DNA of 64,000 nucleotides from assembly GCA_002269645.1 (NCBI GenBank), contig NIVC01001974.1, positions 153,002-217,001 on the forward strand, in the 5' to 3' direction. Shown one piece after another: positions 1 to 64,000 of this stretch. The notes beneath the pieces are model-generated. The model made no database searches and was not told the DNA's origin. It saw only the letters and a list, made by a program, of their open reading frames with translations. How positions within the stretch are numbered: the stretch's first letter is position 1; each line of letters begins with the position of its first letter. The position numbers were made by a program, and so were the translations under genes. This DNA comes from Macrostomum lignano (taxonomy: Eukaryota).

Positions 1-3000
1 AACGACCTATATTTTTGATCTTGTTGCTGTTTGCAATTGGAATAATTGCTATCACCTCTTTTACTATTGTTGAAGTATTGACATTCACTACTTTCAGTAG
101 TAGAATAATGATGATGATTTTCTTCTAGATTTTGTAGCATTTAGAATCAGAAATGGTTTTAGCAGTAGGATATAAACAGCAATAATTGATTACTAAGGAT
201 AAATCCTTTATTTATTGATAATAAGTCATAAAAATAACAACCAAGGATAAATCAAGTTATGCTAATAATAAAAATGATATTTCTTAAGACTATATGAAAT
301 GCATTATACTAATAAGTGATGAAGCAAATATAAGCTTTTAATCTTTGGGCCTACAAATTTTGATTATTACTATTTTAATACCTAAATTAAAAGTACCATT
401 ATAAATATATAAATGACATAATTGGTATAGAAGCTTTCCTAGTAAAAAATTCAATTTAGTAATAATAACCTTGGCATAGTTTAGATCTAAGATCTCATTT
501 GAACAAATTAAAGAAGCACATTTTGAAACCTTTATAAAATTATATGTTAATAGCAAATAATGAGGATTGAGTCTATATAAATATTTTCTATGTTAAGCCT
601 ATATATAGACTCTATTGACTATGTTTAAAGATCCTTTAAAACTACAGTTTATAGATTATTTGAATTTGACAATTAATAAAATTTGTAAAATCCCAAAAAT
701 CCCAAAAAAACTTTATGATTACTAATCCTTTAAATAATTGATAAAAAATGAAAATAAAGAACTTAAATTATCTAGCTTAGAAAAAAACTAAGTAAATACT
801 AATTAATTTGGCATTTAGACTATATGCCTATGTGCTATGTCTATGGCAGATTAGCAGGGTCAAATTTAGGATTACCAAAGTTAAACTTGAAATATCTATC
901 ATGATATACAAATCATACAAAAAACTATCCATTATAAATATAAACCTGAAAAGCTATAGGCCTATGACAAACATAATAAAATATTAAAATTGTTTATTTT
1001 GTTGCCCTAATTAATAAGCTGTCTTTTAATATAAACCTGCAAAAACTACAGCTATGAATATGAATGAACTTTTGCAAAATTACTAATTCAAACCCTTGCC
1101 TATGACTGCAAGTTAGTGTTAGTGAGTGTTAGTGACGTGGCTTATGGCTATGTCTAATCATAATTGATTAGCTCTTAGCAATTGTCAATTAGCAGGCATG
1201 CTAATAATACTAATGCTATATGCTAGGACTAGGACTTAGGAGTAGAGTAGAGAACATGAGCACAGCACACTTGGCATTCTGTTGTCTGCCCCCTGAGTGA
1301 TGCCGGCGCGCCGTTCACATATTACAACGCTTATGTTTCGATGAAATAACTGCAAACAACATATTTTGTTGCTCAGTTGCTGCTGTTGCTGTGTAATCGT
1401 AATCTGAGAAAATTGACTATATGAACAAATAACAGGAACATCAGAATCAGTAACTGTGCCAATTTGTTTGCTTAGTTTCTTCGCTTGTTGAATGGCAGCT
1501 GAACTAACGTCAACTGTTTAGCAATTTAATTTGTCCAGCAAGCGTTTCTCAGACACATAATTATGATATTACATAATTACAAAATACAAAGTTTACAAAT
1601 GAAATTATTGTCAAATTTCTGAATTAATTTGAATTATCGTGTACTTTATAAAAGATATCAATACAAAACCTGATAATTTAATCTTAATGTTAGTTTTTCG
1701 TATATAAAAATAACAATATAACTCTTTTAGTTGGGCAAGAAGTTAAAGAACAATAGTATTTGTTATTTACTTGAAATTAGAAATATCGTCAGATCCAACT
1801 TTAAAACTTGTCAAACATCGCAATTATTTATTATGCTTGCATTGCATGCATCTGCATGCAGGCGGCGGCTCATTTATTACTGCTACTGGCACCGTTCGTA
1901 GCGTAATAGGTGCAAAATTCTGCAACGTTTTAAGGCCTATCGTATTCACTAATCGCAATTTTATCTGCTCTTTTTTTCTGTCTACCCTGTCTATTCATTC
2001 TTTTCTTTCATTTTATTATTCACAGGCTCTAGACCCCACCCCACGCCTCTAGGCTCTAGTTTTGATTGATTTTTAATTGTAGGCCTACCTTTTTAATATT
2101 TTAATACTTTTTCTTATAATGTAGTCAGTTGTGTAGTGCATTCTCATTTAACTCTAAGTCTAATTTGGCAACCCACCCTAGTTGACAGTTTGAATTGATA
2201 TAAAATTATATTTTGATTTTTATTGCTAAATAAATACATTGCTTGCTCTTTAGACCTATCTGTATCTCTGCATCTAGTCAATCATAGTCTTAGCTTAGTT
2301 TAACTCTAAATAAGCTATTCCTCATTAAGCTTATTTTTGCCTTCTGCACTTTTAAAATAATAATTCTAACTACTAGCTTAGGTCAAAGGCCTGAAATCCA
2401 AAATGACATAATGATCACAGACATTGTCATTGTCATTGTTTTAAATTATAAATAATATAATTTTTTTGTTTTTATAAATTATTTAAAAAAATCTAAAATA
2501 AATGGAATTAGGGCCTATTGCCTAACTTTTCTTCAAAAAATATAAAGTTTTCAATACATGTCTCTTACGACTTAAGATTAAATAAATAATTTAAATTAAA
2601 ACAATATATTTTTAAAGGACTTTTCCAATAAAAAAGGCCTATTACTTAAATGTTGTTATGCTTGGCTACTGTATTGATAAGCTTATGCTTAGGCCTATAA
2701 TTAATGTCAATAACATAACAAAAAAACTTGAATTCTATAAAAATATAGTTTCCTATTATAGCCAAGGTCTAAATTGCACTAGGCATCCCCTTTTTGCACT
2801 AGCCTATAGTCTAGAGGTTTGGGGTTGTTGCCACAATGAAGGACCTTTTGGGGAGGTTCTAAATATAAAAAGCCTTTTTGTAATTATAGTTGCACACTGT
2901 AGGCCTATGCCATTTTTGCATGCTGACAACTATATATTATACAGTTACATGCTAATGCATATAGGTTGCTATTGGCTAAAAGTAGTCACTTGACTACTAT

Positions 3001-3074
3001 GATCAATAGTGACTTACATATGTATGTTTCCAATAGAAATAGCTAGGTAAAAGGTTAATCCTCAGGTTATGCAC

Positions 3075-3295
3075 AAGCATGCACAACTAGCAAGAGGCAT
3101 TGCTTCACATTCTGTCAACTCCCCTAAATAGTCAAACAAGCGCATGGTTATATACCCAGTCAAATGCATAGGCACATATACAGGAGTGTATAGTGGCCCT
3201 AACTATAAATTTTTAGGCATGTACACTTCAAAAGCAGAGCCAAGCCAAGATTTCAAATTAGCCCAAAGTTAATGTGGCTGTATTTGGCATATTAG
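3075..3295 (-). mobile_element. Degenerate copy of the tRNA-derived SINE seen intact at 27901-28263
   Basis: Colinear blocks match the intact copy (caac..gagaggcatt, actcccct, acaggagtgta..ggccctaa, aggcatgtacacttca, gcagagccaagcc..gatt) and carry dense transition substitutions. Confidence 0.75.
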
Positions 3296-3361
3296 AGTGC
3301 CACGCTAGACTTCTAAGGTTATACCTTCCCCTAATGGGTGGGGTAGATGTTTTGCATACAT

Positions 3362-3517
3362 GTGCAACCTTGGGAATCACCCGGCTGTTTCTATTGGCAA
3401 CACATACATGTAAGTCACTATTGGCTAAAAGCAGTTGCGTGACTACTGTTCCATCTAATAGCGACTTACATGTGTGTGTTGCCAATAGAAATGGCCAGGT
3501 GAATCCCTAGGTTGCGC
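3362..3517. mobile_element. MITE-like near-perfect palindrome (~60-bp inverted arms); partial degenerate copy at ~2968-3070
   Basis: The left arm tttctattggcaacacatacatgtaagtcactatt is the reverse complement of the right arm aatagcgacttacatgtgtgtgttgccaatagaaa. Pairing extends outward (gcaaccttgggaatcacc / ggtgaatccctaggttgc). Confidence 0.7.
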
Positions 3518-3674
3518 CCAAGCTTGATGTGTTGGTATTTTATAGGGTTTTTTAATTTTTCGACTGATTCAAACTATCATTATTAGAGTCATGCTACTCA
3601 CAGTAGTTTCTTACAGTCACAAGCAATCGTATAAATTGTTCAATATTACAGCTAATCTAAATCCCAGAGCAGCC

Positions 3675-4272
3675 ATGTCCGCCGCCTACACCCTAGTGCT
3701 GATTCGTCACGGCGAGTCGAACTTCAACAAGGAGAACCGATTCTGCGGCTGGATTGACGCGGACCTGTCTGACGTTGGCAACGAAGAGGCAAAAAATGCT
3801 GGCGAGATGATCAAAAAGAATGGCCTGACATTCGATGTTGCTTATACTAGCGTGTTGAAACGGGCTATTAAAACTTTGAATCACGTTTTGGACGCGCTTG
3901 ATCTGCACTGGATTCCGGTGAACAAGCACTGGCGGCTGAACGAGCGGATGTACGGCGGTCTGCAGGGGCTCAACAAGAGCGAGACCGCCGCCAAGCATGG
4001 CGAGGATCAGGTGAGAGCTGATAAGCTAGAAACTTCTCCATCTCAAATCTGAACTGCTTGGTTGGATTTTCTAATAATTGCTGCAATTTACTTGAATCCA
4101 AAAGGTGAAAATCTGGCGTCGCTCCTACGACATCCCGCCGCCGGCTGTCGATACCGACTCCGACCAGTATCCGGGCAAAGATCCGCGTTACAAAGACCTG
4201 GAGCCCAGTCAGCTGCCCAGGCACGAGTGCCTGAAGGATACGGTTTGTGAATTACATTGGCTGCTGAGGTCG

Positions 4273-4336
<64 letters not shown>

Positions 4337-5159
4337 GGAGGGATGACAGGCAGACAGGCAGGCAGACAGACAGGCAGACAGACAGACAGACAGACAGGCA
4401 GGCAGACAGGCAGACAGACAGACAGACAGACAGACAGGCAGACAGACAGGCAGGCAGACAGACTGACAGGCAGACAGGCAGACAGGCAGGCAGGCAGACA
4501 GACAGACTGACAGGCAGACTGACTGACAGACAGACAGACAGACAGACACAGACAGACAGACAGACAGCGAGCCTCAGCTCTTGGGCCTTTTCAAGCTGGG
4601 AGTTAGATTTCAGGTCCAGATGGCATTAAAGAAATCCTTGAATTCGGGCTTCTTTAGATTCATCGATTCTAAAGGTCCTTGAATTTCAGTTTCCGATCCA
4701 AGTGATCATTCACCCTGAACGTCCCTAAAGGTCACTTTCCAAATCAAATCCAGTAATCAGTCACCTGAGGGTCCTTGAATTTTAGTTTCCAATCCAAATG
4801 ATCATTCAACCCAGAGGTCCTTGAATCTAGGACTTCAGAGAATTTTAATCAATTGTAACTGTTGCACAAACCCGCAGGTGGCCAGGGTGCTGCCCTACTG
4901 GCACGAGGAGATCGCCCCGGCTATCCGCAGCGGCAAGCGGGTGCTCATCACCGCCCATGGCAACAGCCTCCGCGGCCTAGTGAAGTATCTGGATAATATC
5001 GGGGATCAGGAGATCGTTGAGCTGAACATACCCACCGGTATACCGCTGGTGTACGAGTTGGACAAAGACCTGAAGCCAGTGAAGCACTATTATCTAGCTA
5101 GCGAGGCCGAGGTCAGGGCCGCTATGGAACGCGTGGCCAATCAGGGCAAGGCCAAGTGA
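3675..5159 (+). CDS. PGAM: 2,3-bisphosphoglycerate-dependent phosphoglycerate mutase; 3 exons 3675-4010, 4105-4242, 4878-5159 (251 aa)
   Basis: Motifs LVLIRHGES (catalytic His), [29 protein letters not shown] and [12 protein letters not shown] are all present. GT-AG junctions (CAG|GTGAGA, AAG|GTGAAA, ACG|GTTTGT, CAG|GTGGCC) are all phase 0 and give a full-length protein. Confidence 0.97.
4272..4568. repeat. (GACA/GGCA)n microsatellite in PGAM intron 2
   Basis: Direct reading. Confidence 0.95.
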
Positions 5160-5640
5160 AGTAAACAAAATCATCGTGGAACTCAATTGAAACTATTATA
5201 TAGTGTTATGTTAAACCTACCCTAAACCCTAACAGATTTGTAGCTAGATTTTAACAATTAGTAACACAGCACAGCTGGCCTTCACCAAGCTCTCCAAGAT
5301 GACAACCTTTATCCATGCTTTATTATAATTATTAATATTAATATTGATGTACGAGTTGAACTGCATGTTGTCTTCTTATTAGACTTTTTTATTTTAGAAA
5401 ATGTTCATCCCTGTGCTTAAGTAGTATGAAGCGAATAATTTTTCTATATGTATATTTTGTTTAGATAATTTAGCTAATATTAAAATAGTAGATCTGCAAA
5501 TATCTGTGTAGTAGCTTGTTAAACAAAATATATAAAGGTATTTTTCACTCTTGACCGTCTCAATACCAAATAAAAGCTCTCATTTTCAAATTTCACGCTG
5601 CATCTCTTTGAATCCATTTGACCGGGCGTAAAGAAACGAT

Positions 5641-6270
5641 CCAATGTGACTGTTGTAGGAATGGTCACTTATGTGACTCTCCAATGAGACGGTTAGGAAT
5701 GGTCACTTATGTGACTCTCCAATGTGACAGTTAGGAATGGTCACTTATGTGACTCTCCAATGTGACCGTTACGAATGGTCACTTATGTGACTCTCCAATG
5801 TGACCGTTACGAATGGTCACTTATGTGACTCTCCAATGAGACGGTTAGGAATGGTCACTTATGTGACTCTCCAATGTGACCGTTAGGAATGGTCACTTAT
5901 GTGACTCTCCAATGAGACGGTTAGGAATGGTCACTTACGTGACTCTCCAATGTGACCGTTAGGAATGGTCACTTATGTGACTCTCCAATGTGACCGTTAC
6001 GAATGGTCACTTATGTGACTCTCCAATGTGACCGTTACGAATGGTCACTTATGTGACTCTCCAATGTGACCATTACGAATGGTCACTTATGTGACTCTCC
6101 AATGTGACCTTAAAGAATGGTCACTCATGTGATACTCCGATGTGACCGTTGAAAGAATGGTCACTCGTGTAATACTCCGATGTGACCGTTGAAAGAATGG
6201 TCACTCGTGTAATACTCCGATGTGACCGTTGAAAGAATGGTCACTCATGTGATACTCCATTGTGACCCTT
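5641..6270. repeat. 38-bp minisatellite with internal inverted repeats (ccaatgtgaccgttaggaatggtcacttatgtgactct)
   Basis: ggtcac recurs at 5701, 5739 and onward; about 16 units, diverging at the 3' end. Confidence 0.95.
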
Positions 6271-7182
6271 GAAATAATTTACATGTAATAACTCATGTAC
6301 ATGCTATGTACACGTGCATGTCCTTTGTTACATGTATATACTACTAGCATACTTCTCCACACATAGTAGTACCACTCGCATACTCCATTATACGAGGGGT
6401 GTCCGGAGAGTTCTGACATTTTAAATTCCAGAGCAGACAAAAGGCTGCAAACACAATTGTACGTGGTGTCACTCTAGTGGCACATTTTATATTCACTGTC
6501 ACTGTCGGTGAAGGTATTGCCCTATGATTTTTCAAGCATCGCTGTTAAATTGAATGACCACAAATCATCCATACGAGATTGAATTTATTCGCTTTAACAA
6601 GCTGGCAAAAAACAGCCGCTGCAACTCGCGGTTCTACTCGTCGGCAATTAAATTTAATTATTGTTCATCGACAATGATTCTGGCGCCGGTATGAAAATCC
6701 GCCCTGACACTTGCCGCGGATGTTAATTAAATTTGAATGCAGCTTGTCGATGAAGAGCCTGCATGCTTGTCTTCCCAAACAAATCCTAGGAAAGATTATA
6801 GCTGCACCCTGAATTTGAGTGCCGATTTAATTGGAGTGATTATGGATTGTCGAAATTCCTGCAGATCCCTGCGGCTATAGGTGTGCCGCAATTAGATTGC
6901 CGAATTTAGCTCGGAATATAGCAGCTGCAATAATGGGTTCTCGTGACTGATGAGAGTTGTCTACATGTAAATTAATTTCTCTGATAGGCCGCTCTTGACT
7001 AAAACTGATACAGCTGTCGGGAATAATTGTTTTTGTCATCTTCTAGTTACAATGCTATCAGATTTCAAATATCAACCAGTTCTTCTATTTGGTCACACAT
7101 TAATTAAGACCTATCAACCTTATATTGTTTTTTATTAGTTTTTCTAATAAGTAAATACCTGTTTGTGCATAGAAAAAACCGC

Positions 7183-7214
7183 TAGATGGATAGATAGATT
7201 GACAGGCAGATAGG

Positions 7215-7262
<48 letters not shown>

Positions 7263-7303
7263 AGGCAGATAGATAGTTAGATAGAGAGATAGTTAGATAG
7301 ATG

Positions 7304-7349
<46 letters not shown>

Positions 7350-7411
7350 CAGGCAGATAGATAGATAGATGGATAGATAGACAGATAGATGGATAGATAG
7401 ATAGATAGATG

Positions 7412-7457
<46 letters not shown>

Positions 7458-7535
7458 AAGACAGGCAGATAGATAGATAGATAGTTCGATAGATAGATAG
7501 ATAGATGGATAGATAGATGGATAGATAGATAGATG

Positions 7536-7566
<31 letters not shown>

Positions 7567-7570
7567 GGAT

Positions 7571-7601
<31 letters not shown>

Positions 7602-7647
7602 TGGATAGATAGATAGATAGATGGATAGATAGATAGATAGATAGATG

Positions 7648-7713
<66 letters not shown>

Positions 7714-7878
7714 AAGACAGGCAGATAGATAGATAGATAGTTCGATAGATAGATAGATAGATGGATAGATAGATGGATAGATAGATAGATGGATAGATAG
7801 ATAGATAGATAGATGGATAGATAGATGGATAGATAGATAGATGGATGGATAGATAGATAGATAGATAGATAGATGGAT

Positions 7879-7909
<31 letters not shown>

Positions 7910-7935
7910 TGGATAGATAGATAGATAGATAGATG

Positions 7936-7981
<46 letters not shown>

Positions 7982-8071
7982 AAGACAGGCAGATAGATAG
8001 ATAGATAGTTCGATAGATAGATAGATAGATGGATAGATAGATGGATAGATAGATAGTTAGATAGATAGATG

Positions 8072-8157
<86 letters not shown>

Positions 8158-8179
8158 TGGATAGATAGATAGATAGATG

Positions 8180-8213
<34 letters not shown>

Positions 8214-8403
8214 AAGACAGGCAGATAGATAGATAGATAGTTCGATAGATAGATAGATAGATGGATAGATAGATGGATAGATAGATAGTTAGATAGATAG
8301 ATGGATAGATAGATAGATAGATAGATAGATAGAAAGACAGGCAGATAGATAGATAGATAGATAGAAAGACAGGCAGATAGATAGATAGATAGATAGATAG
8401 ATA
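7183..8403. repeat. (GATA)n microsatellite with higher-order duplicated blocks
   Basis: Direct reading; the interruptions agaaagacaggcag and agttcgatag recur periodically. Confidence 0.95.
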
Positions 8404-8999
8404 GTTATATAGAAGGTGCGGTTTTAAGATTTGTAAATTTATTTGCTTATTTTTAAACACCTCGCTTGACCCCAAATGCCCCCTGTCCCTGACCCGCCAG
8501 TTCGTCAGCTGATTGCCACCTTACAAATCCTGCACCTGCATCCCACCCATGCAACTAGCTGTAACTGCAGCCATCGCGTTTTTCCTACTAATTTTCCCTG
8601 ACAACATCCGCTCCGGGTGAGGGCGGAGGCCATGCAGTTTCTAAGAAGTCTCACCTGAGCAGGCAGCCCGAGACCCGACCGAGTTCACTTCCGCTTATGC
8701 AACAGATGCCTGCATAGTTGCAAATTAGAAGGCCACAAGCCTGCAATCACGGCTTATTAATATTGACTTGCTGCAGCTGTGCGCCGAGCCGTCTTAAGTC
8801 AATTTTATATTCGATACCTTGCCATCATGTTTACACACGTTAATTACCATGGGTAAGGTTTTTAACCTTCCTATGCAGTAAAATGTAAAATTGGTCACAA
8901 CTGTTTACAGGTGTTTTCGGAAATATTCTGAGCCAAATCCTTCCGTCTCTATTCTGATTTTCTGACTGGAACTCCTTCTATCCTTTTTATCTGTTCCTT

Positions 9000-9440
9000 G
9001 ACTATCATTTCATCCTGACGCACCATTTTCTATCCTGACACATCTATTTCTATCCTGGCACTGACACATCTATTTATTATCCCGACACATCTATTTTCTA
9101 TCCTGACACATCTATTCTCTATCCTGACACATCTATTTTTATCCTGACACATCTACTTTCTACCCTGACACATCTATTTTCTATCCTGACACATCTATTT
9201 TCCATCCTGACACATCTGTTTTCCATCCTGACACATCTATTTTCCATCCTGACACATCTGTTTTGTATCCTGACACATCTTTTTTCTATCCTTACACATC
9301 GATTTTGTATCCTGACACATCTATTTTCTATCCTTACACATCGATTTTGTATCCTGACACATCTATTTTCCATCCTGACACATCTATTTTCCATCCTGAC
9401 ACATCTATTTTCCATCCTGACACATCTACTTTCTATCCTT
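9000..9440. repeat. 21-bp minisatellite (tatcctgacacatctattttc)
   Basis: Direct reading; 7-aa periodic ORF translations. Confidence 0.95.
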
Positions 9441-9978
9441 ATAAAAAATAAGATTTCCATGCCCAAAAAAGTCAGCCATGGTAGAAAACCAAACTGTTTG
9501 TGTAATTTGTTCAACAACCCTCACGGTGCACTTTGAACCCCAAGTAAGTTTGATGTCGAACTTTTGCTTTAGCGGCACACGGGGTCGGTTGCTAGAATTC
9601 TCCCATAGTGGCCATTACAGAGCTTGTCAGCAATTAATTTCTGCCTGAACTGCTGGTTACGCATGCCATTCCAGCTATTCTATACGAGGCTGGGCACCTG
9701 GGATGCCAACTAGGCCGTTTGGTAGCTCGTAATCCTCAATTATTTGGGATAGCACAGTACGTTCCTGCTGACGTCAGATTTTCAGATATCTATGCCTAGA
9801 TTTAGAGGCAAAAAAACCTGCAGCTCCCAGCTGCACCCTGCCAGGTGATAAGAGGGTTTCCTGTAAACTATGGTTCATGCTTCTATTCGTGATAGCAACA
9901 TTCTGTCATGAATTTGATTGTACTTTAATCTTTTTTTAATGCCTGACTGCTAAGAAAAGTACTTCTCGTGGGTATATA

Positions 9979-10608
9979 CACTCAGCAACAGTCAAAACCG
10001 CCACCCTACCGAGACTCCGAGAGAGGCGACTTCTCTCTCACCACAACTGCAAGTGACGTAACTTGCGCCACGGCGTGGCAAAAGCTGGGTGAGAGTGAAT
10101 TCCAGGCTGAGAGTACAAAAGGGACTGGGGTTGGGGTTGGGGGTGCAACAGTACACGTGACAATGGTCAGGCATATGACAGACGCTGAACGATGGCGCGC
10201 TGTTGGCACGCTAGAAGCTGGTGCATCCATCAGCGCAGTTGCTTGCCAATTTGGCCGATCACGTTCAACAATTCGAGCGCTGTTAACGAAGTCCCAAGAT
10301 ACTGGTAGTGTTCAGCACGCAGCCATAGGCAGCCAGCGCCGCCATGATCTCCGCGGCTCAACAGCCAGGGCAAATCGACGTCTGTTGCGGATTGTCAGGC
10401 GAACTCCGACCGCGCCAGCCACCCTGCTCCGTCTAATGTGGGGTGAAAGAAGCAGATGGGGCATCCCCTGCATCCCCTGATTGCCCTCTCCTGCATTCAC
10501 TCTCACCCAGCTTTAGCCACGCCGTGGCGCAAGTTACGTCACTTGCAGTTGAGGTGAGAGAGAAGTCGCCTCTCTCGGTAGGGTGGCGGTTTTGACTGTT
10601 GCTGAGTG
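9979..10608 (+). mobile_element. Internally deleted (non-autonomous) Tc1/mariner DNA transposon, 630 bp, TA target-site duplication, ~114-122-bp TIRs
   Basis: The ends read TA|CACTCAGCAACAGTCAAAACCGCC...GGCGGTTTTGACTGTTGCTGAGTG|TA. TIRs lie at 9979-10100 and 10495-10608. The internal ORF resembles the Tc1/Tc3 transposase N-terminus. Confidence 0.9.
10163..10480 (+). CDS. Truncated Tc1-like transposase: N-terminal paired-like HTH DNA-binding region only (105 aa), no DDE domain
   Basis: MVRHMTDAERWRAVGTLEAGASISAVACQFGRSRSTIRALLTKSQDTGSV matches the typical Tc1/Tc3 first HTH pattern. The ORF ends just before the right TIR. Confidence 0.75.
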   Translation: MVRHMTDAERWRAVGTLEAGASISAVACQFGRSRSTIRALLTKSQDTGSVQHAAIGSQRRHDLRGSTARANRRLLRIVRRTPTAPATLLRLMWGERSRWGIPCIP

Positions 10609-10714
10609 TACTTACAGTGTAGTTGCTTTAAACGATTTGTCTAGCTCGGAATAGTAACAACCAACGCCTTCGTCGGAGACACCGTCCCACGCAACCTGCA
10701 GCGCTGGCTGAGTC

Positions 10715-10860
10715 AATTCTGCCCATTCTGCCGACTTCTGAGCACAAAGAAGCGCGCCAACACTGTACGCAGGCACGCGCTCATGCACTCGCTCACACAG
10801 GGTGTACAGCCGCCCCTTTGGCTTTCTAATCGTCATGTACACTCCTCCTCCGTACCTCCG
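10715..10860 (-). mobile_element. Diverged partial relative of the 27901-28263 SINE body
   Basis: Shared blocks ctgcccatt.cgccgact, gtacgcaggcac, ctcacacagg.gtgtacagc and catgtacact. Confidence 0.55.
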
Positions 10861-11294
10861 ATGAATCATATTGATTATGTGCGCCCGTATGCTTGGGCAA
10901 CGTCACACATTCAGACAGGAAAAGGCTGTTCGAGCAAAAATGCTCTTCTTGAAAAGTCCCTGGGGGATCTCAGAGTTAATTAAACCTCATCATCGGCTTG
11001 CTTTTTTATCTGACAGAGAAATATAGGTTTTTTTAATTAGAATGTGGTTTCTTTCAATATTAAATTCGCTCACTCAAGAGGTAGGTAGGGTAAAAAGAGC
11101 TTTGAAAATCGTTTAAAAAAGATAAACTAGGATGCATTTGTTTTTCCTATATAGTTACCTGATTATATCCATAAATATTGTGCTCAGAAGGAAATTGGAA
11201 AACAAACATTAATTATAATAGCATTGGTGATACAGATTATCGGATACTACAAACATCGATAGGGAGGTATAGAGAAGATTCTCGTAGAGTCTGA

Positions 11295-12095
11295 GACGTT
11301 GAGAGTCTGAGAAGGTGAGAGTCTGAGAGAAGGCTAGAATCTGAGAGAAGAAGAGATTGAGAAGGTGAGAGTCTGAGAGAAGGGGAGAGTCTGAGAGAAG
11401 GCGAGAGTCTGAGAGAAGGCGAGAGTCTGAGAGAAGGCGAGAGTCTGAGAGTAGGTGAGAGTCTGAGAGAAGGGGAGAGTCTGAGAGAAGGCGAGAGTCT
11501 GAGAGAAGGCGAGAGTCTGAGAGAAGGCGAGAGTCTGAGAGAAGGCGAGAGTCTGAGAGAAGGCGAGAGTCTGAGAGAAGGTGAGAGTCTGAGAGAAGGC
11601 GAGAGTCTGAGAGAAGGCGAGAGTCTGAGAGAAGGCGAGAGTCTGAGAGAAGGTGAGAGTCTGAGAGAAGGTGAGAGTCTGAGAGAAAGTGAGAGTTTGA
11701 GAAGGTGAGAGTCTGAGAAGGTGAGAGTTTGAGGTGAGAGTTTGATAAGGTGAGAGTCTGAGAAGGTGAGAGTTTGAGAAGGTGAGAGTTTGAGAAGTTG
11801 AGAGTCTGAGAGAAGGCGAGAGTCTGAGAGAAGGTGAGAGTCTGAGAGAAGGTGAGAGTCTGAGAGAAGGTGAGAGTCTGAGAGAAGGTGAGAGTCTGAG
11901 AAGGTGAGAGTTTGAGGTGAGAGTTTGAGAAGGTGAGAGTCTGAGAAGGTGAGAGTTTGAGAAGGTGAGAGTTTGAGAAGGTGAGAGTTTGAGAAGGGGA
12001 GAGTCTGAGAAGGGGAGAATCTAAGAAGGGGATAATCTGAGAGAAGGAGAGAGTCTGAGAGAAGGAGAAAGGCTGATAAGGGGAGTCTGAGCAGG
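11295..12095. repeat. 18-bp GA-rich minisatellite (gagagtctgagagaaggc)
   Basis: Period 18 (11401, 11419, ...). Confidence 0.95.
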
Positions 12096-12652
12096 TGAGT
12101 GAGTGTCAGATTCTGTTTCTAAGACAGCGGTATTGTCTCAGATTTCTAAGAAATTTGGGTCTATTAGAACTGATTTGAATATAACACCGGATTAGAATTT
12201 TAGATTAATTAAAACAATGGGTGTCAGTAGTTGGCCCAGATTATCTTTGAGACAAAGGTTCGCATTAGGCGGATTAAAAAAGTGCAAAAACTTAAAATTA
12301 GCAAACCTTATCAAAATCGAACGGTAAGCCCATGGAGAATGTACTCAGCCCGCGGCCTGCCCAGGTCATCAACAGATTGTCTCAAAGCAGCTGCCGGAGA
12401 CTGGATTAAAACCTCTGATGAGGCTGATGAATCCTGATCCCCTTATTGCTCAGCCGGCTTTGCAGGCCTCCGCTCCATTTCTAGTCTCGGGGATTAATGC
12501 ATTGCAGGCTGAGATGGCTTTTTGTTTTAAGATGGATTAGAGGCTAATACGCCCAGATAATTGAGAGCGGGGGGGCGCGACGCTCTCACAGTGCAAATGC
12601 TGAGGCGGCAGAGTGAGGATGCGCTTCCTTGATTAAGTTGGAGACGGGGTCT

Positions 12653-14260
12653 AGTGAGTGAGTGAGTGAGTGAGTGAGTGAGTGAGTGAGTGAGTGAGTG
12701 AGTGAGTGAGTGAGTGAGTGAGTGAGTGAGTGAGTGAGTGAGTGAGTGAGTGAGTGAGTGAGTGAGTGAGTGAGTGAGTGAGTGAGTGAGTGAGTGAGTG
12801 AGTGAGTGAGTGAGTGAGTGAGTGAGTGAGTGAGTGAGTGAGTGAGTGAGTGAGTGAGTGAGTGAGAGTGAGTGAGTGAGGAGTGAGTGAGTGAGTGAGT
12901 GAGTGAGAGTGAGTGAGTGAGGAGTGAGTGAGTGAGTGAGTGAGTGAGTGAGTGAGTGAGTGAGTGAATGAGTGAGTGAGAGTGAGTGAGTGAGGAGTGA
13001 GTGAGTGAGTGAGAGTGAGTGAGTGAGGAGTGAGTGAGTGAGTGAGTGAGTGAGTGAGTGAATGAGTGAGTGAGTGAGTGAGTGAGTGAGTGAGTGAGTG
13101 AGTGAGTGAGTGACTGAGTGAGTGAGTGAGTGAGTGAGTGAGTGAGTGAGTGAGTGAGTGAGTGAGTGAGTGAGTGAGTGAGTGAGTGAGTGAGAGTGAG
13201 TGAGTGAGGAGTGAGTGAGTGAGTGAGTGAGTGAGAGTGAGTGAGTGAGAGTGAGTGAGTGAATGAGTGAGTGAGTGAGTGAATGAGTGAGTGAGTGAGT
13301 GAGTGAGTGAGTGAGTGAGTGAGTGAGTGAGTGAGTGAGAGTGAGTGAGTGAGGAGTGAGTGAGTGAGTTAGTGAGTGAGTGAGTGAGTGAGTGAGTGAG
13401 TGAATGAGTGAGTGAGAGTGAGTGAGTGAGGAGTGAGTGAGTGAGAGTGAGTGAGTGAGGAGTGAGTGAGTGAGTGAGTGAGTGAGTGAGTGAATGAGTG
13501 AGTAAGTGAGTGAGTGAATGAGTGAGTGAGTGAGTGAGTGAGTGAGTGAGTGAGTGAGTGAGTGAGTGAGTGAGTGAGTGAGTGAGTGAGTGAGTGAATG
13601 AGTGAGTGAGTGAGTGAGTGAGTGAATGAGTGAGTGAGTGAGTGAGTGAGTGAGTGAGTGAGTGAATGAGTGAGTGAGTGAGTGAATGAGTGAGTAAGTG
13701 AGTGAGTGAATGAGTGAGTAAGTGAGTGAGTGAGTGAGTGAGTGAGTGAGTGAGTGAGTGAGTGAGTGAGTGAGTGAATGAGTGAGTGAGTGAGTAAGTG
13801 AGTGAGTGAGTGAGTGAGTGAGTGAGTGAGTGAGTGAGTGAGTGAGTGAGTGAGTGAGTGAGTGAGTGAGTGAGTGAGTGAGTGAGTGAGTGAGTGAGTG
13901 AGTGAGTGAGTGAGTGAATGAGTGAGTAAGTGAGTGAGTGAATGAGTGAGTGAGTGAGTGAATGAGTGAGTAAGTGAGTGAGTGAATGAGTGAGTAAGTG
14001 AGTGAGTGAGTGAGTGAGTGAGTGAGTGAGTGAGTGAGTGAGTGAGTGAGTGAGTGAGTGAGTGAGTGAATGAGTGAGTGAGTGAGTGAGTGAGTGAATG
14101 AGTGAGTGAGTGAATGAGTGAGTGAGTGAGTGAGTGAGTGAGTGAGTGAGTGAGTGAGTGAGTGAGTGAGTGAGTGAGTGAGTGAGTGAGTGAGTGAGTG
14201 AATGAGTGAGTGAGTGAGTGAATGAGTGAGTGAGTGAGTGAGTGAATGATTGAGTGAGTG
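12653..14260. repeat. (GAGT)n microsatellite, ~1.6 kb
   Basis: Direct reading. Confidence 0.97.
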
Positions 14261-15142
14261 CCTGCGCACAGTATTGGCGCACTTGCATGTACTCAGGAGT
14301 CAGCTGAATGAGCAGAACTGCTTCAGAGCTGGGGTTCGGAATTATGTCGCCGAAGTAAAACCGACGCATACAAGTCGCTGAATTAATCATGTCTTCAATC
14401 TACGCTACTAGCTTTTTAAGCTGGTAAGATCCCACCAGTTGGGAAACTTAGCAGTTCCCGCATTGGCCCCGGTGAGCATGAGCACAGAGTTTCACATTTC
14501 CTGTCTTCTCCGCAGATCGCTGACGCATGCAGTCGCCGCGGTGGTCACCCCGGCAGTCACGCGCAACCCTGAAGTTCCCCTATACTTCAGCGGCTACTTG
14601 AAAGGCCGGGGGTGGTTTAAATAAAGAAAATTGTCAAACTCGAGGCGTCGTTGGAAAAAAGGCGAAAGCGTTCCGACGCCTTCGAAGTAAATCTAGAAAG
14701 GAAGGAAGACGAAGAAAAATTAAAAGAGGAGATCGGGCGGGTGAAATTGACCGCCCAGGCGGGGATCCTCTTGAGCTTGCATGGATTGCTCAATTTCCTT
14801 TCGTCATATTATAGAAAGTCGGTCTATCTTCTACTTTAGTTTGAGAGAGGAACTGCTCCTCCCTAGGCGAATAAAGCGTGAAAAATTGAGTAGAAATTTG
14901 GCACCTCTGGAGCAGCGGAAGCGGGGCTGAGATCTCATGCATGCGTAGAGCTGTCGGTCTGTTTACAGTGGGGTATCGAAATTCACAGCTCTACTGCTAT
15001 TGGCTGGCGGCTTGAGAGGCCAGAAAGCAGAATCTTTACAATTGTTTTTTATACTATATCAACCAATTGCCTACGATTTGTCTCAAAAATTGAACTCAAC
15101 TGAACACTTTCGGCTCCTAAAAATTGTCAACAACATTAACAG

Positions 15143-17830
15143 CATCTGCAATACCGGAAGCAGCAAAAACAAAAGAAACAGCAGAAGCAACAACAGAAGA
15201 AACAGCAAAAGAAACAGCAGAAGCAACAGCAAAAGAAAGAGCAGAAGCAACAGCAGAAGCAACAGCAGAAGCAACAGCAGAAGCAACAGCAGAAGCAACA
15301 GCAGAAGAAACAGCAGAAGAAACAGCAAAAGCAACAGCAGAAGCAACAGCAGAAGCAACAACAAAAGAAACAGCAGAAGAAACAGCAGAAGCAACAGCAA
15401 AAGCAACAGCAGAAGAAACAGCAGAAGCAACAGCAGAAGCAACAGCAGAAGCAACAGCAGAAGCAACAGCAGAAGCAACAACAAAAGAAACAGCAGAAGA
15501 AACAGCAGAAGCAACAGCAAAAGCAACAGCAGAAGCAACAGCAGCAGCAACAGCAGAAGCAACAACAAAAGAAACAGCAGAAGAAACAGCAGAAGCAACA
15601 GCAAAAGCAACAACAAAAGAAACAGCAGAAGAAACAGCAGAAGCAACAGCAAAAGAAACTACAGCAGCAGAAATGTTGGCAGTGTCAGCAACAGCAATCG
15701 CCCTGATGGTTCTGCTCGGCACAGCGGGCAACATTGCCGTGGTATACGGCATGGCCCGTTTCGGCCGGGCCTCCAGCCCGTACTTCTTCATCATCACAAT
15801 GATGGCCGCCATCGATCTCCTGGTCTGCCTGGTTGACGTACCGGTCTACGCAGTTTTCACCCTGAATTCATTCGAATGGCCGCTGCCCGAGTTGCTGTGC
15901 AAGCCCTACCTGATTTTGGACTACCTGCTGTGCAGCATGTCGTCTTACTGCGTCGCTATTCTGAGCTTCGATCGTTGCGTCTTGGTCTTCGAGCCGTTGC
16001 GCTATCAGAAGCTGCAAACCAGGCGAAAGATTCTCTGCATCTTGGCTGGGGCATTTACTCTGGCTAATTTCCACACGCCGCTCATCCTGCTGTGGCCGGA
16101 TGCTGGCCAGAGCTCGAGCAACAGCAGCAGTCTGACAGCCTCTGCTAGAACCTGCGCAGTCCAGTACGAGGAGCATCTGGGCATCCAGTTTGGCGGAGTT
16201 ATGATTCAATTCTTTCTACCGTTCGCCGCCACGGTGATCAGCAGCGGGCTGGTGTACCACCGCATGACCCGCAGGAAGCGGCTGTTCTTCAACGTTCAAG
16301 ACGGTCTGGCTCACTTCACCAGGCAGAACTCCATGGTCAGACAGGCCAATAAGGCTAGCAGGAAGGCTGGGCGGTGGCTGATTCTGTTTGACTCGGTCTA
16401 CACTGCCATGTGGCTGCCCTGCATGGCGATGGTGCTGGCCCGGTGCGCCGTGTCTGCCGACCTGTTCTCGCCTGGTCAGCCGCTGTTTCACCTGTTCCAG
16501 GTGGGTAGCCAGACAAATATTGCTTGAAGGAGTCGATTATATGATTTAGAAATTCACTATCGATAATATTATGTCAATTGGTAGATAAAGCAGTCGATTG
16601 GTAGATAAGGTAGTCGATTGGTAGATAGGGTAGTTGATTGGTATATCAATTAGTGGATTAGTAGATATACACTGTAAGGTAGTCGATTGGTAGATAAGGT
16701 AGTCTATTGGTAGATAAGATAGTCGATTAGTAGATTCTATATAAGGTAGTCGATTGGTAGATATAGAGTAGTCGATTGGTAGATATAAGGTAATCGATTG
16801 GTAGATATATTAGTAAATATAAAGTTAGTTGATTGGTAGATAAGGTAGTCGATTAGTAGATATACACTGCAAGGTAGTCGATTGGTAGATAAGGTAGTCT
16901 ATTGGTAGATAAGATAGTCGATTAGTAGATTCTATATAAGGTAGTCGATTGGTAGATATAAAGTAGTCGATTGGTAGATATAAGGTAGTCGATTGGTAGA
17001 TATAAGGTAGTCGATTGGTAGATATAAGGTAGTCGATTGTTAGATATAAGGTAGTCGATTGGTAGATATAAGGTAGTCGATTGGTAGATATAAGGTAGTC
17101 GATTGGTAGATATAAGGTAGTCGATTGGTAGATATAAGGTAGTCGATTGGTAGATATAAAGTAGTCGATTGGTAGATATAAGGTAGTCGATTGGTAGATA
17201 TAAGGTAGTCGATTGTTAGATATAAGGTAGTCGATTGGTAGATATAAGGTAGTCGATTGGTAGATATAAGGTAGTCGATTGGTAGATATAAGGTAGTCGT
17301 ACATTGGTAGATAAGGTAGTTGTAGATTGGTAGTTAAGGTAGTCTTAGATTGGTAGATAAGGCAGTTGTAAATTGGTAGATAATTTAGTCGATTGGTAAC
17401 TAAGGTACTCGATTGGTAGATAAGAAAATGCAACCATAAATAGGTAATAAATTTTCCAATTCACCAATTTTTGTTAATTTCCATGATAGCGGATACAACC
17501 TTACCATTATTTTTGGCTCTGAACACCTGCCTGCAGGTATGCTGGTGGCTGCTCCTATGCAACAGCGCAGTCAACCCGTTCTTATACATCCAGTCCTGCG
17601 ATCCTGTCTGCCACTTCTACCTCAGCCAGTTCTGCTGCTGCTGTCCCTGCGTTGTGAGGCGTTCTGACCTTCGATCTAGGCGAACCAGCTCGGTGATGTA
17701 CCAGCAGCAGCATCATCAGCATCATCAACAGCACCATCATCTGTCGCTATCTTTGCAGCCATCTCAGGAGCCTCTGACTCTGGCGAGGTGTCACTCGTTC
17801 AATCAAGGAGGTATATTTGTCTGTGCCTGA
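15143..17830 (+). CDS. Rhodopsin-like (class A) GPCR, aminergic/histamine-muscarinic-like; exons <=15673-16500 and 17537-17830; start uncertain (first in-frame ATG 15673, candidate acceptor at 15142)
   Basis: TM1 GN, TM2 AAIDLLV, TM3 Cys and SFDRC (DRY-like), TM6 MWLP. The phase-0 intron CAG|GTGGGT...CTGCAG| joins to TM7 WWLLLCNSAVNPFLY (NPxxY). Confidence 0.9.
15165..15672 (+). repeat. (GCA/ACA/GAA/AAA) triplet-based repeat, in frame with the GPCR as an E/A/T/K-rich stalk
   Basis: 12-nt core gcaacagcagaa; all variants are whole codons. Confidence 0.9.
16575..17430. repeat. 22-bp minisatellite (ggtagatataaggtagtcgatt) filling the GPCR intron
   Basis: Period 22 (17101, 17123, ...). Confidence 0.95.
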
Positions 17831-18394
17831 TAAGATTGCATAGAAATATGCTTGATTTTAGCAATTAACCATGCAAGTGAAAATTGACAAAAAAGTTGTC
17901 AGAACCTGTTTTGACCGGCATATCGACAAACTTGTATGTGCTCATGCTCAGGAGTCAGGGGAATTTGCAGAATTGCCTCAGCCAGAGCTGATTGCATGGG
18001 ACAATGTCTAGCTATTAATCCCATCATTTTCAACGGCAAGGTACTCGCCTGGAGCTGCTGCCATCGACTGTAGCGTCGCGAATCTCGAACGTTGACACGC
18101 CTACAACTCCCGACAACATGTCCTGTCAAGTCGGCATCAGCCGGTCAGCCACGTACAGCAGCTGCAATTCCAGAACTCTGCTGCTAGTAGCAGCCGGCGG
18201 CAACCGGGGGCCAGCCGGCAAACCTGGCGCTCCATGATTGACAGTTGAAATATCGATTGAGATTTCGATCGTTTTCATTCCATCTTTGCAATGCAATCTT
18301 CATTATATTTAAATTTTGACTAGTTAGGAGTTTAATTTGTCTGGAATTAAACAGGTAAGTCCTTTGTTTGTTGATTGATAATTTCTATTGTTTA

Positions 18395-18755
18395 TGTCTA
18401 CGGTATGTCAACGATATATCCACGGTATTTCTATAGTATGTCTACAGTACGTCTACGGTATGTCTACGGTATGTCTACGGTATGTCTACGGTATGTCTAT
18501 GGTATGTCTACTGCAAGTCTTTGGTATGTAAACGATGCGCCTACGGTGTACCCATAGTGTGTCTACGGTATGTGTACTGTATGTCTACTGTATGTCTACG
18601 GTATGTCTACGGTATGTCTACGGTATGTCTACTGTATGTCTACTGTATGTCTACGGTATGTCTACTGTATGTCTACGGTATGTCTACTGTATGTCTACGG
18701 TATGTCTACGGTATGTCTACTGTATGTCTACGGTATGTCTACGGTATGTCTACGG
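18395..18755. repeat. 11-bp tandem repeat (ctacggtatgt)
   Basis: Direct reading. Confidence 0.95.
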
Positions 18756-20061
18756 TTATAAATTTACGGTTATAAATTATAAATTATAAGGTATTTATCA
18801 TTATGATTGCAAACTCTTTTAAGAAAGTGCAATAAGTATTTTGATTGTTGTTGTCGATTGCAAAACATATTTTAATATTAACATTTTACATAAAACTGTT
18901 TCCCACCTAGGAAAAATTAATGTAAAAAGCATAATTTGCGAGCATACGATTTCTCTGTTCTAGCACAGTAAAGTACATGTACTGAGTTCATACTGCAGTA
19001 GTCTAATGGACCAGTGAATTGTTGTATATCACTCCAATTTTTCGCGCTCATTGAAATTTGCTTTATCTCAAATATTTTTGTCGTTTTTATCGGTGATGAC
19101 AATTATTTGTGTTTTATTTTTTATAATTGTATAATGCAAGTACTTCTAATCTAGAGCATTAATTTATATGCAAATTCATTGTACGTACTTAGTAGGCTTA
19201 GTAGGTCGCTGAACTCTAAAAAACGGTTGCAAATTTTGCTGCAAAAAAGAATTTCATGCAGTGCAATAAAGTTTGATAAACTCGTGAATATATGAATCGG
19301 AAGTGCAGAAGGTCAATATAGTCAACTAATTTTTTTGCAGCGACATATGATGTGCTTAGATATATTAATTATCAGGATCATAATCACACATAAAGACCAA
19401 ACTCACAGCAATCAATATAAGTCCATTCACAGCCCTTAAACAGTCATAAACTATTCTCATTGTCATTTTTCGTACGAACTCATTTTGTTCTGCGCACTCT
19501 TGGCTCCATTGGTAACTCAATAAAAAGTGTACACCAAGCTCTCAAATGTCTTTTAATACGTCCACCGGATGTGGTCGACCATTCCTTCCCCCCTCCCAGG
19601 TGAAAAAGTACCAAGCAAAGTTTCTGAGCACAGTCATCGAATCATCGATCAGGCAATTCATTATGATTAACCCGCCAGATGCCGCGTGAACCCTCGCGGC
19701 AGCAAATGTGGTGGCAGGATATCGCGCTGCCTCCGGTTCTATCGGCATATGGCCAGGCTAAAATCCCAGGAAGAAAATTAGCATAGATGATTATCTATCG
19801 GTAGCCCAAATAGCCTCAAGCCGCTTGGGCTCGCATCGCCCCCCCCCGTTGATCTGCTTCATTATTCAAACATTTGATATCTCTTTTTATTATTGCTGGC
19901 TAACTAATTCTCCGCCAAATGTAACGTTACAGTTTTAGCGCGTGCGACGATATAACGGTCTCTGTGAATAATGCTAAATATAGCTGACTAATGGCTGAAT
20001 AATATGATTTTCCATTCTTAGATTGAAGGACCAGATTTGCACTATAGCTGTATTGTAACTG

Positions 20062-20997
<936 letters not shown>

Positions 20998-23409
20998 TGT
21001 TCAGCGATTGGTTAATTTTACCTATACAGGCACATTGAAGCTCCTTGTAAAATAGTCTTGCAACGGGCCGAAGCAGCAAAACCAAATAGCTCGCATGATT
21101 GGCGTTAAACTTAATGGAACAATATTATTGTCCTTATTCTGATAGCAACATTTTATTACCTCCATGCCGCCAAAGAAAACGCAGAGGAATTCATGGAGCT
21201 TACTGGAATTGCGGCGTATGAAAGCCGCATGCTCCTCGGGTGATCGACAGACGGCGCCATATCCGGTTGGAAATTTGAAAAGTTTAATAGTGCAGTAGCT
21301 GTACCATTTAGCTAGTCTATATCACACCTCACTCGTACCGCAAACGGGAATGTCGGGGAGCATCGTGTGCAAACAGATAAGCTATGAGGGCTTGTTCCTT
21401 CAGCAATAAAGAATTATATTGTTTTTCAAACTAAAAAACCTGGCTTATATGCTTTCGTCAAATAAAAACAGGTAGATATATATATACGAGAACTCGATCT
21501 ACATGTAGCATCTTGCGTTCTTGGCGTTTATTTCTGTGTAGTATAGACAGAACATGTAGGTTCAACACCGTGATGCGGAAGTCCGAGCGCGCCCGCTCGA
21601 GAACAAACAACACTAACGCCATGGGTAGATTTTGCTAGCGGACGCGACTTACTCCAGAAGCAGCTACAAAGCCCGCAATGTTTATTGCTGCAGGCTTAAC
21701 GGCCAACGCCGGAAGGCATGTGGCATATTCACCATGAGAAGGTTAGCACCACTGGTCTCGAGGTAGGAATCACAGACTGGTACACTGTGATCTGCGCCTG
21801 CAGAGGGACCTGCTGTTGCACCGACCACCGATCGAGTCAGCAGCCGAAGCGTTGTCTCGTGCCTGGCAAAACCCACCCGTGAGAAGCCGCTTTACTGCAG
21901 CCTTGTTGAGGCTCTCAAAGGGGAGCCCAGCTACTTCCACAGCTTTACTCAGACATCTGTACTCAGACATCTGTACTCAGACATCTATGCCTCTATCTAT
22001 TGTGCCGTCACAAGCTGGACTGCCTCTGGCAAAAACGGTGGTAAAACGGCATGACTGTATGGACAAGACGGCGAAGGCGAACTAATTAAATAGAGTAACG
22101 GACAACCCCGCAGGGGCCAAGCAGAGAAGCCCCGGCAGAGACTTTTAAAACGCGGCAGTGCTTTTTTAACGTGGACCCGCCATATTGATCCATGAAATAA
22201 TTGCCGCTGGTCCGAACAAGAGAAGCACGTTGTCTGGACGGCCTTAACTAGCTGACGGGCCGCAGTTGCGACACAACGCACTAAATCTGGCTGGGTGAAA
22301 CATCCTAAAAGAGACGAAACAAGCTACCAGACTTCTTTTCCGGCATAATCAATGCGCTTCTGCCACCGCGTGAGACAACTAATTGCATTTAACTGATCGC
22401 AAATCATAAACCAACGCGGACTGACAAGATCTGCGCTTGCATGCTCATTTCGACAGTAAGCAATTCGGCTTTGCTTAAGTTGTTGACTGTGTTTTGTGGT
22501 TGTTTTTTAAAAAGAACAGGCTGGTGGGGAATATGCACAACGGCTTTAATTTAAATACGGCTAGGCTACTCTGCAATGCGTTCGGTGTTTTCTAAGAAAG
22601 TTGCAGCTTTTTAATTTTCTTACGCATGACAACTTGCTTGCAAACCCGGGCTTGCCACGCCCCACGCCCCCGGCCAAATCGGCCAGCGTCCTGGCAAACA
22701 AGTTCGACGTTCTATTAAGCTTAGCTTTAATGCAAAGAATGATCTATGAGCTAGTAGGCATTTTCCGTTATTTAATATTCTAAGAAACTTCCACTTTTGA
22801 TAATTTCATTAGTCACTTTCTGTCTTTTTTAATTGTAGCAAAAAGTAAGAGGCCAATGATTCATGATTTATGCTATGATTTATGTTAGCTAAATATCTAT
22901 AGAAAATTGTTGGTTTTAAGCATTATAAATTAAATTATAAATATATATCAATATCTAATACAAACAGGTTCAAGATTCTTAAAAGCTATGCAAATAATAA
23001 ATATTAGTTAGCTTAACCTATATATAACCAAAAATCAATAGACTAGGCCTAATAGAGAAAAGTAGCTTTTACAATAAATAATAAACTATAGAAAATAAAA
23101 TAGAGAATAAAGTAATGAATGAACATTAGATATTATTTACTCAAAAAATTCTATGCCAATGCATTTCCACTGTAAAAGTAGCTTATAGAGATATACAATG
23201 TAACAACAACAAAACAACATAATATATAATATAATTTTTTTGAGCAAAAAAGTTGGACTTAGATAGAGGAATAATAGAAAAAGAAGAGAGATACATTTTA
23301 AATTTTTTACAAATTAGTTTAAGTATTTTTTTATTTAAAATACTTTTAAATGCAATTGAATTTTTTAAATTTTCTTTTTAACTTGCTTATATATATTCTG
23401 AATTTCTAG

Positions 23410-26400
23410 GAAGGAGTGCAGCAAGCAAAAAAGGAATTTGCCAAAGCAGTGGCAAAATATATTGAAGCTTATCTACTACTGACTTCACCTTATATGAAGC
23501 ATCAGAATGTAGAGATGATTTCTAAATTTTTAACCTATGCATCTTCCCTGCAAGAGGCAAGTATTATTTGAAAGAAATAATTTTCAAATTCTATTTGCAA
23601 TCTTATTCATTAATGCTGTTGTCTTTCTTTTTTAGATGCTTACAAAATTGGACAGTTCTAATGAACAGCAGTTAAAATTAATTTCTAGTTTAATAACACA
23701 TTCTGTGTCTCATCTCTGCCCTGAATTGGCAACTGTGCTCACCTATGACAGCTTAAGAAATGGGGTTGCACTCATGATTCAGGTTTGTTGGCAGACTGCT
23801 CTTATAATAAATCAATTATAATTCGGTTTCAGGCTATCTCTTGCTCACATATTTCATTAAGGTTGATTAGTGAATCATAGTAGCAAAAGTAAACAATGAT
23901 AGAATGAACTGAAGACAAAACACCATGACAGAGGGTTTACGAGAATTGCTTCACATAGATTATCCTGCCTGCCATTGAGTATATCTAAGGGGCGCCAGCG
24001 CCAGCTACAGATGGGGCGCCAGCTACAGATGGGGCGCCAGCTACAGGGGGCACCAGCTACAGAGGGGGCGCCAGCTACAGAGGGGGCGCCAGCTACAGAG
24101 GGGGCGCCAGCCACAGAGGGGGCGCCAGCTTCAGAGGGGGCGCCAGCTACAGAGGGGGCGCCAGTTACATATGGGGCGCCAGCCACAGAGGGGGCGCCAG
24201 CCACAGAGGGGGCGCCAGCTACAGTGGAGCGCCAGCTTTAGGGGGGCGCCAGCTACAGAGGGGGCGCCAGCTACAGAGGGGGCGCCAGCTTTAGGGGGGC
24301 GCCAGCTACAGAGGGGGCGCCAGCTTTAGAGGGGGCGCCAGCTACAGAGGGGGCGCCAGCTACAGAGGGGGCGCCAGCTACAGAGGGGGCGCCAGCTACA
24401 GAGGAGCGCCAGCTACAGGGGGGCGCCAGCTACAGAGGCTTCAGCTAATTCGCTGACCCAAATGCAAACAGCTGCCACTCAGTCAACAGTTGCATATGAA
24501 ACTATTTATTTATAATTTTGTATTATTCATTTTTATTTTTTCTCCAAATTTTTCAGGCCATTTTGTGCAGCAGTCATGCGTCTAAGGAAGTGAAAAACTT
24601 TGTACTGACGAAATACTCAACTCAAGCAGCTCCTGTTAATGTAAGAAGATTTTCAATTTTGTTGGGATTCTTGGTATATCAAGAGTCAAGAGACTTATAT
24701 TCATTGTCAAATTTGAGTTCATCTGTAAGCATGGAGTCTTCTGCGAATTCTGCAGTGAATTGGTGGGGAAGAGATCAGATACCAAGAAACATAGTTCTCC
24801 GTCCTACTACTTGAGTAGTATGCTCTGAAAAAAAACGGATTTTTCTCGACAGAATTCGTCTACAAGCACTGTAGCGACTAAAGAATTGTGCAGTGCAGAT
24901 CGGAAAAATTTTTTCATCAATGATTGCATTTGATCTAGTTCGGTGAAAATTAGCATTCTTTTGAAGCACTTAGGGTTGGCTCGGGGTGGCCCTTGTGGGT
25001 CTTTGAATCCCACCGTTGCCACCAACGTTGTACCTGTGCTTCTCCTGCTATCTAGCACAGTGATTTGGGCTCTCCGTCTTTTCAACCGGAAGCCTTCTAT
25101 TAGCTCTTAGTAGCGTAGGTAGTGCTGCCACCAGTTCCTTCAGGTCTCAGCCTTCGATGAGGTGAGCTTCCTTTCAGAACGAAATAAACAAGTCAACGAA
25201 CTCAGCACAGCGTGCAGATTTGCAGATTAATGAACAAGGCGTTATGGTCAGCAGACCCCCCCCCCGGCTCGGGGTGGCTGAGAAGGCAGTGTTAGCCTCC
25301 CTTAGGCTTGGGCGTTTAAGTTTAGTCAGGTCAATTACAGATAGCTTAAATGGGCAGCTGAACGAAGTCTGGAAAACTAGAGTAAAGAAGAACGACAAAA
25401 AGAGGAAAGACTACAATAAGAAGACGACGAAGACAAATAAGACAAATCCTTGACTTATTTGCTGACTGAATGTTGCTCATGTTGCTCACTGAACCCAGGG
25501 TGAGGGGCACGTATTTATAGGCAGGGAATCTCCGCTGCGCCAGTGTGCGCCGGACCTCGTGACTCTGTTCTATTTTTAGAACTGACGTCACCCTCCGCCT
25601 TAGAGAAGGCAGGGTCTGCGGGTAAAGTGCACAGGGCCACATGACTCAGTATCTATTTTTAGAAACATGAGTCACTGTCACCTGTTACCTCAGAGAAGGC
25701 AAGGGCCCCGAAACACGTGATATGCACTGTGTAAGTATGTAAGTATGTATGTATGTATGTAGGATCTAATATGCAATAAAATAATGCAATTATACCTACA
25801 ATAATGGCCTTGAGAGTGCCGAAATTCTAAATTTTTATTAACAAATATACTTGATATACTTGAATATACTTGAGTCTTCACTGCCCCAGATCAAATGCAA
25901 TCATTGATTTTTGTGATGAAAAAATCACTATCTACGCGGAACGTGTATTTATTTCAGAAAATTGGCCTCCAAAAAATTACATGATCTTTGTGTTTTTACA
26001 GCCTGTTATAGTACAGTGGTCCTTGATTTGTCTATGGTGAAACCCCCTTTCAGCGCTCAACCCCATTCACCCCATTCAACTTTCAGGCTCAGCTATCTTT
26101 CATTGGCTCTCAGTTGCGCACAATATTCTCGAATAATGTGGCTTCATTTGACTCGGGCTTAGCTTGCGTGCATTCGCATCAGCTGTTAAGTAGATGTCGA
26201 TGCTACCTGCTAGCAGAGAATCAAAGCTATGATGATCCCGCTGTTGTTAATGCTGTTGTTAGGGGATATTTGCTCCATCTGATTGAGCAGTGCCCTGCTG
26301 GTATGGCGGTGAGTTCATATCGTAACAGTTGCCTTTTTAATCTATAGTGGGATGTAACATTCTAAGAATGATGATTTTTAATTTTTGTGAGGCTCCTGTG

Positions 26401-28974
26401 ATCAGTTTTCTCAGAATGATGATTTTGAATTTTTGTGAGGCTCCTGCGATCAGATTCTCAGAATGATGATTTTGAATTTTTGTGTGGCTCCTGCTATCAG
26501 ATTCTTAGAATGATGATTTAGAATTTTTGTGAGGCTCCTGTGATCAGATTCTAAGAATGATGATTTAGAATTTTTTGTGAGGCTCCTGTGATCAGTTTCT
26601 CAGAATGATGATTTTGAATTTTTGTGAGGCTCCTGTGATCAGATTCTAAGAATGATGATTTTGAATTTTTGTGAGGCTCCTGTGATCAGTTTTCTCAGAA
26701 TGATGATTTTGAATTTTTGTGAGGCTCCTGTGATCAGATTCTAAGAATGATGATTTTGAATTTTTGTGAGGCTCCTGTGATCAGATTCTCAGAATGATGA
26801 TTTTGAATTTTTGTGAGGCTCCTGTGATCAGTTTCTAAGAATGATGATTTTGAATTTCTGTGAGGCTCCTGTGATCAGTTTCTCAGAATGATGATTTTGA
26901 ATTTTTGTGAGGCTCCTGTGATCAGTTTCTAAGAATGATGATTTTTAATTTCTGTGAGGCTCCTGTGATCAGTTTCTCAGAATGATGATTTTGAATTTTT
27001 GTGAGGCTCCTGTGATCAGTTTCTAAGAATGATGATTTTGAATTTCTGTGAGGCTCCTGTGATCAGATTCTCAGAATGATGATTTTGAATTTTTGTGTGG
27101 CTCCTGCGATCAGTTTCTAAGAACTATGATCTTGAATTCCTACCATACTACTTGCAGAGTCTATTGATTCGAGCGACCATAAGGCCGGAGATTTTGCAAT
27201 TCTCAGACAATAATTGCCCCAGCAACAAGGCCATTATTGATTCCGTTAGCAGCTTCGTGCGTCTGGAACTGCTGAGAGAGCAACCGACCATTGCAGACCT
27301 GTGAGCGAGAGTGGGTGACCTTTTATTCAGTAGATAAAATTTGTCTAAACCGCAGCCAAAGTACATTGGATTCTTATAAACTATAGTTAAAGTAAATTTG
27401 ATGGTTAATGAACTAGTTAAAGTACATTGGATGCTTATGAACTATAGTTAAAGTACATTGGATGCTTATGAACTATATTTAAAGTACATCGGGTGCTTAA
27501 TGAACTATAGTTTAAGTACATCGTATGCTTAATGAACTATAGTTAAAGTACATCGGATGCTTAATTAATTATAGTTAAAGTACATCGGATTCTGAATAAA
27601 CTAGGTAAAGTACATCGGATACTGAATGAACTATAGTTAAAGTACATTGGATGCTTATGAACAATAGTTAAAGTACATTGGCTGCTTATGAACTATATTT
27701 AAAGTACATCGGGTGCTTAATGAACTATACTTAGAGTACGTCGTATGCTTTATGAATTATATTTAAAGTACATCGGATGCTGAATGAACTATAGTTAAAG
27801 TACATTGGATGCTGAATGAACTATAGGTAAAGTACATCGGATGCTGAATGAACTATAGTTAAAGTACATTGGATGCTTATGAACTATAGTTAAAGTACAT
27901 TTTTTATTAGAGGCAGGGGGGTTGTGTGCACCCTGGCGCACTTTAAGCGACATAGGCACACAACCGGCGAGAGGCATTACTGCCCATTCCGCCGACTCCC
28001 CTGAGCAGGCATACAAGCTCGCGGATACGTACGCAGGCACACACTCACACAGGAGTGTACAGCGGCCCTAAATTTATTTTATCGTTAGGCATGTACACTT
28101 CACTGCGCCTTGGGGGGTTGGCTCTCAAGGCCGTTAATTGCACGAGCAGAGCCAAGCCGAGATTCCAATTCGGCCCCAAATTAATGTGACTGCACTTGGA
28201 ATCGAGCCTGGGTCGCTGGCACACCAGAGCAGCTGCGCTACCGCTGGGCTACAGCCCCCCTCTGTTAAAGTACATTGGATGCTTATGAACTATATTTAAA
28301 GTACATCGAGTGCTTAATGAACTATACTTAGAGTACGTCGGATGCTGAATGAACTATAGTTAAAGTACATTGGATGCTTTTGAACTATAGTTAAAGTACA
28401 ATATATGCCTTATAAAATGCAGTTAAAGTCCATAGAATTCCTATCGACCATAGTTAAAGTACATTTTCTTCTTAGATAAAGATGTTAGGATCTGAACCAT
28501 ACTTAAGTAAAATTATTTTTATGAACTATAGTCAAAGTGCTGCTATATTTTACGAGCCTAGATGTACTTTTACTAAGCTCAACCCAGTCTCCCTCCGGCA
28601 TCTTGCGCCCTCCATGCTCTCGCTGCAGACACCTGGCCCTCTTATGCATAGAGCCGGACATTCTCCTGTCTCTGCTCGGCCACCCGAACCTGTCCACAAT
28701 TGCCTGTCCGGCCATTACATCTGCCTTCGTCCTCCTGTCCGAGACTTCAATAACCGTGTCCGACAATCGCTTGAGTTTAAATCTGCCCGAATCTCTGGCC
28801 TGGCTAAGAGGCGACCTCGTCATAGCAACGGTTGCTAAGCAACTGCGCGCCATTCTAGCCAGTCCGTTGCCGCAGTGCGTCCGAATTTTGCATCGCCTCG
28901 AATTGTTGGCCGATTCGGGGTCTGCCGGACTGTCCCTGCTACTGCAGTCTTTGTTTGAGCACCTTGGCGTCTGA
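23410..28974 (+). CDS. Uncharacterised leucine-rich, predicted helical protein; exons 23410-23556, 23636-23782, 24557-24640, 26087-26308, 27122-27300, 28629-28974; 5' end not resolved (possible upstream exon ~22608-22753)
   Basis: Six open exons join with compatible phases (0,0,0,0,2) and proper acceptors and donors, including one GC-AG intron. The protein ends ...LLLQSLFEHLGV*. No family was recognised. Confidence 0.7.
23990..24437. repeat. 18-bp minisatellite (ggggcgccagctacagag)
   Basis: Period 18; same family as 51380-51632 in reverse orientation. Confidence 0.95.
25346..25480 (-). CDS. Candidate 44-aa single-pass transmembrane micropeptide (MSNIQSANKSRICLICLRRLLIVVFPLFVVLLYSSFPDFVQLPI)
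   Basis: This is the first ATG after the predicted TSS, in CAACATG context, and it encodes one hydrophobic stretch. The stretch could instead be an intronic polypyrimidine tract. Confidence 0.3.
   Translation of the reverse strand: MSNIQSANKSRICLICLRRLLIVVFPLFVVLLYSSFPDFVQLPI
25481..25720 (-). promoter_or_regulatory. Pol II promoter/enhancer on the minus strand: TATA box, Inr, two MEF2 sites, AP-1 sites, CRE, E-box (host promoter or LTR U3)
   Basis: TATAAATA at 25519-25512 lies ~30 nt upstream of the Inr TCAGT (+1 ~25490). CTAAAAATAG occurs at 25570-25579 and 25653-25662, TGACTCA at 25642-25648, TGAGTCA at 25668-25674, TGACGTCA at 25583-25590 and CACGTG at 25714-25719. Confidence 0.6.
26355..27121. 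repeat. 47-bp intronic minisatellite derived from the adjacent acceptor/exon start
   Basis: Unit gaatgatgattttgaatttttgtgaggctcctgtgatcagattctca; period 47 (26766, 26813). Confidence 0.95.
27372..28470. repeat. 31-32-bp intronic minisatellite (atgaactatagttaaagtacattggatgctt) interrupted by a SINE
   Basis: Period 31 (27421, 27452). Confidence 0.93.
27901..28263 (-). mobile_element. tRNA-derived SINE (~360 bp) with A-rich tail and 12-bp TSD
   Basis: The minus-strand head GGGGCTGTAGCCCAGCGGTAG carries the A box and GGCTCGATTCC the B box. The tail is CTAATAAAAAA. The flanking direct repeat GTTAAAGTACAT lies at 27889-27900 and 28264-28275. Confidence 0.85.
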
Positions 28975-29024
28975 ACTCTGAACTGCCAGAAGTTCTCAAT
29001 AGGGCTCTGAATTCCAGCTCATCT

Positions 29025-29600
29025 TATGCCATCTGTCCTTTCTCACCTTATCTTATCTCATCTATTCTCACCAGTACTTTTTTCTCATCTCAACTCATCT
29101 AATCTAATCTTACCTGTTCTTTCTCATCTCATCTCATCTAATCTCACCTGTCCTTTCTCATCTCATCTCATCTTATCTAATCTCTCCTGTCCTTTCTCAT
29201 CTCATCTCATCTCATCTTATCTCACCTGTCCTTTCTCATCTCATCTTATCTTATCTAATCTCACCTGTCTTATCTCATCTTATCTTATCTCACCTGTCCT
29301 TTCTCATCTCATCTCATCTTATCTAATCTCACCTGTCCTTTCTCATCTCATCTCATCTTATCTAATCTCACCTGTCCTTTCTCATCTCATCTCATCTTAT
29401 CTAATCTCACCTGTCCTTTCTCATCTCATCTCATCTTATCAAATCTAACCTGTCCTTTCTCATCTCATCTTATCTAATCTCACCTGTCCTTTCTCATCTC
29501 ATCTCGTCTTATCTAATCTCACCTGTCTTTTCTCACCTTATCTCATCTTTTTTAATTCTACCTGTCGTTTCTCATCTCATCCCATCTTATTAAATGTCAC
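29025..29600. repeat. Pyrimidine-rich compound repeat (tctcacctgtcctttctcatctcatctcatcttatctaa)
   Basis: Direct reading. Confidence 0.9.
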
Positions 29601-30249
29601 ATGTCCTTTTTAATCTCCTCTGCTTTTATAGGTATGCCATTTTCAGCTTAATTTGTCTGTCTAGTCTCAACTCATTCTGTATAAGATAAGTATTTAATTA
29701 ATACACTTTCTTTAGTAATAATATGCACACAAAATTATAAACTTTATAAACTTAATTATAAAGACTCAATCCAGTTGTAATTATTTATCTGCTCAACGCC
29801 TAGAGCAGTACAGAGCATATGGAAGCGCAGTCATGCTCGTACATTCGAGAATACGAAGAATAGACGAAAGCACGTCTGCATGCATGGGACAATGGACCGA
29901 GTCTGTGCGTCACAGAGTTTGCACGTTGGCGAAGCTTTGGTGTGGATGTGGAACAGAGAAAGAGAGAGGATTCGGTGAGAAGCGTACCGTAGCCAGTTAA
30001 ACACTAGGAAAGAGTTTAACTGGAATGGCGTGACAAGAATCAGCCTTAATGCGCGTGTACAATGCGCGGCACACTTTCGAATGTACAGTGAACGATTGAG
30101 CCCTCTTCTATGCCAACTTTGACATATTTACTGCTAGCTACATGTATCGTTTGAAAGCGCAACTCGGCTATTTCTGCAGTAACCTTTCTGCGACACTTGA
30201 AGAGTATTGCTTTGTTGCCAAGGCACTAGTCTAAACCTAGGATATTGAT

Positions 30250-32882
30250 ATGACTGCTAGCGTTGGGCGGTTCACTGGTTTGACATCGCTGTGTCTTCTT
30301 GTATCTGGTCTGGTTTGCCTCTGCAGCATCAATGGTGGTAAGTTTTCGGCCGGCTTCCACTGCACATATGCCTAAAATCATTGTCTGCAGATCCTCCCAG
30401 CCTACCAGATCCTCAGTTGCTGGGCCAGCCTCCCAGATCCTCAATTACTGAGCCAATCCCCCAGATCCTCACTGCAGTTGTTGGGCCAGCCTCCCAGATC
30501 CTCAATTACTGAGCCAATCTCCCAGATCCTCAGTTGCTGGGCCAGCCTCCCAGATCCTCAATTGCTGAGCCAATCTCCCAGATTCTCAGTTTTGAGCCAA
30601 TCTCCCAGATTCTCAGTTCTGAGCCAATCTTCCAGATCCTCAGAAAAGACAGTTCCAACCGAAAACTCACAATTCTCAGCCCAAGCATACGAGGTCTGCA
30701 CCATAAAGCCATTCACGAACTCACCCAAGACCACTTTGTACGTGCGCTGTCGCGACTACTGCTGCCGGAGTGAGAACTCTAGTAGTAGCTCTTCGAATTA
30801 CTGCTGCAGCGACTGCAGCCTCAGCGTTCGCAACAGCGGCAGTTGTGCACCTGAGCAGCTTTGGCGATAGTGAGTGCTTTCCAAACAGGGTTTATTGGCT
30901 CATATTGTGAGTGAGTGAATGAGTGACTTACGTGTAGGGAGCGAGTGAATGTTTTATTAAGTGAGTAAGTGTATGAATGAGTTAGTGAATGAATTAGTGA
31001 GTGAATGTGCGAGTGAGTGACTGTGTGTGAGTGAAAAAATGAGTGAGAGATTGTGAGTGAATGAGTGAGTTACGAGTAGCGAGAGAGTGAATGTTTGATT
31101 GAGTAATTGAGTGAGTGAGTGACTGTTTGAATTAGTGAGTGAGTGAATGAGTTAGTGAGTGAATGAATGAATGAGTGAATGAGTGAGTGATTGAATGAGT
31201 GAGTTAGCGAGTGAATGAGTGAGTGAGTGAATGAGTTAGTGAGTGAATGAATGAGTGAATGAGTGAGTGAGTTAGCGAGTGAATGAGCGAGTGAGTGAAT
31301 GAGTCAGTGAGTAAATGAGTGAGTGAGTGAATGAGTTAGTGAGTGAATGAATGAATGAGTGAATGAATGAGTTAGCGAGTGAATGAGTGAGTGAGTGAGC
31401 GAGTGAATGAGCGACTGAGTGAGTGAGTTCCTCGGGAGTTATGACCACAGTCAAGATATAACATTTTAAATCTCTAACCATAATCGTGTCGATGGTCACT
31501 GTAAAAATTTGCTCTCTTAGCTCGCAAAGAAACCTTTTTGTAGAGGCACCGCATGAACCCGATGAACTTTGGTCACGACACCCTCTATGTATTCGAAAAT
31601 TTGAGACAATTGCCAAGACGTATAGAGTTGAAAAAAAAATGTTTTTATTGATTGGTTAAACAAAAACTCTTTACCGTCTCGGACTGGCGTTGGCGTGTAA
31701 AGAAGTGCATTTCAAAAAGATACATTGCATGCACAAGTATATTTACTTAGAAAATATCGTTAGGTATAAAATGCTACCTTATAGGCGTACCCCCTATGCT
31801 CTTGTTGTAAGTTATTTATGCTAATAGAATCGATTAAAGAATTAAAGAATCTTCTCTAATATTGTTTGAATGAATAGTTTTCAATACGCTCATAAGCTGT
31901 GTTATAATTTTAGTGTGCTCTATATCGGCTTCGGTGTCTGCGGCGCTGTGGTGCTCTGCTACCTGTTCACCTACCTGGTCAAGAATTGCAAGGGTTCACT
32001 GAAGCGTAACTGCACCTGTTGCTGGCAGAGGAGCGGCCGAGTTCGCGACCCGACCGTGGGTGAGTGACTCAAGTTCTGCGTGCTGGTCACTGGTCAGCAT
32101 CACTGGTCCACTCAGTCAGTCACTTAATCACTATGTCATAAACTTATTCATGAACTCACTCATAAACTCACTCAAAAACCCAGTCATGAACTCACTCATA
32201 AACTTATTCAAGAACTCAATTATGAACTCACTCATAAACTCACTCATAAACTCACTCATGAACTTATTTACGAATTTATTTATGAACTCAATTATAAAGT
32301 TAATTACTTCTGAACTTACTCATGAACTCACTCATGAGCTCACTTATGAACTCACCCATGAAGACACTCATGAACTCACTCATGAGCTCACTTATGAACT
32401 CACCCATGAAGACACTCATGAACTCACTCATAACCTCACTCATGCACTCACCCATGAACTCACTCATAAACCCAGCCATGACCAGCTCATCTGCCTGGAT
32501 TGGCAACGCTCGTCCCAGGGCGCTTCGACGCGTCCGCCGCATCAGCGCCGGCGTCGCTAACCGAGGTGTCGACACCGACGTCGAATTAGGCGGTGGCGAC
32601 ACCGACAGTTGCTATGGTAACGAGGAGCCTTGGCTGTCGGCCTGGGGTGCGCAGCCGTCGCTGCACGCTCCGCCGCCTCCAGCCTACACGCGGGAATCCC
32701 AGAGTCAGCAGCCGGACAGCAGCGACGGTCGAGAGGACCGGCCGCCGCCCACTTATTCGGCAGTCACTGCGGCGGATGGCGACGAAGTCGAAGAAGCTGT
32801 CGGCTCAACAGCCGAGCCACCGCCGGCATATTCAGCCTGCGCTGAGACGGCAGCAACAGCCGACAGTGAAAACAGCAGTTGA
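30250..32882 (+). CDS. Shisa-like/WBP1-VOPP1-type single-pass membrane protein with Cys-rich ectodomain and cytoplasmic PPxY motifs; exons 30250-30337, 30680-30869, 31914-32059, 32476-32882 (276 aa)
   Basis: Features are a signal peptide (MTASVGRFTGLTSLCLLVSGLVCLCSING), a C..C..CC..CC ectodomain, a TM helix (VLYIGFGVCGAVVLCYLFTYLV), a juxtamembrane Cys cluster and three PPxY motifs (PPPAY, PPPTY, PPPAY). Exon phases 1,2,1 all match GT-AG sites. Confidence 0.85.
30385..30640. repeat. ~30-bp repeat (cccagat[c/t]ctcag...gagccaatct) in intron 1 of the Shisa-like gene
   Basis: Direct reading. Confidence 0.85.
30905..31430. repeat. Degenerate (GAGT/GAAT)n in intron 2 of the Shisa-like gene
   Basis: Direct reading. 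Confidence 0.9.
32105..32470. repeat. Degenerate 12-bp (atgaactcactc) repeat in intron 3 of the Shisa-like gene
   Basis: Direct reading. Confidence 0.85.
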
Positions 32883-32984
32883 AGCTCATTGAACTGACCG
32901 CAGCTTGAATAGGAGAGTTCTGATGAAGTGCTCTGATTTCTGCTGCTGGATGCTGATCGCGGCAACTCTGCACTGAGTTTTTAT

Positions 32985-34050
32985 GTCTCCCGTCTACTCT
33001 ACTGTCTTCCATCTACTCTCTACTGTCTCCCATCTACTCTCTACCGTCTCATCTACTATCTACTGTCACCCATCTACTCTCTACTGTCTCCCATCTGCTC
33101 TCTACTGTCTCCCATCTACTCTCTACTGTCTCCCGTCTACTCTACTGTCTCCCATCTACTCTCTAATGTCTCCCATCTACTCTCTACTGTCTCCCATCTA
33201 CTCTCTAATGTCTCCCATCTACTCTCTACTGTCTCCCATCTACTCTCTACTGTCTCTCAGCTACTCTCTACTGTCTCCCATCTACTCTCTACTGTCTCCC
33301 ATCTACTCTCTACTGTCTCTCATCTACTCTCTACTGTCTTCCATCTACTCTCTACTGTCTCCCATCTACTCTCTACTGTCTCTCAGCTACTCTCTACTGT
33401 CTCCCATCTACTCTCTACTGTCTCCCATCTACTCTCTACTGTCTTCCATCTACTCTCTACTGTCTCCCATCTACTCTCTACTGTCTCTCATCTACTCTCT
33501 ACTGTCTCCCATCTACTCTCTACTGTCTCCCATCTACTCTCTACTGTCTTCCATCTACTCTCTACTGTCTCCCATCTACTCTCTACTGTCTCTCATCTAC
33601 TCTCTACTGTCTCCCATCTACTCTCTACTGTCTCCCATCTGCTCTCCACTGTCTCCCATCTACTCTCTACTGTCTCTCATCTACTCTCTACTGTCTCCCA
33701 TCTACTCTCTACTGTCTCTCATCTACTCTCTACTGTCTCCCATCTACTCTCTACTGTCTCCCATCTGCTCTCCACTGTCTCCCATCTACTCTCTACTGTC
33801 TCTCATCTACTCTCTACTGTCTCCAATCTACTCTCTACTGTCTCCTATCCACTCTCTATTGTCTCTCATCTACTCTCTACTGTCTCCCATCTACTCTCTA
33901 CTGTCTCCCATCTACTATCCACGGTCTCCATCTACTAATCTACTCTCTACTCTCTACTCTCTCGCATCTACTGTCTACTCTCCTATCTTCTCTCTGAACT
34001 CCTCTTTTCCTCTCTCCTCTCCTCTCTCTAATCCTTCCTCTCTCATCATT
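32985..34050. repeat. 21-bp minisatellite (ctactctctactgtctcccat)
   Basis: 7-aa periodic translation SPIYSLL. Confidence 0.95.
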
Positions 34051-34611
34051 CATATTATAGGTCCATAGTATTAATTTTGTAATCTTGGTTCTGTAATTTC
34101 TATGCAATTAAAATTATAGATATTTTTGTTGCACAATGTCTAACTTATGTTGGCTGGTTGCTGACATCAGCTGTTCTCTGAAGAAGCTATTAGAAACTAC
34201 TATGGTAGTAGTACCACACGAGTCGCGCAAAATGAAAAAAAAATTAGTTGATTTTTACAGCATAAAAATATTTATTTTGTTGTCCAAGTTTTACTAACAA
34301 ACAATAAAGTCTATTTTATTTAATGTAATATTTTTTGTTAATATGAGATAAAATTTCAAAATTGGAATGGCTAATTCAATAAAATTATAATAATTAGTTT
34401 TTGTTGATACATTCATCCTTACAATATTTTGCCAAACTACAATTGAAAGAATACAAGGAATATAAAATGTACGAGTATATTGTTGTTAAGTATTTACTCG
34501 AAGTTTACGCGAATAACCTACTTTGCATTTTACTCGTATACTGTAGAATTTTATTTAGTGCGAACTTCGTAAATCTGAAAAAAATCTATTTAAATGTGCT
34601 GTTTAAACACG

Positions 34612-36078
34612 GGCCATAGACAGTAAAAATAAAGCCGATAAAAGCCACACTGCCACAGAACTGCACTCGGCCATAGACAGTAAAAATAAAGCCGATAAAA
34701 GCCACACTGCCACAGAACTGCACTCGGCCATAGACAATAAAGCTAATCAAAGCCACACTGCCACAGAACTGCACTCGGCCATAGACAATAAAGCTAATCA
34801 AAGCCACACTGCCACAGAACTGCACTCGGCCATAGACAATAAAGCCAATCAAAGCCACTGCCACAGAACTGCACTCGGCCATAGACAGTAAAAATAAAGC
34901 CGATAAAAGCCACACTGCCACAGAACTGCACTCGGCCATAGACAATAAAGCTAATCAAAGCCACACTGCCACAGAACTGCACTCGGCCATAGACAATAAA
35001 GCTAATCAAAGCCACACTGCACCAGAACTGCACTCGGCCATAGACAATAAAGCCAATCAAAGCCACTGCCACAGAACTGCACTCGGCCATAGACAATAAA
35101 GCCAATCAAAGCCACTGCCACAGAACTGCACTCGGCCATAGACAATAAAGCTAATCAAAGCCACACTGCCACAGAACTGCACTCGGCCATAGACAATAAA
35201 GCCAATCAAAGCCACTGCCACAGAACTGCACTTGGCCATAGTCAATAAAGCTAATCAAAGCCACTGCCACAGAACTGCACTCGGCCATAGACAATAAAGC
35301 TAATCAAAGCCACACTGCCACAGAACTGCACTCGGCCATAGACAATAAAGCCAATCAAAGCCACTGCCACAGAACTGCACTCGGCCATAGACAATAAAGC
35401 TAATCAAAGCCACACTGCCACAGAACTGCACTCGGCCATAGACAATAAAGCCAATCAAAGCCACTGCCACAGAACTGCACTCGGCCATAGACAATAAAGC
35501 CAATCAAAGCCACTGCCACAGAACTGCACTCGGCCATAGACAATAAAGCTAATCAAAGCCACACTGCCACAGAACTGCACTCGGCCATAGACAATAAAGC
35601 CAATCAAAGCCACTGCCACAGAACTGCACTCGGCCATAGACAATAAAGCCAATCAAAGCCACTGCCACAGAACTGCACTCGGCCATAGACAATAAAGCCA
35701 ATCAAAGCCACTGCCAAAGAACTGCACTTGGCCATAGACAATAAAGCCAATCAAAGCCACTGCCACGGAACTGCACTCGGCCATAGACAATAAAGCTAAT
35801 CAAAGCCACACTGCCACAAAACTGCACTCGGCCATAGACAATAAAGCCAATCAAAGCCACTGCCACAGAACTGCACTCGGCCATAGACAATAAAGCCAAT
35901 CAAAGCCACACTGCCACAGAACTGCACTCGGCCATAGACAATAAAGCCAATCAAAGCCACAGCTGCCAAAAAACTGCACTTGGCCATAGACATTAAAGCC
36001 AATCAAAGCCACAGCTGCCAAAAAACTGCACTCGGCCATAGACATTAAAGCCAATCAAAGCCACACTGCCACAGAACT
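34612..36078. repeat. ~50-52-bp minisatellite (gccacactgccacagaactgcactcggccatagacaataaagccaatcaaa)
   Basis: Direct reading; roughly 28 units. Confidence 0.95.
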
Positions 36079-36369
36079 CCTAGGGAAAGGAGAGAGAGAA
36101 GAGGAGACGCAAACATTGAGCTGGCTGGATTACTATTGTGAAGTTTCAATTAGCCCCGAGTGCCGGATAGTTTGAGAGAGACGGGCCGAAACCTCTGAAG
36201 TAGAAAATTTCAAAGCAAGCATTCTCTCCGCAGAACTTGATTTGTGCACTTGTTGCTGATATTTAATGGAATTGTCCGCTTCATTGGCTTTTTTAAGAAC
36301 GTAACTGAACTGACAAAAGCAATTTACTTGGTTTTCCAAGGCGCAAACCCTAGCTGTACATGTAAGTCA

Positions 36370-39300
36370 TCACACCATGGTTGTCTGGCCGTCCTTGCAG
36401 CGATTCCGACAGCCGCTAGAACCGCTGCTCGTTGCCGCGCTGTTGTCCGTCTTGAACCAGTAGTCGCAGTCCACGTAGCCCGGACAGTCGCTTGCTGTGC
36501 TGCTTGACATCAGCATCAGTAACGGTGGCGGAGGTGGAGGCGGAGGCGGCGGTGGTGGCAGCCGGAGGGAGTGCGTCATGGCTGCCTCTCCGCGGCCAGC
36601 AACTCTCCCATCGTCGTGTCCATCGTGGGAGTCTAGCTTGATGCCATCGTTGAAATCGTCGCTGCCAAGCTCTTCTTCGTAGTCATTGTTGTGGTCGTCG
36701 TCGACATCGTTTCGACCTCTTTGATGACGCCGATGTCGATGTCGCTGCTTCCGTCTGGCCGGAGCGGGCCGACGCTGCATTTGGCGTTGAATTCTGCGAC
36801 GTTCGAGACGCAGTCGACTGATGGCCAGACAGACACCGACGAGGGTCAGGCAGTTCAGTGTCAGCAGGCTGCTGCCGATCGTCAGGATCAGAACCAACCG
36901 ATTGTCCTCGTTGGCGACCAGCTCTGTCAAGGTCGGTCTGGTGGTTGACGCCTGACCGCCGTTGTCTGTTGGCTTCGGCGTCGACGATGGTCGTGGCGTC
37001 TGTCTTGTCGATTTGTCCGGCAGGGTGGCCATTGAATCAGGTGACAAGGATTGGCATCTCCGGCTGACGTTGGCATGGGCACCTTGGCTGCCAGTCTCGA
37101 TGAGTTTGTTTGCATTGTCCAGAATCGCTGGCAGATGTCGTTGCCACAGTCGCATCTGTTTGCTCCGATAGAAACTCTGTGCCGATGGTCGACCGCTTAT
37201 GCGGCCTGTTAAAACAAATTTAATCCATCTAAGTTTTTTTCAGTCTACGAGCTAACAGTCTACTAACAGTAGTTTAGCAGAATAAAAACGAAGACTTACC
37301 AAATGATAGATATTTCTGTGAATCTGGCAGAAAATTGGGCCATTCGACCGCTTGATCGTGCGGCAAAATTTGAGAGAATCCGTCAGCTGAGTAAGCTGTC
37401 CGATTACTCGATGGCTTGTTGGGATTTCTGCAAGAGATTAATGAGGATTAGCTTTACCTCCTACTGCCAAACACTGCTTAAGCCCAAACTTCGCTTTAAA
37501 ATAAATTAACGAATTTGAAATGGGTTTCTACATCATAAAATTGAATTCACCTCGTGGTTTAAACTTCATATCGGAAGTTTGTACCAAGAACGATTTATGT
37601 ATTGGTCCTTGGTTCGTACGCCTTTGATTGATGGGGGATTGGAAAACTTTTTCTTACCTCAAGACCAGATATAAAGAATCCAACTAATGGCTGCCAACCG
37701 GATGAGACAGGACAGGACAGGGAATAGAGAAGAGAGGAATGAGATGAGATATAGGATGAGAGAATAATGAAAGAGCTGAGAAGAGACGCAAAACCTTAAG
37801 CGGGCCGGATTGCTATTGTGAAGTTAAAAAGGCTGTTCTAGCAAAAATTCCAATTATGGTCATCATAATACATAAATAAAAATTGATTACACCTGCCTTA
37901 ATGGGCAGATGTGCAACCGACAGCTCAGCCGCAGCTATTGCGCGGCGCATCTGAAGGCTGCGTACGGCTGTTCAGTCCAAGGACTGGGGGGGGGGTTGCA
38001 CACACCCTCAATTACCCCAGCTAATGCTGGCACCCATTTTACAGCTGGGTGAACTGAAGCAATGCAGAGTTAATTGTCTTGCTCAAGAAATCAAATTGTT
38101 CCAATTGGAATCGGGAATCGAACCCCCGACCTTCAAGGCGTGAGGCCAACTCTCCAACCACTAGGCTACAACCCCCTGTAATTTATGTAATTTATTACCA
38201 TAAAATCGGTAAAATCGAGTTCTTAAATTAATTGCTCTCAGTAGCTATCGGTACCCCTACTGACATTAATCCCATCAATCTACTACATTCCCAGGTCAAT
38301 TACCCGGTAGCAACAAAATTAGCCAGGTAGCGCATCAGTGCAACGGAAGCGACTCGATCAGCAGCGCGGTAGCGTCCTATCGATTCAGCCCGTTCTGACG
38401 CCGGGTGCCGTCGGACGTCGGCCAGAACTGGTTCGCCTAAAGCCAACGCCAGGTCCTCCTGCCACCAGCCGCTACCGCCGTCTTCAGCAGCATCAAAGGT
38501 GCCCACAAAGGTAGCGGCACCTTTGGCAGTGTGGTGCAAAGCACTGGCCAGACACGGCGAAGCCAACAGGCCATCAGAGAGCATTGCGGCCTCTACAGAG
38601 TTCATTTTCGTGTCATTTGTAGCAATCGACTCGCGCGCTCCAACATCGTAAGCGGCATCGAGGACCCCGACTGCCACAGACTGGGCAGCGTTGCGCGGAA
38701 ACACAGTTTGCACCAGCCGTTCGATACTCAGTCTTCGATCCCTGGCGTCACCAGCTAGCTGGCTTTGTCCCATCAGGTGCCGAGCTGAGCTGGTCGAAAA
38801 TCCGACGAGAAGATTGACTCCGGCGAAGGCAGACCGAGACGACTTGATCTCCTGATTCAAATTGCTTGACTGAAAGAATTTTGCGTCGGTGCTGACTGGG
38901 CCAAGAGTCTTGGAGCCTTTGGGTGTCCCGACGTCGATTTCACTGCTGTCGTTTAGGACTCGACGCTCGGCTGCCAAAATGTCGGCGGCAGGCAGGCGAC
39001 GCGCAAAATTGATCAATTGGCTGGCCGACATCTTGTCCAGCTGCTGATCGGTGATTGAAGTTCGATTCCTGCTGGCCTCCTGAGCAGTTTTTGCTGCTTC
39101 TTTTAGTAGTTGCTTAGCAAAGACCCGAGCTTTGAGCGGGTCGGCCAGAGCCCATGGCGCTAATCCAGTGCCTCCGAGCAGGATCAGGTTCCGGACTCCC
39201 AGAAACGACTCTTGACCGTCCACTGTGGTGTGATTTTTTCGAGATTTTTGCGTTTCACTGACGCAAATCAAGGACGCAAGCAGTCATTCCTACTACGCTG

Positions 39301-42300
39301 ACCTCTGAGCACGGAGACTCTGACTCATCACACAGGGTGTCCCGATTTTCTCATCGTCAGGCGTGTTAACCCTAGCTCTGTGTCTTGAGGGTCGGCTCCG
39401 ATGGCCCAGAACTAAAAGCGACTAAGGTCCAAGGTCTATTTCAGTTTACGAGCCTCAAAATGAGTGAGCGCATGTCATCATCTCATTATCTCAGCATCTC
39501 AGCATCTTAGCATCACAGCATCTCCTCGTCTCAGCATCTCAGCATCTCAGCATCTCAGCATCTCAGCATCTCAGCATCTCAGCATCTCAGCATCTCAGCA
39601 TCTCAGCATCTCAGCATCTCAGCATCTCCTCGTCTCAGCATCTCAGCATCTCAGCATCTCAGCACCTAACCATCTCAGCATCTCAGCATCTCAGCAGGCA
39701 GGCATCTCAACATCTTTCCCTGTGAGCCATGGAATCTCAACATCTTCCCCTGTGAGCCATGGAATCTCAGCATCTTCCCCTGTGAGCCATGGAATCTCCT
39801 CGTCTCAGCATCTAAGCATCTCAGCATCTCAGCATCTCAGCATCTCAGCATCTCAGCATCTCAGCATCTCAGCATCTCAGCATCTCAGCATCTCAGCATC
39901 TCAGCATCTCAGCATCTCCTCGTCTCAGCATCTCAGCATCTCAGCACTTCAGCATCTCAGCATCTCAGCACCTAACCATCTCAGCATCTCAGCATCTCAG
40001 CAGGCAGGCATCTCAACATCTTTCCCTGTGAGCCATGGAATCTCAACATCTTCCCCTGTGAGCCATGGAATCTCAGCATCTTCCCCTGTGAGCCATGGAA
40101 TCTCCTCGTCTCAGCATCTAAGCATCTAAGCATCTCAGCATCTCAGCATCTCAGCATCTCAGCATCTCAGCATCTCAGCATCTCAGTATCTCAGCATCTC
40201 AGCATCTCAGCATCTCAGCATCTCAGCATCTCAGCATCTCAGCATCTCAGCATCTCCTCGTCTCAGCATCTCAGCATCTCAGCACTTCAGCATCTCAGCA
40301 TCTCAGCACCTAACCATCTCAGCATCTCAGCATCTCAGCAGGCAGGCATCTCAACATCTTTCCCTATGAGCCATGGAATCTCCTCGTCTCAGCATCTAAG
40401 CATCTCAGAATCTCAGAATCTCATCGTCTCAGCATCTCAGCATCTTATCGTCGCAGCATCTTAGCATCTCGCATCTCAGCATCTCAGTATCTCAGCATCT
40501 AAGCATCTCAGCATCTCAGCATCTCAGCATCTCAGTATCTCAGCATCTCAGCATCTCAGCATCTCAGCATCTCAGCATCTCAGCATCTCAGCATCTCAGC
40601 ATCTCAGCATCTCAGCATCTCAGCATCTCAGCATCTCAGCATCTCAGCATCTCAGCATCTCCTCGTCTCAGCATCTCAGCATCTCAGCATCTCAGAATCT
40701 CAGCATCTCAGCATCTCAGCAACTCCCCCAAAGCCAGGTAAACCTGTCAGACAACCTAACCGCTAAGCTTTCTGTACCTGAAAGATCCTATAAATACCAA
40801 CGCATTCGCATGGGTAACGTTATTTTCGCATGATCATTTTATAACCCTGATTTTCTAAAATCATTTTTAAACTACACACTTTGATACATGTACATTAAAA
40901 AACCTATGAAAATACCGGACTATTATTGAATAGTTGAACAACACGTCTTTTTGTATAATTAACAATACTGAGACCAATTAGTAATCAGATAGAAAGGAAG
41001 AAAAATCCAATATTAAAGAAGTCTTTAGCTACCGCTATTACTAATTCACTCAACCGTTAAATTCCTTTTGATTTTAAACTCTATCGGTTCTGAATTCGAG
41101 TTTGAACTACCTGTTCTCAAAATCGGCTTCTAATTATAGTTCACTCCAAGCTACGAGGTTCCAATAACATTCGAAATATAATTAGTTATCGTTATCAACA
41201 GAACTCGCCACTCACTGCGTGGGTCATAAACTACTTACTGAATGAGTAGCTGATGCGCATATTGCAGCAAAATAATTATTGGAAGGGAAATCTATTCGAT
41301 TTTTCAAACTTCCTGAAAAATCAACAATCTTAGCATCTCAGCATCTTCCCCTGTGAGCCATGGGATCTCAGCATCTCCCCTGTGAGCCATGGCATCTCAG
41401 CAACTCCCCATGTGAGCCATGGCATCTCAGCAACTCCCCCTGTGAGCCATGGCATCTCAGCAACTCCCCATGTGAGCCATGGCATCTCAGCAACTCCCCC
41501 TGTGAGCCATGGCATCTCAGCAACTCCCCCTGTGAGCCATGGCATCTCAGCAACTCCCCCTGTGAGCCATGGCATCTCAGCAACTCCCCCTATGAGCCAT
41601 GGCATCTCAGCATCTCCCCCTGTCAGCCATGGCATCTCAGCAACTCCCCCTATGAGCCATGGCATCTCAGCAACTCCCCCTGTGAGCCATGGCATCTCAG
41701 CAACTCCCCCTATGAGCCATGGCATCTCAGCAACTCCCCATGTGAGCCATGGCATCTCAGCAACTCCCCCTGTGAGCCATGGCATCTCAGCAACTCCCCC
41801 TGTGAGCCATGGCATCTCAGCAACTCCCCATGTGAGCCATGGCATCTCAGCAACTCCCCCTGTGAGTCATGGCATCTCAGCAACTCCCCATGTGAGCCAT
41901 GGCATCTCAGCAACTCCCCATGTGAGCCATGGCATCTCAGCAACTCCCCCTGTGAGCCATGGCATCTCAGCAACTCCCCATGTGAGCCATGGCATCTCAG
42001 CAACTCCCCCTGTGAGCCATGGCATCTCAGCAACTCCCCCTATGAGCCATGGCATCTCAGCAACTCCCCCTGTGAGCCATGGCATCTCAGCAACTCCCCC
42101 TATGAGCCATGGCATCTCAGCAACTCCCCATGTGAGCCATGGCATCTCAGCAACTCCCCCTGTGAGCCATGGCATCTCAGCAACTCCCCCTGTGAGCCAT
42201 GGCATCTCAGCAACTCCCCATGTGAGCCATGGCATCTCAGCAACTCCCCCTGTGAGTCATGGCATCTCAGCAACTCCCCATGTGAGCCATGGCATCTCAG

Positions 42301-45300
42301 CATCTCCCCCTGTGAGCCATGGCATCTCAGCATCTCCCCCTGTCAGCCATGGCATCTCAGCATCTCCCCCTGTCAGCCATGGCATCTCAGCAACTCCCCC
42401 TATGAGCCATGGCATCTCAGCAACACTTTCTTGAGCCATGAATTCACAGCTGAATGGCCATAAAATTAATATCTGTCATCTTAATTGGCAATTTACTCAC
42501 CCTGAGCGAATCGCGAGATCATGAGAAGCGACGCCAGCGCCGCCCCGTATCCGTGACCCATCAGCGTCACCCTGTCCGGGTCGCCGCCGAACTGCCTGAT
42601 GTTGGCCCTGACCCATTGCAACGCGTCGCGCAAGTCCATCAGAGCAAAATTTCCTGGCGCTTCCAGTCCGTCAGCCCATAGAAAACCTTTGGTTTAAACA
42701 TAGTTGTACTTTTATTCAAAGGAGAAGGCCTGATCGAAGAGAGTGTTCATGCCTGGTTCCCCTGGCAGCACCTCCTTCTAAAACTACCTGTACTAAACAC
42801 GTACCAAAACTGCCAAGTCGATAATTGAGGGTGATGCCGATAGCTCCGCTGACGGCGCAGAGCATGCTGAGATCGTAGGCGTTGCCAGAGCCCCACAGGT
42901 AACTGTCGCCGTGTACGAACACCAATACGGGCAGTAGCGGCTGCGGATGGTTAGTCCTTCGCCGCTGGTGAACTTCGAAACCATCGACTGAGTTTGAATG
43001 CGCTAAAAATATTGATTGAGAGCACCAGTAGATAAGGGTTAAAGGTCTGTCTGTCTGTCTGCCTGTCTCAGTGTCTCTCATAGTTTGTCTCAGTGTCTGT
43101 CTCAGTGTCTGTCTCAGTGTCTGTCTCAGTGTCTGTCTCAGTGTCTGTCTCAGTGTCTGTCTCAGTGTCTGTCTCAGTGTCTGTCTCAGTGTCTGTCTCA
43201 GTGTCTGTCTCAGTGTCTGTCTCAGTGTCTGTCTCAGTGTCTGTCTCAGTGTCTGTCTCAGTGTCTGTCTCAGTGTCTGTCTCAGTGTCTGTCTCAGTGT
43301 CTGTCTCAGTGTCTGTCTCAGTGTCTGTCTCAGTGTCTGTCTCAGTGTCTGTCTCAGTGTCTGTCTCAGTGTCTGTCTCAGTGTCTGTCTCAGTGTCTGT
43401 CTCAGTGTCTGTCACAGTGTCTGTCTCAGTGCCTGTGTCATTCCCTGTCCTGAAACGTTACTTCTTGACGGTCACAAAACGTGTGCTCAAATTATAATTT
43501 TCCTTTTTTAGTCCTTTTTCCAAGTAAAAAGTCAGTCTCATTTGATCTAGATTCTGTCTATCTATGCCTTTGACAATAATTCTTTTGATAATTATGTTTT
43601 CATTTTACAAGCGTAGCGTTAAGAGAATCACTCCTGCACCTTTAACCGAGTAGCTAGGGAGTAGACTTCAGAAAAGATTACGTGTAAAGAATTTCCTCGT
43701 CAACAAAGAGGACATAATCGTCCGGAACACCTTTTCAAAGCCTTAAACGCTTTATAGGGAAAAATATTAAAGAAACGTTACAGATTCAGACTTTTCAATG
43801 TGAAACGCGCAAAAACACCGCTTTTGAAAAGTTTTCTATGTTGAAAACATCTCTAAAAGCTGACTGACCGGCACTTGCTTTCTTGAGTCATAAACTCCTA
43901 AAGTCCTAAAACCAACCAACCAACCAACCAACCAACCAACCAACCAACCAACCAACCAACCAACCAACCAACCAACCAACCAACCAACCAACCAACCAAC
44001 CAACCAACCAACCAACCAACCAACCAACCAACCAACCAACCAACCAACCAACCAACCAACCAACCAACCAACCAACCAACCAACCAACCAACCAACCAAC
44101 CAACCAACCAACCAACCAACCAACCAACCAACCAACTAATCTTCAATACATACAGTTTATGCCCTATTGTTTTGACAAGTGGTTATGGATAGGAAATGAA
44201 TTTACTTTAAAAAATCTTCACTCCCATCCAAAATAGTATATTAATCTGAATCTTCCATAAAACGCGGCACCCTTTTGTCTCTATAAAGGTATTGATCCCT
44301 TTGCCCCAGGCCGCATTAAAAAGATCACGTGATAACCCTCGTATGTGAAAAGTTCTGGCCGACTGGCACAGACAGGGAGGCGAGACAGAGAGAGAGAGGG
44401 AGAGAGTGAGCGAATGAACAAGCACGACTTCTGCCTAATAACTCCAGACAATGGAGGCGGACCCACTTCATTAAGCATTGTTTCTTAATCTGTCATAATG
44501 ATTGAGCCAGCTCTAGCTCTTGTCCTGTTCATTGAAAACTTGCCGCCAATAAGGCTCAGCATCTAGTCGGCGACAATTCAGAATTTTCCAACTCATCTGT
44601 CGCCGTTCGTGCCGCCGTTCTGATCTGTGATCTGATTGATTGCGCGGATCACGCTATGCTTGCCTCAACTATGCAGGTGCAATAAGTGCAGGATTAAAAG
44701 TGAAACAATTTCGCACTTTACTTGCTTTTATTAATTGGACAAACGTAGATTGGGAATTGGAGTCCTGGAGGAGCCCTGTTTAAACTATTACAGATTGTAC
44801 ACATTCAGGTAGATCTCATCACTTAGCACCGGTTCGTACACATTCAGGTAGATCTCATCACTTAGCACCGGTTTGTACACATTCAGGTAGATCTCATCAC
44901 TTAGCACCGGTTTGTACACATTCAGGTAGATCTCATCACTTAGCACCGGTTTGTACACATTCAGGTAGATCTCAGAGTGACTCACCCAGCACCGGTTTGT
45001 ACACATTCAGGTACAAGCACTCCTCATCCTGCCGCTTCAGGTAAGGCAGCATTCGACTGACGTGAGCGGCGAATACTGACGTTGTTGAAGCTTGTAATTG
45101 CATGGAATCGTTGGGAAAATTTTGCGGACAAACAGCCTGAAACCTGTCCCGATAGAAGGTACTACCAGAGGCGTAGTAGTTGTACTTCATAGCGGCCACC
45201 GATCTGGCGAATCGATGCAGAGTGCGGCGCTCCATCTTGCCAACAGCAGCGAACTGCAGGCCCAGGTAGGCGCGAACTGTGGGCAGCTGAGGCGTGGTCG

Positions 45301-45505
45301 GCCTGATGTCGAGCCCCACCAACCTGCGATAGCCAGCTGCTGTGCCACCCTCGCGATAAGTCAAATAAGTGTTAGATCGATAAGCTCGACCGGTGCTGAA
45401 TTCTGGCACTGTCGATTGCATTGTAGTTTCCATGGCAACGGCATAGCAACCAAGTGAAATTATTAGCAGTAGTGACGGTAACTTGACTATTCGACAATTA
45501 TGCAT
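36370..45505 (-). CDS. NLGN: Neuroligin-like catalytically inactive cholinesterase-fold adhesion protein; exons 45505-44986, 43002-42805, 42686-42501, ~39258-38304 (5' edge uncertain), 37427-37300, 37205-36370
   Basis: Features are a signal peptide, [70 protein letters not shown] (nucleophile Ser replaced by Gly), NFVATGNPN, WPNF...[31 protein letters not shown] and a C-terminal PDZ ligand TTMV. Confidence 0.92.
37885..38177 (-). mobile_element. tRNA-derived SINE with CORE-like central domain, in a neuroligin intron
   Basis: The head GTAGCCTAGTGGTTGG carries the A box and GGTTCGATTCC the B box. The following CTTGAGCAAGACAATTAACTCTG...CTGTAAAATGGG resembles the MIR/CORE consensus CTTGGGCAAGTCACTTAACCTCTCTG...CTGTAAAATGGG. 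Confidence 0.8.
39475..40725. repeat. (CATCTCAG)n octamer repeat mixed with 30-bp gtgagccatgg units; ~300-bp higher-order duplication
   Basis: Direct reading. Confidence 0.93.
41331..42427. repeat. 30-bp minisatellite (catctcagcaactccccctgtgagccatgg)
   Basis: Period 30; two units per 60-nt line. Confidence 0.97.
43065..43430. repeat. 12-bp repeat (ctcagtgtctgt)
   Basis: Direct reading. Confidence 0.97.
43911..44136. repeat. (CAAC)n microsatellite
   Basis: Direct reading. Confidence 0.97.
44790..45010. repeat. 39-bp tandem copies of the 3' end of neuroligin exon 1
   Basis: The unit translates [13 protein letters not shown] on the minus strand, versus the exon [12 protein letters not shown]. 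Confidence 0.9.
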
Positions 45506-45908
45506 GATTGTGTTATAGCTCTAGCCGGCTACGGAGACAATCCGGCTCAAGCTAAACAGGAAGTATTTACGGGCACTTTTTTACCTTGGCTGTTCCTCCC
45601 GCTGTGTTTTTTCTCTCGCTTGATACACGGGCTGAGGGAGGGGATTGATGGGGGAAATCTTCCTGTCTTTGATGAGTATTCCCTTCGTGTTTCTCTCTGT
45701 TCAGCGGGCGCTCACTTATGCAGAGCTCGAGTCGTAATCGGGGATGAAGGTGAATAAATACGGGTGACTAAAAAAAAGAGCTCCGATGCTGGTCAGAAAC
45801 TTGGCCTCTTGTCACCAACTGCACGGCAAGACACAAATGCAGTGACGGACTGGGCGGCACCGCTCATTGGGTGCCGTGCTGCCGCTTGAGTCCATTGGTC
45901 AGCTGAGG

Positions 45909-46894
<986 letters not shown>

Positions 46895-47232
46895 AGCTTG
46901 ATTGGCTGCGGCAAGCAAGCTCGAAAGAGCTCGCTTCGCTCGCTCTTTCTCGCTATCTACTATCTATAGCCAGGACCTGCACCGGAGCGGTTACGAAAAT
47001 TAGATTTCTCGGTAGTTGCACGTACTCTTTTGCACTACTTGAGTAGTCTGATTTTCGTTCGGCATAGCTGGTTCCAGCAGGTAGTTCCTCTGGATAAAAG
47101 CGCTTACCGCGCCCATTGGCTTTCCAGCTGCCTTAATCGTTTCCGGTGATCTTGTGTGCGTGCTTTCAGCTTGATTGGCTGCGGCAAGCAAGCTCGAAAG
47201 AGCTCGCTTCGCTCGCTCTTTCTCGCTATCTA

Positions 47233-47270
<38 letters not shown>

Positions 47271-48489
47271 CGCCGTGCGACCGCAGTACCATTGTTAAAT
47301 GGAAAGAGGCTCAGAGAACACTTTCTTCACTTTTATCTCTGTTATCGAAAGCAAATCCAATCTAAAGTAGCTTTTAAGAGTTGGGTCAGACAGGAAGTAG
47401 CAGTCCCGTGAAGTGTCTTGGAACAGTAATGCTATTTTGGATTCAACGGTGGGTGAGACAGTTCAGATTTTACGAAACGCACTGAGTCACATTTCCGGAT
47501 CTGCAGATAAATCAAATCAGAAGACAGCCACGCATTCTCACGCTGAAAGTGTCCATTTTATTCCAAAAGAAATTGAAGCTTACAGCTAGTACTCGGACTC
47601 GGACTCGGAAGCTTTCTTTAGCTAATACTCGTACCAGGTCAAGATCATCATTCCTTGTTGCATAATCCTTCAAGTCAGGATTAGTCTTTTGATTTTTGTT
47701 AAATGAATGTCATCCAGAGCTGTTCCAGAAAGAGAACTGCCTGAGAACTTTCAGAACCCGACCCTAACACTGGGAGTGGCTTCTGATCTCGGGCTAGGTT
47801 AGTTAGTTAATGCTGTCTTAATTCAGATTCTAATTGCAGTTGGCAGCTTGGCTCAGCCAGCTCAAACGAGATTCGCTTAACTCCACCTTAGCTTGCAGTC
47901 AAAGACTGTTTGAACTAAAAGAGCTCCAACTGCTGAGAACAGTATAAGGCTGCATACAGTTGCTAGGCTAGGGTTAGGTCAAGTGTATTTTTTCTAATAA
48001 TTTCCATGCTTGCGTCTCTCTCTGTGTGTGTGTGCATTTGCCAACTCGCAGCTTATTGGGAAGAAGAAATTATATAGTACCTTTTTAGCAGCCGGACAGG
48101 ATAAAACTTGTGCCAAGACTTCGTTCGTTCAAACGTCTTCCTTGCCCCAGCAGAGCTCGAGAGTTCGCGGGCTAAATGAGCCGTGAATGAAGCGTGCTTG
48201 AGGGGTTGCAATGCTAAGCTACAGTCAGTTACTCTAGGGAATCGGATTGCTACGGACACGTATTTGATGTGTTGCAGCCTTTCAAAAAATATTTCGTAAA
48301 ATTAAGATTTAGCTACAGTTGGTGTTTATGCGCGTAGCTTACTACTTGAAAAAGCGTCCGTTAAGAAATGTACAAAGAGAATATCGAATTTTAAATGATA
48401 CGTGTAGATGTGTCATGAGGCAGAAAGGCTGTTTGACACCCGGATACAGCAGGGAGCCGTCGTCGTTCATTCAAGCTAACCCCCTCCAG

Positions 48490-48790
48490 AGAGTCCAGGA
48501 GGTGGACATGGTTTCTCGTCAGGGGTCCAGAGGTGGATGGTCTCTTTTCCTGGGGTCCATGAGGTGGATGGTCTTTCGTCCGGGGATCCAGAGGTGGATG
48601 ATCTCTCGTCCGGGTGTTCATGAGGTGGATGGTCTCTCGTCCGGGTGTTCATGAGGTGGATGGTCTCTCGTCCGGGTGTTCATGAGGTGGATGGTCTCTC
48701 GTCCGGGAGTCCACGAGGTGGATGGTCTCTCGTCCAGGTGTTCATGAGGTGGATGGTCTCTCGTCCGGTGTCCATGAGGCGGATGGTAAG
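48490..48790. repeat. ~31-bp repeat (gaggtggatggtctctcgtccgggtgttcat)
   Basis: Direct reading. Confidence 0.9.
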
Positions 48791-48974
48791 TACAGGGACG
48801 CTACTCAATATACTAAGAAATGAGCCGGAGGCCTGTAGGAAACGTACGTACAGTTGTCCCACCGCAAGTGCATTTACCGGTACATATAGTATGCTTTAGA
48901 GAGAAATCAATTTTTAGCACAGATTTCTCACGCCCAAAATTGTCTATGGCCAGACCCCATTCGGCAAGGGTGCT

Positions 48975-49085
48975 GTTCTAGCGAGTTTGTCAGCGTCAAA
49001 GGGTCTCGGCGTTGTAAAACAGGACGGTGTCGACCACCGCTTGGAACAACCCAGCCCTCTGGCGGCTGGGCAGGGCCACGGTTTA
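48975..49085 (-). mobile_element. Decayed fragment of an RTE-clade-like LINE reverse transcriptase C-terminus
   Basis: The minus strand reads ALPSRQRAGLFQAVVDTVLFYNAET-(frameshift)-TLTNSLEQ. This matches the common RTE motif LF.A.V.SVLLY..ETWTLTK..E. Confidence 0.65.
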
Positions 49086-50327
49086 AAGTACCAACGAAAA
49101 ACGATGGAGACTTTGCCTATAAGACTGCTATTATTCGACTATAGTGCAAACATCCCGTACTCAAAGCGTATATACTTTTCTATTTTTAAATGTACTTTTG
49201 GCAAATTTTAAACTATCTGAATTACCCAAAATCACGTTTACCCTGCTCAACCCTACTGATTCTGATGGCAACTTGCAATTTGGCATGAGGTACAGTGAAA
49301 AATATGAAAATTTTATCGATATTGGTCAAATAATTTATGTAGACTATGATTATTGACAAGCAGATTTCCCCATAAAAAATTTAATCGATAATTCACTTTT
49401 CATAGCATATACACGTAGGATTACGTCTACAAGTAACTCTGGAACTTCCTGGAAACGTTTGGAAACGTTCCTCAGGCGGGCAGCGTTTATACTGCAAGAT
49501 TACATGACTATATGTATATTGTTCGGGCCAAGGGCGAGCAGCATAGACACAAGGAAGTGTAATCTCCGGTAAGTCAGCAGCAGTACCACCTTTCCTATTG
49601 TCTGACGCTCGCTCAACCATAACTATAGTCCTCAGACTTACGTGGTGCATTATACCTACATCGATTCCCCGTCACACCGTAGGAGATGAGTATTCCACAA
49701 TTTTACATCCCAAATCACGCGTCTTTATTGAGAATCTTTTTTGATTGCAACTTTGTCGAATTGAGAGCTGTTTTAGTTCTGAAAAGGTGGAGGATCAAAA
49801 ACCCAGTGTTTGATGATACGAATAAATGCTGTTTTATGACTGAACTTCTGTGACCTTCAATAGAAACGGACTAACCTTTTTGCATAAATCGTCGATGTAG
49901 GTTAGGTTTTGTAACTGCTCTTGGTATCTTATTGAGCTATGTATTATTAGCTGTTCGATGCTTAATTCAGCTTCATGGTAATTGTTGGATTCGGCATTCT
50001 GTGTAACTTTTGTGGCCTTAGTACAAGTCTGTCTTTCTAGAATATTTGTCACCGTCTATTAGTGGTTGAATACTGCAGTAATGCAACCCCTTTTTTGCGC
50101 TCCTATGTTAGCTACTGAGCGCTTCGGAAGGCAGCCAATGCGAGTCGCTAGCCTTCGTAGATCAAATCATAAAAGTGTTCACAAGTCAGCTAATCAGATC
50201 AGACGTGAAGATTCCTATTTAAATTCAGCCGCAACCCCTAGGTAATCGTTTATCAACAGCCATTCAACAGTGTTAAACTTCGTCCAAGGGATAGTAAATA
50301 ATCAGAGCATAAACAAACAAAACAATC

Positions 50328-51065
50328 ATGAAGACGCAAATTTTAACTTTTTTAATCATCAAACAGCTGGTGTCAGTCTGGGCGCAGACGTGCCCTGATC
50401 CGTTTAGCCTGGAAGGTGACAAATGCCTGTTCGTGAGCACATCGAAGAAGCACACCTGGTGCTCGGCTTATCAGAAGTGCGCGTCAATCGGAGGTGAGCT
50501 CGTCAACTCGTTCGAGTCGATTCTGCTGCTAAGTGGCATGCCGATTCTTGACTGTTTCTGCATTGTGTGGCTCGGAGTGACCGACCTGGCCGATGAGAGA
50601 GGCTCCAGCAAGTCGGGCTGGCAACGCATTAACGGAAACGGCATCCTGCCTTTGAACGATACCATATGGAGCGATAATGATCCAAATTTCGGTGCGGTAG
50701 AGAACTGCATCACGCTTGTCTTTGGCAAAATCGCCAACCGAAAGTGCTCGGAGAAGTTCGGACTGGCGTGCGAGTGGACTCCGAGTCCGACAGTCGACCC
50801 GCTGCCACCACCAACTCATGCCAATTGGCAGCTGACGGAGTTCAAGCGCAGCATCTGCCATGAGAGCACGGAGTACTGCCACACTGACCTGCTGCAGGTG
50901 AAGAACTCAATGCACTGCGTTGCGGCCGGCATGCGTGCTGGCAACTGCAGACACGTGCTGTACAACAGCAAGCTGAGAACTTGCCGTCTTCTGCTGTTCA
51001 CCGACGCTCAGGTGGAGGAGGAGATCGAGACGAGCGCCGACTGGGTGAAGTTTTCTCTGCCCTGA
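50328..51065 (+). CDS. Secreted C-type lectin domain protein with a C-terminal PAN/Apple-like domain, intronless (245 aa)
   Basis: Features are a signal peptide, CP..F...GDKC, W..A...C...GGEL, VWLGV, WSDNDPN, ENC and C....GLACE, a PT/P linker, and a second Cys module (HC...C(RHVLY)NSKLRTCRLL). Confidence 0.88.
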   Translation: MKTQILTFLIIKQLVSVWAQTCPDPFSLEGDKCLFVSTSKKHTWCSAYQKCASIGGELVNSFESILLLSGMPILDCFCIVWLGVTDLADERGSSKSGWQRINGNGILPLNDTIWSDNDPNFGAVENCITLVFGKIANRKCSEKFGLACEWTPSPTVDPLPPPTHANWQLTEFKRSICHESTEYCHTDLLQVKNSMHCVAAGMRAGNCRHVLYNSKLRTCRLLLFTDAQVEEEIETSADWVKFSLP

Positions 51066-51379
51066 GCAGGATCGACGGTCGGGTCTCAACTGCGGCTGAT
51101 CTCACGACTTGATTGTCAGCGATTGACATAAACTTATGAGCAAAAATATTTACTAAACAAGTTATTCTTTAAGGTAAATTAACACGGCCACAGTACGAGG
51201 ATATCAAAGTCCTAACTATCTAAAATACATTGAAAACTATGTCGCAAGTCTCTGCGCAGGTTTGGCCAGAGAATATCTTTTGAAAACAGGGTCGTCAGCA
51301 CTCACTGATGAGCAGCCCATTGTAGCCAGCCTCCAGCAGCTGTGCAAATAAGTCTGTCTCTACAGATATACCTGCCGGT

Positions 51380-51632
51380 CCCTCTGTAGCTGGCGCCCCC
51401 TTCTATAGCTGGCGCCCCCTCTGTAGCTGGCGCCGCCTCTGTAGCTGGCGCCCCTTCTGTAGCTGGCACTCCCTCTGTAGCTGGCGCTCCTTCTGTAGCT
51501 GGCACCCCCTCTGTAGCTGGCACCCCCTCTGTAGCTGGCGCTCCCTCTGTAGCTGGCACTCCCTCTGTAGCTGGCACCCCCTCTGTAAGATAGCTGGCGC
51601 CCCCTTTGTAGCTGGCGCCCCCTCTGTAGCTG
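51380..51632. repeat. 18-bp minisatellite (ctctgtagctggcgcccc), reverse complement of the 23990-24437 family
   Basis: Direct reading. Confidence 0.92.
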
Positions 51633-52039
51633 GGCCAAATATATAATTTTGTTGCTCGAGTGACCAAGGTTAGTGAAAAACCTTGAAAAAATTCATAAAG
51701 CAGTCAACGTTGTTGACATATAAAAATGTCAAAGTGAATTGTGTTTTATTGTACTTAGAGAAAATGGTACCCATTGTTCTTGGAGAAGTTTTTCAGATGA
51801 CGAATAAAACGGAAATATCTTGCATGAAATTTTCCTTACTCTAGGATAAATCTGAATGCCTCAAAGGGCAATAAGACTTTTTGTAAAAGGAACCACTAGC
51901 TGCATACGGGAAGCAGAAACTGAACAGAATTGTATCAGAGAGAGAGAAATTTGCATCTTCAGTGAATAGCTGGAACGGAAAAAACTGCTTTTTGTGTCCT
52001 TTTTTGTTCTGCAACATTTTGCAACAATGGCTGAGTCAA

Positions 52040-52665
52040 GGCTCATGGGAGAATTGCTGAGACGTCAAGGTTCATTGGGAGAATTGCTGAGATGTCGAGG
52101 CTCATGGGGAGAATTGCTGAGATGTCAAGGTTCATTGGGAGAATTGCTGAGATGTCGAGGCTCATGGGGAGAATTGCTGAGATGTCAAGGCTCATGGGAG
52201 AATTGCTGAGATGTCAAGGCTCATGGGGAGAATTGCTGAGATGTCGAGGCTCATGGGGAGAATTGCTGAGATTTCAAGGCTCATGGGGAGAATTGCTGAG
52301 ATGTCAAGGCTCATGGGGAGAATTGCTGAGATGTCGAGGCTCATGGGGAGAATTGCTGAGATGTCAAGGTTCATTGGGAGAATTGCTGAGATGTCGAGGC
52401 TCATGGGGAGAATTGCTGAGATGTCAAGGCTCATGGGGAGAATTGCTGAGATGTCAAGGCTCATGGGGAGAATTGCTGAGATGTCGAGGCTCATGGGGAG
52501 AATTGCTGAGATTTCAAGGCTCATGGGAGAATTGCTGAGATGTCAAGGCTCATGGGGAGAATTGCTGAGATGTCGAGGCTCATGGGGAGAATTGCTGAGA
52601 TGTCAAGGCTCATGGGGAGAATTGCTGAGATGTCAAGGCTCATGGGGCGAATTGGTGAGATGTCA
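52040..52665. repeat. 30-bp minisatellite (ggctcatggggagaattgctgagatgtcaa), reverse-orientation relative of 41331-42427
   Basis: Its reverse complement ttgacatctcagcaattctccccatgagcc aligns with atggcatctcagcaactccccctgtgagcc. Confidence 0.92.
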
Positions 52666-54010
52666 AGTCTACAAAGATGGTCTAGCAGAGGGACTTCGTT
52701 GCCGAACACCACACAAAGTTTGGTGTGGTGAGGACATGTGAAGCAAATGCAAGATCTCTACAGAGTGACACTAGTTCCTGTGAATGAGCTCCATGCATTC
52801 TTACTGCATACAACAATCAGTTCACCATTCAAACCTTAGTAAAGACCTTCAGAATCGACAAAAGTTTTTGTCAAGTTCAACTGACCAAAAAAAAATGGAA
52901 AGATTTGGACAACGCGAAACGCATTTATAGCATCGTCACTGCAGTCGAAGTGCAAGCTGCTGAAGGAAACTGTCAATAATAGCACAGCAGCGCATCTGAC
53001 AAGAAAGTTTTTAAACATCTAATATATTGTCTACTAGCTAATGACATATTGTGAGCATATACCAAAACATTTATGACATACTTGTAGGTATCATCATTTA
53101 TAATAAATAACTGGACCTATCCAAGATCATAAATTTCTTACGATTTAGTTAAAAATACTCACAAAATAAATACAAACACATTAACATTTGCTTTAGTTTA
53201 CTTACCCAATTCGCGTAGGAATCTATCAATCAAACACTAGTGCGAGTATAGACTGACTATATTGTTGTTTTATGCAACAAAGAGAAACAGCTCAAACATA
53301 AATGCTATACTCTACAGCACATCAATCTATTATCAATCTATTATATATATACTGTACCTTCTGCCAAATCGTCACTAAGCCTACAGGCCGTAGACTATTA
53401 GCTCGTGTTACTTGTATTTATCATACACGACTATAAAACTTGTGTTGCAGCCATCGAGCGTTTTTTCTATGGTTCAGCAGGCACTTAGCCCGGTCCATTC
53501 AACCACTTCGTTCCGTAACGGCCGGGTTAGCCATAGGGGGTGGGTGTGAGGGAATGGGGCAGGAGGTGTCAACGATTTCAAGCCCTCATTCATGCCTCCT
53601 GGTCTCCTCATGGTCTCCTCGGTAGGAGACGCGATTCAGGTCATTCCACGGTGACCTCACCCCCAAGCAACACATTGTAGAAAACATAACAAGTGTAAGC
53701 AGATCAGTAGTATATACGCAAATGCTAGATATTATTTTCTAACATATTTATTATTGTAGCCAACTCTAATTCAAAATAGTTTTACCATGAAACAAGAAAA
53801 ACTACTTTTTATGCAGTCAGGCTCCGAGATTTTAAGACAGACATGAACTGAAAAGAATTCACGCGTATGGAACTGCTGAGAGGGCCTGGCTCTTTACTAA
53901 TTCTGGATTTTCAGTTGGTGATGATAATGGATCTTCAGCTAGTTAATATTTGCTGCGCATACTAGTGCTAATCAGTATTTTCAAGTCGTCCGTCACACGG
54001 GCCAGCTTCA

Positions 54011-57000
54011 TCACCAGCGTCTCCCACGGGACGCAGAGCTCCGGAACGAGGCTCTGAACTCAGTAGACCTGGTGCCACCTGCGCCGGTGGCCCTCTCGGC
54101 CAGGTAGCTGTCATAATTGGCCGATATTTTGCCCAGTTCGGCGCGTAGATTCTCCTCGAAATGCGACATCGATTCGTTGTCGGTGTCTCGCCGGCCTGGG
54201 ATTAGCGGGATTGAATTTTTACTTCGGAGTCTTGTTCATGTGCAGAAGACTCTATACTCTATCTGACAATCTACCTTACACCAGGGTCTTTAGCAACAGG
54301 GGCTTTAGCACCAGGGGCTTTAGCACCAGGGCGCCAGCACCAGGGGCTTTAGCACCAGGGGCGCCAGCACCAGGGGCGCCAGCACCAGGGCGCCAGCACC
54401 AGGGGCTTTAGCACCAGGGGCTTTAGCACCAGGGGCGCCAGCACCAGGGGCTTTAGCACCAGGGGCGCCAGCACCAGGGGCGCCAGCACCAGGGGCGCCA
54501 GCACCAGGGCGCCAGCACCAGGGCGCGCCAGCACCAGGGGCGCCAGCACCAGGGGCGCCAGCACCAGGGGCGCCAGCACCAGGGGCGCCAGCACCAGGGG
54601 CGCCAGCACCAGGGGCGCCAGCACCAGGGGCGCCAGCACCAGGGGCGCCAGCACCAGGGGCGCCAGCACCAGGGGCGCCAGCACCAGGGGCGCCAGCACC
54701 AGGGGCGCCAGCACCAGGGGCGCCAGCACCAGGGGCGCCAGCACCAGGGGCGCCAGCACCAGGGGCGCCAGCACCAGGGGCGCCAGCACCAGGGGCGCCA
54801 GCACTTGGAATCATTGGGAGAACAATAGAAGCGTCTAATGCTACTAATGCAGTAGTCTATCAACCTAGATGTAAAATGCTTTATTAAATTTTTAACTTAC
54901 TACTAGCATATAGAGCGCTGTAAGTAGTGGTACCAACAGCTCCTCCAGAGCCAATCGAAGACAGATAGTCCTCGAACTGCTCGTACTGATGACGCTGCGT
55001 TGATTGCAGTGCCGGCCGGAAACTCACGGCCGACAGTTCGGGATGATAGCGCCGACTTCCAGCCAAGACAGACCCCGATAGCTGACGCCCTCGGGCGTTC
55101 CGATAACTGCAGTTGCTTTCCTTATTGAGTAGGAATATTTTATGACAGTTTCATTAAAAAAACACCAATTTTGTGGTGTGGCATTAAGACGGTTTTTCAA
55201 GCGTAGCTGTTTATTGGAATGACCAAAATATATACCTGAGGTCTCCTCGGTAGGAGACGTGATTCAGGTCATTTCACGGTGCCCTCACCCCACGGTGACC
55301 TCATCCCACGGTGACCTCACCCCACGGTGATCTCATCCCACGGTGACCTCAGCCCACGGTGATCTCAGCCCACGGTGCCCTCACCCCACGGTGCCCTCAC
55401 CCCACGGTGACCTCAGCCCACGGTGATCTCAGCCCACGGTGCCCTCATCCCACGGTGACCTCACCCCACGGTGACCTCATCCCACGGTGACCTCATTCCA
55501 CGGTGCCCTCACCCCACGGTGACCTCAGCCCACGGTGATCTCATCCCACGGTGACCTCACCCCACGGTGACCACGGTGTATAAAATTGTGAGCAGGACAG
55601 CTCAGCGCCGCTTCCCGAGAAGCGAAGTTGAGAGTTTAATAGACGGCTTACCAATTTTATTTTCTCCAATTCTTCAAGCTGATACCGGAGCCTTTTGGCC
55701 ACATCAATGGCTGCTTGGCAGACAAGACGGGCTGGCACCAGTCCCTTGTCCAGGGCCCGCTGTAGAATGGCTTCGCTGCATCTGTTCAGATCCAGGGCAT
55801 CGAATACTTGCTGACGCTCTGACTCGGGCGGCAACGGATCAGCTGGGGGATCACAGTATGTATTCAGAGATTAACAGCATAGGGATTATTGACGAATTCG
55901 AATAATCCTTGGAAACGTCTTTAGCAGTCAGTCATTCACAAACCAATCCTTTACAAACCAATCCTTCACAAACCAATCATTCACACACCAATCATTCACA
56001 AACCAATCCTTTACAAACCAATCCTTTACAAACCAATCCTTTACAAACCAATCCTTCACAAACCAATCCTTTACAAACCAATCCTTCACAAACCAATCCT
56101 TTACAAACCAATCCTTCACAAACCAATCCTTCACAAACCAATCATTCACAAACCAATCCTTTACAAACCAATCCTTCACAAACCAATCATTCACAAACCA
56201 ATCCTTTACAAACCAATCCTTCACAAACCAATCCTTCACAAACCAATCCTTCACAAACCAATCCTTCACAAACCAATCCTTCACAAACCAATCCTTCACA
56301 AACCAATCCTTCACAAACCAATCCTTCACAAACCAATCCTTCACAAACCAATCCTTCACAAACCAATCCTTCACAAACCAATCCTTCACAAACCAATCCT
56401 TCACAAACCAATCCTTCACAAACCAATCCTTCACAAACCAATCCTTCACAAGCAGACTGCCTCACCAGAGAGCAGAGCCTCGGCCGCCTCGTACAGAGTG
56501 TCGTGGCTGGTCCGATAGTCTGGCGACATGCTGGCTGCCAGTTTGACAAAGTCGGCCACAGGAAGCCCCCAGCCCGGGCCAGATCCAGCAGGTGACAGTC
56601 AATCACGCACGAGAGGACTTCGGGCACAACGCCGTCATTTTTCACAGTGTTCTCCACAATCTCGCACAGTACAGGGGCCGGCGTGTCTCTGAGTTCGTCC
56701 TGGGTGAAGCGGTGCAGCGCGCCGCCCGCAAGTTGCAGCAGTTTGGCGCGACACTCCGGGCTGGCCGTCTCGCTAACGCGAAGCGCTCGTCGAATCCAAT
56801 CGCATTGATCGACTCGGACAGCGGCGTGTCGGCTGGCAGGGCGAGAATCACCCTGTCGAGTACTTCGACGCCGGATTCTCTGGTTAACTGTTCACTGGAT
56901 TTTTCGTCGGCTTGTTTATCCACTCGGTCGTCGTGGTCCTCTTCCTGGTCTTTGTGATCATCTTTTTCCGCGTCGGCCTCGCGCTCCGGTGGCGTTGGCG

Positions 57001-57841
57001 CCTGCTGCGGCGGGTTCAGGTGCCGGCTGAATGCCTGATCCAGGTAGCGGGCGGCCAGCTCAGCCAGCGGTCGTCGACGCAGATGGGCGTTCGTTTCGGC
57101 TTTCAACTCGTCCTCTGTAGTAGCGGCAGCCGCGGCTGAAGACGATTCTGACGGGCAGACAGCTTGGATCAGTTGAAGGAATCGAGGCAACGGCAGGCTC
57201 AGCAGATGATTCTCAGTGTCGCGCTGCTGCTGCTGCTGCTGTCTGCTGGAGTACGGAGAAGAGAAGACGCGGTAGTGGTGATGGTGCCGGTAGAAGTGCT
57301 CGTCACTATCAGAGCTGAGCGCGGCAGCGGCAGCCGCCGAAGCCTCTGCCCGATGCCAGATGTCCAGCAGCGCGGCGAGACACCTCTCTGGGAGTTTCGT
57401 TTCGTCAGTTGGCCGACCGACGGAGCCGCAGCTGGTCAGCAGGTCGACAATGGGGCCGGCCGATTGGCCAACCTTGGCCGAATCAAGCAGCTCGCTGAGG
57501 TACCGGTCGGTCAGGTCGGCCAGGTTGCCTCGGCCGCGCATTGCCAGCCGTTCGGCCGCGCAGTGCAATTGGACGACATTGTCCGGCGAGATGTCGATTC
57601 GTTTGTTGTAGCAGAAATCGGCAATCAAGTTGAAGCAGTCGGCCCCGCCGGGAAAGTCCGATTCGAGTTCGAGCTCCGACACACTGGAATCGGCCAGGAG
57701 TTCGCGGAATCGGTCAGATTTGATGAAGAGCGGGAACCGGTGCAGCTTCCACTCAGATTTGACGCCGTCAGCGGCAAGTCGGACCGTGAGGTCGGACAGT
57801 TCGCCAGAGTCTCGGTAGCGGACAAGATCTTGGACTGGCAT
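54011..57841 (-). CDS. BTB/POZ + NPH3-domain protein (NPH3/RPT2-like architecture); exons 57841-56466 (two 1-nt frameshifts), 55842-55652, probable ~55105-54901 and 54195-54011
   Basis: The BTB region reads SDLTV..WKLHRFPLFIKSDRFRELL..FPGGADCFNLIADFCY..IDISPDNVVQLHCAAERLAM..GNLADLTDRYL. After restoring frame, the NPH3 region reads ASPECRAKL, ADFVKLAASMSPDYRTSHDTLYEAAEALL and ESERQQVFDALDLNRCSEAILQRALDKGLVPARLVCQ. It may be a pseudogene or contain assembly indels. Confidence 0.82.
54290..54803. repeat. 15-bp minisatellite (ggggcgccagcacca)
   Basis: Direct reading; shares the ggggcgccagc core with the 18-bp family. Confidence 0.95.
55285..55572. repeat. 16-bp repeat (cccacggtgacctcac)
   Basis: Period 16 (55321, 55337). 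Confidence 0.92.
55935..56450. repeat. 15-bp repeat (acaaaccaatccttc) in the BTB-NPH3 gene intron
   Basis: Direct reading. Confidence 0.95.
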
Positions 57842-58337
57842 GGCTGCAGCTCTCGCAGTCTGTCCTGTGGGTCGCTCTGTTGAACAGACAGAGGCAGGGA
57901 TAATATGACAGGGAAGAATGAAAGAACGGGCAGAAGAGGAGCAGCAGGAAGAGGTGGGCTGAGAGAGCTGCCAAGGAGACCTTGTCTAAATCTAGACTTA
58001 AGTCATATTTTCATAAATACACACAAATTAATTATCACAATTAGCGGTTTGGCTTAACCCATGATTGAGCTAGTTGAGCTAGTGCTGATGGAAGCCTTGA
58101 CAAACTTCTAGTAAAATTAAAATTAGGAATATAAATTAACTAGCTTTCATTTTAGTCTACAGTTGTCACTCCAAGTTCTGGTGCTAGATCTCCATGCTCA
58201 ATTTCCAAACCAATATTCTTCTTCACCTGTGCATTCTAAACTGTACTTTTTTCTATAGGGGAGCGGGGGAAAAACGGAAAAATGTCGTTCCCACGGGAAC
58301 AGAGTCCGTGCGCTGTACACTCGCTTTCACAATTGAT

Positions 58338-58381
<44 letters not shown>

Positions 58382-58483
58382 TGCAATCCCAGGTGTAGCT
58401 GGCAACAGAGCTTTCAGGGTCTTCCTAACGATCCTAGGTAAGAGGCTGCCTTGAGATTAGTGATTTTTCTGCTTAGTGTGTCA

Positions 58484-59650
58484 GGATTGACGATTAGTGA
58501 GTCAGGATTGACGATTAGTGAGTCAGGATTGACGATTAGTGAGTCAGGATTGACGATTAGTGAGTCAGGATTGACGATTAGTGAGTCAGGATTGACGATT
58601 AGTGAGTCAGGATTGACGATTAGTGAGTCAGGATTGACGATTAGTGAGTCAGGATTGACGATTAATGAGTCAGGATTGACGATTAGTGAGTCAGGATTGA
58701 CGATTAGTGAGTCAGGATTGACGATTAGTGAGTCAGGATTGACGATTAGTGAGTCAGGATTGACGATTAATGAGTCAGGATTGACGATTAGTGAGTCAGG
58801 ATTGACGATTAGTGAGTCAGGATTGACGATTAGTGAGTCAGGATTGACGATTAATGAGTCAGGATTGACGATTAGTGAGTCAGGATTGACGATTAGTGAG
58901 TCAGGTTTGACGGTTAATGAGTCAGGATTGACAATTAGTGAGTCAGGATTGACGATTAGTGAGTCAGGATTGACGATTAATGAGTCAGGATTGACGATTA
59001 ATGAGTCAGGATTTACAATTAGTGAGTCAGGATTGACGATTAGTGAGTCAGGATTGACGATTAGTGAGTCAGGATTGACGATTAGTGAGTCAGGTTTGAC
59101 GATTAATGAGTCAGGATTGACAATTAGTGAGTCAGGATTGACAATTAGTGAGTCAGGATTGACGATTAATGAGTCAGGATTGACGATTAATGAGTCAGGA
59201 TTGACGATTAATGAGTCAGGATTTACAATTAGTGAGTCAGGATTGACGATTAGTGAGTCAGGATTGACGATTAGTGAGTCAGGATTGACGATTAGTGAGT
59301 CAGGATTGACGATTAATGAATCAGGATTGACAATTAGTGAGTCAGGATTGACGATTAATGAGTCAGGATTGACGATTAATGAGTCAGGATTTACAATTAG
59401 TGAGTCAGGATTGACGATTAATGAGTCAGGATTGACGATTAATGAGTCAGGATTAACGATTAGTGAGTCAGGATTGACGATTAGTGAGTCAGGATTGACG
59501 ATTAGTGAGTCAGGATTGACAATTAGTGAGTCAGGATTGACGATTAATGAGTCAGGATTGACGATTAGTGAGTCAGGATTGACAATTAGTGAGTCAGGAT
59601 TGACGATTAGTGAGTCAGGATTGACAATTAATGAGTCAGGATTGACGATT
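58484..59650. repeat. 21-bp minisatellite (gtcaggattgacgattagtga)
   Basis: 7-aa periodic translations. Confidence 0.97.
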
Positions 59651-60104
59651 ATCATTGACGACCCTTTCTGTGTCAGGAACTGCCGTATGTTTTGCGTCAG
59701 TAGTGCCAGTCAGTGCCTTTTTGTGCAACAACTTGAGCAATGAAGATGATCAAGGGCAGAGAATCTGATAAGGTTGACAGGGGTGAGGCTTAACTAAATT
59801 ATTCAGCTCGGACTTGTCTCTGCCACTCTCTTGGGATAATGGAGTTCTCTGACTCTCTCTATCTACTAGGTTCATTTCCCAAGGGAAGTGTGATTCGAAG
59901 AGCATGCCTCGGACTAAACTGTGGCATTTCTATTGGAGAAGCAGCTTTATATTGTACTTTTTTGCTATTTGAAGGAAATGCGACGCCTCTCCCACTGCAG
60001 AATTTTCTGTCTTCAGGCGTTAATTTTTAATCAGGGGCCTTTCACGATGCATTAGTGCAAATTAACCTCGGAGTCTGCTGGATTCATGCGTGCGCATTAT
60101 AGTT

Positions 60105-60555
60105 TATGGCTTAATCTGACCTTTCTTCCTTTTAATATTGATAATTCTCCGATAATAAGTTTCACCTATCTCTGTCTATCCCTCTCTTTCTCTATCTATC
60201 GCTCTCTATCCCTCTCTATCTCTGTCTATCCCTCTCTTTCTCTATCTATCGCTCTCTATCCCTATCTACCCCTTTCAATCGCTCTCTATCCTTCTCTATC
60301 TCTGTCTATCCCTCTCTTTCTCTATCTATCGCTCTCTATCCCTATCTACCCCTTTCAATCGCTCTCTATCCTTCTCTATCTCTGTCTATCCTCTCTATCC
60401 CTCCCTATGCCTGTGTCTATCCCCTTTTTCCCTCTCTAGCCTTCTCCTTTATCTATCCCTCTCTGTCTCTGTATCTCTGTCTATCTCTCTCTACCCCTCG
60501 CTATACCTCCCTCTATCCCTATCTATTCCTCTCTATCTTGCTATCCCTCTATATC
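60105..60555. repeat. Pyrimidine-rich (tctctatccc)-type compound repeat
   Basis: Direct reading. Confidence 0.88.
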
Positions 60556-61434
60556 ACTAATTATGTCGCTAAATTTGTTCACATGTTAAATTTCTTATTT
60601 ACTTATTCGCAGACACACGCAAATTACTTACATTCCCAATGGCATTATTCAGGCCAAAACCGTCAAAGCTGTCATTTTTCGTTACATATTTCTGAAATTC
60701 CAGACAGCTGACTTGATAAATGCTGAGGAATGACATTCCAGATTAGGGTTTTTTCTTGTCTTTTTTGCCATTTTTCTGGCTAAATAAAATCAATTTCGTG
60801 AGCATGCACCATTTGGACTCGAAAGCGGGAAGTATAGTCTGTGAGCTTGGGCTGGGGCTAGAAAATCAATGCTCGACAGATAGACTCAAGTGAAGAGGGA
60901 AGTTGCTAGGCTAGAAGGGACACGGCTAGAGAAGAATTGAGGTCCTCTGAGGACCTGGGCGAAGTCCCACCATCCTTGAGGGCGCACACTGAGGGAGAGA
61001 GGAATATTAGATGGGTGAGTCTCCCCCGGGGGCCACTCCACGGGAAAATGAGAGACAGAGATGAAAGTAGAATTGAGCAGGGAACAGGGGAGAAGTGTAG
61101 ATAGTGGAAAATAGAATTACGCATAGTTGTAAGCAAGGCTTTGGCTGACTAGGATGTATAACTCGTTTACTCAGTAAGACCTGAGTCGACTAGCTGACCA
61201 AAGCTTTTACAGCAAGTTTTTTCTCAGCGCAATAAACTTGCTGAGGATATCCTGTTCTCCGCGGGGATTTTATCGACTGGAAGTTTTGCTTTAATCGTTT
61301 TTTCTAGCTTGATGCGTAATACTAAACCAAAAATGGGTTTAGGAGATAGAGTAGATATTGACAAAGTGCGGATGAGAAACCGAGAGTAGCATAGAGATTT
61401 GTGGATTCTTTTGGCAAAACTGGATAGTGCTTAA

Positions 61435-61680
61435 GTGCCTCAGTGCCTCAGTGTCTGAGTGTCTGAGTGTCTCAGTGTCTCAGTGCCTCAGTGTCTCAGT
61501 GCCTCAGTGTCTCAGTGTCTCAGTGTCTCAGTGCCTCAGTGTCTCAGTGCCTCAGTGTCTCAGTGCCTCAGTGTCTCAGTGCCTCAGTGTCTGAGTGTCC
61601 CAGTGCCTCAGTGTCTCAGTGCCTCAGTGTCCGAGTGTCTCAGTGCCTCAGGGTCGCAGTGCCTTAGGGTCTCAGTGACT
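61435..61680. repeat. 8-bp repeat (ctcagtg[c/t])
   Basis: Direct reading. Confidence 0.92.
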
Positions 61681-62044
61681 TGGTGTTTATATTTTTAGTG
61701 TTCTATACTGTCTGAAAGTCTATAAGTTATGTTTTTATGGCGCATTAGAATAACATAAAGTTCCAATGTCGTTTAGTCCTTCTGTCTCGTCGTATGAATG
61801 TTAGGTTAGTGTCGGGTTCCTGGCATCAAAGCCTTATAATCTCTGTAAAAGCTCTGAGCCACCACATGTTGCATGCAGCAAAGCCCCATGGCTGACAGTT
61901 TAGCAGCATCGGCGCCACTGACCTGAGAGTAAACTCGAACATGCCGCACTCTCCAGTCTGCCTCAGGGAAAGAGCCAGGCTGCAACGGTGAGGCAGATCC
62001 TGAAAGACGCAGAAACAGGATCTGGAGACGAGGTTGAGAAGATG

Positions 62045-62118
<74 letters not shown>
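62045..62118. repeat. (GA)n microsatellite
   Basis: Direct reading. Confidence 0.95.
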
Positions 62119-62121
<3 letters not shown>

Positions 62122-62321
62122 AAAGAGAGGGGAGGAAGCGGACTGAGCCGGGGGCCGAGGATATGAAGGGTCACATATAGGAGAGAAAAATCTTCCGAGG
62201 TGGAAGGACTGAGACGCGTATGTAAAACCGCATTCGAACCACACCTCTCTCTCAAGCTGTCTTCATCGGTGTCATATTTAATAGCTATAGTTGACGTTTA
62301 GCTTCTCAAAACTCAGATATA

Positions 62322-63218
62322 ATGGTGTCTAAGCAGCACTTTGCCGCAGTCCTGACCAGTCTGGCAGCCCTCACACTGTTGGCGGCCCTGACCAGCGGCC
62401 AGTCAGGCAAGTCCGAATTGCCAGACTGTCCCAGCAACGAGTCAGTTTGCAACGCTGTGCTGCACTTCCCGGACAGAATAGTGGATCAGGGCCGCTACTG
62501 CAACGGCTGCGTGAACTGCGCCCTACCGTCAGCTGAGTCGGACATTCCGGCCACTCTCGCCGCGATGTCCGACCGCAGCTTCTACTGGCAGCACTGGGAG
62601 GACCCCAACATGCGAGTGCAGTTCGTCAAGTGCAGCCCGATGCCCAAGCGAGCCAGGTGCAGCCTCGCCGACCAGAAACCGGCGGCGGTCTTTGCCAGCC
62701 CGATGTCCACCTGGAGTCCCCGGCTGCTGCAGCACCGCTGCAACTGCCCGGACGCCCAGTTCCAGCTGAGGTCCTGGCGGCCGGCCGAGAACGGCGCCGA
62801 CTGGCGCTACGACTTCCACTGCCACCTGCCTGTCTGCTCGGTGGCAACCGCCGACAGTAAAGGAACCGCTGCAGCTGGCCTCGACTCGACGAGTCGCGAT
62901 GCCGACGATGACGTTTGCGTTGTGAAACGTCGTGCCAGCGAGAATTCGCCATCCAGCGTGGAGTTCAAGTGCACCTGTCCGCCCGAGTATCACTGCGTTG
63001 TCAAGGAGGTTCAAACGAAGAAGCCGGCTTCAGAGCATCAGGGACACGCCGGCGGAGGCGGCGGTGGCGTCGGCGGCGGAGGAGACGGCGGAAGAGGCGG
63101 CAGCGGAGACGAGTCGGAATGGAGGGCCGACCCAGCGGGCGGCGGCAGATCAGCCGGCGAAGATGCCAGAAGACGCACCATCAGAGCGGGGCGAACTCGA
63201 CCACCGGGCATTGAGTGA
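62322..63218 (+). CDS. Secreted cysteine-rich protein with three repeated C..C..CxC..C modules and a low-complexity tail (298 aa as read)
   Basis: Features are an ATG preceded by A at -3, the signal peptide HFAAVLTSLAALTLLAALTSG, 15 Cys in three modules (CPSNESVC..CNGC; CS..RCNCP..FHC; CS..VC..KCTCPPEYHC) and GC-rich coding composition. Confidence 0.85.
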   Translation: MVSKQHFAAVLTSLAALTLLAALTSGQSGKSELPDCPSNESVCNAVLHFPDRIVDQGRYCNGCVNCALPSAESDIPATLAAMSDRSFYWQHWEDPNMRVQFVKCSPMPKRARCSLADQKPAAVFASPMSTWSPRLLQHRCNCPDAQFQLRSWRPAENGADWRYDFHCHLPVCSVATADSKGTAAAGLDSTSRDADDDVCVVKRRASENSPSSVEFKCTCPPEYHCVVKEVQTKKPASEHQGHAGGGGGGVGGGGDGGRGGSGDESEWRADPAGGGRSAGEDARRRTIRAGRTRPPGIE

Positions 63219-63219
63219 T

Positions 63220-64000
63220 TGGTTGAATGGTTGGTTAGCTGGTTTGATTTACCGATCAATTGGTTGGTTGACCGATTAATTGATTGGTTACTTGATTGAT
63301 CAATTGGGTTGATTGATTGATCAATTGGGTTGATTGATTGATCAATTGGGTTGATTGATTGATCAATTGGGTTGATTGGTCAATTGTGTTGATTGATTGA
63401 TCAATTGTGTTGATTGATTGATCAATTGTGTTGATTGATTGATCAATTGGGTTGATTGATTGATCAATTGGGTTGATTGATTGATCAATTGGGTTGATTG
63501 ATTGATTATAATGCCAAGTTGCTGACCGTCGTAATTGACCTTTATTCACCTTCATGCCCCCTTTTAGACGTATTAATTCTTTGAATACAGGTTTTTTAAG
63601 AGGTTTCAAGGATTGTGAGGCATCACTAATAATTAATTTATGGTGTTCATCGATAGTCTTACAGTTGTTAGTCAGCCATTGAATCAGTTAATTAATCATC
63701 ATTAAATCGATTAGTTCATCGTTCAATCTAGCTCGTACCAACGAACCAATTTATCAATCAATCAAAACTAACGTGTTTATCAGTGAATCAACCAACCAAT
63801 TGTTCAATCAATCAACAAACCAATTTATCAATCAATCAACTAACCAATCAATAAATAAATCAACACAATTGATAAATCAACCGACCAATTGATCAATCAA
63901 TCAACCCAATTGATCAATCAATCAACACAATTGATCAATCAATCAACCTAATTGATCAATCAATCAACCCAATTGATCAATCAATCAACCTAATTGATCA
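63220..64000. repeat. 21-bp (ttgattgattgatcaattggg) arrays in inverted orientation (63220-63510 and ~63770 to window end)
   Basis: The right array (aattgatcaatcaatcaaccc) is the reverse complement of the left. Confidence 0.9.

What the first reader, a model, noticed from the sequence alone, without database searches (positions are those of the whole stretch)
54011..57841. Plant-type NPH3/RPT2-like (BTB + NPH3 + coiled-coil) protein in an animal genome
Seen: the BTB carries NRL-family hallmarks (LHxFPL, FPGG, FCY, I.ISP.NV..L.CAAE.L.M, GNL...T..YL). Downstream segments parallel the NPH3 domain in order: SLPLPRFLQLIQAV, LAARYL, EVLDRVILALP, ASPECRAKL, FVKLA..M.PDYRTSHDTLYEA, ESERQQVF..LDL..CS and LVPARLVCQ. 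A probable coiled-coil last exon follows (FEENLRAELGKISANY). Established: NPH3/RPT2-like proteins are CUL3 substrate adaptors acting with phototropin and PIN polarity, and are usually described as a plant family. The gene has spliceosomal introns filled with the local repeats, so it is integrated rather than a contaminant. Inference: a little-studied animal branch, from ancient retention or horizontal transfer, with an unknown CUL3 substrate. I recall automated plant-like BTB annotations in some invertebrates but cannot verify them.
Basis: partly seen in the sequence, partly recalled or inferred. Interest (0 to 1): 0.85.

Follow-up and report, generated by a model that had tools for sequence, protein, structure and literature searches.

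The report
Animal branch of plant NPH3 proteins
This flatworm gene encodes a BTB+NPH3 protein of a type that the literature calls plant-specific, and its relatives occur in sponges, an octocoral, an acorn worm, molluscs, annelids, ribbon worms, rotifers and parasitic flatworms, so the family is old and widespread in animals.

Summary
Window 54011-57841 (minus strand) holds a four-exon GT-AG gene of Macrostomum lignano encoding a 657-aa BTB + NPH3 protein. Pfam NPH3 scores 44.8 bits (cut-off 27) and BTB 25.3 bits (cut-off 20.5). After restoring two single-base deletions in exon 1, the product contains UniProt A0A1I8J8Q3 ("NPH3 domain-containing protein") exactly.

It is neither a contaminant nor a Macrostomum-specific transfer. 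Colinear BTB-NPH3 homologues sit on megabase-scale assemblies of molluscs, annelids, nemerteans, rotifers, neodermatan flatworms, a hemichordate, an octocoral and homoscleromorph sponges.

Profile-profile comparison of animal and plant sequences gives probability 100%, E = 5e-62, over 407 columns. In a bootstrapped NJ tree the streptophyte sequences, including Chara and Mesotaenium, form one clade (100%), and animals do not nest inside it.

The NPH3 part is all-helical, with no BACK, Kelch or other solved fold neighbour. Animal proteins lack the plant RxSΦS tail. Spiralian proteins end in their own basic-aromatic motif.

Pipelines already attach plant-like names to these proteins. The papers I could search still call NPH3 plant-specific.

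Function is inferred: a BTB-dimer scaffold, possibly a CUL3 adaptor. Origin is unresolved between ancient retention and ancient transfer.

The parts
56466..57841 (-). Exon 1. ATG at 57841-57839. Encodes residues 1-459 plus 1 nt: the BTB domain and most of the NPH3 domain. The donor is G|GTGAGG, phase 1.
   Evidence: ORF and three-frame translation. Splice contexts and phases. GC is 0.61, against 0.38-0.44 in the flanks. The exon boundary is conserved in L001 and L002 and in Haliotis, Ptychodera and Tubulanus.
57536..57817 (-). BTB/POZ domain (residues 9-102) with the NRL-type signature: LHRFPL, FPGG, FCY, N..QLHCAAERLAM.
   Evidence: Pfam PF00651 25.3 bits against cut-off 20.5. Foldseek matches BTB domains at TM 0.7-0.8. 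Alignment with plant and animal members.
56800..56801 (-). Frameshift 1. One base is missing relative to the annotated protein: AATGCG^ATTGG where GCGGAT is needed to read SINADWIRRAL.
   Evidence: Comparison of the three frames with P0001. Coordinates.
56564..56570 (-). Frameshift 2. One base is missing in or next to a G5 run: GCTGGGGGC^TTCC, needed to read ARAGGLPVADF.
55076..57457 (-). NPH3 domain in the wide sense: the all-helical region, residues 129-538, interrupted by introns 1 and 2. The Pfam-matched core is residues 411-482, at 56612-56466 plus 55842-55775.
   Evidence: Pfam PF03000 44.8 bits, profile positions 183-254 of 258. AF2 helices 129-538, mostly pLDDT >90. hhalign of the family against plants covers the whole domain.
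55843..56465 (-). Intron 1 (phase 1), mostly a 15-bp minisatellite at 55935-56451, 34.5 copies.
   Evidence: TRF. GT..AG ends. Same position and phase in a mollusc, a nemertean and a hemichordate.
55652..55842 (-). Exon 2. Encodes the end of the NPH3 domain (ESERQQVFDALDLNRCS, LVPARLVCQ) and the start of the long helix 497-538.
   Evidence: Contained in P0001.
55121..55651 (-). Intron 2 (phase 0). It holds a 16-bp minisatellite at 55275-55572 and, at 55240-55259, a copy of a dispersed repeat that also lies downstream of the gene at 53612-53631.
   Evidence: The donor TTG|GTAAGC is clear. The acceptor AATAAG|GAAAGC was chosen by phase and is inferred.
54901..55120 (-). Exon 3. Encodes a disordered Ser/Arg/Tyr-rich tail. 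Its boundaries are inferred.
   Evidence: Open frame, GC 0.555 and phase-consistent splice sites. Low pLDDT. Only weak similarity to paralogue tails.
54196..54900 (-). Intron 3 (phase 1), mostly a 15-bp minisatellite at 54292-54804, 34 copies.
54011..54195 (-). Exon 4. Encodes an acidic predicted helix (NESMSHFEENLRAELGKISANYDSYLAERA) and the conserved C-terminal motif ..FRASFRSSASRGRRW. Stop codon TGA at 54013-54011.
   Evidence: AF2 helix 607-633. Tail alignment with bivalve and gastropod proteins, and the terminal [RK]-[WYFIM] shared across spiralians. Stop codon.

Best explanation
The locus is a resident, spliced gene of the flatworm Macrostomum lignano. It encodes a member of a metazoan clade of the BTB-NPH3 (NRL) family.

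SHOWN: The protein has an N-terminal BTB domain followed directly by an all-helical NPH3 domain that is colinear with the plant domain over its whole length. It also has disordered acidic inserts and a disordered tail ending in a conserved short motif.

SHOWN: The same architecture occurs in sponges, an octocoral, a hemichordate, molluscs, annelids, nemerteans, rotifers and parasitic flatworms. These sequences fall outside a 100%-supported streptophyte clade. The animal family therefore dates at least to the early metazoan radiation. It is not a recent plant-to-animal transfer and not a contaminant.

INFERRED from the plant family and from BTB proteins in general: the protein dimerises through its BTB domain. 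It may dock on CUL3 through the BTB domain and the helices that follow it. It would use the NPH3 solenoid and the tail motifs to bind partners or substrates, possibly at the cell cortex or on trafficking membranes.

Regulation must differ from plants. The phototropin and 14-3-3 switch motif RxSΦS is absent, and animals have no phototropins.

The two frameshifts in this window are most probably single-base assembly errors rather than real lesions.

Whether plants and animals share the gene by vertical descent with many losses, or through one very old inter-kingdom transfer, is not resolved.
For: Identity of the gene:
- the corrected product contains UniProt A0A1I8J8Q3 exactly.
- Pfam NPH3 44.8 bits against 27, BTB 25.3 against 20.5. 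M. lignano paralogues and the two unidentified relatives P0006 and P0007 score 38-46 bits on NPH3.

Genomic residence:
- the neighbours are animal-type genes.
- minisatellites of the kind that fill the whole window also fill the introns, and one dispersed repeat has a copy both inside and outside the gene.
- paralogues lie on 721-kb and 883-kb M. lignano contigs.

Distribution:
- a flatworm-only profile finds 1118 representative proteins at E <= 1e-3 and 93 at E <= 1e-30.
- named hits come from Tubulanus, Lineus, Owenia, Capitella, Haliotis, many bivalves and gastropods, Octopus, Adineta, Rotaria, Paragonimus, Opisthorchis, Hymenolepis, Cichlidogyrus, Ptychodera, Xenia, Corticium and Oscarella. 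Most lie on contigs of 1-200 Mb.
- bilaterian members score 41-71 bits on Pfam NPH3; Octopus is borderline at 27.4.

Homology with plants:
- non-plant against plant profile, probability 100%, E = 5e-62, 407 columns.
- sponge clade against plants, E = 1.7e-45.
- cnidarian clade against plants, E = 1.6e-37.

Phylogeny:
- NJ tree with 100 bootstraps. The plant clade has 100% support, with Chara and Mesotaenium at its base (identified). Animal groups follow phyla: sponges 99, molluscs 84-100, flatworms 78, rotifers 100, nemerteans 100.

Gene structure:
- intron 1 has the same phase, and the same position to within one codon, in the flatworm, a mollusc, a nemertean and a hemichordate.

Structure:
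- mean pLDDT 81.5, pTM 0.74.
- BTB matches, including KEAP1 BTB with its following helices and the A55 BTB-BACK chain from its Cul3 complex, over about 150 columns.
- no fold neighbour for the NPH3 part.

Tails:
- plants end in RRHSIS-type tails; spiralians end in [RK]-[WYFIM].
Against: No expression, localisation or interaction data were available, so every functional statement is by analogy.

CUL3 binding was not tested. The hydrophobic-x-acidic motif I see before the FPGG strand (V54-S-E56 in the window protein; M-x-D in many animal members) is a resemblance recalled from BTB-Kelch literature. It is not a test.

The window copy as it stands cannot be translated through exon 1, so it could be a dead allele or homeologue.

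The boundaries of exons 3 and 4 are model-based.

The tree is distance-based, with Kimura distances on 443 columns. Its backbone is unresolved. Sampling was limited to the 150 best representatives plus 120 named hits.

Sponge and octocoral members fall below Pfam's NPH3 cut-off (22.6 and 23.4 bits), and Oscarella gives no Pfam NPH3 hit at all. Their membership rests on profile-profile comparison.
Confidence: 0.8

Rival explanations
1. Ancient vertical inheritance. A BTB-NPH3 gene existed before the lineages leading to plants and animals split. It survives only in streptophytes and in part of Metazoa, and was lost from vertebrates, ecdysozoans, fungi and most protists.
For: Plants and animals are reciprocally non-nested; the plant clade has 100% bootstrap support. 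When rooted by the animal sequences, the streptophyte algae Chara and Mesotaenium sit at the base of the plant clade, as the species tree predicts. Divergence is deep, about 24% identity over 407 columns. The family is present in sponges, Cnidaria and Bilateria. A plant intron lies 1-4 nt from the conserved animal intron 1.
Against: No named hit from any third eukaryotic lineage appeared among the best 150 representatives or the 120 listed named hits, although the collection includes EukProt protists. This scenario would require many independent losses. The near-coincident intron differs in phase, 0 in plants against 1 in animals, so its homology is unproven.
Confidence: 0.4
2. One very old inter-kingdom transfer, in either direction, between a stem or early streptophyte alga and a stem metazoan, followed by vertical descent and losses in both kingdoms.
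For: The distribution is disjunct: streptophytes plus animals only among named hits. The sponge and octocoral genes are intronless. One transfer is more parsimonious than many losses.
Against: Neither kingdom nests inside the other, so the donor would have to be an unsampled stem lineage. Bilaterian genes share an old intron. No composition or synteny signal of transfer can be expected after so long.
Confidence: 0.4
3. The copy in this window is a pseudogene: a decaying duplicate in the partly duplicated M. lignano genome, disabled by two frameshifts.
For: Two single-base deletions interrupt exon 1. M. lignano holds several near-identical copies of the paralogue, P0002, P0003, P0005 and P0008. 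No NCBI protein model matched this locus; the only match was the partial UniProt model.
Against: Apart from the two missing bases, the 371 residues that can be compared are 100% identical to the annotated protein. There are no stop codons or other lesions. Both sites sit at short G/C runs, where long-read assemblies typically drop bases. Splice sites and the conserved C-terminal motif are intact.
Confidence: 0.15
4. Contamination by plant or algal DNA, or a recent Macrostomum-specific transfer from a plant.
For: The domain is described as plant-specific (PMC11313873, PMC1257465, PMC4327156).
Against: The gene is embedded between animal genes in one 64-kb window and shares a repeat with its surroundings. 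Orthologues lie on chromosome-scale scaffolds of many animal phyla. The sequence groups with other flatworms, not with plants. Identity to plant proteins is only about 20-23%.
Confidence: 0.01
5. It is an ordinary animal BTB-BACK(-Kelch)-type adaptor, and the NPH3 hit is a spurious match between helical regions.
For: The first helices after the BTB domain superpose on KEAP1 and A55 BTB-plus-following-helices chains.
Against: There is no Pfam BACK or Kelch hit at E <= 1. PDB sequence matches end at about profile position 133. The NPH3-only model has no significant PDB neighbour. Homology with plant NRLs is colinear across about 400 columns at E = 5e-62.
Confidence: 0.01

Closest known systems
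Plant NPH3/RPT2-like (NRL) proteins: NPH3, RPT2, NCH1, the NPY/MAB4 group, NRL5, DOT3, At5g48800, At1g30440
   Same: The two-domain plan is the same: an NRL-type BTB domain followed directly by the NPH3 helical domain, colinear over about 400 columns. Shared signatures include LHKFPL, FPGG, FCY, RCAAE.L.M, D.YL.E.A, R..(H/D)D.LY and (D/N)..+LS.E. A long helix follows the domain. The C-terminal tail is disordered.
   Different: The animal proteins form a separate clade outside all sampled streptophyte sequences. They lack the N-terminal extension that precedes the BTB domain in plants. They lack the plant insertion LLIPSF..GDTL(F/Y)DVD, and they carry acidic low-complexity inserts of their own. 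They have no C-terminal RxSΦS motif, which is the phototropin phosphorylation and 14-3-3 site described in PMC10953443. Spiralians instead end in [RK]-[WYFIM]. Animals have no phototropins and no PIN auxin carriers (established knowledge), so the partners must differ.
Animal BTB-BACK-Kelch and related CUL3 adaptors (KLHL family, KEAP1, KBTBD; poxvirus A55)
   Same: Both have an N-terminal BTB domain followed by helices. The BTB domain superposes at TM 0.7-0.8, and the first following helices align with KEAP1 and A55 chains. This is the basis for the CUL3-adaptor inference.
   Different: There is no BACK or Kelch domain by Pfam, by PDB sequence search or by fold search. The substrate-binding end is an alpha-solenoid plus a disordered tail, not a beta-propeller.
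UniProt A0A1I8J8Q3 (M. lignano 'NPH3 domain-containing protein') and the automatic NCBI names in other animals
   Same: A0A1I8J8Q3 is this very gene: residues 152-522 of my model are identical to it. Annotation pipelines have already attached NPH3, RPT2, DOT3 and At5g48800-like names to orthologues.
   Different: The database model is partial. It has no BTB domain, runs into intron 2 and lacks exons 3-4. None of the papers I could search discusses these animal proteins.

Membership tests
BTB-NPH3 (NRL) family | N-terminal BTB/POZ domain with NRL-type sequence signature | tested here: met
   Pfam PF00651 25.3 bits against cut-off 20.5. LHRFPL, FPGG, FCY, N88 and CAAE.L.M align with plant NRLs. 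Fold match to BTB domains at TM 0.7-0.8.
BTB-NPH3 (NRL) family | NPH3 domain (Pfam PF03000) above the curated threshold | tested here: met
   44.8 bits, E = 1.6e-11, cut-off 27, profile positions 183-254 of 258. The uncorrected model scored 39.4 bits.
BTB-NPH3 (NRL) family | Colinear homology with plant proteins across the whole NPH3 domain, not only its C-terminal motif | tested here: met
   hhalign of the non-plant profile against the plant profile: probability 100%, E = 5e-62, 407 columns, from the BTB domain to the end of NPH3. Some orthologues match Pfam positions 4-256. The window protein itself was not in the hhalign profile, but it aligns with those sequences throughout.
BTB-NPH3 (NRL) family | C-terminal coiled coil (present in NPH3, RPT2 and others) | tested here: inconclusive
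   AF2 predicts a 42-residue helix (497-538) directly after the domain and a second helix at 607-633. No coiled-coil predictor or oligomer model was run.
BTB-NPH3 (NRL) family | C-terminal RxSΦS phototropin-phosphorylation and 14-3-3 motif (many plant NRLs; PMC10953443) | tested here: not met
   The window protein ends ..SASRGRRW. Plant sequences in the same alignment end RRHSIS, RRYSVS or RRHSLS. This motif is not universal in plants, so it defines a subset rather than the family.
BTB-NPH3 (NRL) family | Placement inside the plant NRL radiation (one of the named plant subfamilies) | tested here: not met
   The plant clade, including Chara and Mesotaenium, has 100% bootstrap support and excludes all animal sequences. 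The gene belongs to the wider family as a separate metazoan clade, not to any plant subfamily.
BTB-NPH3 (NRL) family | CUL3 binding, plasma-membrane association, interaction with AGC kinases, GTPase activity (reported for plant members) | not testable with these tools
   These are biochemical properties. The only indirect cue is that the BTB domain and its following helices resemble Cul3-binding BTB chains. The NPH3 model is all-alpha and is not a Ras-like G-domain fold.
BTB-BACK-Kelch adaptors | BACK domain and Kelch beta-propeller after the BTB domain | tested here: not met
   No BACK or Kelch family in Pfam scans at E <= 1. PDB sequence hits cover only profile positions 3-133. The model has no beta structure after residue 59. 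The NPH3-only fold search found nothing significant.

The most novel reading that the evidence does not exclude
BTB-NPH3 is not a plant invention. It is an ancient eukaryotic module that predates the plant-animal split, or was exchanged between the two lineages more than 600 million years ago. Its ancestral job would then be independent of phototropin and auxin, for example cortical polarity or vesicle-trafficking scaffolding coupled to CUL3. On this reading, the animal clade is a class of BTB adaptor absent from all standard animal models and from vertebrates, but present in sponges, corals, molluscs and parasitic flukes and tapeworms. It has its own conserved C-terminal ligand motif, and it offers the first non-plant system for testing what the NPH3 domain does biochemically.
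Probability: 0.35. Interest if true: 0.8.

Novelty: new variant of a known kind. Interest (0 to 1): 0.68.

Why it matters
Papers up to 2024 state that the NPH3 domain is plant-specific:
[quoted passage not shown] A metazoan clade reaching from sponges to a hemichordate overturns that statement. It has four practical consequences.

1. It supplies a natural outgroup to root and polarise the plant NRL tree.
2. It separates the core function of the domain from phototropin and PIN biology.
3. It adds an unstudied class of putative CUL3 adaptors to animals.
4. Macrostomum lignano is a laboratory flatworm in which RNAi, in situ hybridisation and transgenesis are established (my own knowledge), so function could be tested directly.

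The family is present in flukes, tapeworms and monogeneans and was not seen in vertebrates. That may interest parasitologists.

The novelty is limited in one respect: annotation pipelines had already labelled these proteins.

Tried and rejected
1. My first frame-corrected model joined the frames at the wrong spot (about 56780). Comparison with P0001 placed the real sites at 56800/56801 and 56564-56570.

2. The first two word-indexed homologue searches, one with a single protein and one with full-length alignment A2, returned only 8 hits each. I suspect, but did not test, that low-complexity linkers dominated the word index. Trimming the alignment to conserved columns (A3) fixed this.

3. The Logan runs ERR14224705 and DRR639838, which hold the closest non-lignano relatives P0006 and P0007, could not be assigned to an organism. 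The same is true of the metagenome contigs that carry the intronless relative P0245.

4. The literature searches found no paper describing animal NPH3 proteins. The terms were NPH3 with Macrostomum, metazoa, mollusc, or animals plus HGT; PF03000; and the automatic gene names. One sea-urchin paper only lists PF03000 in a generic domain list. Only open-access text was searched.

5. Foldseek with the full model found only BTB matches. With the NPH3-only model it found only weak matches to generic helical repeats. This gave no functional lead and no support for a canonical GTPase fold.

6. phmmer of the window BTB region against PDB sequences found only BTB-zinc-finger chains, so it gave no direct alignment to a Cul3-bound adaptor.

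7. I considered the near-coincident plant and animal intron as proof of shared ancestry. I rejected it as proof because the phases differ.

8. I guessed from the sequence that the ORF at 50328-51065 was a C-type lectin. Pfam did not support this.


Full report
WHAT IS THERE

The finding's coordinates are exact. On the minus strand an ATG at 57841 opens a GC-rich reading frame, and a TGA at 54013-54011 closes the last exon. I built a four-exon model: 57841-56466, 55842-55652, 55120-54901 and 54195-54011. All introns are GT..AG and the phases agree: 1, 0, 1. Exons have GC of 0.54-0.61, against 0.38-0.44 in the flanks.

Each intron is mostly one minisatellite array, with units of 15, 16 and 15 bp. 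Arrays of this kind fill the whole window (45 TRF rows). A 20-bp piece of a dispersed repeat occurs both in intron 2 (55240) and 380 bp beyond the stop codon (53612).

THE TWO FRAMESHIFTS

Exon 1 changes frame twice. The closest database protein is P0001, which is UniProt A0A1I8J8Q3, 'NPH3 domain-containing protein' of Macrostomum lignano. It reads straight through both places. Compared with it, the window lacks one base at GCG^ATT (56800/56801) and one base in or next to a G5 run (56564-56570).

With those two bases restored, residues 152-522 of my 657-aa model are identical to P0001. There is no other lesion. I therefore read the frameshifts as dropped bases in the assembly. A very young dead copy cannot be excluded (about 15%).

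P0001 itself is a partial model. It has no BTB domain, its last two residues are read from intron 2, and it lacks exons 3-4.

DOMAIN TESTS

- Pfam gives NPH3 (PF03000) at E = 1.6e-11 and 44.8 bits, with a curated cut-off of 27, for residues 411-482. It gives BTB (PF00651) at 25.3 bits, with a cut-off of 20.5, for residues 9-102. No BACK or Kelch hit appears even at E <= 1.
- The M. lignano paralogues P0002 and P0004 and the unidentified relatives P0006 and P0007 also pass the NPH3 threshold, at 38-46 bits.

THE HOST IS AN ANIMAL AND THE GENE IS RESIDENT

- The best hits are M. lignano proteins (taxonomy).
- The window also carries a phosphoglycerate-mutase-type gene, a rhodopsin-family GPCR, a carboxylesterase-family gene and a transposase-like HTH fragment.
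- Paralogues lie on 721-kb and 883-kb M. lignano contigs.

THE FAMILY IS WIDESPREAD IN ANIMALS

A profile of five flatworm-type sequences, searched against 1.84 billion cluster representatives, found 1118 proteins at E <= 1e-3 and 93 at E <= 1e-30.

The top 60 or so begin at residue 1 with the BTB domain, as the flatworm protein does. Lower hits start 30-120 residues in, as plant NRLs do.

Exact look-ups and a further search with a trimmed non-plant alignment named the owners (taxonomy):

- Nemerteans: Tubulanus, Lineus
- Annelids: Owenia, Capitella
- Molluscs: Haliotis, Physella, Lymnaea, Batillaria, Candidula, Plakobranchus, Octopus, and the bivalves Saccostrea, Mercenaria, Mactra, Argopecten, Ruditapes, Mya, Mytilus, Dreissena, Sinanodonta and Pinctada
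- Bdelloid rotifers: Adineta, Rotaria
- Parasitic flatworms: Paragonimus, Opisthorchis, Hymenolepis, Cichlidogyrus
- A hemichordate: Ptychodera flava
- An octocoral: Xenia
- Homoscleromorph sponges: Corticium, Oscarella

Most lie on contigs of 1-200 Mb.

Pipelines have already given several of them plant-derived names: 'At5g48800-like', 'At1g30440-like', 'phototropism 2-like', 'root phototropism protein 2', 'DOT3-like'.

No arthropod, nematode, vertebrate, fungal or protist name appeared in the listed hits. The lists were capped, so this is not an exhaustive absence.

HOW GOOD IS THE HOMOLOGY WITH PLANTS?

- Bilaterian members score 41-71 bits on Pfam's plant-trained NPH3 model, some over nearly its full length. 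Octopus is borderline at 27.4.
- Xenia (23.4 bits) and Corticium (22.6 bits) fall just below the cut-off, and Oscarella gives no Pfam NPH3 hit at E <= 0.01.
- Profile-profile comparison settles the question. Non-plant against plant gives probability 100%, E = 5e-62, over 407 columns. These run from the start of the BTB domain to the helix after the NPH3 domain.
- The sponge clade against plants gives E = 1.7e-45 over 454 columns. The cnidarian clade against plants gives E = 1.6e-37 over 408 columns.

Motifs shared across kingdoms include LHKFPL, FPGG, FCY, RCAAE.L.M, D.YL.E.A, R..(H/D)D.LY and (D/N)..+LS.E.

Compared with plants, the animal proteins lack the N-terminal extension before the BTB domain. 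They also lack the insertion LLIPSF..GDTL(F/Y)DVD, and they carry acidic low-complexity inserts elsewhere.

PHYLOGENY

I built an NJ tree of 107 sequences on 443 well-occupied columns, with 100 bootstraps.

- All plant sequences form one clade at 100%.
- The two Chara proteins and the Mesotaenium protein (identified) form the group at its base. The species tree predicts this if the animal sequences act as the outgroup.
- Animal sequences group by phylum: sponges 99, molluscs 84-100, flatworms 78, rotifers 100, nemerteans 100, and the Xenia-type group 100.
- The window protein sits with its M. lignano paralogues (88) inside the flatworm group.
- The backbone among animal groups is unresolved.

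Animals do not nest in any plant subfamily, and plants do not nest in any animal group. This rules out contamination and any recent plant-to-flatworm transfer. Two readings remain:

- Descent from a gene older than the plant-animal split, with many losses.
- One very old transfer between stem lineages.

I cannot separate them and give each about 0.4. Caveats: the tree is distance-based, taxon sampling is truncated, and there is no outgroup.

GENE STRUCTURE ACROSS TAXA

I mapped exons exactly for five loci.

- Intron 1 of the window gene lies after ..EAAEALLS, phase 1. Haliotis, Ptychodera and Tubulanus have an intron at the same place and in the same phase, one codon further along in the alignment.
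- The two unidentified relatives L001 and L002 lose similarity at the same residue.
- Brachypodium and Sphagnum have a phase-0 intron at ..ID(V/I)YLK|AH. This is 1 nt from the window's intron and 4 nt from that of the other animals.

This near-coincidence is suggestive. By my rough estimate, a plant intron landing within one codon of the animal site would happen by chance about 2-3% of the time. The phase differs, however, so I do not count it as proof of a shared intron.

The Corticium and Xenia genes are intronless.

STRUCTURE

AlphaFold2 on an 85-sequence alignment gave mean pLDDT 81.5 and pTM 0.74. The model shows:

- a BTB domain at residues 1-125;
- an all-helical domain at 129-538, mostly above pLDDT 90;
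- disordered inserts at about 178-195 and 276-317;
- a 42-residue helix at 497-538;
- a low-confidence tail with helices at 566-579 and 607-633.

Foldseek against the PDB matched only the BTB domain, at TM 0.7-0.8 to BCL6, ZBTB8A and KLHL26. The KEAP1 BTB chain and the poxvirus A55 BTB-BACK chain from its Cul3 complex extended over about 150 columns.

A separate model of the NPH3 part alone (P0001, pLDDT 86) had no significant neighbour. The best E was 4.7e-3, all TM scores were below 0.35, and the hits were only designed or generic helical repeats. A profile search of PDB sequences also matched only profile positions 3-133.

The domain is therefore a helical solenoid with no solved relative. 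It is not BACK, not Kelch, and not a Ras-like G domain.

TAILS

Plant sequences in my alignment end in RRHSIS, RRYSVS or RRHSLS. This is the RxSΦS site that phototropins phosphorylate and that binds 14-3-3 proteins (PMC10953443).

The window protein ends ..EFRASFRSSASRGRRW. Other spiralian proteins end as follows:
- M. lignano paralogues: SRKW, SRRW
- the nemertean Tubulanus: TKW (Lineus ends AQK)
- the annelid Owenia: PRY
- molluscs: ..Y.HR(Y/F/I/M)

The window's last exon also aligns with bivalve tails. An acidic stretch (S.FEEN.. against S(Y/L)(D/E)(D/E)(D/E)L) comes first. It is followed by (S/T)FR(S/A)S.. and the terminal basic-aromatic pair.

This supports exon 4. It also points to a conserved C-terminal ligand or localisation motif that differs from the plant switch.

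The Xenia-type group instead carries a conserved extension of about 120 residues ending ..YWPF...

MECHANISM

Shown: the architecture, the homology and the conservation.

Inferred:
- BTB-mediated dimerisation.
- Possible docking on CUL3. NPH3 is reported as a CUL3 adaptor in Arabidopsis; this is my own knowledge of the literature, and PMC11313873 leaves the possibility open for NRL5.
- Partner binding by the solenoid and the tail motifs. In plants these proteins sit at the cell cortex and are linked to polarity and trafficking (PMC11313873; bioRxiv 10.64898/2026.08.17.745269).

A hydrophobic-x-acidic triplet before the FPGG strand resembles the Cul3-contact motif of BTB-Kelch proteins. It reads VSE in the window protein and M.D in many animal members. 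That resemblance is recalled from memory and was not tested.

Animals have no phototropins and no PIN carriers, and the RxSΦS site is absent. The upstream regulation and the substrates must therefore differ.

NOVELTY

The family and its domains are known, and this very protein carries an automatic 'NPH3 domain-containing' label. The papers I could search call the domain plant-specific (PMC1257465, PMC4327156, PMC11313873), and none mentions animal members.

I rate it a new variant of a known kind: a metazoan clade with its own tail motif and gene structure. Interest is moderately high.

Noticed in passing
window 1-64000: Tandem arrays with units of 4-50 bp recur across the whole window (45 TRF rows of score >= 200, some describing the same array at different periods). 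They also produce long spurious ORFs on both strands. This fits the repeat-rich M. lignano genome as I know it.
   Followed up: partly
window 3591-5159 (+): A phosphoglycerate-mutase-type gene (Pfam His_Phos_1, 87.7 bits) split into at least three exons. One intron is filled by a (GACA)n array at 4273-4567.
   Followed up: partly
window 15124-17830 (+): A rhodopsin-family GPCR (Pfam 7tm_1, 91.7 bits). The first ~190 residues of its ORF, as listed, run through a 12-bp tandem array at 15162-15659. The true start codon may lie further downstream.
   Followed up: partly
window 36370-45505 (-): A carboxylesterase-family gene in several exons (Pfam COesterase hits at 44972-45505 and 38300-39271). 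The ORF at 36370-37155 looks like a transmembrane segment plus a proline-rich tail, which suggests a neuroligin-like protein. Only the two COesterase exons were tested.
   Followed up: partly
window 9968-10480 (+): An ORF with weak helix-turn-helix matches (HTH_38, HTH_23) of the kind found in transposases. It is probably a transposon remnant.
   Followed up: no
window 50328-51065 (+) and 62322-63218 (+): Two cysteine-rich ORFs with signal-peptide-like starts and no Pfam match at E <= 0.001. I guessed that the first was a C-type lectin, but Pfam did not support this.
   Followed up: partly
window 53612-53631 and 55240-55259: Two exact copies of a 20-bp segment (GGTCTCCTCGGTAGGAGACG). At 55240 it lies next to the 16-bp 'CACGGTGACCTCACCC' array in intron 2. 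The 53612 copy lies downstream of the gene, followed by a single ACGGTGACCTCACCCC unit. This looks like a dispersed repeat family that seeds minisatellites.
   Followed up: partly
window 54011-54060; proteins P0184-P0200 and others: Spiralian BTB-NPH3 proteins share an extreme C-terminal motif, (S/T)FR(S/A)S..(H/R)R(W/Y/F/I/M)-COOH, preceded by an acidic stretch that AF2 predicts as a helix in the window protein. Its reader is unknown. It takes the place of the plant RxSΦS tail.
   Followed up: partly
L006 and L007 (plants) against the window, L008, L009 and L012 (animals): A plant intron (phase 0, after ..ID(V/I)YLK) lies 1-4 nt from the conserved animal intron 1 (phase 1). This is either a relic of a shared ancestral intron that slid, or coincidence.
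   Followed up: partly
L010 (Corticium) and L011 (Xenia): The sponge and octocoral BTB-NPH3 genes are intronless, unlike the bilaterian and plant genes. Corticium and Oscarella also carry several paralogues (the clusters of P0101, P0120, P0137 and P0236).
   Followed up: partly
alignment A8 (P0243, P0027, P0201, P0227, P0234, P0235, P0209, P0237): The Xenia-type group has a highly conserved extra C-terminal region of about 120 residues (..GQWE.NDVTLNVTPKD....LFDPFNEQLIEITRSKHDNLMVGEHY..YWPF..). It is absent from other clades and may be an added domain.
   Followed up: no
L003-L005 (metagenome contigs, P0245); P0043 and P0057 groups: Intronless BTB-NPH3-like genes of 445-741 aa sit on short contigs from JGI, ENA and NCBI records, at least some of them metagenome samples. 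They are only 28-35% identical to named animal proteins. The organism is unknown and could be an unsampled animal group or a protist.
   Followed up: partly
P0239 (Rotaria sordida): This rotifer protein model carries a TIL (trypsin-inhibitor-like cysteine-rich) domain after the BTB-NPH3 part (Pfam 53.3 bits). It may be a gene-model fusion.
   Followed up: no
P0033 (Paragonimus), P0031, P0041, P0044: Neodermatan (fluke, tapeworm, monogenean) members are very divergent. The one scanned, Paragonimus P0033, gives no Pfam NPH3 hit. All four still cluster with Macrostomum in the flatworm clade (78% bootstrap). The family was not seen in vertebrates.
   Followed up: partly
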